Origin: Candidatus Saccharimonadota bacterium | GTDB lineage: Archaea; Nanobdellota; Nanobdellia; Pacearchaeales; GW2011-AR1 | Direction of reading: 5' to 3' | NCBI GenBank assembly: GCA_041659445.1 | Contig: JBAZYG010000002.1 | Location: forward strand, 189,869 to 221,868 | DNA length: 32,000 nucleotides | In this document: positions 1-32,000 of the stretch, in pieces | How the letters are laid out: every line of letters begins with the position of its first letter | Position numbering within the stretch: position 1 is the stretch's first letter | The notes under the pieces: model-generated | What the model saw: only the letters and a program-made list of their open reading frames with translations | Database searches by the model: none | Told to the model about the DNA's origin: nothing | Position numbers and translations under genes: made by a program

Positions 1-57
1 GGACAATGTTCAATTCAAATTTTAAACTCTGAAAATTTTGAAGAAGAAAGTAATTAA
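1..57 (+). CDS. 3' end of an unidentified CDS entering from upstream (partial)
   Basis: Only frame 1 is open from base 1 to TAA at 55-57 (GQCSIQILNSENFEEESN*). The other two + frames hit stops within about 30 nt. Confidence 0.3.
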   Translation, partial: GQCSIQILNSENFEEESN

Positions 58-91
58 ATATTTAAGAAAAATGAAAGGAGGTAAAAAATAA

Positions 92-625
92 ATGGTTAAA
101 AAAAATAATTCTTGGTTATTATGGGTTGTTTTAATCGTCGCTGTTGTTGCAATAATTTTAAGTGCAATTGCAATTTCTAAATCTAATAATATAACAGGAA
201 ATAGTATTTTTGATTTTTTTAAAAAATCCTCAATTTCAACAAATACTCAAACTCAATCTAAAGGTTTGTTAGCTGATGCGTATTTAGCTTCAGGAAAAAG
301 TTCTGAATCTTTGAAAAATTATGAAGCAGTTTATGATGAAAACGGAGAATTAATTTATGAATTGCTTGATGATGCAACTTATTTTAATATTGGAAATACG
401 TATGAACTAATTGAAGATAATAATGGTGTTTTTCTTAAGTCAAAAATTACAGGATTAATGGTTCCAGGACCAGATCCCGCAGATTGTAAACCAAGATGTA
501 CTACAAATGATATATGTACACCCAATGGGCTTTATTGTAATACTCCTATAACATGTAAAGAAACACAAAAAAAGAATCATTGTCGTTGGCCTAGTAAATT
601 AGGGGGAGAAAGTTCAATAGATTAA
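92..625 (+). CDS. N-terminally membrane-anchored, Cys-rich extracellular protein (unknown family)
   Basis: AAAGGAGGT Shine-Dalgarno at 74-82, followed by ATG at 92. N-terminal hydrophobic helix WLLWVVLIVAVVAIILSAIAI. C-terminal Cys cluster (DCKPRCTTNDICTPNGLYCNTPITCKE...HC). Confidence 0.7.
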   Translation: MVKKNNSWLLWVVLIVAVVAIILSAIAISKSNNITGNSIFDFFKKSSISTNTQTQSKGLLADAYLASGKSSESLKNYEAVYDENGELIYELLDDATYFNIGNTYELIEDNNGVFLKSKITGLMVPGPDPADCKPRCTTNDICTPNGLYCNTPITCKETQKKNHCRWPSKLGGESSID

Positions 626-661
626 TTTCTTTTTTTATTCTTTTTCTTTTTTTATTTTTTC
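626..661 (+). terminator. Oligo-T / CT-rich tract, putative archaeal intrinsic terminator
   Basis: tttctttttttattctttttctttttttatttttt lies directly after the stop at 623-625. It closely resembles the tract after the S-layer gene. Confidence 0.4.
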
Positions 662-696
662 CTAAGATTTATAAGTTCTAATTTCTTTTAAAATTC

Positions 697-1173
697 ATGA
701 AGAATAAAAGAGGTTATTTAGAAATTTCTTTTGGAATGATTTTTACAATTATTTTAATTATTGCATTTATTGCATTTGCATTTTATGCAATTCAAAAATT
801 CATTTTTTTTCAAAAAGATTCTCAATATAGATTATTCCTAGAAGATTTTAAATCAGACGTGGATAAAATGTGGAAAACAACTTCAGGTTCACAAGAAGTT
901 AGTTATAGATTACCAAGCTCAATAAAACAAGTTTGTATTACTCGTAGTTGTTCTGATTTAGGTTTTGAATATAATTGTTATTCACCAGATGATAATTTAG
1001 TTTTCAATAGTTCTAAAAATAATTTTGAAAGCACTTATATTTCAAATTTAGATATTGAAAAGATTTTAGGAAGTAAAAAAGTTTATTGCTTTGATGTAAT
1101 TGATAATCAAGTTTCAATGACTTTGATTAAAGAATATAATTCTGATAAAGTTTTGGTTTTAAAAATAAAATGA
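697..1173 (+). CDS. Type IV pilin-like protein (class III signal peptide), Cys-containing
   Basis: N-terminus MKNKRG|YLEISFGMIFTIILIIAFIAFAFYAI: short basic leader, Gly at -1, then about 22 hydrophobic residues. Four Cys in the globular part. Stop overlaps the next start (ATGA). Confidence 0.7.
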   Translation: MKNKRGYLEISFGMIFTIILIIAFIAFAFYAIQKFIFFQKDSQYRLFLEDFKSDVDKMWKTTSGSQEVSYRLPSSIKQVCITRSCSDLGFEYNCYSPDDNLVFNSSKNNFESTYISNLDIEKILGSKKVYCFDVIDNQVSMTLIKEYNSDKVLVLKIK

Positions 1174-2132
1174 AAATAAAATCTTTGAAAAAAAACAAGA
1201 AAGGTTATTTGGAAATTTCTTTTTCCTGGATTTTTGCTTTTATCGTCGGAGCATTTATTTTATTTCTAGCTATTTTTGCAGTAACAAAATTAATCAAAAC
1301 AGAATCAACAAGTTCAGATGTTGAAACTTCAAGACAAATCGAAGTTTTATTAAGTCCTCTTGAAACTTCTTTTGAAGAAGGAAAATTAACAACCCTTTCA
1401 ACATCAGTTGATTCAAGAATTTTTTCAACATGTTCAGCGTCAGGAGATTTTGGTAAGCAAACTATTTCTGTAAATCAAAAAGTTTATGGAAAATGGTCAG
1501 ACACAAATACTGAAATAGAATTTGAAAATAAGTATTTGTTTTTAGATAAAAATAATGAAGGGAAAATATTTTATTTATTTTCAAAACCTTTTGATTTTGA
1601 TTTCAAAGTAGCAAGTTTAATTTATTTAATTCCTTTAGAGAAAAAATATTGTTTTAAAGGAGATATCCCTGAAGAGATTTCAGAAGAATTAGAGCAAATA
1701 AATCCTCCTAATGTTTTTGTCGAGGATTCAGATAATGATTGTTCTGGAAATGAAATCCAAGTTTGCTTTGGAAATCCTGATGAAAGTTGTGAAATTTCTG
1801 TTGATGTTTTTGAATATGCTGTTATAAAAGAAAATAAAAGAGTTTATTATGAAAACAATAATGCATTATTGTATTCTGCAATTTTTTCAAGTCCTGAATT
1901 TTATGAATGTCAAGTTAAGAGAATTATGTTAAGAGCAAATTCATTAGCAAGCTTATATAAAGATAAATTGTTTTTACCTTCTTTAATAAATTGCAATCCT
2001 GAATTAGTATCTGAATTGTCTTATTTTCAAAATGTGTTAAGTAATTATGAAGATTCAAATGATTTAGCTTCTGTTTTTTCAAGTGCAGAAGAACTTCAAT
2101 ATAAGAATAATGCGAGGTGTGAAGCATGGTAA
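1170..2132 (+). CDS. Type IV pilin-like protein (class III signal peptide), Cys-rich, 320 aa
   Basis: MKIKSLKKNKKG|YLEISFSWIFAFIVGAFILFLAIFAV. Its N-terminus is paralogous to the preceding gene (shared GYLEISF). About nine Cys. ATGA coupling to the upstream gene. Confidence 0.7.
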   Translation: MKIKSLKKNKKGYLEISFSWIFAFIVGAFILFLAIFAVTKLIKTESTSSDVETSRQIEVLLSPLETSFEEGKLTTLSTSVDSRIFSTCSASGDFGKQTISVNQKVYGKWSDTNTEIEFENKYLFLDKNNEGKIFYLFSKPFDFDFKVASLIYLIPLEKKYCFKGDIPEEISEELEQINPPNVFVEDSDNDCSGNEIQVCFGNPDESCEISVDVFEYAVIKENKRVYYENNNALLYSAIFSSPEFYECQVKRIMLRANSLASLYKDKLFLPSLINCNPELVSELSYFQNVLSNYEDSNDLASVFSSAEELQYKNNARCEAW

Positions 2133-2719
2133 AAAAAATTTCAAATTCACGAAAAGCTCAAAACATAAAATCAAAGATTTTGTTAGTTTCGTTTTTTCCG
2201 TCGAAAAAAGCTCAAATGAAAATTCAACAAACAGCGATAATATTACTAGCAATAACTTTATTATTTGTGTTGGTTGCTTTATTTTTTCTTTCTTTCAAAA
2301 TTCAAAATTTAAAAAAAGATGCAAATCTAGCATCTGAAAAAGATGCAATAATTTTGTCTTCTAAACTTTCTGAAAGCCCTGAATTTTCTTGTCAGCAAGC
2401 ATTTGGAAACAAAAGAGTTAATTGCATTGATTCAGATAAATTAATGGCATTAATTGAAAATTCAGACAAATATTCGAATTTTTTCGGAGTTTCAAATATT
2501 GAAGTTATTAAAATTCAAGATAAAGAAGAGCTTTTAACAAAATGCACAGACGCAAATTATCCTAATTGCAATCATTTTTCAGTTTTTGATTCAAACAATT
2601 CAGGTTTTAGTTACACTAGTTTTGTTTCGTTGTGTAGAAAAGTAAACTATCAAGATATTTATTTTTATGACAAATGTGAATTATCTAAATTAATAATAAG
2701 TTATGAAAAAATAAGTTAA
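2126..2719 (+). CDS. Type IV pilin-like protein (class III signal peptide), Cys-containing
   Basis: ...SKKA|QMKIQQTAIILLAITLLFVLVALFFL, preceded by a degenerate copy of the same motif (SRKAQNIKSKILLVSFF). Six Cys. Overlaps the upstream gene by 7 nt. The true start is uncertain. Confidence 0.6.
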   Translation: MVKKISNSRKAQNIKSKILLVSFFPSKKAQMKIQQTAIILLAITLLFVLVALFFLSFKIQNLKKDANLASEKDAIILSSKLSESPEFSCQQAFGNKRVNCIDSDKLMALIENSDKYSNFFGVSNIEVIKIQDKEELLTKCTDANYPNCNHFSVFDSNNSGFSYTSFVSLCRKVNYQDIYFYDKCELSKLIISYEKIS

Positions 2720-2799
2720 AATTTTAAAAAACAACAAAATGAAAAATAAAAAACTCAAATTAAAATTTGGTAAGTTTCATTTTTCATAAAAACAACAAA

Positions 2800-3306
2800 A
2801 TGAAAAACAAAAAAGCACAAGAAGAAATGATTGGATTTGCTTTAATCTTAGTTATAATCGGAGTTATAATTTTGGTTTTTTTCACAATCTCTATTAAAAA
2901 TAAAACAACTGTTGAAGAAAGTTATGTGACAGACAATTTTATTCAAGCTTTGTTACAACATTCAACAGACTGTGCAGAAAACTATGAAACAGATTATTTA
3001 GATTTTAGAAGATTGATAAATAAATGTGCAAATAGTGGAACAGGAAAATGTTTTCAATCAAGTTGGACATATTGTGAATCTTTAGAAAAAAATTTGAACA
3101 GTACTTTAAAGAATTCATGGCAAATTAGTTCAGATAGTTATTACAAAGCCTATGTTTTGAAAATAAATAATAAAGGAAATGAATTATTAACTATATATGA
3201 TAGTGCGAATAAAACTGAATTAACTGATGTAAAAAGTCAATTTAATTCTAAAGGTTCTGTTCAAAATTTAGGGGAAATTGATATTTATTTAGATGTTTAT
3301 TATTAA
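2800..3306 (+). CDS. Type IV pilin-like protein (class III signal peptide), Cys-containing
   Basis: MKNKKA|QEEMIGFALILVIIGVIILVFFTISI from ATG 2800. The ORF track begins at TTG 2767, but the ATG gives the canonical short basic leader. Four Cys. Confidence 0.65.
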   Translation: MKNKKAQEEMIGFALILVIIGVIILVFFTISIKNKTTVEESYVTDNFIQALLQHSTDCAENYETDYLDFRRLINKCANSGTGKCFQSSWTYCESLEKNLNSTLKNSWQISSDSYYKAYVLKINNKGNELLTIYDSANKTELTDVKSQFNSKGSVQNLGEIDIYLDVYY

Positions 3307-3656
3307 ATTTTAAAACTTATATTTAAAGTATCCACTGCTAATTCTGGTCTGTGTCTTATTCTTTTTTTTGTTTTTTCTTGTACAAAATCAACAAAACCAA
3401 ATCTTTCAAGTAATTTAACATCATCAAAAACAGATTTAAATGGCCTGTTAAGAAGTTTGGCTAATTCATAAATTGATTTTGGTTTTTTGTTTTTTATTAC
3501 ATCTAAAATCCTTGCTTTTTCATTGTTTAAAACTTGTCTTAGGGCAGAAATTCCTTCAAAATTATAATCTTTTTTTGAAAATTTTTGTTTGTAAAACACA
3601 GAAAAAGTTCCTTTATTTTCTTTTATTTCTATTTCACGTGTTTTTGATTTTGACAT
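3303..3656 (-). CDS. Winged helix-turn-helix transcriptional regulator (small, ArsR/MarR-like fold)
   Basis: ARILDVIKNKKPKSIYELAKLLNRPFKSVFDDVKLLERFGFVDF is a typical HTH plus wing pattern. The ORF is 117 aa. It sits between the pilin cluster and the S-layer gene. Confidence 0.55.
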   Translation of the reverse strand: MSKSKTREIEIKENKGTFSVFYKQKFSKKDYNFEGISALRQVLNNEKARILDVIKNKKPKSIYELAKLLNRPFKSVFDDVKLLERFGFVDFVQEKTKKRIRHRPELAVDTLNISFKI

Positions 3657-3792
3657 TTTTAATGATTTAATTGAATTATTTTCCGTCTATAGTATATATA
3701 TGTTATTTTTTAATATATATATTTTTTGTTTTTTGTTGAGAGAGCCTAAAACTCGCTTTAATATGTATTAATAACATAATGGTTACATAAGC

Positions 3793-3802
3793 TTTATAAA
3801 TA
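3793..3802 (+). promoter_or_regulatory. Candidate archaeal TATA box for the S-layer gene
   Basis: TTTATAAATA lies about 245 nt upstream of ATG 4046 and about 15 nt upstream of an 11-bp hairpin. Many TATA-like strings exist in this AT-rich DNA, so this is weak. Confidence 0.25.
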
Positions 3803-3816
3803 AAACCTAGAATTAT

Positions 3817-3857
3817 AGCTTGTTCTAGGTCACAACCGAAAACTTATAGAACAAGCT
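3817..3857 (+). promoter_or_regulatory. Perfect 11-bp stem / 19-nt loop hairpin in the S-layer upstream region
   Basis: agcttgttcta (3817-3827) is the exact reverse complement of tagaacaagct (3847-3857). Confidence 0.6.
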
Positions 3858-4045
3858 TTTTAAAGGAAATTGAGTTTTTTACATTACGTCAAAGGTCTTA
3901 TAGGGGATTAATAAGCATTTGAGGGACACGAATGCAATATCTTCTATGAGATTGCTAAATAGCCCCCTATCTATTTAGGTGACGCATACGTTACCATTGG
4001 TAACTCGCGATATACAATTGAAAGGAGGTTTTAAAAAAAATAAAA

Positions 4046-6445
4046 ATGAAAAACGTTTTTAAGAAGATTGTTGCTATTAGTGCTAGTGTATTAATGACTG
4101 GCTTCACTGCAGGTATTGCAGCAGCAGCAAGTTTTCCAGCTCCATTCGTTCAAAGCGGTGTAGCTGACGTAGCTATTGTTTATGGTACAGGTACTGGTGT
4201 TTCTTCAGTTGATTTTACTCACGCTGGAAACATCCAAACAACTTTGGGTGAATCTATGCCAAGTACAGGAGGAACTCCTGTAGGTGGTGAATCATATAAA
4301 TTTGAAAAAACATCTACTAAATTCCATTTAGGTGATAACTTCACAACACTTAGAGAAACATTAACAGATGATCATTTACCTGTTCTATTAGGAGATGGTA
4401 TCTATGTTGATGATGATAATGATGAATTCGATTATACTCAAAAAATCGAAATGAATGCATCAGTATTATCTATGTTCTCTGATAGTGATTATGATGACAG
4501 TGCACCTACAGTTGGATTTAGAATAGCTTCAGGATATAATGTCTTGAACTATACAGTTACTTTTGTTGACCAACCACTTATGTCTGATTTAGTTACTTCA
4601 ACTTTACCTATAATGGGTAAAGAGTACTATGTTTTATCAAACAGTACAAGCGGAGCTAATAATATTTTAACATTATTAGATTCAGCTGATAGTGCTATTG
4701 TATCAGATGCAGAAGGAGATAGTATAACACTTACTGCTGGTGGGAAAACTTATGTTGTTACTGTTCCTTATATAAGTTCAACAGAGGTGAAATTATCAAT
4801 TAATGGAGAAACTACTAACACATTAAACGAAGCTGAAACTCAAAAATTATCTGATGGTTCATACGTTGGTATTAGAGATATCATGTATAACGCTCACGAT
4901 ACTGGAGTAAGCCAAGTAGAGTTTAGTATAGGATCTGGTAAATTAAAAATTACAAGTGGTTCTGAAATCCAAATTAATGATAATATCATAAACGGTATTA
5001 CTGCTGTAATAACAAATAGTAGTGCAGCTGCAACAACACTTACAAGTATTGAACTTGAGTGGAAGACTGATGATGATACATTCATCACAGAAGGTAGTGA
5101 AATTACAATGCCAGGATTTGGAATTGTAAAACTATCTTACACTGGACTTACTTTCCCTACAGAAGAGGAATTCACTGTTGAGCAAGGTTCAGATACCTAC
5201 ATAATGCTTAACGACTTCCCAGTTAAAGATGGAACTATAGATATTCCATTATTATACGGAAGTGCAGGTGGTCCTTACTCTGGTTTAGGTAAAGATGCAA
5301 CTAACAAATTAGTTACAAGCAATATTACTGGTTCATCTGTTCCTTTAAAATTCGATAAAGATACTGATGAAATGTTTGTTGTTACTTATGAAACTACAAC
5401 AGAATGTGAGTCATATGTATTAAAGGCTACATCATTCGGAGTAGATACTGCAAATAACAATCAAACAACTATTCAAAGGTGGAAAGACGGAGCATGGACA
5501 GATGAAAGAGATGTAAAAGCAACAGATACTTTCTCAATTGGTAGTGCAGAGTTAGGTGTTCAATATGTTGAAAGATCACCAGGTAATTTTGTAAATATTA
5601 CTTCAAACAGTTCAAGTACTAAGTTTAACATACTTTGTTCTGATAAAGGATTAAAGTTATGGTTGCCTTGGACATATACTGCTGGTTCTATTAACATGAG
5701 TTATAAAACAGGAGCAATTAACTTGACTGCAATGGGAGATGCCTCTGAAAACTATTCTGCTGGTTTCAATGGTACTAATTGGTATCTTCAAATGCAAGAA
5801 GAAGATAAAGATGGAAATATTGCAGCTGGAGATCAATGGAATATCTCATTAGGTTGGGATAGTTCAACTACTGCTGAACCACAAGTCTCTGACTTGAGAG
5901 GAGAAGATGTAACTGCTGTTAAACTTGACTCTGATAGTACTGACTATAGAAGCTTCATGTATTCTGCTCTCGCAACAGAATTCATATGGCATCAACCTAG
6001 TTCAGACCAAGATAGTATAGATATACTATATCACGGAGATGAAGTTGCTGCAGATGTTTATATTACATCACCAGAAGCTACTACTACTGGAACAAGTTCA
6101 TTAGGAAATGTTCTTGTAAAAGATAGCGAAGTTGCTAGCGTACAATCAAAGAACTTAATCGTTGTTGGTGGAAGTTGTATTAACTCAGTTGCTGCTAATT
6201 TAGTTGGTGGTAGCTATTGTGGTCCAAGTTTCACAACTGCAACAGGTGTTGGAGCAGGACAATTCTTAATCCAAAGTTACGGCGATGCCTATACTACTGG
6301 AAAAGTTGCTCTATTAGTTGCTGGTTACAACGTTGATGATACTGCTAACGGTGCTACATACTTGAGAACAAAGACTGTAGATACAACTGCTGGTAAGAAG
6401 TACATTGGTACATCTTCAACAGAAGCTACACTTCAAGTTGCTTAA
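4046..6445 (+). CDS. S-layer (surface layer) protein, methanococcal MJ0822-like C-terminal region
   Basis: Strong SD AAAGGAGGT at 4021-4029. Signal peptide MKNVFKKIVAISASVLMTGFTAGIAAAASF. The 799-aa product is rich in T/S/G/D/N and poor in K. C-terminus NLIVVGGSCINSVAANLVGG...GKVALLVAGYNVDDTANGATYL resembles the S-layer family as I recall it. GC and codon choice are visibly different from neighbouring genes. Confidence 0.7.
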   Translation: MKNVFKKIVAISASVLMTGFTAGIAAAASFPAPFVQSGVADVAIVYGTGTGVSSVDFTHAGNIQTTLGESMPSTGGTPVGGESYKFEKTSTKFHLGDNFTTLRETLTDDHLPVLLGDGIYVDDDNDEFDYTQKIEMNASVLSMFSDSDYDDSAPTVGFRIASGYNVLNYTVTFVDQPLMSDLVTSTLPIMGKEYYVLSNSTSGANNILTLLDSADSAIVSDAEGDSITLTAGGKTYVVTVPYISSTEVKLSINGETTNTLNEAETQKLSDGSYVGIRDIMYNAHDTGVSQVEFSIGSGKLKITSGSEIQINDNIINGITAVITNSSAAATTLTSIELEWKTDDDTFITEGSEITMPGFGIVKLSYTGLTFPTEEEFTVEQGSDTYIMLNDFPVKDGTIDIPLLYGSAGGPYSGLGKDATNKLVTSNITGSSVPLKFDKDTDEMFVVTYETTTECESYVLKATSFGVDTANNNQTTIQRWKDGAWTDERDVKATDTFSIGSAELGVQYVERSPGNFVNITSNSSSTKFNILCSDKGLKLWLPWTYTAGSINMSYKTGAINLTAMGDASENYSAGFNGTNWYLQMQEEDKDGNIAAGDQWNISLGWDSSTTAEPQVSDLRGEDVTAVKLDSDSTDYRSFMYSALATEFIWHQPSSDQDSIDILYHGDEVAADVYITSPEATTTGTSSLGNVLVKDSEVASVQSKNLIVVGGSCINSVAANLVGGSYCGPSFTTATGVGAGQFLIQSYGDAYTTGKVALLVAGYNVDDTANGATYLRTKTVDTTAGKKYIGTSSTEATLQVA

Positions 6446-6450
6446 ATAAA

Positions 6451-6483
6451 TTTTAATTTTTTTTCTTTTTCTTTTATTTTTTT
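6451..6483 (+). terminator. Oligo-T / CT-rich tract, putative terminator of the S-layer gene
   Basis: ttttaattttttttctttttcttttattttttt lies just after the stop at 6443-6445. Confidence 0.45.
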
Positions 6484-6575
6484 AAGGCTCAGTGTTAACT
6501 CTATTAAAAAAATAAATATAAAATTTATTAAGGCAAATTCAAAATCTTTTTATACTATCTTTATTTTTTTATATT

Positions 6576-7172
6576 ATGAAGAAGATTAAAACAAAATCTC
6601 AAGAAGAAAAAAAACAAAAAAGAAAACAATTAATCATTGGGTTGATTTTAGTTTTTGTAATGATAGCAAGCACGTTTGGAATTGTGATGAATTCTTTTGG
6701 AGAAAAATCAAATTCAAATGAAATAATAAATTATAACGGGGTTGAATTTATACATCAAAATAATTATTGGGTTTTTTCAATAGAATCTTATAATTTTGCT
6801 ATCTTAAATAATCCACAAGAATTAGAAAAATTTCAATTTAAAGGTTCAAAAACTTCTATAAAAGATTTAAGCACTTATGTAAATTTGCCTTTATATATTC
6901 AATCAAATGATTATTATCTAACAAATATAATAACTCAAGATTTTCAACCTTTTGTTGAGAGAATCCAATATGCTTGTTTAGAAAATAACACAGATTGCCC
7001 TGAAGATTATCCTATAAAAAATTGTCAAAATAATTTTATTATAATTTCATATTCTGAGAATTCAACAAGTTTAAGACAACAAGACAATTGTATTTTTTTA
7101 GAAGGAAATTCAGAAGAGTTAGTCAATCTTACAGATGTTTTTGTTTTAAAGACATTCAGGATTAGAGAATAA
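6576..7172 (+). CDS. Membrane-anchored extracellular protein, paralog A (unknown family)
   Basis: Lys-rich N-terminus, then TM helix LIIGLILVFVMIASTFGIVM. Shares the motif YNFAILNNPQELEKFQFKG with the next gene (YNFYLRTNPRQLVKMNFEG). Contains Cys pairs. Confidence 0.65.
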   Translation: MKKIKTKSQEEKKQKRKQLIIGLILVFVMIASTFGIVMNSFGEKSNSNEIINYNGVEFIHQNNYWVFSIESYNFAILNNPQELEKFQFKGSKTSIKDLSTYVNLPLYIQSNDYYLTNIITQDFQPFVERIQYACLENNTDCPEDYPIKNCQNNFIIISYSENSTSLRQQDNCIFLEGNSEELVNLTDVFVLKTFRIRE

Positions 7173-7201
7173 TTTATAAATGTTAAAAACCATTTTTAAA
7201 A

Positions 7202-7855
7202 ATGAATAAAAGAAAGAAAGAATCAAAAGAACAAAAAAAAGACAAAGAAGATTCTATTTTAAAAGAAAAAAATGAATCTAAAAAGCATCAAAGAATAATT
7301 AAAATTGTTATAATATTTTCTTTGGTTGTTGTTGCTTTAATTTTAGTAGCATATTTTTCAGTAAATGCAATAAGAAATTATAATTATAATAATGTTAAAT
7401 TTGAAACTGTTCAAGAAGGAGATTTAATTCTTTATCACACTTCAATACCTGTTTCTTATGAAGGTCAAGTAGTTCCTTATAATTTTTACTTGAGAACAAA
7501 TCCAAGACAGCTTGTTAAAATGAATTTTGAAGGAGTTGAAGATTTTGCATTATACAAAAATGCAGTAATCAATTTTGAAAAAGATTTTAATTGTGAAGGA
7601 GATGGTATTATTGCAATAGCAAATTTAGTTCAATTGCATCAAGCAATAGGAATTAATTTAATAACAGATGAAAATGCAACTTGTGATGAATATTCTCGAT
7701 ATTTATATCTTTATTTAAGAGAAGGAAATGAGACAGAAATAATTCAAACTGGAAAATCTTGTTATGATTTAGTTATTTCAGATTGTAAAATTCTTCCATC
7801 AACAGAAAGAATTATGCTCGAAATATTTTCAAAGTATAATGAAATAATTGAATAA
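7202..7855 (+). CDS. Membrane-anchored extracellular protein, paralog B (unknown family)
   Basis: Lys/Glu-rich N-terminus, then TM helix IIKIVIIFSLVVVALILVAYF. Paralogous core to 6576-7172. Contains Cys pairs. Confidence 0.65.
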   Translation: MNKRKKESKEQKKDKEDSILKEKNESKKHQRIIKIVIIFSLVVVALILVAYFSVNAIRNYNYNNVKFETVQEGDLILYHTSIPVSYEGQVVPYNFYLRTNPRQLVKMNFEGVEDFALYKNAVINFEKDFNCEGDGIIAIANLVQLHQAIGINLITDENATCDEYSRYLYLYLREGNETEIIQTGKSCYDLVISDCKILPSTERIMLEIFSKYNEIIE

Positions 7856-8401
7856 TTATTTTTTATTTTTTTTCTTATTTAATAAAGATTTTTTGTAAAG
7901 AAATTTTAAATCTGAATAAACTGGAATTTCTTTTATCTTGAACATTTTAACTTCTAAAAACCAAATTAAAATAACAAATAAAGTACTTCCTAAATACCAA
8001 AATAATTTATGTGTGAAATCAAACCATGAAGAATCTGAAATATTCATCAAACTTAAAACAAAAATCCTGATTAAGTTTATTGCAAAAAATATTCCAAATG
8101 ACAATAAAATCATTTCAATTCTTTTTTTAGTTTTGATGTTTGGAACTGACAAATTCAAAATCAATAAGAATGAATATGCAGAACCAGCAATGCAAGCACC
8201 AATTATTTCAATTGCAATTCCGTTTACAAAAATAGTGTTTTCAATTAAACTTGGGTTATAAAAAAGATTCAATAAAAAAAATGTCGGATAGACTGTTAAA
8301 GGAAGAAATATAAAGTAAAACAAATTAAAACCAAAAAAACCTACAATCACAAGAATTAAATATCGAATAATTAAATTCAAATAAGGTTTTTTTTCTTTCA
8401 T
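7856..8401 (-). CDS. Short archaeosortase/exosortase-family integral membrane protein (putative)
   Basis: 181 aa with about 5 TM helices. Ordered motifs are IIGACIAGSAY (Cys), AINLIRIFVL (Arg) and DFTHKLFWY (His). This matches the order of conserved catalytic residues in exosortase/archaeosortase families as I recall them. Confidence 0.5.
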   Translation of the reverse strand: MKEKKPYLNLIIRYLILVIVGFFGFNLFYFIFLPLTVYPTFFLLNLFYNPSLIENTIFVNGIAIEIIGACIAGSAYSFLLILNLSVPNIKTKKRIEMILLSFGIFFAINLIRIFVLSLMNISDSSWFDFTHKLFWYLGSTLFVILIWFLEVKMFKIKEIPVYSDLKFLYKKSLLNKKKNKK

Positions 8402-8450
8402 AAATTAATCAAGTAAAAATCCTTTAAATAAATTGGGATTATTGAAAAGA

Positions 8451-8690
8451 TTAATGTTCTTCTAATTTTTTTTCAATTTCAGAAAGTAAATTCAAAGTTT
8501 TAATTACATGACAAGGGCTTTTTGGAGAACTATTTATTCTACAAAAATATTTTCCTTTATTTTTAGAATTAATAATTTCTGCAGGAATTATACCTGTTTC
8601 ATTATTCGAATTTTCTCGATTAAAAAAATATACTGTATAGTTATCACAACTCAAATTTTTGCATTCAATATATTCTGTTATTTCTGTCAT
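8451..8690 (-). CDS. Small 4-Cys protein (possible zinc-binding), unknown function
   Basis: 79 aa with C10, C15, C50 and C60. Last gene of a four-gene minus-strand operon. TAAAATG junction with the upstream gene. Confidence 0.5.
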   Translation of the reverse strand: MTEITEYIECKNLSCDNYTVYFFNRENSNNETGIIPAEIINSKNKGKYFCRINSSPKSPCHVIKTLNLLSEIEKKLEEH

Positions 8691-8691
8691 T

Positions 8692-9165
8692 TTATTCCTG
8701 TTCGTTTGTTGGATTTAATTCAAGATAATTCTGATAAGCTCTTTCCCAATCATTTGATGTTGGAAAATAGTTTGTTGCACTATCTTGAATTCCCATTAAT
8801 GAATGTATTCGGTATTGTTCTTTTATACTTAATCCATTTTTATCTGAATCAATTGCTTGAAGTAAAAAATCTTTATGTGATTCTTTGATTGAATTTTCAA
8901 TTGAAGTCTGTTTTGTTTTTTTACGAAATTCTTTAAATTGTTTAGGTGTCCAAATATCTAATTGAAAGCCAAAGGCTGCTATATATATTCCAAATATTCC
9001 ACTCCAAATTGAATTTAAACTAGTTTTTGTGTTATTAATTTTTCTAGAATCTTTATTTTGTTTTGACAACTTTTCATTTAATTTATTATATGCTACAAAT
9101 CCAAAAGGCACAGCCAAAGAAGCATTTCCTATTATTTTTTTTGTTCTATCTGATAATTTTTTCAT
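8692..9165 (-). CDS. Hypothetical membrane-associated protein
   Basis: 157 aa with hydrophobic segments (ASLAVPFGFVAY, IWSGIFGIYIAAFGF). TAAAATG junctions on both sides. Confidence 0.5.
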   Translation of the reverse strand: MKKLSDRTKKIIGNASLAVPFGFVAYNKLNEKLSKQNKDSRKINNTKTSLNSIWSGIFGIYIAAFGFQLDIWTPKQFKEFRKKTKQTSIENSIKESHKDFLLQAIDSDKNGLSIKEQYRIHSLMGIQDSATNYFPTSNDWERAYQNYLELNPTNEQE

Positions 9166-9166
9166 T

Positions 9167-9484
9167 TTAATTTTTTAAAGTTTTTTTAATTATTTTTTTT
9201 TCATCAAAAAATAAATCATAAGCCCATTTTGGAAGAATATTTGAAAGAAAATCTGAACGAGAAATATAGAATAAATCTGGTTGGTTTCCAGCTAACGCAT
9301 ATGTGTTTAGGGTTGGAAAATGTTTGTAATTATTGGAAGTTCCAATTGTGCTTTCATCAAAATATTGAACTATTTCATTTTTATGGTATTCTGCATATCT
9401 TTCTTCAACAGGTAAAACTTGTCCAATAACTAATTTTTCTAAATCAATTAAAATTGGACACCAATCTTCTTCGCCGTCTCCCAT
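9167..9484 (-). CDS. Hypothetical protein
   Basis: The ORF track starts at 9514 and overlaps the upstream gene by 29 nt. ATG at 9484 (MGDGEEDW...) instead forms the recurrent TAAAATG junction with the upstream stop at 9486-9488, so I prefer it. Confidence 0.5.
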   Translation of the reverse strand: MGDGEEDWCPILIDLEKLVIGQVLPVEERYAEYHKNEIVQYFDESTIGTSNNYKHFPTLNTYALAGNQPDLFYISRSDFLSNILPKWAYDLFFDEKKIIKKTLKN

Positions 9485-9485
9485 T

Positions 9486-11117
9486 TTATCTTCTGTAAAC
9501 TCGTACAGCAACAATTATAATTGCAATAACCAGAATTAAATTCAATAAAATTATTCCGCCAAGTTTCCAATTTTGTTTTATCCAATCTGCAACTGGAAGA
9601 TTAGAATCTTTTATTGTAACTCCAATAGGTTGTTTCAAAAGCAATTCATTACTATCAGAATAAACTTCTAAATTGAAAATTTGATCTCCAATAGAATCTT
9701 TAACAGTGTCGAAAATCAATTCAACTTCTGCACTTTCTCCAGCTTTAATTGTTATAGCTTCTTCAGCATTAGAATTTAAACTTGCCCATGTTTCGTAATT
9801 CTTTGGTTTAACAACATAAGTCACGTCTTTATCACTTGGATTTGTAAGTGTAGCTTTAATTATTAAATCTCTTCCTGCAATAGCTTCTTCAGAAACCATT
9901 TCTGCATTAACAACAGGAACAATCTTTAATGAGCATCCTTCTACTTTAAAGTTAATTTGGAAAGTTGCAGTGTCGTCTTCACTGTTTTCAAAAATATCAC
10001 TGTCTTCGTCGTAAACTTCAAATTTAATATTATACCATTTATCTTCTAAGTTTTTTGGAATAGTAAATGTGTAAATTAAATTAGCATTATCATAAGAATC
10101 AATATCTCCTAATTCAATTTTGTCATTAATACTCAAGTCATTACTATAAACAATAACACTAACTTCTTGTTGATCAGAATCGCCAATGTTCCAAGCTTCT
10201 GCATTTATTGTAATTTCTTGATTGCATGTAAGAATAGTGTTTTCCAATGTCTTATCATTTAATAATTCAACACCATTCATTTCAAAGTTGTTTAATAAAA
10301 CAAAACTTTCATCTGCTCTTACTTCTGTTTCTGAAGTATCAGAGCTACAAGAATATTCGTTATCGTAAACTCCTGCATTGCTGTCATCAATTTGTCCCTT
10401 TGCTTTAACATAAAGAATAGCATTTTCATCTGCAAATTCATCAATATTATCATTTAAAATAAAAGAGAATGTAACTGTTTCGTCGTCTCCTTCTTTAAGT
10501 TTAAAATCACTTAATGTGTCATCTGCTATTTTTTTGCCTCCAGTTGTGTACAAAGCCCATTCAATTTCAACATCTTGAATATCCCAGTCTCCAGTATTAT
10601 CTACATTTACTTCAACTTCAACTTCATCAAAAGGATACCAATAATTATCATCATCTCCAAATCCATTAATAACTTTAACATTTTCAATGTTTAATTCTAA
10701 TGCTCCTGGATTTGCAGTATTTTCACAATAATCTACAGGTTCAAATGAAACAGTTTGTGATTCAACAAGTGCGTTATTTGAACTATTAGCTACTTTTATA
10801 ATAGCAGTGTAAGTTTTTCCAAATTGAAAATTAAAATTAGAAGCATTGTAAGTTGCAGTTATGGATTTTGTTGAATCTCCTGTAATTGTTATTTCAGTTA
10901 CATTTGGAGTAAATGCAATTGTTTCTGCATTGCTTATTGATATATTATATGTTCCAGTTTCACCCACAAAGTTAACATCAAAAGTGAAAGAAGTTCCATC
11001 AGTTTGTAATAAACTAGGTTGAATATTTGTAATTGTTACTGCAGCGCTTGCTAATCCTAAGAATGCAATCATTAAGAAAACACTAGTCAATCCAAACAAA
11101 ACTGTTTTTTTGTTCAT
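9486..11117 (-). CDS. Large secreted surface protein with repeated beta-rich (Ig/CARDB-like) modules and a C-terminal TM + basic tail
   Basis: Signal peptide MNKKTVLFGLTSVFLMIAFLGLASAAV. Acidic, beta-rich repeats. C-terminus ...NLPVADWIKQNWKLGGIILLNLILVIAIIIVAVRVYRR has the tripartite sorting-signal architecture. Confidence 0.7.
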   Translation of the reverse strand: MNKKTVLFGLTSVFLMIAFLGLASAAVTITNIQPSLLQTDGTSFTFDVNFVGETGTYNISISNAETIAFTPNVTEITITGDSTKSITATYNASNFNFQFGKTYTAIIKVANSSNNALVESQTVSFEPVDYCENTANPGALELNIENVKVINGFGDDDNYWYPFDEVEVEVNVDNTGDWDIQDVEIEWALYTTGGKKIADDTLSDFKLKEGDDETVTFSFILNDNIDEFADENAILYVKAKGQIDDSNAGVYDNEYSCSSDTSETEVRADESFVLLNNFEMNGVELLNDKTLENTILTCNQEITINAEAWNIGDSDQQEVSVIVYSNDLSINDKIELGDIDSYDNANLIYTFTIPKNLEDKWYNIKFEVYDEDSDIFENSEDDTATFQINFKVEGCSLKIVPVVNAEMVSEEAIAGRDLIIKATLTNPSDKDVTYVVKPKNYETWASLNSNAEEAITIKAGESAEVELIFDTVKDSIGDQIFNLEVYSDSNELLLKQPIGVTIKDSNLPVADWIKQNWKLGGIILLNLILVIAIIIVAVRVYRR

Positions 11118-11229
11118 TTTAATGTAATCATTTTTGAGTTACTATGGTTTATAAGCTTTTCTGTGATTAAATATATATAATAAATAACCTATTCAAAACC
11201 TTTATATAATTTTTTGAATTGTAATTCTA

Positions 11230-11622
11230 ATGGTTTTAAAAGCAAAGGAAAATACATTCGGTGCATGGGCTTTTTTAATAGGTGTAATTTTAGCTGTGTT
11301 GATTGGTATTTTCACTGCTTCTTTTTTATCAATAGATTCAATAACAAAATATAGCCCTGAAATTTATGCAATTCTTGTTTTACTTGGAGCAATAATTGGT
11401 TTTTCAATAAGAGTTGTTGGAAGAGACGCTCAGAACTTTTTGATAGCAGGAGTTATTATTGTTATTGTAAGTAAGTTTGGAATGGAAAGTGTTATAAGTT
11501 CTTTAATTGGCATTGGAATTGGAGATATGGTAACTTCAATTTTTGCAGCTTTGCTTGCTTTATTTATTCCCGCAACAATAATTGTAGCAATAAAAACTTT
11601 GTTTTCTGTAGCTAAGATTTAA
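11230..11622 (+). CDS. Small integral membrane protein (about 4 TM), unknown function
   Basis: 130 aa, almost entirely hydrophobic helices (AWAFLIGVILAVLIGIFTASFL, IYAILVLLGAIIGF, LIAGVIIVIV, IFAALLALFIPATIIVAI). Confidence 0.55.
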   Translation: MVLKAKENTFGAWAFLIGVILAVLIGIFTASFLSIDSITKYSPEIYAILVLLGAIIGFSIRVVGRDAQNFLIAGVIIVIVSKFGMESVISSLIGIGIGDMVTSIFAALLALFIPATIIVAIKTLFSVAKI

Positions 11623-11673
11623 TTAAGAATTATTTAATAGAAATCATTTAAAAAAATATTTTTTTAAAAATCT

Positions 11674-12072
11674 TTAATAATCATCAAAGTCGCTTTTCTT
11701 CTTTTCTTCTTTTGGTTGCTCAATTTCTCTTGGGATTGTAGCAAAAGAAGGTGTTACGATTATAACTTCTCCAAAACCAGCAATACTTCCATTCAATGCT
11801 TCAGCTGTTTTCTTTATTTTTGAAATAGCCCTCTTTAATTCAATTGGGTCTTTCTTTTTTAGGTTTTGAATATTTATAACTGCAATTGTATATCCTTCTC
11901 TTAGATAGTTCAAAATCTTTGTTGTATCTTCATATTCTCTTAACATAAAAAGTCTTACAAGAATTTTAGCAGATTTTTTTTCTTGGTTTTCTAAATCAAT
12001 TTCTAAATAGTCTTCTCCAGGAGAACTAGATTTAGATCCTGACAATGCGTTTCTTAATTTTTTGAATGCCAT
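11674..12072 (-). CDS. sepF: Cell division protein SepF (FtsZ membrane anchor)
   Basis: N-terminal amphipathic MAFKKLRNAL, a linker, then the SepF core ILVRLFMLREYEDTTKILNYLREGYTIAVINIQNL...LKRAISKIKKTAEALNGSIAGFGEVIIVTP. TATA-like ATATTTATAAAG sits about 30 nt upstream. Confidence 0.7.
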   Translation of the reverse strand: MAFKKLRNALSGSKSSSPGEDYLEIDLENQEKKSAKILVRLFMLREYEDTTKILNYLREGYTIAVINIQNLKKKDPIELKRAISKIKKTAEALNGSIAGFGEVIIVTPSFATIPREIEQPKEEKKKSDFDDY

Positions 12073-12138
12073 AACTTAATTTAGATATTATCCCTTTATA
12101 AATATTTCGGGGATTTTTTATATACATTAAACAGAAAA

Positions 12139-12456
12139 TCACTCTTTTAGTATTTCTTTCCGTATTTTCTCAGATTTTTCCATGAAAGCTTTTTCTTGCT
12201 TTTCAATTGTTTTTAATCTAAGGTTCAACACATTTTCTTTGTTTTTTAATTCTTCTTTAACTTCTTTTTTATCTTTTTTTATCATTAATGAACCAATAAT
12301 CTTGTAAACGTCATCTCCAGATTTTTCAATTTCATTAGTTGCAGACTTTGTTTCAGCAAGTTCCATTTCAAAAGCTTGTTTTTGTAAAAGAATATTTTGT
12401 AAACTCTGTTCTATAATTTGCATTTCTTGTAATTTTTTCTCGTCGATTTTTTCCAT
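12139..12456 (-). CDS. pfdB: Prefoldin beta subunit
   Basis: 105-aa coiled-coil / beta-hairpin / coiled-coil pattern (LQEMQIIEQSLQNILLQKQAFEMELAETKSA...VYKIIGSLMIKKDK...). Lies in the conserved archaeal context after rpl37ae-rpoP. Confidence 0.8.
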   Translation of the reverse strand: MEKIDEKKLQEMQIIEQSLQNILLQKQAFEMELAETKSATNEIEKSGDDVYKIIGSLMIKKDKKEVKEELKNKENVLNLRLKTIEKQEKAFMEKSEKIRKEILKE

Positions 12457-12463
12457 TTTAAAA

Positions 12464-12601
12464 TTAGATTGCTTTAATTTTTTTTACTTTTGTCCTCGGT
12501 TTAAAAAAAATCTTGCTACCACAAAAAGGGCAAACAAATCTTTTTTTCAAATCTTTGCTATCAATTTCTTTTTCACATTTAAAGCACTTATATTTTGCCA
12601 T
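12464..12601 (-). CDS. rpoP: DNA-directed RNA polymerase subunit P (Rpo12/RPABC4)
   Basis: Not in the ORF track (45 aa). My translation is MAKYKCFKCEKEIDSKDLKKRFVCPFCGSKIFFKPRTKVKKIKAI*. It has a CxxC...CxxC zinc ribbon. TAAAATG junction with the rpl37ae stop. The rpl37ae-rpoP-pfdB order is the conserved archaeal one. Confidence 0.8.
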   Translation of the reverse strand: MAKYKCFKCEKEIDSKDLKKRFVCPFCGSKIFFKPRTKVKKIKAI

Positions 12602-12602
12602 T

Positions 12603-12827
12603 TTATTCTTCCTTTAAATAATAGGTATCTGATGCGAATTTTTTTCCGCATTTTTTACAATACCAAATTCCTTTTGCAGTTCTTTTAACTCCAGGTCTTT
12701 TGCAAAAAGGACATTTTTGTTTAATTCTTTGATGAACTTCAACTTTTACTAATTTGTCTCTAACCCTTTTCCCATATCTTGAACCAAATCGTCCTGCAGA
12801 TTTTGTTTTTTTTGATTTTGTTGTCAT
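12603..12827 (-). CDS. rpl37ae: 50S ribosomal protein L37Ae (eL43)
   Basis: GRFGSRYGKRVRDKLVKVEVHQRIKQKCPFCKRPGVKRTAKGIWYCKKCGKKFASDTYY is the diagnostic zinc-ribbon pattern. Confidence 0.9.
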   Translation of the reverse strand: MTTKSKKTKSAGRFGSRYGKRVRDKLVKVEVHQRIKQKCPFCKRPGVKRTAKGIWYCKKCGKKFASDTYYLKEE

Positions 12828-12828
12828 A

Positions 12829-13077
12829 TTAATTTAGTATTTTAGACATTTTTTCTAATTTTTTTATGTCTTTAAATTCTCCTCTAATCATTAAAGAGAC
12901 AATATTTTTATTAGTCATGATTTCTGTAAGAGTTAAATTATAATCTGGAAGATAAAAATCTTTGACAAAGGTATTTTCGTAGTTGATATGTGGCCCGTTA
13001 ATTAATTTTAGATTATTTTCTTCTAAATAATTTTCTATTTGTCTTAATCTTTTTTGAGGGTATACTTTTGTTGTCAT
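12829..13077 (-). CDS. Hypothetical protein (82 aa)
   Basis: Long open frame in AT-rich DNA, tightly coupled to flanking genes. No family recognised. Confidence 0.45.
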   Translation of the reverse strand: MTTKVYPQKRLRQIENYLEENNLKLINGPHINYENTFVKDFYLPDYNLTLTEIMTNKNIVSLMIRGEFKDIKKLEKMSKILN

Positions 13078-13078
13078 T

Positions 13079-13306
13079 TTAATTTAAGATAAATGATTCG
13101 ACGAAGTTTACTAATGTGGAATTGTATTCTGAATCCAGAACATATTTTTCTTTATAATCATCAATTACTTTTTTTACTTTATCTATATTTTCATCTAGTA
13201 CTTTTGTTTGATGATTTTTAAATAATCCTATGAAATATTCCATTCTTGATTCATAATATTTCATACTTCCTTCATAAGTTTCTGTTTTTTGTTCTAATTC
13301 TGTCAT
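13079..13306 (-). CDS. Hypothetical helical protein (75 aa)
   Basis: Open frame and first gene after tRNA-Pro. TAAAATG junction to the next gene. No family recognised. Confidence 0.45.
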   Translation of the reverse strand: MTELEQKTETYEGSMKYYESRMEYFIGLFKNHQTKVLDENIDKVKKVIDDYKEKYVLDSEYNSTLVNFVESFILN

Positions 13307-13327
13307 TTTGATTTTTTCGTCGATAAA

Positions 13328-13400
13328 ATGGGGCTACCCGGATTTGAACCGGGGTCGTCAGGTCCCAAACCTGAAAGGCTACCAGGCTACCCCATAACCC
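13328..13400 (-). tRNA. tRNA-Pro (anticodon UGG)
   Basis: Reverse complement reads GGGGTTATGGGGTAGCCTGGTAGCCTTTCAGGTTTGGGACCTGACGACCCCGGTTCAAATCCGGGTAGCCCCA. Acceptor GGGGTTA/TAGCCCC, anticodon arm TCAGG-TTTGGGA-CCTGA, T arm CCCGG-TTCAAAT-CCGGG. No encoded CCA. Confidence 0.9.
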
Positions 13401-13445
13401 CATTTTAAAAATAGAGCTATCGGTATTTATAAAGCTATTCGATTA

Positions 13446-14123
13446 TTATTTGGATTTTTTAGCTGGTGCTTTTTCTTCTTTTTTAACAGGTGTAGTAACA
13501 GGTTTAGCAACTTCTTTCTTTTCTGGTTCCTTTGCTTGTTCTGCTTCTTTAGCAGCCTGCGCAGCTTTCAATTTTTTATCTTGTTCAGCTTTAACTTTTT
13601 CAAAAAAATCTTTTAAAGATTTTTTCTTTTCTTCAGATGCTTCTGTAATTTCTTTATTAATTTCTTTATCATAAATTCCTTTTTCAATTTCTCTTTCAAT
13701 TTCTTGAGGCAATTTATTTTCAATTAAGATACCTAAACTAACACAACTTCCTGCAACAGTTTTAGTAGCAGTTTTTAAATCATTACACAATAAATTTTGA
13801 GATTTTGTTTTTGCAACTTTAATTATTTGTTCAATTGAAGCATTTGCAACTTTTATGTTTTTTTGAGTGCTAGAACCTTTATCGATTTTTAGTTCTTTTT
13901 TTAATAATTCTGAAACAGGAGGAGAAAATACTTTTACTTCAAAAGATTTTGTTCCAGCGTCGACATCTAATTCAATTGGAACTTTCATTCCATCAAAATC
14001 TTTTGTTGCTTCATTTACTTTTGAAATAACAGAATTGATATTAATTCCAAGTGGTCCTAATTTTTGACTTAATGCTGGACCTGGTTTCATTGCTCCACCT
14101 TCTGCTAAAATTTTAATTTGCAT
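13446..14123 (-). CDS. rpl11: 50S ribosomal protein L11 with a roughly 67-aa Lys/Glu/Ala-rich C-terminal extension
   Basis: MQIKILAEGGAMKPGPALSQKLGPLGININSVISKVNEAT... Start moved to ATG 14123, which forms a TAAAATG junction with the spt5 stop. Tail sequence: ...EEKKKSLKDFFEKVKAEQDKKLKAAQAAKEAEQAKEPEKKEVAKPVTTPVKKEEKAPAKKSK. Confidence 0.9.
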   Translation of the reverse strand: MQIKILAEGGAMKPGPALSQKLGPLGININSVISKVNEATKDFDGMKVPIELDVDAGTKSFEVKVFSPPVSELLKKELKIDKGSSTQKNIKVANASIEQIIKVAKTKSQNLLCNDLKTATKTVAGSCVSLGILIENKLPQEIEREIEKGIYDKEINKEITEASEEKKKSLKDFFEKVKAEQDKKLKAAQAAKEAEQAKEPEKKEVAKPVTTPVKKEEKAPAKKSK

Positions 14124-14124
14124 T

Positions 14125-14571
14125 TTATTCTTCGTTTTCACGTCTGATAACTTTTACATTATCTAATTTAATTGTAACTGGAAGCGGTATAACTGCTCCA
14201 AGTAAACTTACTACTACTTCTTCTTTTTGTTTGTCTATTCTTAAAACTTTTGCTTTTTCACCTTTTAATGTAGAACCAATAATTTCAATAATGTCTCCTT
14301 CTTTTATTGTAATTGTAGCAACACTTGGTTCAACCATATTCTTTATCTCGTCGTAAGTTATAGTTTTTCCAATGATTCCTTTAATATATGGTAAATTATA
14401 AACTGCTTCTTCTGCAGATTCTCTGTCTTCTGCTTCTAAGAAAATATATCCTCTTACTCCATGAGGTCTTAAAACAGAAAAAACATTTAATGATTTTTTT
14501 GTTGCTCTTTCTGCGATTGTCTCGACTGCTCGATCTTCTTTATTTGTTGTAACTTTTATTACATATAACAT
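14125..14571 (-). CDS. spt5: Transcription elongation factor Spt5 (archaeal NusG)
   Basis: NGN domain (MLYVIKVTTNKEDRAVETIA...GYIFLEAED) plus KOW motif (IKEGDIIEIIGSTLKGEKAKVLRID). Lies immediately upstream of rpl11, as is usual in archaea. Confidence 0.85.
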   Translation of the reverse strand: MLYVIKVTTNKEDRAVETIAERATKKSLNVFSVLRPHGVRGYIFLEAEDRESAEEAVYNLPYIKGIIGKTITYDEIKNMVEPSVATITIKEGDIIEIIGSTLKGEKAKVLRIDKQKEEVVVSLLGAVIPLPVTIKLDNVKVIRRENEE

Positions 14572-14636
14572 GTTCTTTAGCTCCGTCTACCTCTTAACTT
14601 TCTAAGAAGTAGATGATAATTTATAAAGTTAGAGGT

Positions 14637-15236
14637 TTATAAATCTTTTTCCCAATATTTTTTTCCAAATTCATTGTAGTATTCCTGTTCTTTTTCCTTT
14701 AACTTTAAAATTTTTGGATTAGAATAAAAAATTTCTTTATTTTTAATTTCTAAATTTTTTACTTTCAAAATAGAGAAATTCATTGGAAGTGTTTTTGATT
14801 CAGGAGAAATATTTAATAAAATCAAGTTGAAATTTCTTTTATTCAAATTATTAAGTATAACCCCCTCTAAAATATTTCCTTTATATTTTATAGAATATAT
14901 TTTATTTTTTGAAACTTCTTTTTGTTTTTCATAAATTCCTTTTTTATTCAATAATTCTTTTATATAATTTGCTTGATAATAATCTTTATGATCTCCAAAA
15001 ATAATTTCATTATCTGTTAAAGCTCTAATATCTCGTATATCTGTTAATTCTAATTGATTTTCTTTTATTTTATATTTATTAAAATAAATTAAAACTGATT
15101 TTTGTGAATTTGGATTAACCCCTGCTAAAACCTCTTGCAATCCTTTTTTTCTCTTTTTTCCTAAGTAAACTACTTTTATATTGTAATTATAAACTCCATT
15201 AAGATTGTAAACTTCACCAAGTTCAAGATTTGTCAT
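14637..15236 (-). CDS. Hypothetical protein (199 aa) inserted between secE and spt5
   Basis: Long open frame. Possibly two internally similar halves, but that similarity is weak and by eye only. No family recognised. Confidence 0.5.
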   Translation of the reverse strand: MTNLELGEVYNLNGVYNYNIKVVYLGKKRKKGLQEVLAGVNPNSQKSVLIYFNKYKIKENQLELTDIRDIRALTDNEIIFGDHKDYYQANYIKELLNKKGIYEKQKEVSKNKIYSIKYKGNILEGVILNNLNKRNFNLILLNISPESKTLPMNFSILKVKNLEIKNKEIFYSNPKILKLKEKEQEYYNEFGKKYWEKDL

Positions 15237-15286
15237 GAAATTTTATTAAATTTCTAATATAAAAATATTGTTTCAGTTAAGTATAA

Positions 15287-15466
15287 TCATTTGAAAGCAA
15301 GTTTCATTATTATAGAAATCAAAAATCCAACAACACCAAGGATTGCAATTCCAATTGCAGTGACTTTTGCAGTTAAGCTAAATTCCTGTTTTGTGGGTTT
15401 TTTCATTACAATCCAAACACGTTTGCATTTGTTAAAAAATGATTTTAATTTGTTCTCGTCTTCCAT
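15287..15466 (-). CDS. secE: Preprotein translocase subunit SecE (Sec61 gamma)
   Basis: Not in the ORF track on this strand (59 aa). My translation is MEDENKLKSFFNKCKRVWIVMKKPTKQEFSLTAKVTAIGIAILGVVGFLISIIMKLAFK*. It has the canonical KKPTxxEF motif and a single TM. The + strand ORF 15291-15473 is its antisense shadow. Confidence 0.8.
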   Translation of the reverse strand: MEDENKLKSFFNKCKRVWIVMKKPTKQEFSLTAKVTAIGIAILGVVGFLISIIMKLAFK

Positions 15467-15496
15467 GAAATAGATTAGAATAAGTTGTTTTTAAAT

Positions 15497-15817
15497 TTAT
15501 TCAAATTGAATTGAAATATTTTCATCTTTATTAAAACCAAGACAGTATATACATTTATAATCACTTGTTGCAATATCTGGACCCATTGGAGATCCTCCTG
15601 ATTCTGTTATTTTTGTAAGTTCATCAAGTTTTTCTTTGTTCTTTTCTAAAACTGTAGGATCCTTATATCTAAAACTTATTGATTTAATTTTTTCACCATA
15701 AAAAGGATAATCTAATTCAATTTGTTCAACATGTCCTAAATCAAAAACAGCTGTTTTATCAACTGTAACTTTTGTATTTTCTTCTGTAAATTTTATTTCA
15801 ATTGTATTTTTTACCAT
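15497..15817 (-). CDS. Hypothetical protein (106 aa)
   Basis: Open frame between ftsZ and secE on the same strand. No family recognised. Confidence 0.45.
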   Translation of the reverse strand: MVKNTIEIKFTEENTKVTVDKTAVFDLGHVEQIELDYPFYGEKIKSISFRYKDPTVLEKNKEKLDELTKITESGGSPMGPDIATSDYKCIYCLGFNKDENISIQFE

Positions 15818-15868
15818 AATTCAATTATTTTATTTTTCTTTATAAAAATTTATGTTGTTAAGTATATG

Positions 15869-16132
15869 CTAAACTTTTAGCATTTCTTTTTTTAGAATAA
15901 AATATTTTTTATTTTGAGGATCATATTTGATTGTTTGAAAATGTTCAAGTTTTTCTATATAGTTTGTTGTTGGTTCTGTTACTCTAGCATAAATTCCAAA
16001 ATTTTTTTCAAGTGATTCCCTTAAATCATTAAAACTAAATGATTTCCAATTTAAAATACAATCATCAATAAATTTTATTGCAAATTCTGTTTGCTCAGGA
16101 AGGGGCTTATTTTTAGATATTTTAGAAATCAT
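15869..16132 (-). CDS. Hypothetical protein (87 aa) translationally coupled to ftsZ
   Basis: TAAAATG junction with the ftsZ stop (16130-16136). No family recognised. Confidence 0.5.
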   Translation of the reverse strand: MISKISKNKPLPEQTEFAIKFIDDCILNWKSFSFNDLRESLEKNFGIYARVTEPTTNYIEKLEHFQTIKYDPQNKKYFILKKEMLKV

Positions 16133-16133
16133 T

Positions 16134-17228
16134 TTATTCTTCTAAGAATTCAATGCCTAATTCTTCTTCGATTTCTCTATGTTTTCTGTCTTTCATTGAA
16201 TCTTCTTGTCCAAGTATTTGTGAACTTTTAACTCCAGTAACAATCAATAAAACTCTAATTGCTTTTGCCATGTCTTCAGAAATTTTTGCCCCCCAAATCA
16301 TTTTTGCATCAGGACTTAATTTATCTCCAACACCTTTTATAATTTCTTTGCATTCATCTAAACTCATATCCGACCCACCAATAATATTTACCAAGGCACC
16401 TTTTGCATTTGAAATATCTACGTCGAGCAAAGGATTAAAAATTGCTTTTTTGACAGAATCTTGTGCTCTATTCTCGCTGTCAGATTCTCCCATACCAATT
16501 AAAGAAACTCCTCCGTCAATCATTACTGCTTTTACATCTGCAAAATCCAAGTTTACTAAACCAGAAGTTGTTACTAATTCTGTTATTCCTTTGACAGCAT
16601 TTGTTAAAATTTCATCTGCGATTTTGAAAGCAGTTTGAAGAGGTAATTCAGGTGCTAATTCAAGTAATTTATCATTTGGAATTACAATTAATGTATCCAC
16701 AACAGATTCCATTCTCTCTAATCCACCGACGGCATTTTCAATTCTTTTTTGCCCTTCAACTGTAAAAGGCATTGTTACAACACCAATAACCAAAGAACCT
16801 TGTTTTTTAGCAATTGAAGAAACAACAGGAGCAGCACCAGTTCCAGTTCCACCACCCATACCACAAGTAATAAAAATCATATCTGCACCTTCTAATTTTT
16901 TCTTTATTTCTGAAGAAGATTCTTTTGCAGCTTCTTGTCCTATTTTAGGATTACTTCCTGCACCCAATCCTTGTGTTAATTCTTTTCCAATCAAAATTTT
17001 GTGATCTGCATTAGCATAAAGTAAATCTTGAGCGTCTGTATTTATAGCAATTAATTCTCCACCTCGAATTCCAATTTCTCTCATTCTTGAGATTGAATTA
17101 TTTCCTGCACCACCAATTCCAATTATTCTAATTTTTGCAGATTGCTTTTTTATAATTTCTTCAAGTTCCTTGTCAATTTCTAATGTTGGTGATTCATAAG
17201 AACCATCTCTTTTGAAAATTTCTGCCAT
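16134..17228 (-). CDS. ftsZ: Cell division GTPase FtsZ
   Basis: IGIGGAGNNSISRM and the tubulin signature GMGGGTGTGAAPVVS. 364 aa with an acidic C-terminal peptide. Confidence 0.95.
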   Translation of the reverse strand: MAEIFKRDGSYESPTLEIDKELEEIIKKQSAKIRIIGIGGAGNNSISRMREIGIRGGELIAINTDAQDLLYANADHKILIGKELTQGLGAGSNPKIGQEAAKESSSEIKKKLEGADMIFITCGMGGGTGTGAAPVVSSIAKKQGSLVIGVVTMPFTVEGQKRIENAVGGLERMESVVDTLIVIPNDKLLELAPELPLQTAFKIADEILTNAVKGITELVTTSGLVNLDFADVKAVMIDGGVSLIGMGESDSENRAQDSVKKAIFNPLLDVDISNAKGALVNIIGGSDMSLDECKEIIKGVGDKLSPDAKMIWGAKISEDMAKAIRVLLIVTGVKSSQILGQEDSMKDRKHREIEEELGIEFLEE

Positions 17229-17269
17229 GTTGTATAAAAGAACGAGTGATTTAAAAGCATTATTGTTCC

Positions 17270-17935
17270 CTAAACAGTAAGTTTTTCTTTATCTTTCAAA
17301 CTTTCCTCTTTTTCAATCTCTTTTACTTTTAAATCTAAATCTAAGATACTTTTATATTTATCTTTAAATAATTCAGCAATTCTTCCAAAACCCTTTTCTG
17401 TTTCAAGTTCTAAAGTTTTTCCATCTACAGAAAATTTAAAATCTTTTCTAAATAAAAAGTCATTCACTGCTTTTATTTTTTCGTTTAAATTTTCTATTTT
17501 TTTTATAATTTTAATTTCATAAATCACATCTTTTCCTGCTAAAAAATGATTGAAATCAACAATTACTCTTCCTCCTGAAACAGTCAAAATTTTCCCAATT
17601 CTTCCGTCAAAGTTTAATGCAAGTCCAGGAATAGGATTAATTTTTTGTTCATAGAATGCTTTAGCAGGAATAATTTGCACAAGAGAAGATTGTCTTTTAC
17701 CAAATGCTTTTTCAGATTGAAGTTCTATTTTGTATTTTCCAATTTCTTTTCCAATCAAAAATTCATCAACACTTTTGAGAAACATGTCTTCGCCAATGCA
17801 GTAAACAAAAGGTTTTGCTTCTCCTTGTAAATTCGATTCTCTTAAATCTTCGGCTATGTTTGTATCAAAAATTTGTCCATCTTTAGTTTTAGCTGTAAAT
17901 TCAATTTCAATGAAATCTTTTTTTTGTAAAGCCAT
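17270..17935 (-). CDS. FKBP-type peptidyl-prolyl cis-trans isomerase (long archaeal type with insert-in-flap and C-terminal domain)
   Basis: DFIEIEFTAKTKDGQIFDTN...GGRVIVDFNHFLAGKDVIYEIKIIK is the typical SlyD/archaeal FKBP pattern. Confidence 0.8.
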   Translation of the reverse strand: MALQKKDFIEIEFTAKTKDGQIFDTNIAEDLRESNLQGEAKPFVYCIGEDMFLKSVDEFLIGKEIGKYKIELQSEKAFGKRQSSLVQIIPAKAFYEQKINPIPGLALNFDGRIGKILTVSGGRVIVDFNHFLAGKDVIYEIKIIKKIENLNEKIKAVNDFLFRKDFKFSVDGKTLELETEKGFGRIAELFKDKYKSILDLDLKVKEIEKEESLKDKEKLTV

Positions 17936-18038
17936 GAATTAAAAATTAAAAGTAGGTTTATAAAATTAATGGGAATTGAGTTATTTTTGATTTTCAATCC
18001 TACCAAACTTTTATAAATATACTTTTTTTCTTACAATT

Positions 18039-18428
18039 ATGGTTGCAAAAATTATCAATGCTACAGAAGCTCGTGTAGGTACAAATATTATAATCGAAGG
18101 TCAACCTTTTACTGTTAAGAAAATAGATATTTCAAAAACAGGAAAACACGGACATGCAAAATGTAGAATTGAAGCATCACATATGATGACTGAATCTAAA
18201 AAAGTTTTTGTAGTTCCAGGACATGACAGATTCGAAGTTCCAATGGTGAATAAAAAAAGAGCACAAGTTCTTTCACATCACGGAGATAAGGCAAGTGTTA
18301 TGGATTTAGAAACTTTTGAAACAATTGAGATAGATGTTCCAGAAGAATTAACTCATGAAATTCAAGAAAACGAAAATGTTGAATATTGGGATATTGAAGG
18401 AACTTTAATTCTTAAAAGAAAAGTATAA
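18039..18428 (+). CDS. eif5a: Translation initiation factor 5A (aIF5A)
   Basis: Hypusine-site motif SKTGKHGHAKCRIEA. 129 aa. TATA-like TTTTATAAATAT lies about 25 nt upstream of the ATG. Confidence 0.9.
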   Translation: MVAKIINATEARVGTNIIIEGQPFTVKKIDISKTGKHGHAKCRIEASHMMTESKKVFVVPGHDRFEVPMVNKKRAQVLSHHGDKASVMDLETFETIEIDVPEELTHEIQENENVEYWDIEGTLILKRKV

Positions 18429-18477
18429 TACTCAATTACATAAATCTTTAAAAAGATATTTAATTGATTTTTAGATA

Positions 18478-18852
18478 ATGGTTGATAAAAAGATAAAAAT
18501 GGATAATATTCATTTTATGAATGAAATGATTCCATATTCTTATTTGGAAACACTTTGTTGGGGTTTAAATGAAATTGCTTCTATGTCTCCAATAAATCCT
18601 ACTGAAAAAATAAAAAATAAATATCCAAATATTTCTGCAGAATCCCGAACAATTTATGTAAAAGTAATTCCAAATGAAATTCTTTATTTAGTTGAAGAAA
18701 AAGCTACGCCTAGGGGAAAGCTAGAATGTCCTATTAATTGTCGAGGTTATGTTCTTGATTTAAGAGAAGGTAAAGAATTGTTGTCTGTTTTAAAATTAGA
18801 AAGATTAGTTAAGATTATGGATATTCAAATTGGTTCTGATTTAATTGATTAA
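18478..18852 (+). CDS. Hypothetical protein (124 aa)
   Basis: Open frame downstream of aIF5A. No family recognised. Confidence 0.45.
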   Translation: MVDKKIKMDNIHFMNEMIPYSYLETLCWGLNEIASMSPINPTEKIKNKYPNISAESRTIYVKVIPNEILYLVEEKATPRGKLECPINCRGYVLDLREGKELLSVLKLERLVKIMDIQIGSDLID

Positions 18853-19020
18853 TAATTTTCAATCCCAATCTTTAAAAACCCTTTTTTTCTAAAGTAATTG
18901 TATTAAATAAAAACACTAAGAAATTTTGATGTTTGCGATTTCAATCAGAGGCAGTTAAAGAAATCGTCCTTCAGTGCAAATAGGAAGGTTGAACGTCAAG
19001 GAAACCTTGGTTTACTTACG

Positions 19021-19185
19021 ATGGGAACAAAAATACCTGAAGCACAAAATAGAATGTTTAGAAATGTCTTTGTTTGTAATAATTGTCATAGTAAAGTTCG
19101 AGCAGATGCACAAAGAGTTTTAAAAGGAAAAGTTAAATGCAGAAAGTGCAAAAAAAATTCATTCAGAGTTATAAAGAAAAAATAA
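19021..19185 (+). CDS. rpl40e: 50S ribosomal protein L40e
   Basis: Not in the ORF track (54 aa). My translation is MGTKIPEAQNRMFRNVFVCNNCHSKVRADAQRVLKGKVKCRKCKKNSFRVIKKK*. It has a CxxC...CxxC zinc ribbon and the basic pattern typical of archaeal L40e. Confidence 0.75.
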   Translation: MGTKIPEAQNRMFRNVFVCNNCHSKVRADAQRVLKGKVKCRKCKKNSFRVIKKK

Positions 19186-19249
19186 TTTTTAATCTATTTA
19201 CCTTACATTTTTAAACTCTAAATTTCTTTTAAATTAAAGAGGAACATAA

Positions 19250-20665
19250 ATGGAAACTTTTACTATTGTTGACTTATCATTATTAGTTGCTTTTGCAATT
19301 TTCGTTGGAATTTTTCTTTATATTAATCGTAGAAATCTTAAAAAAGACGGACTTTTCTTTTTGTATCGAACTAAATGGGGAATAAATTTAATAAATAAAA
19401 CTGCAAAAAAATATCCCAAGACATTGAAAGTTCTTGCATGGATTTCTGTAATTGTCGGATATATTTTGATGATTTTGATGGTTTATCTTTTTATAAGAAT
19501 TTTATGGATTTATCTTTTTCATGCAGATGTTGTTCGTGCAGTTAAATTACCTCCAGTTGCACCATTAATTCCTTATTTACCACAAATTTTCAAAGTGAGT
19601 TTTTTACCAAACTTTTATTTCATACATTGGATAATTATTTTAGCAGTCATTGCAATATTTCATGAATTTTTTCACGGAATTTTTGCAGCGCTATACAAAG
19701 TGAAAATCAAGCAAACAGGTTTTGGTTTTTTTCCATTTTTCTTACCAATTCTTCCAGCAGCTTTTGTTGAATTAGACGAGAAAGTCATGCAAAAAAAGAA
19801 AAATTTCCAGCAAAGAGCAGTTTTATCTGCAGGAACTTTTGCAAATATTTTAACTGCGCTTTTGGGCTTGATTATAATTTTTGTTTTTTTTCATTTTTCA
19901 TTTGCACCTTCAGGGGTAGTTTTTGATGACTATGCTTATGATGTGATAAATGTTTCTTCAGTAACAGCTGTCAACGGAATTTCATTATTAAATCCAACTT
20001 ATTCAGATATTTCTCCTTTAATTATAGATAAAGAAAAAAATTATGTTCAAGCAGGGAATTCTACTTATGCAGGAATAAAAGGTGTCACGTCAGATAAAAA
20101 ACAATTAGCAGTTTATTTTGATTCACCTGCAATTAATTCAGAAATTTTTGGAGCAATCATTAGTATTAATGGACAAGAAATTTCTAACTTAGAAGATTTT
20201 CAAAATGAATTATCTAAATATTCAGTTGGTGAAAAAATAATTCTTACAACAAAAACAGGTGATGAAATTAAAAATTATGAAATAAACCTTTCAGAAAATC
20301 CAGAAAATCCAGGAACATCTTGGTTAGGAATTAGTTTTTATGAAACAAATTCAAAAGGTGCAATGGCAAAAATTGTTGGATTTTTTTCATCATACAAAAA
20401 ACCACATATTTATTATGAAGAGAAATACAATGGTGCTCAGTTTATTTATGATTTTTTATGGTGGTTGGTTTTAATTGCATTTAGTGTGGCTTTAGTTAAC
20501 ATGCTTCCTATGGGTGTTTTCGACGGTGGAAGGTTCTTTTATTTAACAGTTTTTGCAATAACTAAAAGAGAAAAAATTGCAATGAAGTCATTTAAAATTT
20601 TCACATACATTTTATTGTTCTTGTTAATTTTGATTATGGTTTATTGGGCAAAAAGTTTTTTCTAA
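19250..20665 (+). CDS. Site-2 protease family (M50) membrane metalloprotease with PDZ-like insert
   Basis: HEFFHG (HExxH) in a TM helix. A second motif, NMLPMGVFDGG, lies near the C-terminus. The protein is polytopic, with a central soluble PDZ-like segment (ISINGQEISNLEDFQNEL). Confidence 0.85.
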   Translation: METFTIVDLSLLVAFAIFVGIFLYINRRNLKKDGLFFLYRTKWGINLINKTAKKYPKTLKVLAWISVIVGYILMILMVYLFIRILWIYLFHADVVRAVKLPPVAPLIPYLPQIFKVSFLPNFYFIHWIIILAVIAIFHEFFHGIFAALYKVKIKQTGFGFFPFFLPILPAAFVELDEKVMQKKKNFQQRAVLSAGTFANILTALLGLIIIFVFFHFSFAPSGVVFDDYAYDVINVSSVTAVNGISLLNPTYSDISPLIIDKEKNYVQAGNSTYAGIKGVTSDKKQLAVYFDSPAINSEIFGAIISINGQEISNLEDFQNELSKYSVGEKIILTTKTGDEIKNYEINLSENPENPGTSWLGISFYETNSKGAMAKIVGFFSSYKKPHIYYEEKYNGAQFIYDFLWWLVLIAFSVALVNMLPMGVFDGGRFFYLTVFAITKREKIAMKSFKIFTYILLFLLILIMVYWAKSFF

Positions 20666-20714
20666 TGTAGTTTATCACAATAATCTTTATATATCTCTTT
20701 TTCAATAAAAAAAT

Positions 20715-21287
20715 ATGAAATTTTTAGTAAGAGGAACTGGTGAAAAAAAAGGAAGTTTTCTTGAAGCTACATTAGAAGAAGAATATTATAAAATTCCTAG
20801 AACTCCCACAGATATTGAAGTTGACCCAAGAAAATTAATTCATTTTGGAACAGATTTAGTAGATATAAGGTCATCTATAGATATACAACAACATATTGAG
20901 AAAATGGAAGAATCAGGAGTTGACTATCTTTACATTTCTGAAGGAGAAGATGTTGATTTTGCACAAGCAGGAAAAAGATTAGCAACCATAACTGCATATA
21001 TAGATTCTCAAGAAATTAAAGATTATTATAAAAAAGATATTGGGAAAGAGTTAATAGATTGGAATTTAATAATAGAGATTGAAAAAGGAACATCTAAAAG
21101 AATGCGGGGACATACTGCAAGAATAAGAGATACAATGATAAGCCGTAATTACACTATCTTTGATAACGAAAAAATTTTGGATTTTTATTTGTGCATAAAA
21201 AATGAAAACCGTTATTCTCGAAACTTTGGAAAAAAATCTTTTGATACACTTGAAAAATATCTTAAGAAAATAAATATGATTGATTAA
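20715..21287 (+). CDS. Hypothetical protein (190 aa)
   Basis: Long open frame. No family recognised. Confidence 0.5.
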   Translation: MKFLVRGTGEKKGSFLEATLEEEYYKIPRTPTDIEVDPRKLIHFGTDLVDIRSSIDIQQHIEKMEESGVDYLYISEGEDVDFAQAGKRLATITAYIDSQEIKDYYKKDIGKELIDWNLIIEIEKGTSKRMRGHTARIRDTMISRNYTIFDNEKILDFYLCIKNENRYSRNFGKKSFDTLEKYLKKINMID

Positions 21288-21363
21288 TAAACTATTTTCT
21301 TAAACAAAAGTTTATATTCTAAATTATAACAATATTTATAAATGAAGATTTTATTTGTTTTTT

Positions 21364-21693
21364 ATGGTAGGATTAGTTGATATGATGAATATTCAAGCAT
21401 TAAATCATGTTGAATCAATTTTGAAAGATTGTTCAACCAATGAATTATCTGAATTTCTTTTAGAAGTTAAGAAAAGATTTGAAAATAAAACTCTTGAAAG
21501 GCCAACAAAAGAGGGAATTTATCCCAATGAATCTTCTTATTTTACAATGGGTTTAGCTTGTGTAAATATTTTAAAAAAAAGAGAAGGAAAATGGTTTGTT
21601 TATAATCTAACTGGAATAAAAAAACCAAAAACCTTATCAGAAAAAATTAAGTTTAATTTAAAAGAAATTTATTATAGTTTGAGTTATAGCTAA
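21364..21693 (+). CDS. Hypothetical protein (about 109 aa)
   Basis: The ORF track starts at TTG 21355. The first ATG is at 21364, and the true start is uncertain. No family recognised. Confidence 0.4.
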   Translation: MVGLVDMMNIQALNHVESILKDCSTNELSEFLLEVKKRFENKTLERPTKEGIYPNESSYFTMGLACVNILKKREGKWFVYNLTGIKKPKTLSEKIKFNLKEIYYSLSYS

Positions 21694-21723
21694 GTTTAAA
21701 ACTTCTTTTTTCTCTTTAAATTT

Positions 21724-22761
21724 ATGATTCCATCAAAAGTTCAAGAAATTTTGAAAAAAATGCATTATGAAATAGTTGGAAATCATTCTGCAGTTCAAGT
21801 TTGCCGATGGACAAAAAATTCACTTAATGGAAAAGGAGTTTGTTGGAAAGAAAAATTTTATGGAATTGAAAGTTCAAGATGTTGTCAAATGTCGCCTTCT
21901 GTAATGTGGTGTGAAAATGCATGTTTGCATTGTTGGAGACCTATAGAATATAATCTTGGAAAAAATATGAACAAAGTTAAAATAGATGAACCAAAAAAAA
22001 TTTTAGACGAAATAATTAAAGCAAGAAAAAAATTAATGATTGGTTATAAAGGAGATTTAAAAATTTCAAGAAAAAAAGTGAAAGAAGCATTTGAGCCAAT
22101 ACTTTTTACTTTGTCTTTATCAGGTGAAGCAACACTTTATCCAAAATTGCCAGAATTAATTCAAGAAATAAGAAAACGAAAAGCAATTTCGTTTATTGTC
22201 ACAAACGGACAAAACCCAGAAATGATAAAAAAATTAGAAAAACTAAAATCTTTACCAACGCAATTGACAATTTCTATGAATGCTCCAAATGAAAAACTTT
22301 TTCAGATTTGGCATAACTCAAAAAATAAGGATTCTTGGAAGAGATTTAATAAAACTTTGGAATTAATGAAAAAATTAAAAGGAAAAACAAGAAGAGCAAT
22401 TAGGTTGACATTAGTAAAATATTTAGAAAATTCAAAAAGCAATAAGTTAAATTCAATTACAAACATGTCTGAAAAAAATGTAAAAGAGTATTCTAATTTG
22501 ATAAAAAAAGCAAATCCTGATTTTATTCATGTTAAAGGATTTAAATCATTAGGATATTCAAGAAAAAGATTTGGATATGATAAACAGCCATTTCATGAAG
22601 ATGTTGAAAACTATGCAAAAAAAATTATGAAAGAATTAAATAAAAACATTAAATCTGAAAAAGATAAATGGAAAATCCAAGGGCAAGAAAAAAGAAGTTG
22701 TGTTATTTTAATTTCACGTCGAGAAAAAAAAGATTTAAAGATTAAAAAAGAAGAGATTTAA
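21724..22761 (+). CDS. taw1: tRNA 4-demethylwyosine synthase Taw1/TYW1 (radical SAM)
   Basis: HSAVQVCRWTKNSLNGKGVCWKEKFYGIESSRCCQMSPSVMWCENACLHCWRP carries the TYW1 N-terminal Cys motif plus the CxxxCxxC radical-SAM cluster. Confidence 0.85.
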   Translation: MIPSKVQEILKKMHYEIVGNHSAVQVCRWTKNSLNGKGVCWKEKFYGIESSRCCQMSPSVMWCENACLHCWRPIEYNLGKNMNKVKIDEPKKILDEIIKARKKLMIGYKGDLKISRKKVKEAFEPILFTLSLSGEATLYPKLPELIQEIRKRKAISFIVTNGQNPEMIKKLEKLKSLPTQLTISMNAPNEKLFQIWHNSKNKDSWKRFNKTLELMKKLKGKTRRAIRLTLVKYLENSKSNKLNSITNMSEKNVKEYSNLIKKANPDFIHVKGFKSLGYSRKRFGYDKQPFHEDVENYAKKIMKELNKNIKSEKDKWKIQGQEKRSCVILISRREKKDLKIKKEEI

Positions 22762-22766
22762 AATTT

Positions 22767-23093
22767 TTAAAGAATAAATTTTTCCATAATTGAATTGGGT
22801 TTTTCATCTTTTCTGTGAGAAAAATAATTTGTAGTATTTTTTAATCCCAATATAAAACTTAATCCTCCAACAACATACGCTAAATTATATACCTTTTTGA
22901 AATTATTTTCTTTATCAAATTTTTTATTTACATACAAAGCACTAGTTATTATAATTGTTCCCAAAATAATTTCAACTAATCCTTTTTTTATTTTTGAATT
23001 AAGTTTCTTTTTAAATTCTTTTTCATTCAAGATATTGAGGTTAATTTTTCCATCTATGTAATCTTTTGTTTTTCTTATATAATAATTTTCCAT
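22767..23093 (-). CDS. Small membrane protein (108 aa)
   Basis: Two hydrophobic helices (GLVEIILGTIIITSALYV, YNLAYVVGGLSFILGL). Convergent with taw1. Confidence 0.45.
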   Translation of the reverse strand: MENYYIRKTKDYIDGKINLNILNEKEFKKKLNSKIKKGLVEIILGTIIITSALYVNKKFDKENNFKKVYNLAYVVGGLSFILGLKNTTNYFSHRKDEKPNSIMEKFIL

Positions 23094-23099
23094 TTTATT

Positions 23100-23300
23100 T
23101 TAACAATCACAATTTACAGGATATTTATTTATTGAAGGTTCAAATGAATTAATTGTATTTTCATATTCTTCCATATTTTCAAAACCATAATTTTTTATTC
23201 TTTTTAAAAAATTATTATAATGATTTTCTAAAGAATTAATCATTTCGTCATTTTCTTTTGGAAAAATTTTTTGCATTAATTTATTTATTAGGTTATTCAT
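23100..23300 (-). CDS. Hypothetical small protein (66 aa)
   Basis: Open frame ending ...VNCDC. Preceded by an 80-nt AT-rich, promoter-like gap at 23301-23380. Confidence 0.4.
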   Translation of the reverse strand: MNNLINKLMQKIFPKENDEMINSLENHYNNFLKRIKNYGFENMEEYENTINSFEPSINKYPVNCDC

Positions 23301-23380
23301 TTTTTATTGTATCTTATAGTGTATTTAATTATTATGATAGTCTATAATATATATCTTTTATTTGTTAGAAAATAGCAGAT

Positions 23381-24073
23381 TTAAATTGTGAGATATAATA
23401 ATTTAGAGCAAATCCAAGAAAACTCTTTATATCCTTGGTTTGAAATTGCATTTATAATTCCATCTTTAATAATAATCTTTCCATGACTATTTTCTATTTT
23501 TTGAACACCTTTTTCCAAAATTAATTTTGTATCTCCTAATTTCATATGATTGTATAAAGAATTAACCCACTCTTGTGTTAAAACGCATTCTTCGTTTTTT
23601 TCTGGGAGCATTTGTAAATTATTCGGTAAAGGATAATACAAAGTTTTATTATCATCATGTAAAACTTTTGGAGTATCTATATTTGGATTAAGCAATTCAA
23701 TTAATTTAGAAGCAGTATTAAATGCAATAGCATTTTCAACAAAATAATCTAAGTTATGTCCACTTACAATATTTCCAAATTCTTCTTTTAATTCAAACCA
23801 TTTTCCATCATTATTAATATAAAAAGTTATTCCCTCATTTGAAAATCCAAAATAAGGATAACTTGAACTTGTATTTGGGTCAAAGAATTCAATTTCTTTT
23901 TTAACTTCAGGAAGTAATTTTTTTGCTAATTCTTCTTTTTTGTCTATTAATAATTTCTTTAATTTTTTTTGCTCGTTTTTATCTCCTGGGAAATAATAAA
24001 TTGCTCCTGGATTTAAATGAGGTGTATCATATCCAAAATAAGCTCCTTGTTTTTCCATTTTCTCAATCAACAT
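23381..24073 (-). CDS. ORFan operon gene 13: hypothetical protein (230 aa)
   Basis: Largest and last gene of the coupled operon. An alternative ATG at 24058 would avoid the 11-nt overlap. No family recognised. Confidence 0.55.
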   Translation of the reverse strand: MLIEKMEKQGAYFGYDTPHLNPGAIYYFPGDKNEQKKLKKLLIDKKEELAKKLLPEVKKEIEFFDPNTSSSYPYFGFSNEGITFYINNDGKWFELKEEFGNIVSGHNLDYFVENAIAFNTASKLIELLNPNIDTPKVLHDDNKTLYYPLPNNLQMLPEKNEECVLTQEWVNSLYNHMKLGDTKLILEKGVQKIENSHGKIIIKDGIINAISNQGYKEFSWICSKLLYLTI

Positions 24074-24377
24074 TAGCTTTCTTTTTTAAATAATGATTAG
24101 CTGTAAGATATTCTCCAAACAATAATGGTTTGAATACCCAAGATTCTTTCTTAAAATCTTCTTTTAATTCTTTTGCTTTGTCAATTCTTTTTTCTAATGT
24201 TGGTTTTTCTTTAATTTTTTGATTTGTTTCATAACCAACGTACCCATTTGTTAATAAAAAAGAACTTATTATAAATGTTGAACAAAAAACTTTAAAAAAT
24301 AATTCTGGATCAAAAAAAGGTTTTGGATTTTCATAGTGATTAAATAAATTATAAAATGGTGGGAATACAATTATCAT
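24063..24377 (-). CDS. ORFan operon gene 12: small membrane protein
   Basis: Start moved from 24404 to ATG 24377, which forms a TAAAATG junction with the upstream stop. Hydrophobic segment FFKVFCSTFIISSFLLTNGYVGY. Confidence 0.5.
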   Translation of the reverse strand: MIIVFPPFYNLFNHYENPKPFFDPELFFKVFCSTFIISSFLLTNGYVGYETNQKIKEKPTLEKRIDKAKELKEDFKKESWVFKPLLFGEYLTANHYLKKKANVD

Positions 24378-24378
24378 T

Positions 24379-24789
24379 TTAAAATCTAACTTCAATTTTG
24401 TCAAATTCAGGAGATAATTTTTCTTTTATTTGTTTTAAAAAATCATTACTTACAATTCCTATTCCATTAAAATGATTTTCACTAGTAATTCCACTCTTTA
24501 ATATTATTGCAGGTCCTTTTTCCTGGATTTTTCCAAGTTTTAATTTTGTTTTTATTCCTTCACAAATTTCTTCTAAATTATTTCCAGAACCACCTCCTCC
24601 ATCAAAAAAATCTTTATCAAAAAGAGAATAAGAGTATTGTAATTTTGGAGCAGAATTTCTTTGTGATAACGCTTCCATGTAACCTGGATGTCTTGTATTA
24701 GCCATATAATTTAATTCATCTTTGTCAGCAATTCCTCCTTGATTATTGTTGATGCATATGATTATTTCTTTTGTTTCATCTTGTTCCAT
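24379..24789 (-). CDS. ORFan operon gene 11: hypothetical protein (136 aa) with internal GGGGSG linker
   Basis: Open frame with TAAAATG junctions on both sides. No family recognised. Confidence 0.5.
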   Translation of the reverse strand: MEQDETKEIIICINNNQGGIADKDELNYMANTRHPGYMEALSQRNSAPKLQYSYSLFDKDFFDGGGGSGNNLEEICEGIKTKLKLGKIQEKGPAIILKSGITSENHFNGIGIVSNDFLKQIKEKLSPEFDKIEVRF

Positions 24790-24790
24790 T

Positions 24791-25045
24791 TTATTTTATT
24801 TTTTTTATTCCAAGTTTATTAATTAAAGATTTTGGAAGTTTTTCAATGCATTCATCTACTAATTGGTTGATGTCATTTTTTAATTCTTTGAGTCTATTTT
24901 CATCTTTTGATGTTTCACCAATTTCTATCCTGCAAATTAATCCGTCATAGTTACCCTTTTTCCAAGCATACGTATTGTAAACTAAAATCGAATCTTCAAT
25001 TATTTTTTTAACTTCTTGTTTCGTATAAAATTCTTTTTCTTCCAT
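24791..25045 (-). CDS. ORFan operon gene 10: hypothetical protein (84 aa)
   Basis: Open frame, tightly coupled to its neighbours. No family recognised. Confidence 0.5.
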   Translation of the reverse strand: MEEKEFYTKQEVKKIIEDSILVYNTYAWKKGNYDGLICRIEIGETSKDENRLKELKNDINQLVDECIEKLPKSLINKLGIKKIK

Positions 25046-25047
25046 TT

Positions 25048-25398
25048 TTACAAATCAACAACTCCATCTTTTGTTAAAGCAGCGAATCTTACTCCAACAG
25101 GCAAATTAATTAATGCAGAAACCAAAGCCATGTGTTCTTTTCCGTCGCCAGAAGCAATACTTAATGCAACTTCCATTCCATTAATTTTTCCTTGAAGTTT
25201 TTTTAATAAATCATCTCTTAAATCTTTTATTTTTGCATTTAAATCAGCTTTAATAAATTCAAATTTTTTTTCATGCTTAAAATTTTTTGCAAATTCATCA
25301 CCAATTAAAATTATATTATCCCATTCTCCATATTTCATTAATCCAGAAATTTGTGCCCATGTTCCTTCTCCTCTTGAAAGTAATGCAACTAATTCCAT
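25048..25398 (-). CDS. ORFan operon gene 9: minimal CARF-like / Rossmann-like domain protein (116 aa, no effector domain)
   Basis: Pattern ELVALLSRGEGTWAQISGLM...NIILIGDE...FEFIKADLN...MEVALSIASGDGKEHMALVSALINLPVGVRFAALT. It resembles the CARF layout: strand - Gly-rich loop - helix, then a late xxGGxK-like loop followed by a helix. Similarity is by eye only. Confidence 0.35.
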   Translation of the reverse strand: MELVALLSRGEGTWAQISGLMKYGEWDNIILIGDEFAKNFKHEKKFEFIKADLNAKIKDLRDDLLKKLQGKINGMEVALSIASGDGKEHMALVSALINLPVGVRFAALTKDGVVDL

Positions 25399-25399
25399 T

Positions 25400-25786
25400 T
25401 TAACAATAATCCTCTTTATCTTTTACTCTTCTTAAATCAATTTTTTCAGGTTTGGAATTTTTTTCAATATCTGTTCTAAAACCTAAAGTTCCATTAATTC
25501 TATAACTACAAGTTCCTGCTGTTCCATCTAATATTTTTTCAAAATTATTTTCTCTTAATTCATCTCTTTTACCAAGGTAATCACATTGTGTTAAAGAAGA
25601 AACACACCCCACGCAGTTTTCATCAGCGAATCTTCTGTAGTTTTGTTCTTTGCTAGCTCTTTCTTCTTCATTTTTAAAAAGTCCAATTAATTTTTTTCTA
25701 AATTCTTTTGTTCTTTTTGTTTTTCCTCTTTCAATAAACAAATTTTTGAAATCAAAAGTTATCCAATTTGGTAATTTTTTTGTCAT
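25400..25786 (-). CDS. ORFan operon gene 8: Cys-containing hypothetical protein (128 aa)
   Basis: CVGCVSSLTQC...GTCSY...DYC. Basic N-terminus. TAAAATG junctions on both sides. Confidence 0.5.
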   Translation of the reverse strand: MTKKLPNWITFDFKNLFIERGKTKRTKEFRKKLIGLFKNEEERASKEQNYRRFADENCVGCVSSLTQCDYLGKRDELRENNFEKILDGTAGTCSYRINGTLGFRTDIEKNSKPEKIDLRRVKDKEDYC

Positions 25787-25787
25787 T

Positions 25788-26111
25788 TTAATTTTCTTTT
25801 TTTAGTAAATTATATTTTGCTAATAATTCATAAAATTGTTTATTTGGTGTTTTATTTCTAAAATTGCAAGGACCAAGAATTCTTTCTTCTACTTCTTTAT
25901 CTAATCCTGTTATTTTTTTATCTGAAAGTGAAATGAATTTTCTTACAGAATCCTCTAATTTTTTTAATCTTATAACTTGTACTAAACCTTTTTCATCTTT
26001 TAAAAAACTTGTAATAGTATTGCATTTTTCTCCATTTAAGAATAAATCATAATTTGGTAAATAAATTGCATCTAACATTCCAAGCTTGTAAATTTTATTT
26101 TCGTTTATCAT
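25788..26111 (-). CDS. ORFan operon gene 7: hypothetical protein (107 aa)
   Basis: ATGA overlap with the upstream gene. No family recognised. Confidence 0.5.
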   Translation of the reverse strand: MINENKIYKLGMLDAIYLPNYDLFLNGEKCNTITSFLKDEKGLVQVIRLKKLEDSVRKFISLSDKKITGLDKEVEERILGPCNFRNKTPNKQFYELLAKYNLLKKEN

Positions 26112-26515
26112 TTTATTTGATATCTTATATCTTCTTTTATTTCGTTAGCTAGTTCTTCTAATCTTTTTCCAATGTCTTCCCAAACAGAACCATTGACTGG
26201 AAAGTATTTTTCAAGTTTACTTCTTTTTATAAGTTCGTCATTTACTTTTGATAAATATAAAGTTCTTTTTGTTAAACCTTCTTCTTTTAAATATTCAGGT
26301 AAATCATCATAAACGCAGGTGTTATAAGGTTCTTTTTTTATGCCTAATATGAAATTTTTTGCTCTATCTTTAAATTGATTAAGAAATTTATAAGTTAAAT
26401 CTAAGCCTGTTTCCATTTCAATTATTTTTAATTCTAAATCAAAATATTCTTTTGTCTTTTCAAATTGTTTTATTGCTTCTTCTCTAGCTTCTTCTAAATT
26501 AGGCCCTTGTTTCAT
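26108..26515 (-). CDS. ORFan operon gene 6: hypothetical helical protein (135 aa)
   Basis: Open frame rich in charged helices. No family recognised. Confidence 0.5.
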   Translation of the reverse strand: MKQGPNLEEAREEAIKQFEKTKEYFDLELKIIEMETGLDLTYKFLNQFKDRAKNFILGIKKEPYNTCVYDDLPEYLKEEGLTKRTLYLSKVNDELIKRSKLEKYFPVNGSVWEDIGKRLEELANEIKEDIRYQIK

Positions 26516-26539
26516 TTTATTTAATTTTCAAGAAAATCT

Positions 26540-26917
26540 TCATTTATAAGTATTATTGTGTTCAAAATTCCAAAAATTGAGATTTCCTTTTGCTGGAAAG
26601 GGTTTAATCCTTTTTGGATTTATTAATATAAAACCATATTTTCCCCAGAAAGAATTTGCCAAATGTTTATTTTTATCTTTCATGTGTTCTTTTTCTGTTT
26701 TATAATTTTTAACATCAATTAATTTTGCTTTTCCAACAATGCAACCTAAAGGAAGTTTTTCAAATCCAAATTTTTTCATAGCTTTTTTATCTGGAATTTT
26801 TGAAGCATGAATCAAAAATTCTCCTCTAAATTTGGTATTCCATTTTCTTAATTCAATAGTTTTTTTACCAGAAACAATTAATTCTGCAAATGGTTGTTTT
26901 AAAGACAATGCTTTCAT
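26540..26917 (-). CDS. ORFan operon gene 5: ASCH domain protein (PUA-like beta-barrel, RNA-binding superfamily)
   Basis: MKALSLKQPFAELIVSGKKTIELRKWNTKFRGEFLIHASK... matches the ASCH N-terminal signature (S-[IL]-x-Q-P-[WF]-A-x-L-I-x-x-G-x-K-x-x-E-x-R) as I recall it. Confidence 0.75.
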   Translation of the reverse strand: MKALSLKQPFAELIVSGKKTIELRKWNTKFRGEFLIHASKIPDKKAMKKFGFEKLPLGCIVGKAKLIDVKNYKTEKEHMKDKNKHLANSFWGKYGFILINPKRIKPFPAKGNLNFWNFEHNNTYK

Positions 26918-26947
26918 TTATTATTAATAATGAACGAATATAAAAAT

Positions 26948-27280
26948 TTATTTTTCTTTGTTATTTTTTAAAAAAGTTATAAATCCTTCTTTAAATTTTT
27001 CATTGTCTGGAATCCAAGCTTCAGGAAGTTCATTAAGAGAATATGTATCACCAGAATATATCGGAGGCGATAAATTATAACTTTTTATATGTATTAATTT
27101 ATGTTTAGAATCATCTGATTCGTTGAAGATTATTTCATACATATAATAATCATTTAATTTTATTTCTTCTTCTGAAAAATCTTTTACTTTGCTTTTCCAG
27201 TTATATGCATTTCCTTCTCCCATATATATGACTTCATTAAAATTACAAATCACCAATAATTTAGATTCTTTATTTTCCAT
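26948..27280 (-). CDS. ORFan operon gene 4: hypothetical protein (110 aa)
   Basis: Open frame, preceded by a 72-nt AT-rich gap that may hold an internal promoter. No family recognised. Confidence 0.5.
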   Translation of the reverse strand: MENKESKLLVICNFNEVIYMGEGNAYNWKSKVKDFSEEEIKLNDYYMYEIIFNESDDSKHKLIHIKSYNLSPPIYSGDTYSLNELPEAWIPDNEKFKEGFITFLKNNKEK

Positions 27281-27352
27281 ATTTCTTATTATAATTTTTG
27301 ATATTTAAAAATTGTTATACTAAAAGAATCAATCTTTTTCTATATTTTGGAA

Positions 27353-27568
27353 TTATTTTGTAGAATAAATTTCAAAGTAATATTTCTTATCTTCTTCAGA
27401 ATAGTTTATATGGATAAGATAATCTCTATGTTCAGTTTTTCCAGTCATTTCAGATTTTTCTAAATCATTAAGGCCTTCTATTGTAAGTGCGAGATCCAAT
27501 CTACCTTTGTACTCGCCACTCTGTAAAGCATTCTCCAAATCAAATTTTTTTAGGCTTTTTGCTTTCAT
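27353..27568 (-). CDS. ORFan operon gene 3: hypothetical protein (71 aa)
   Basis: Start moved from 27586 to ATG 27568, which forms a TAAAATG junction with the upstream stop at 27570-27572. Confidence 0.45.
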   Translation of the reverse strand: MKAKSLKKFDLENALQSGEYKGRLDLALTIEGLNDLEKSEMTGKTEHRDYLIHINYSEEDKKYYFEIYSTK

Positions 27569-27569
27569 T

Positions 27570-27767
27570 TTATATTTTTGCTTCAAGTTTTCCTATTCTT
27601 CCTTTAGAATCTTTGGAAGTTTCAAATACTATTTTAACAGGCTTTGTTCCGTCATCTAAAATCACTTCTACTTTGTGAATATCTTTGTTTCCTTCATAAC
27701 TGTTTTTTAAAAGTGCATAAAGGTCTTCGATTGTTGCATAGTCTAATTTATAATTTGAATTTTCCAT
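27570..27767 (-). CDS. ORFan operon gene 2: hypothetical protein (65 aa)
   Basis: Open frame with TAAAATG junctions on both sides. Confidence 0.45.
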   Translation of the reverse strand: MENSNYKLDYATIEDLYALLKNSYEGNKDIHKVEVILDDGTKPVKIVFETSKDSKGRIGKLEAKI

Positions 27768-27768
27768 T

Positions 27769-27957
27769 TTATTTTTTTTGATTAAGATTATATTCTTTTA
27801 AAAGTTCAATTATAACTTTATTTTGATAATATAATGCCTTAATAGCATCAATTACTCCATCATGATACATTGTCATTTTATTTTTTTCTGATTGTTTTAT
27901 TAGCGTTTCTGCTTCTTTCAAGGTTTTTTCAAGTTCATTTATTCTTCCTTCTTCCAT
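27769..27957 (-). CDS. ORFan operon gene 1: small coiled-coil protein (62 aa)
   Basis: First gene of the operon. TATA-like TATATAAATATTT lies about 40 nt upstream on the minus strand. The start is only about 75 nt from the 23S processing stem. Confidence 0.45.
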   Translation of the reverse strand: MEEGRINELEKTLKEAETLIKQSEKNKMTMYHDGVIDAIKALYYQNKVIIELLKEYNLNQKK

Positions 27958-28031
27958 GATTTTTCAACTTCATTTATACTTTTTAAATATTTATATACTA
28001 AAAAAATAAAAGAAAAAAATCTTCAAAGAAT

Positions 28032-28086
28032 AAAGTAGTGGAAAGTACAACAAATTTTAAAATTTATTTTATTTAAAGACAATCTT
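28032..28086 (-). other. 3' half of the 23S rRNA processing stem (two helices)
   Basis: 28032-28049 is the exact reverse complement of 30932-30949 (18 bp). 28073-28086 is the exact reverse complement of 30914-30927 (14 bp). Confidence 0.8.
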
Positions 28087-28109
28087 TTTGAAATTAAAAA
28101 TTTCAAATT

Positions 28110-30910
<2,801 letters not shown>

Positions 30911-30913
30911 AAT

Positions 30914-30949
30914 AAGATTGTCTTTAAGACGTGTACTTTCCACTACTTT
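30914..30949 (-). other. 5' half of the 23S rRNA processing stem
   Basis: Complementary to 28032-28049 and 28073-28086 (see that feature). Confidence 0.8.
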
Positions 30950-30969
30950 TGTCATCGAGTATTTTACTC

Positions 30970-31188
30970 TCAAATAGATCCAAGATTTTGCTCTTGAACC
31001 TCTTCAATTTTCTTTGAATATGACTTTTTTATAAATGAATAATTTCCTGGATGTTCATCATTTAATTTTTTGCAAATTCCTTTTTCTATTTCATTTGCAA
31101 TGTGGGCTTCGTTAGGGTTATACTGGATTTCCAATTTAATATCTTCTTTTCCCTTTATTGAAATTGTATATTTATCTATATTTTGCAT
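30970..31188 (-). CDS. 72-aa hypothetical protein encoded inside the 16S-23S spacer (between tRNA-Ala and the 23S processing stem)
   Basis: A 219-nt open frame in AT-rich DNA, where stops should be frequent. It is on the same strand as the rRNAs. AAGGA lies about 10 nt upstream of the ATG. Amino-acid composition is typical of this genome. No family recognised. Confidence 0.5.
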   Translation of the reverse strand: MQNIDKYTISIKGKEDIKLEIQYNPNEAHIANEIEKGICKKLNDEHPGNYSFIKKSYSKKIEEVQEQNLGSI

Positions 31189-31267
31189 TTTATTTTTTCC
31201 TTGATTTATTTTGTCTTAAAAGAAAAGATTTTTTTCAGTGTTTCGCGAAGCCTATGCACAATGGCAA

Positions 31268-31384
31268 TGGACCTGTCGGGAATTGAACCCGAATCTCATC
31301 CGTTCTTTGGAACCAAAGGACGTTACGAAAATGAAGTTTTCAGTTCCGTGCAAGGGACGTATTCTGCCGTTGGACTACAGGCCC
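31268..31384 (-). tRNA. tRNA-Ala (anticodon UGC) with a roughly 46-nt intron at the canonical 37/38 position
   Basis: Reverse complement reads GGGCCTG TA GTCC AACGGCA GAAT A CGTCC CTTGCA [CGGAACTG...CCAAAGAA] C GGATG AGAT TCGGG TTCAATT CCCGA CAGGTCC A. The acceptor, anticodon (CGTCC/GGATG) and T stems all pair. It sits in the usual archaeal 16S-23S spacer location. Confidence 0.8.
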
Positions 31385-31470
31385 ATAATATCAAGTGCCC
31401 CTCGTCATTTTTAATCTTTTCTAAAGACGAAAAAGTATGTAGAATTAACTATTGAAGTTTTAAATATTAT

Positions 31471-32000
31471 AGGAGGTGATCCATCTGCAGGTTCCCCTAC
31501 AGATACCTTGTGACGACTTAACCTACCTTGTCATGCTAAGGTTCTCCTTCGAAAAGTTTCACCATGACATAACTCGGTTGGTTTGACGGGCAGTGTGTGC
31601 AAGAGACAGTGACATATTCACCGTTCGCTGATAACAAACGATTACTACGAATTCCAGTGTCACGAGGCTGAGTTTCAAACCTCGATCTAGACTAAGATGA
31701 ACTTTAAGAGATTAGCTTCACTTTTCAGTGTTGCATCTCGTTGTATTCACCATTGACGCGCGCGTGTCGCCCAGGGGATTCAGGCTGTACTCACCTAACG
31801 TAGCCCGCACTTTCATCTGCGTTACCACAGCAATCTGTATATTGTACACATAGTAAATATACACGCGGGTCTTGCCTGTTACCTGATTTAACAGGTCACC
31901 TCACGGCACAGGCTGACGTCGGCCATGCAACTCCTCTCAGCGTGTCAGGTAAGCCCTTTAGACTGACCTTCATTCTGCTGTCGCTCCTGGTGAGGTTCAC
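31471..32000 (-). rRNA. 16S ribosomal RNA, 3' roughly 530 nt (partial, continues beyond the window)
   Basis: The minus strand ends ...AAGTCGTCACAAGGTATCTGTAGGGGAACCTGCAGATGGATCACCTCCT (anti-SD). It also contains CTTGCACACACTGCCCGTC (the 1390-1407 region) and TGCATGGCCGACGTCAGCC (the roughly 1050 region). Confidence 0.9.

What the first reader, a model, noticed from the sequence alone, without database searches (positions are those of the whole stretch)
23381..27957. Thirteen-gene, translationally coupled ORFan operon (ASCH + minimal CARF-like protein) abutting the 23S rRNA gene: best candidate for an undescribed system
Seen in sequence:
- Thirteen co-directional small ORFs (62-230 aa) are packed with 0-4 nt gaps or overlaps. 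Six junctions are the identical heptamer TAAAATG and one is ATGA.
- There is only one internal gap large enough for a promoter (27281-27352).
- By eye I recognise only two folds: an ASCH domain (26540-26917, an RNA-binding / PUA-like superfamily that includes nucleoside and RNA-acting enzymes) and a 116-aa CARF/Rossmann-like protein (25048-25398).
- The rest comprise one Cys-rich protein, one membrane protein and nine proteins with no recognisable motif.
- I see no integrase, capsid, terminase, P-loop ATPase or nuclease motif.
- The operon starts about 75 nt downstream of the 23S processing stem, on the same strand as the rRNA operon. Read-through from the rRNA promoter is therefore conceivable.

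Inference, three competing hypotheses:
1. A ligand-sensing, RNA-directed defence or RNA-modification module.
2. A domesticated or decayed virus or plasmid segment of a DPANN archaeon.
3. Lineage-specific host-interaction genes.
Basis: partly seen in the sequence, partly recalled or inferred. Interest (0 to 1): 0.7.

Follow-up and report, generated by a model that had tools for sequence, protein, structure and literature searches.

The report
Patchwork small-gene array around mini-CARF gene
The tightly packed gene string next to the rRNA operon of this tiny archaeon (a Pacearchaeote) is real. It is not one conserved 13-part machine but two widely conserved housekeeping-type genes joined with about a dozen rare accessory genes, at a spot where related genomes keep swapping small genes.

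Summary
The ORF array is real: 13 minus-strand ORFs cover 97% of 23381-27957, against about 1% in shuffles. It continues through two more ORFs to 22767, where it meets Tyw1 head-on.

It is not an ORFan operon.
- O9 (116 aa) has more than 3,266 homologue clusters at 78-87% identity. One confident AlphaFold model best matches CARF domains.
- O5 is a TRIP4-type ASCH protein with more than 2,736 clusters.
- Both are Pacearchaeota core genes and were never found linked in about 100 related loci.
- O13 belongs to a family found in two DPANN phyla, with a pLDDT-96 model that matches nothing in PDB or BFVD.
- Nine of the ten other ORFs searched have 1-10 homologue clusters. O4 has none.

In relatives, O9 lies between the L1-L10-P1 operon (or rRNA) and Tyw1, flanked by 0-8 unrelated small co-directional ORFs (107 families). 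Homologues of O3, O6, O8, O11, O12 and O14 do recur beside O9 elsewhere, in the same order.

I found no defence, viral or plasmid signal. Two T7 runs and a TATA-like box separate the array from the 23S gene.

Best reading: a flexible accessory-gene slot around a conserved mini-CARF gene. A real O9-centred module is not excluded. Interest is moderate.

The parts
28032..28049 (-). 3' half of the 23S rRNA processing stem. It pairs with 30932-30949.
   Evidence: An 18-nt perfect complement was found in the fold of the two 23S flanks. Rfam places the 23S gene at 28097-30920.
28000..28019 (-). Two T7 runs, a likely archaeal oligo-T terminator for the rRNA transcript.
   Evidence: They are the only intergenic T runs of 6 or more in the 23S-O1 spacer. 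That they terminate transcription is an inference.
27959..28010 (-). Promoter-like stretch upstream of O1. It holds TATA-like TATATAAA (starting at 27997) and TTTAAAAA (starting at 27987, 30 nt before the ATG).
   Evidence: The 52 nt are 71% identical, in the same register, to the stretch upstream of O4 (family D1). TATA-like boxes were located. Function is inferred.
27769..27957 (-). O1, 62 aa, helical. A rare family.
   Evidence: Two homologue clusters at 48-58% identity. No Pfam match.
27570..27767 (-). O2, 65 aa. A rare family.
   Evidence: Two homologue clusters at 45-48% identity.
27353..27568 (-). O3, 71 aa from the ATG (77 aa from the TTG at 27586).
   Evidence: One homologue cluster at 41% identity. 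A profile match lies two genes upstream of the O9 homologue in L039 (hmmsearch E 5e-5; hhalign probability 81%).
27281..27352 (-). Internal spacer with TATA-like TTTAAATA (starting at 27309, 29 nt before the O4 ATG). A probable second promoter.
   Evidence: Function is inferred.
26948..27280 (-). O4, 110 aa. The only true ORFan among those searched.
   Evidence: It matched only itself among 1.84 billion representative proteins.
26540..26917 (-). O5, 125 aa. An ASCH protein of the TRIP4/GKER type and a core gene of Pacearchaeota.
   Evidence: Pfam ASCH, E 5e-11. The best PDB sequence match is the ASCH domain of human TRIP4, E 7e-10. The GxKxxExR octapeptide is present at G17-R24. There are 2,736 homologue clusters at 68-89% identity. 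In relatives the gene sits in other contexts.
26108..26515 (-). O6, 135 aa. An accessory family.
   Evidence: About 10 clusters. A 62%-identical homologue lies immediately upstream of the O9 homologue in L036-L038.
25788..26111 (-). O7, 107 aa. A rare family.
   Evidence: Two clusters at 39-41% identity.
25400..25786 (-). O8, 128 aa. A small protein with four conserved Cys residues (C58, C61, C68, C93), probably zinc-binding.
   Evidence: Two clusters and their alignment. A 52%-identical homologue lies three genes upstream of an O9 homologue in L046.
25048..25398 (-). O9, 116 aa. A protein with a mini-CARF-like fold; a core gene of Pacearchaeota and the anchor of the array.
   Evidence: More than 3,266 clusters, the listed ones at 78-87% identity. 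The AlphaFold model has pLDDT 86.8 and the topology beta-alpha-beta-alpha-beta-alpha-beta-alpha-beta-beta. The Foldseek top hits are Can2, Csx1-Crn2, Sis0455, Cam1, Card1 and Sso2081, with TM-score up to 0.74. S8/G10/G12 and S83/G84/G86/K87 are invariant.
24791..25045 (-). O10, 84 aa. An accessory family.
   Evidence: About 7 clusters at up to 46% identity.
24379..24789 (-). O11, 136 aa. An accessory family.
   Evidence: About 6 clusters. A 50%-identical homologue lies immediately downstream of the O9 homologue in L039-L044.
24063..24404 (-). O12, 113 aa, with one hydrophobic segment. Its start codon is uncertain (TTG).
   Evidence: Hydropathy peak of 1.57. A 67%-identical homologue lies immediately downstream of the O9 homologue in L048.
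23381..24073 (-). O13, 230 aa. A member of a family found in two DPANN phyla, with a confidently predicted fold of unknown type.
   Evidence: About 60 clusters, including Pacearchaeota and Micrarchaeaceae. P18, H106 and P135 are invariant, with H106 in an 'HNLD' motif. Model pLDDT 96.2, pTM 0.92. No match in PDB or BFVD; TM-score at most 0.27. Not linked to O9 homologues elsewhere.
23100..23300 (-). O14, 66 aa, with a C-terminal YPVNCDC motif.
   Evidence: Five clusters. A 54%-identical homologue lies two genes downstream of an O9 homologue in L047.
22767..23093 (-). O15, 108 aa, with one hydrophobic segment. It is the last gene of the array and is convergent with Tyw1.
   Evidence: Not included in the homologue searches.
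21724..22761 (+). Tyw1 (radical SAM, wyosine formation). The conserved convergent boundary of the slot.
   Evidence: Pfam PF04055 and PF08608. It lies next to O9 homologues in most relatives.

Best explanation
The array is a chromosomal patchwork, not a dedicated 13-part system.

Its anchor is O9, a strongly conserved 116-aa protein with a CARF-like Rossmann fold. In nearly all relatives O9 sits between the ribosomal L1-L10-P1 operon (or, in two lineages, the rRNA operon) and the convergent Tyw1 gene.

The short stretches on either side of O9 act as a flexible slot. Small genes are gained and lost there, and they are always oriented like O9.

Inferred mechanism: a newcomer inserted in this orientation is expressed at once, by read-through and by stop-start translational coupling (TAAAATG), from promoters that already exist. 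Such insertions are therefore tolerated and accumulate.

This genome holds the largest version seen, with eight genes upstream of O9 and six downstream. By rearrangement it has also captured a second core gene, the TRIP4-type ASCH protein O5. I infer that O5 is a tRNA/RNA N4-acetylcytidine deacetylase or an RNA binder.

The array is probably transcribed from two TATA-like promoters of its own, upstream of O1 and O4, after the rRNA transcript has terminated at two T7 runs.

Shown: gene content, conservation, synteny and folds. Inferred: the transcription units, the 'hitch-hiking' mechanism and all biochemical roles.
For: 1. Only O9 of the 15 ORFs is found in 28 Tyw1-anchored loci (tblastn, E up to 1).
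2. In about 100 loci carrying an O9 homologue, the order is P1<L10<L1< [0-2 ORFs>] O9> [0-8 ORFs>] <Tyw1/<M50.
3. The 171 flanking co-directional ORFs fall into 107 BLAST families, 80 of them singletons. hhalign adds no hidden relationships.
4. The O9-Tyw1 junction holds 1.40 extra ORFs on average, and 72% of loci have at least one. Most other conserved junctions hold 0.06-0.33 (M50-Tyw1 0.51; the thinly sampled P1-f14, P1-f11 and f11-f14 junctions hold more).
5. The few cargo genes with a Pfam domain share no theme: YbjQ, PPIase, APH, GNAT, GINS51, RNase T, MoxR.
6. O5 and O9 are each core genes. They were never linked within 8-10 kb elsewhere.
7. GC content equals that of the flanks. No attachment-site-like repeats were found.
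8. No hits in PADLOC, in PHROG hallmark families, in viral contigs, or in the phage and plasmid collections.
9. Two T7 runs lie in the spacer, and TATA-like boxes lie 29-30 nt before both the O1 and the O4 ATG.
Against: - All four small accessory families looked up without reference to O9 (O6, O8, O11, O14) turned out to lie within three genes of an O9 homologue, in the same polarity and order as here. O12-like and O3-like genes do too. This could mean functional coupling rather than a neutral slot.
- The accessory proteins diverge no faster than Tyw1 (50-67% against 44-70% identity). They are therefore maintained genes, not junk.
- No close relative is available. Backbone proteins are only about 50-80% identical, so gain and loss events cannot be timed.
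- The transcription units are untested.
Confidence: 0.55

Rival explanations
1. This is a real O9-centred module. The mini-CARF protein binds a nucleotide or an RNA-end ligand as a dimer. It then signals to, or is regulated by, a lineage-variable set of small partner proteins encoded beside it (O3, O6, O8, O11, O12, O14 and others). This would resemble the way CARF sensors pair with interchangeable effectors.
For: - CARF-like fold, with invariant loop residues after strands beta1 and beta4.
- Six accessory families recur next to O9 homologues in other lineages, co-directional and in the same order.
- Junctions are tight, consistent with translational coupling.
Against: - Many lineages have an O9 homologue with no flanking accessory gene at all, for example L003, L025, L012, L060 and L065. 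Partners are therefore not obligatory.
- The cargo is extremely heterogeneous, with 107 families. The few annotated members are unrelated housekeeping enzymes.
- No effector-type domain such as a nuclease, protease or pore-former was found, and there was no PADLOC hit.
- Linkage is equally expected from inheritance of a syntenic slot.
- Only one of the five AlphaFold models of O9 was confident.
Confidence: 0.22
2. The array is a decayed integrated virus or plasmid segment, or two such segments on either side of O9, that inserted next to the rRNA/tRNA operon.
For: - Short, tightly packed, co-directional genes of unknown function resemble early regions of archaeal viruses and plasmids.
- The ASCH domain also occurs in phages (phrog_3193, E 7e-36; 111 phage records).
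- In Micrarchaeaceae, O13 homologues lie beside a transposase, a methyltransferase and a PIN gene.
Against: - No integrase, replication, capsid or packaging gene was found.
- No flanking direct repeats were found.
- GC content is identical to the flanks.
- Two core cellular genes, O5 and O9, lie inside the array.
- There are no relatives in IMG/VR contigs for O6, O9 or O13.
- tblastn found no match in the phage or plasmid collections.
- The O13 model has no match among viral structures.
- The order is collinear with arrays in other lineages.
Confidence: 0.08
3. The array is an extension of the rRNA operon. The genes are co-transcribed with 16S-tRNA-23S and act in ribosome or tRNA maturation, with ASCH and the mini-CARF protein as RNA-binding factors and Tyw1 nearby.
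For: - The array lies on the same strand, 74 nt after the processing stem.
- An rRNA operon also lies upstream of the O9 array in the L039 lineage.
- O9 homologues otherwise neighbour the L1-L10-P1 operon.
- ASCH proteins deacetylate tRNA ac4C (bioRxiv 10.64898/2026.02.27.708502).
Against: - Two T7 runs and a TATA-like box lie between the stem and O1.
- In most relatives no rRNA gene lies within 8-10 kb of the O9 homologue.
- In L039 a Na/Ca exchanger gene separates the rRNA operon from the array.
- O9 homologues are divergent from the L1 operon, not co-transcribed with it.
- The accessory genes are dispensable across lineages.
Confidence: 0.07

Closest known systems
Flexible genomic islands, i.e. 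variable gene slots at conserved chromosomal positions in prokaryotes (general knowledge)
   Same: The boundaries are conserved (L1 operon or rRNA on one side, Tyw1 or M50 on the other). The content differs between related lineages. Most cargo has unknown function. GC content does not deviate.
   Different: The slot is very small (0-8 genes). Its cargo is strictly co-oriented with one conserved anchor gene and packed with stop-start overlaps. No integrase, tRNA target or mobile-element hallmark is present. The cargo is not enriched in surface or defence genes as far as can be annotated.
Standalone CARF proteins, i.e. CRISPR ring nucleases: Crn1/Sso2081 and Sis0455 (PDB 7z55; PMC9638899)
   Same: O9's model has the CARF topology. 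Foldseek ranks Sis0455, Sso2081, Can2, Cam1 and Card1 at the top. O9 has conserved Ser/Gly residues after strand beta1 and S-G-x-G-K after beta4, where CARF proteins bind their ligand.
   Different: O9 is 116 aa. It is shorter than Sis0455 (188 aa) and lacks the C-terminal insertion or HTH domain. It has no sequence-level match to any CARF family. No cas gene was noted in the neighbourhoods whose called genes carry Pfam tables; the metagenome loci were not screened for cas genes. It is near-universal and highly conserved in a lineage where, by general knowledge, type III CRISPR is uncommon. Its neighbours are ribosomal protein genes.
The RtcR CARF domain, a CARF domain used outside CRISPR to sense RNA damage (PMC9650030)
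   Same: It is a precedent for a CARF fold serving housekeeping RNA metabolism rather than defence, which is the sort of role O9's context suggests.
   Different: In RtcR the CARF domain is fused to an AAA+ domain and an HTH domain. O9 is the bare domain. No RtcA or RtcB gene was seen nearby.
ASCH proteins of the GKER subgroup: the TRIP4 ASCH domain and TthASCH (PDB 2DP9), described as tRNA ac4C deacetylases (bioRxiv 10.64898/2026.02.27.708502; YqfB, PMC6972931)
   Same: O5 matches Pfam ASCH. It aligns over its full length to the TRIP4 ASCH domain (E 7e-10). It carries the G-x-K-x-x-E-x-R octapeptide.
   Different: Its activity is untested. In relatives the gene is not located near the O9 homologue, so its presence in this array is specific to this lineage.

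Membership tests
CARF domain superfamily (O9) | A Rossmann-like alpha/beta fold with four parallel core strands and a C-terminal beta5-beta6 hairpin | tested here: met
   The model has the element order E-H-E-H-E-H-E-H-E-E, with pLDDT 86.8 and pTM 0.82. Foldseek's top matches are dominated by CARF proteins, with TM-score 0.55-0.74 and E about 2e-3. Caveat: only one of the five models was confident.
   S8, G10 and G12 follow beta1. S83-G-D-G-K87-E-H follows beta4. All are invariant in 24 sequences. The match to the published motif comes from memory. An SLOG/LOG-like GGxGTxxE reading is also possible, although no LOG structure appeared in the top 50 hits.
CARF domain superfamily (O9) | Sequence-profile membership in a described CARF family | tested here: not met
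   No hit in Pfam, NCBIfam, PADLOC or PDB sequences.
Type III CRISPR / cyclic-oligoadenylate ancillary module | Genomic association with cas10 or other cas genes or a cOA synthase, plus a fused or adjacent effector | tested here: not met
   In the O9-homologue loci whose called genes come with Pfam tables, no cas family appears. The backbone around O9 homologues is ribosomal proteins, Tyw1 and M50 peptidase. The 13 proteins gave no significant PADLOC hit. Whole genomes were not searched.
CARF domain superfamily (O9) | Homodimer that binds a cyclic or linear oligonucleotide | not testable with these tools
   This needs biochemistry or a multimer prediction.
ASCH domain (O5) | Match to the Pfam ASCH profile above the gathering score | tested here: met
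   PF04266, 43.5 bits against a cut-off of 21.2. All listed homologues carry PF04266.
ASCH domain (O5) | The GxKxxExR octapeptide with the catalytic Lys and Glu (bioRxiv 10.64898/2026.02.27.708502) | tested here: met
   The sequence G17-K-K19-T-I-E22-L-R24 is read directly from the translation. It aligns with the TRIP4 ASCH domain.
ASCH domain (O5) | ac4C deacetylase or RNA-binding activity | not testable with these tools
   This needs an enzyme assay.
Integrated virus or plasmid | Integrase or recombinase, attachment-site direct repeats, replication or structural hallmark genes, deviating composition | tested here: not met
   None was found in Pfam or PHROGs. Only AT-rich chance-level repeats were found. 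GC content equals the flanks. There were no hits in viral contigs, phages or plasmids.
Conserved multi-gene system (operon conserved as a unit) | The same gene set co-occurring in related genomes | tested here: not met
   No locus other than the same population (L033 and L034, 99.5-100% identical) carries more than two of the 15 families together.
Single operon (co-transcription) | One promoter, no internal terminator, coupled translation | tested here: inconclusive
   Stop-start junctions of 0-4 nt support translational coupling. A second TATA-like box lies in the 72-nt spacer. T6-T7 runs occur inside O4, O7, O11 and O12. No transcript data were available.

The most novel reading that the evidence does not exclude
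The 116-aa mini-CARF protein is the hub of an unrecognised nucleotide- or RNA-end-sensing system in Pacearchaeota that has no link to CRISPR. Under this reading its partners are small, interchangeable, lineage-specific proteins encoded on either side of it, and this genome carries the most elaborate version. The confidently folded but unmatched O13 family would be one of its enzymes.
Probability: 0.13. Interest if true: 0.75.

Novelty: new variant of a known kind. Interest (0 to 1): 0.42.

Why it matters
DPANN archaea have tiny genomes in which a large share of genes are unannotated. This locus gives three concrete handles.
1. O9 belongs to a very strongly conserved family of bare CARF-fold proteins, with more than 3,000 sequence clusters. 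It sits beside ribosomal protein genes and has no CRISPR context. It would be a candidate for the smallest CARF protein and for a housekeeping use of that fold.
2. O13 belongs to a family found in at least two DPANN phyla. Its model is near-perfect by confidence, yet it has no structural relative in PDB or BFVD.
3. The locus is a well-delimited, easily recognised slot where small genes turn over. That makes it a convenient natural system for studying how reduced genomes acquire and express new genes.

The work also removes a false lead: the array should not be treated as a single 13-component defence or RNA-modification machine.

Tried and rejected
- A concatenated query of O9-O13 in the search for homologous proteins failed. 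The word pre-filter (8,000 candidates) did not even recover the query's own proteins. The single hit, P0014, did not align to O11, the one segment I compared it with. The same trick did work with the index-free search of protein representatives.
- The sister contig L033 was meant to give dN/dS. It is 99.5% identical, with only three differences in the array, all in O11. The remaining differences lie at the 23S end of the contig, so it was uninformative.
- The O13 alignment was too divergent for a viral-contig pattern scan. Single-protein scans for O13, O9 and O6 found nothing.
- tblastn of 11 concatenated ORFs against the phage and plasmid collections gave no match.
- Profile searches of PDB sequences with the O9 and O13 alignments gave nothing significant.
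- Pfam and PHROGs scans of 34 accessory homologues and 37 O13-family members gave nothing.
- hhalign of every window family, O9 included, against the 107 accessory clusters found only the relationships BLAST had already found. There are no hidden O9 paralogues.
- Rfam at E up to 1 over 22700-28110 found no RNA family.
- The bacterial promoter and terminator scan equalled its shuffles and does not apply to archaea.
- An integron-like cassette array was rejected. The junctions are 0-4 nt, leaving no room for attC-like sites, and no repeat family was found.
- JGI's label 'UPF0332' (HEPN-like) for O1 and 'ERCC4-related helicase' for some O9 homologues were not supported by any profile search here.

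Full report
**Source and setting**

Exact look-ups place the window on a 221,868-bp contig of a Candidatus Pacearchaeota metagenome-assembled genome (MAG).
- GC content is about 25% across protein-coding DNA, and the array does not differ from its flanks.
- On the minus strand, Rfam finds the 16S gene (31471 to the window end), an intron-containing tRNA (31268-31384) and the 23S gene (28097-30920).
- The rest of the window encodes ordinary cellular genes: an S-layer-like protein, FtsZ, ribosomal protein L11, an FKBP, aIF5A, an M50 peptidase and Tyw1.

**Checking the observation**

All 13 ORFs exist as described.
- They cover 97% of 23381-27957. In 500 shuffles the mean was 0.2 ORFs and 1% coverage. 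In a 25%-GC genome this cannot be chance.
- Junctions are -26 to +2 nt, apart from spacers of 24, 30 and 72 nt.
- Seven start codons are preceded by TAAA. Five of those TAAs are the upstream gene's stop codon. The O6/O7 junction is an ATGA overlap.
- The 3' half of the 23S processing stem lies at 28032-28049, and the O1 ATG lies 74 nt downstream.

**Family assignments**

- Pfam, NCBIfam, PHROGs and PADLOC recognise only O5, as an ASCH protein.
- O5 aligns over its full length with the ASCH domain of human TRIP4 (E 7e-10). It carries the GxKxxExR octapeptide whose Lys and Glu are catalytic in ASCH tRNA-ac4C deacetylases (bioRxiv 10.64898/2026.02.27.708502).
- O9 has no sequence-level family. 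A model built on 24 homologues has pLDDT 86.8, though only one of the five models was confident.
- That model has the beta-alpha-beta-alpha-beta-alpha-beta-alpha-beta-beta order of a CARF domain. Foldseek's best PDB matches are Can2, Csx1-Crn2, Sis0455, Cam1, Card1 and Sso2081, with TM-score up to 0.74 and E about 2e-3.
- Residues after beta1 (S8, G10, G12) and after beta4 (S83, G84, G86, K87) are invariant.

**Not ORFans**

- O9 has more than 3,266 clusters at 90% identity, the listed ones 78-87% identical to it.
- O5 has more than 2,736 clusters at 68-89% identity.
- Both are core genes of Pacearchaeota/Nanoarchaeota.
- A 1,200-aa concatenation of eleven other ORFs was searched with phmmer against 1.84 billion representative proteins. 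The numbers of homologue clusters were:

| ORF | Clusters |
|---|---|
| O13 | about 60 |
| O6 | about 10 |
| O10 | about 7 |
| O11 | about 6 |
| O14 | 5 |
| O8, O7, O1, O2 | 2 each |
| O3 | 1 |
| O4 | none |

- The homologues conserve clear motifs. One example is the four Cys residues of O8.
- They are 40-62% identical. That is no more diverged than Tyw1 in the same lineages (44-70%), so these are maintained genes.
- None of 34 such homologues has a Pfam match or a credible PHROG match.

**O13**

- Its family occurs in Pacearchaeota and Micrarchaeaceae.
- P18, H106 and P135 are invariant, with H106 in an 'HNLD' motif.
- The model has pLDDT 96.2 and pTM 0.92.
- Foldseek finds nothing in PDB (best E 0.076, TM-score at most 0.27) or in BFVD (TM-score at most 0.25).
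- Elsewhere, O13 homologues are not next to an O9 homologue. In one locus the order is PCNA-O13h-NUDIX. In Micrarchaeaceae they lie beside a transposase, a methyltransferase and a PIN gene.

**Synteny**

- Twenty-eight loci anchored on Tyw1 from GTDB species share the window's backbone from about 11.7 to 22.8 kb.
- Of the 15 array ORFs, only O9 is present in them, always just past Tyw1 and convergent with it.
- Gene tables show that O9 homologues are divergent from the L1-L10(P0)-P1 ribosomal operon.
- A further 80 loci anchored on O9 from metagenomes show the same architecture.
- The architecture is P1<L10<L1< [0-2 small ORFs>] O9> [0-8 small ORFs>] <Tyw1 or <M50.
- The 171 flanking co-directional ORFs form 107 BLAST families, 80 of them singletons.
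- Profile-profile comparison reveals no hidden relationships to the window's families or to O9.
- Only about ten have Pfam domains, and these share no theme.
- The O9-Tyw1 junction carries 1.40 extra ORFs on average, and L1-O9 carries 0.56. Most other conserved junctions carry 0.06-0.33 (M50-Tyw1 0.51). Three thinly sampled junctions (P1-f14, P1-f11, f11-f14) carry 1.0-3.8.
- No O5 homologue occurs in any of these loci. O5's own relatives lie next to PolD and NUDIX genes, or next to a TFS-like zinc-ribbon gene and an HD-domain gene.

**Linkage that does exist**

Contigs were looked up for homologues found independently of position.

| Loci | Gene order (> and < show direction) |
|---|---|
| L036-L038 | f41 > O6h > O9h > f42 > <Tyw1 |
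| L039-L044 | rRNA operon > Na/Ca exchanger > 82 aa > O3-like > 104 aa > O9h > O11h > 77 aa > <Tyw1 |
| L046 | O8h > 88 aa > 97 aa > O9h |
| L047 | O9h > 79 aa > O14h |
| L048 | O9h > O12h |

Order and polarity match the window in every case. This fits either inheritance of a syntenic slot with heavy differential loss, or a functional tie to O9. The data cannot separate the two.

The only loci carrying the whole array, L033 and L034, are 99.5-100% identical to the window and so represent the same population.

**Mobile-element and defence tests**

- No integrase or hallmark gene was found.
- No attachment-site-like repeats were found.
- GC content does not shift.
- O6, O9 and O13 have no relatives in IMG/VR contigs.
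- tblastn found no matches in 50,697 phage or 72,556 plasmid records.
- There is no significant PADLOC hit.
- ASCH domains do occur in phages, but O5's close relatives are cellular.

**Transcription signals (inferred)**

- The 23S-O1 spacer holds, in order, the processing stem, two T7 runs (28000-28019) and the TATA-like boxes TATATAAA and TTTAAAAA. The last lies 30 nt before the ATG.
- The 72-nt spacer holds TTTAAATA 29 nt before the O4 ATG.
- The two upstream stretches are 71% identical over 52 nt in the same register.
- This suggests two leaderless or short-leader transcription units, O1-O3 and O4 onward, independent of the rRNA promoter.
- No Rfam family lies in the region.

**Verdict**

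- The interpretation as one undescribed 13-gene system is not supported. The array is a lineage-specific patchwork of two core genes that are normally unlinked, one family found in two DPANN phyla, and about a dozen rare accessory genes. It occupies a recurrent variable slot around the mini-CARF gene.
- The most interesting residue is threefold: the O9 family itself, the unmatched O13 fold, and the unexplained tendency of small co-directional genes to collect around O9.
- I put the slot model at 0.55, an O9-centred functional module at 0.22, a mobile-element remnant at 0.08 and an rRNA-operon extension at 0.07.

Noticed in passing
window 21724-22761 (Tyw1), compared with loci L001-L127: Across 35 loci, Tyw1 identity to the window falls as O9 identity rises (Spearman -0.65). 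M50, aIF5A, FKBP, FtsZ and L11 all rise with O9 identity. This suggests two Tyw1 types, that is, replacement by a foreign copy at the same position within Pacearchaeota.
   Followed up: partly
L033 (ENA k141_412394, 10,825 bp), equivalent to window 18050-28873: This contig is 99.5% identical to the window and carries archaeal 23S sequence plus the same 15 ORFs. Yet NCBI holds it in a 'Candidatus Shapirobacteria' (CPR bacterium) MAG under locus tags WCT51_044xx-045xx. It is almost certainly mis-binned.
   Followed up: partly
window 31268-31384 (-): Rfam calls a 117-nt tRNA in the 16S-23S spacer, but ARAGORN does not. It is probably an intron-containing tRNA. No 5S rRNA gene was found anywhere in the window.
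   Followed up: no
L039 3620-7230: In this related lineage the 23S rRNA gene spans 3.6 kb and contains an ORF for a LAGLIDADG homing endonuclease (5703-6218).
   Followed up: no
L084 and L124: Two copies of the O9-family gene lie in tandem or near-tandem: O9(127)>f41(136)>O9(116) in L084 and O9(108)>O9(150) in L124. These may be duplications of the mini-CARF gene, or a split gene.
   Followed up: no
window 20715-21287 and 21355-21693 (+); 14637-15236 and 15497-15817 (-): These ORFs also have no counterpart in the syntenic relatives, and the two that were scanned (20715-21287 and 14637-15236) have no Pfam match. They sit in other small variable slots of the same backbone (M50-Tyw1 averages 0.51 extra ORFs).
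   Followed up: partly
L131-L136 (Micrarchaeaceae), genes around 6001-6708: The O13-family gene lies next to a DDE transposase. A few genes away are an N6/N4 DNA methyltransferase and a PIN-domain gene. This hints that the family travels with mobile or variable DNA in another DPANN phylum.
   Followed up: no
window 4046-6445 (+): A 799-aa protein matches the S-layer outer domain (PF05124) and lies in the only protein-coding stretch with raised GC, 0.33-0.36 against about 0.25.
   Followed up: no
window 27769-27957 (O1) and O9 homologues P0024, P0025 and P0068: JGI labels O1 'UPF0332 family' (HEPN-like) and some O9 homologues 'ERCC4-related helicase'. No profile search here supports either label.
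   Followed up: partly
L031 10417-16581: On a 765-kb contig, the slot between the O9 homologue and Tyw1 holds seven larger genes, including a MoxR-type AAA+ ATPase (401 aa) and a 589-aa protein. The slot can therefore also take in large cargo.
   Followed up: no

Follow-up and report, generated by a model that had tools for sequence, protein, structure and literature searches.

The DNA examined here, a window of 32,000 nt, belongs to a 708 kb genome with 27% GC that is held in two contigs, the overlapping ends of which close into a circle. RuBisCO was found in this host genome and ATP synthase was not, which is the trait set given for Pacearchaeales (bioRxiv 10.64898/2026.05.13.725050); the host is a member of Nanobdellota and probably belongs to that order. 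The window carries the 3′ part of a 16S rRNA gene, tRNA-Ala(UGC) and a 23S rRNA gene, and between tRNA-Ala and the 23S gene, on the same strand as the rRNA, lies a 72-aa ORF (Table 1); the whole 16S-23S spacer is 550 nt long. The order of the genes, the two processing stems and the bulge-helix-bulge-like motif of the canonical euryarchaeal 16S-tRNA-Ala-23S operon have all been retained. What departs from that operon is a predicted protein gene in the spacer and, ahead of tRNA-Ala, a promoter-like site that is conserved among relatives. Both stems are intact, the outer stem of the 23S (30949-30932) pairing with the 23S 3′ flank, and the bulge-helix-bulge-like motif reads TCGA-TGA at 30958-30952, with TCRATGA conserved in relatives. 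Beyond the 23S 3′ flank, a string of small ORFs (26948-27957, minus strand) is preceded by a T-rich tract and by a site resembling a TATA box.

Table 1. Features of the 16S-23S spacer and its flanks, in window coordinates
Feature	Position	Strand	Details
3′ part of 16S rRNA gene	31471-32000	minus	Rfam RF01959; continues on contig C1 (28-nt overlap)
16S processing stem, 3′ strand	31435-31449	minus	pairs with the 16S leader on C1 (duplex prediction); CTACATAC core conserved in relatives
Promoter-like site	31405-31424	minus	BRE and TATA-like ATTAAAAA (31415-31408); 31 nt before tRNA-Ala; PWM score 8.3
10-bp inverted repeat flanking the tRNA-Ala unit	right arm 31221-31230, left arm 31422-31413	minus	from the sequence
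tRNA-Ala(UGC)	31268-31384	minus	Rfam, ARAGORN; 46-nt intron at about 31301-31346
36-nt repeat	31231-31266	minus	directly 3′ of tRNA-Ala
Translation start context (predicted)	31189-31202	minus	AGGA at -13; AATAAA directly 5′ of the ATG
72-aa ORF	31188-30970	minus	ATG start, TGA stop; about 55 core codons and about 17 probable run-on codons
Conserved ITS2 RNA module	30970-31023	minus	overlaps the 3′ end of the ORF; TCAYRYTCA at 31023-31015
23S processing stem, 5′ strand	30932-30958	minus	cofold, duplex; partner at ~28032-28049
23S rRNA gene	28097-30920	minus	Rfam RF02540

Two elements of the tRNA-Ala region vary or recur elsewhere. The 46-nt intron is lacking from the DNA contigs that a second sample gave, and one minor contig of the first sample lacks it too, so that it is strain-variable; tRNA-Ala introns are also patchy across the family. 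The 36-nt repeat has four copies in the genome, all at tRNA genes, and the three others (C1:105065, C1:419771 and C1:419814) adjoin tRNA-Lys and tRNA-Leu. At two places the repeat adjoins a duplicated tRNA end (the 5′ end of tRNA-Lys and the 3′ end of tRNA-Leu), and similar pieces were seen in the relatives G003 and G016. No REP-type tyrosine transposase, a possible source of the repeat, was found in the host genome.

The first-pass annotation of this DNA had described a 72-codon open frame between tRNA-Ala and the 23S helix, and the frame was confirmed, together with its stop 20 nt from the outer stem of the 23S and an AAGGA (31202-31198) 9 nt upstream of the ATG. It had also judged, by a rough estimate, that a frame of this length was unlikely by chance, and this held as well, since an ATG-started ORF of at least 72 codons on the ORF strand arose in just 0.2-0.5% of shuffles of the 319-nt segment; when any start and either strand were allowed, ORFs of at least 72 codons appeared in 2.6-4.6% of them. 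For the 55 codons that precede the conserved RNA module, the chance estimated from shuffles was 0.7%. The codon-use score of the ORF was 0.21, against 0.26 ± 0.12 for genes and -0.28 ± 0.12 for shuffles. AATAAA is the most frequent final hexamer ahead of promoter-less genes in the host genome (37/345), and AGGA at -10 to -16 is modestly enriched upstream of such genes. One contig from a second groundwater study spans 30700-31300 with a single difference from the window and holds the ORF, which is thus not an assembly error. Pieces of 85-94% identity occur in Logan contigs of two sequencing runs (X3 and X4). On this evidence, the ORF is predicted with high probability to be a genuine gene for a small protein.

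The 3′ end of the ORF overlaps a conserved RNA element. The TCAYRYTCA motif was detected in 103 of 129 spacers, where 2 were expected, and the module folds (-13.2 kcal/mol) into a YTCA/TGAR hairpin at the motif followed by a 10-bp hairpin (31001-30976). Covariation was seen in the YTCA/TGAR hairpin, with T-A in 41 cases, C-G in 16, T-G in 4 and a mismatch in 11. Pairing of TCAYRYTCA with the 16S leader was considered and rejected, as no consistent, specific partner was found and the motif pairs locally instead. In 25 of the 45 ORF-bearing spacers, a gap of 0-17 nt separates the stop of the final ORF from the motif, while the host frame continues for 54 nt from the start of the motif onward. 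The last 17 codons of the host ORF are therefore probably a run-on over the RNA module. An inverted repeat noticed in the first pass does exist (31223-31213 with 30930-30921), but it is probably incidental and was rejected as a bracket around the ORF, because most of the arm at 30921-30930 pairs with the 23S 3′ flank in a helix of 14 bp free of mismatches; the second arm borders on the 10-bp repeat that flanks tRNA-Ala (31230-31221 with 31422-31413) and overlaps it.

The spacers of relatives were then compared, although these family genomes are kin and hence statistically non-independent. In 118 linked spacers with tRNA-Ala, 88 sense-strand ATG ORFs of at least 60 aa were observed against 4.6 expected from shuffles; on the antisense strand the figures were 18 and 10.8. 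Sense ORFs of this size were present in 55 of the 118 spacers. The expectation that archaeal rRNA spacers hold only tRNA-Ala and processing signals thus fails in this family, about half of which carries ORFs. dN was lower than dS in all nine homologous pairs of spacer ORFs (e.g. 0.17/0.61 and 0.33/0.58), in alignments that were protein-guided and so favour low dN. The host ORF gave a dN of 0.60 and a dS of 0.88 over 53 codons against a same-genus relative, where the protein-guided alignment likewise biases dN/dS downward and where part of the likeness is due to shared DNA. The dN/dS check that had been put forward thus indicates purifying selection in the family pairs, the two values for the host ORF itself lying closer together.

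We propose that these genes occupy a variable slot, which would span from the 3′ end of tRNA-Ala to the conserved RNA module that precedes the processing stem of the 23S. The occupants are diverse proteins that sorted into small clusters; profile-profile links among the clusters were weak (best probability 30%), and no single superfamily was established. Occupancy of the slot is labile, with 27 changes on a tree of 106 genomes against a mean of 33 for shuffled labels. The long spacers of two relatives (L080 and L032, about 3 kb) hold larger genes, including in L080 a 480-aa membrane protein that looks glycosyltransferase-like by eye only, and the spacer of L131 encodes a 109-aa protein that looks MazG-like, again by eye only.

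One of the clusters, A1, has the same position and strand as the host ORF. Among 401 genomes A1 is confined to ITS2, bar two marginal matches away from rRNA, and it lies within one clade of 49 genomes to which the host genome also belongs. An A1 profile built without the host ORF matched it at E = 6.9e-4 among 102 spacer proteins, and with a wider A1 profile it ranked 5th of 2001 against its own shuffles (p about 0.002), to which a shared DNA motif contributes. In a genome-wide A1 profile search of the host genome, the ORF fell below threshold. Its protein is shorter than the A1 family by about 15-20 residues of strands. With moderate confidence, the sequence comparisons would make the ORF a divergent, shortened member of A1. 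The A1 profile returned five proteins, with lengths equal to those of the input members.

Upstream start codons were observed at the spacer ORFs of sixteen relatives (L003, L004, L031, L043, L045, L048, L051, L055-L057, L063, L070, L085, L090, L104 and L138), where an ATG stands 7, 13 or 16 nt before the ORF and always in the same other frame. This frame often encodes M-E-x-x-E-D and is open for 17-46 codons beyond the main start, which exceeds controls (Mann-Whitney p 6e-7); codon shuffles gave a combined value of 1e-12, for kin that are non-independent. This pattern points to an overlapping upstream ORF under selection, or else to a frameshift, in these relatives. The overlapping upstream ORF is absent at the ORF of the host genome. 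The possibility that the host ORF arose by fusion between the upstream ORF and the main frame of the relatives was rejected, as its N-terminus models as a beta-hairpin like that of the main frame; both other frames close within 5 codons, which also speaks against a fusion.

Profile searching of the 72-aa product, which had been suggested earlier, returned no significant Pfam match (nothing below E 0.08, and none to homing endonuclease or IVS families). The spacer proteins of ten relatives gave nothing significant in Pfam either. A search of 5.8 billion proteins retrieved only the ORF itself, and a search of 1.84 billion representatives retrieved the ORF and six long proteins through summed short stretches, which were judged spurious. 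Taken with the Pfam and A1 profile results, these searches gave no homolog of the ORF from any setting other than the spacer. No paralog was found in its own genome by tblastn; the best match (E 0.2) lies inside a GTPase gene and was taken as chance. rRNA introns encode LAGLIDADG homing endonucleases, and 23S IVS encode four-helix proteins. The host ORF resembles these in being encoded in a part of the precursor that processing removes. It differs in lying outside the mature rRNA by the Rfam bounds and in having no Pfam match, and the modelled protein is neither a nuclease nor a helix bundle. The earlier statement that it is no intron homing endonuclease was upheld on the same grounds, that is, by its location outside the rRNA genes and the lack of a family profile match.

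Structure prediction gave a pLDDT of 0.79 and a pTM of 0.67 for the ESM Atlas model, and a poor pLDDT of 57.7 for the AlphaFold2 model, which has a beta-hairpin followed by a helix. No significant match was obtained with Foldseek against PDB and viral structures, in the ESM Atlas, or in a PDB sequence search. The ORF probably encodes a small binding protein of alpha+beta type that plays an accessory part. Among the six top structural matches to the model are four chains from ribosomes and two from archaeal 50S subunits, taken by us from chain name and length to be eL20/LX (Z 4.3-5.1, rmsd 2.3-3.0, 52-59 residues aligned; the next unrelated match has Z 4.0). The ORF protein is similar in size to eL20/LX (PF01775) and has a predicted beta-beta-alpha arrangement. 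None of 151 genomes of the family and 121 of the order yielded a match to PF01775, whereas all four archaeal controls did. One could thus imagine that the rRNA operon encodes an eL20-fold protein on the 23S precursor, standing in for eL20 or aiding assembly, with an mRNA made by tRNA and rRNA processing and tuned in many relatives by the overlapping upstream ORF; on these modelled matches we give this only a slim chance. That the product is a diverged RNA-binding protein of the eL20 (LX/L18a) fold, made together with the 23S and replacing eL20 or aiding large-subunit assembly, appears marginally slimmer still. A Z of about 5 falls under the usual background best of 7-8, and it was obtained with a model of pLDDT 58. 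In sequence, the ORF protein showed no similarity to eL20/LX, either with a profile of eL20 from Nanoarchaeia (probability of 0.4% in hhalign, E of 1.5 in hmmsearch) or with the PF01775 sequence profile and its conserved GSxHK motif, and its occurrence is patchy, half of the relatives having no spacer ORF. The family representative differs in strand count, with additional strands, and its match reaches no more than Z 3.5. Most of the class, moreover, lacks eL20 in any case (found in 37/201 genomes).

It may also be asked whether the frame is a decaying or silent remnant, i.e. an inserted or inherited gene that is transcribed but untranslated, or simply a chance frame. The fast turnover of the slot, the missing strands relative to the A1 family and the lack of a close homolog in the two very large protein searches would all fit such a remnant, as would a frameshifted ORF in the slot of one relative. 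This is the closest metagenomic relative by spacer motif (L171, Ga0272443_10004630), where a ~65-codon frame is frameshift-broken near a G run. The frameshift there may be a sequencing error or decay, and the broken frame ends just ahead of the RNA module. Against a remnant stand the shuffle probability of 0.2-0.7%, the typical codon use, the commonest start context, the confidently predicted fold and the near-identity in the second sample. We therefore consider a remnant or a chance frame improbable.

With a PWM trained on the host genome's own promoters, matches to which were sought in AT-rich DNA, the start of the ORF scored -22, and no promoter-like site was found in the host ITS2, where no position scored above 3. 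Across the family, 3 of 51 first ITS2 ORFs had an own-promoter match, compared with 48% of free-standing genes. Expression in the host is strongly leaderless: for 71 of 325 free-standing genes, the TATA box begins exactly 29 nt upstream of the start codon, and the genome has few Shine-Dalgarno motifs. The ITS1 site before tRNA-Ala has a modest score in the host and overlaps the 10-bp inverted repeat. A match at 30-36 nt before tRNA-Ala was present in 60 of 110 family spacers, and ITS1 matches totalled 71 against 9.6 expected at any position. The site occurs in spacers with and without an ORF, and its spacing is that of the host genome's other tRNA promoters. In six family genomes (L032, L069, L076, L080, L155 and L157), tRNA-Ala and the promoter-like site are inverted together within the spacer.

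The first-pass annotation had offered, as an alternative, that the ORF region provides a separate 23S promoter, and in the host this was not supported, given the low ITS2 scores; yet of 45 relatives with an ORF, 12 have a strong promoter match 60-124 nt before the RNA module, compared with 1 among the 46 that lack an ORF (3.9 expected). These matches, and the spacers of up to 3 kb in some genomes, would fit an independent gene with its own promoter, or a region that gives the 23S a promoter apart from the 16S on the way to unlinked rRNA genes. For the host, with an ITS2 that nowhere exceeds 3 and an ORF start at -22, this is the least probable of the explanations that we weighed, and a very remote one. 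rRNA genes are termed unlinked when 16S and 23S are more than 1500 bp apart (Brewer et al., bioRxiv 10.1101/705046). Some relatives resemble this state, with spacers over 1500 bp, several genes and a promoter before the 23S, whereas the host spacer of 550 nt is linked by the 1500-bp rule and has no ITS2 promoter.

Another possibility is that the gene is real and made only from the precursor that starts ahead of the 16S, the ITS1 site serving as a signal for RNA pairing or for inversion instead of as a promoter. Every one of 80 16S leaders has a strong promoter match, and in the operon of Haloferax volcanii a start-site map places no start site at tRNA-Ala (PMC4983044). For three compact relatives in which tRNA-Ala is inverted, the spacer offers no sense promoter and the 23S must be reached by read-through; therefore, 16S read-through to the 23S must also occur in the family. 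The overlap of the host site with the 10-bp inverted repeat would also fit this explanation. On the other hand, the fixed spacing of 30-36 nt in 60/110 spacers equals that of other tRNA promoters, and the site inverts with the tRNA, an antisense tRNA-Ala needing its own promoter. Transcription from the 16S promoter only is accordingly judged unlikely, if somewhat less so than a remnant.

The reading that we consider probable, from the sequence evidence, is that of a real, dispensable and fast-evolving gene in a variable spacer slot, which would be co-transcribed with tRNA-Ala and the 23S and freed by processing. A transcript that starts at the ITS1 site and runs through tRNA-Ala, the ORF and the 23S would carry the ORF as its second part, with additional transcription by read-through from the 16S promoter. 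Since the ORF has no promoter of its own, its mRNA is most likely released from a longer precursor. The earlier suggestion that pre-rRNA processing frees the mRNA is thus likely to stand, with the qualification that the likeliest nearby promoter is the ITS1 site and not only the 16S promoter. tRNase Z performs tRNA 3′ cleavage, and its cut at the 3′ end of tRNA-Ala would create the 5′ end of the mRNA. The 3′ end would be set by the splicing endonuclease at the 23S bulge-helix-bulge, as cleavage at bulge-helix-bulge rRNA stems is part of archaeal processing (Juttner et al., PMC7038931). Translation would begin from the A-rich start with its weak AGGA, like that of other promoter-less host genes, several of which lie directly behind a tRNA.

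Promoter-less ORFs were indeed found 10-21 nt after tRNA-Cys, tRNA-Gly and tRNA-Pro in the host genome, so that protein genes led by a tRNA are a recurrent feature there. One promoter-less ORF of 75 aa (13306-13079, minus strand) begins 21 nt after tRNA-Pro (13328-13402). The E. coli thrU-tyrU-glyT-thrT-tufB unit is an example of a tRNA-led polycistronic transcript. The host arrangement is alike in that a promoter-less gene follows a tRNA, the processing of which would free the mRNA, and, computationally, there is a promoter-like site before tRNA-Ala and none before the ORF. Unlike the E. coli units, the host unit lies inside an rRNA operon and continues into the 23S. The cut at the bulge-helix-bulge of the 23S would determine its 3′ end, and in place of a housekeeping gene it carries a labile ORFan. 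It is likely, as far as the sequence can tell, that the ORF works like a tRNA-led polycistronic transcript set inside an otherwise canonical archaeal rRNA operon.

As half of the relatives have no such gene, the product is probably not a core part of rRNA maturation; since their slot is empty and the occupants of the others differ, it would rather be an accessory protein placed on a strong stable-RNA promoter. In the literature searched, mainly non-subscription texts, no description of protein genes in such archaeal rRNA spacers was found, and the family-wide ORF count, the promoter-like site of tRNA-Ala, the overlap with the RNA module and the upstream ORF are added here. Annotation usually passes over the spacers of rRNA operons, which are regarded as non-coding. 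With about half of this large archaeal family carrying selected small spacer genes, a set of small proteins has been missed. If expressed, these genes would have mRNAs with both ends made by tRNA and rRNA processing enzymes. The conserved, invertible unit of promoter and tRNA-Ala, together with the extra 23S promoters in some ORF-bearing relatives, may outline testable stages by which a normal operon could become unlinked rRNA genes.
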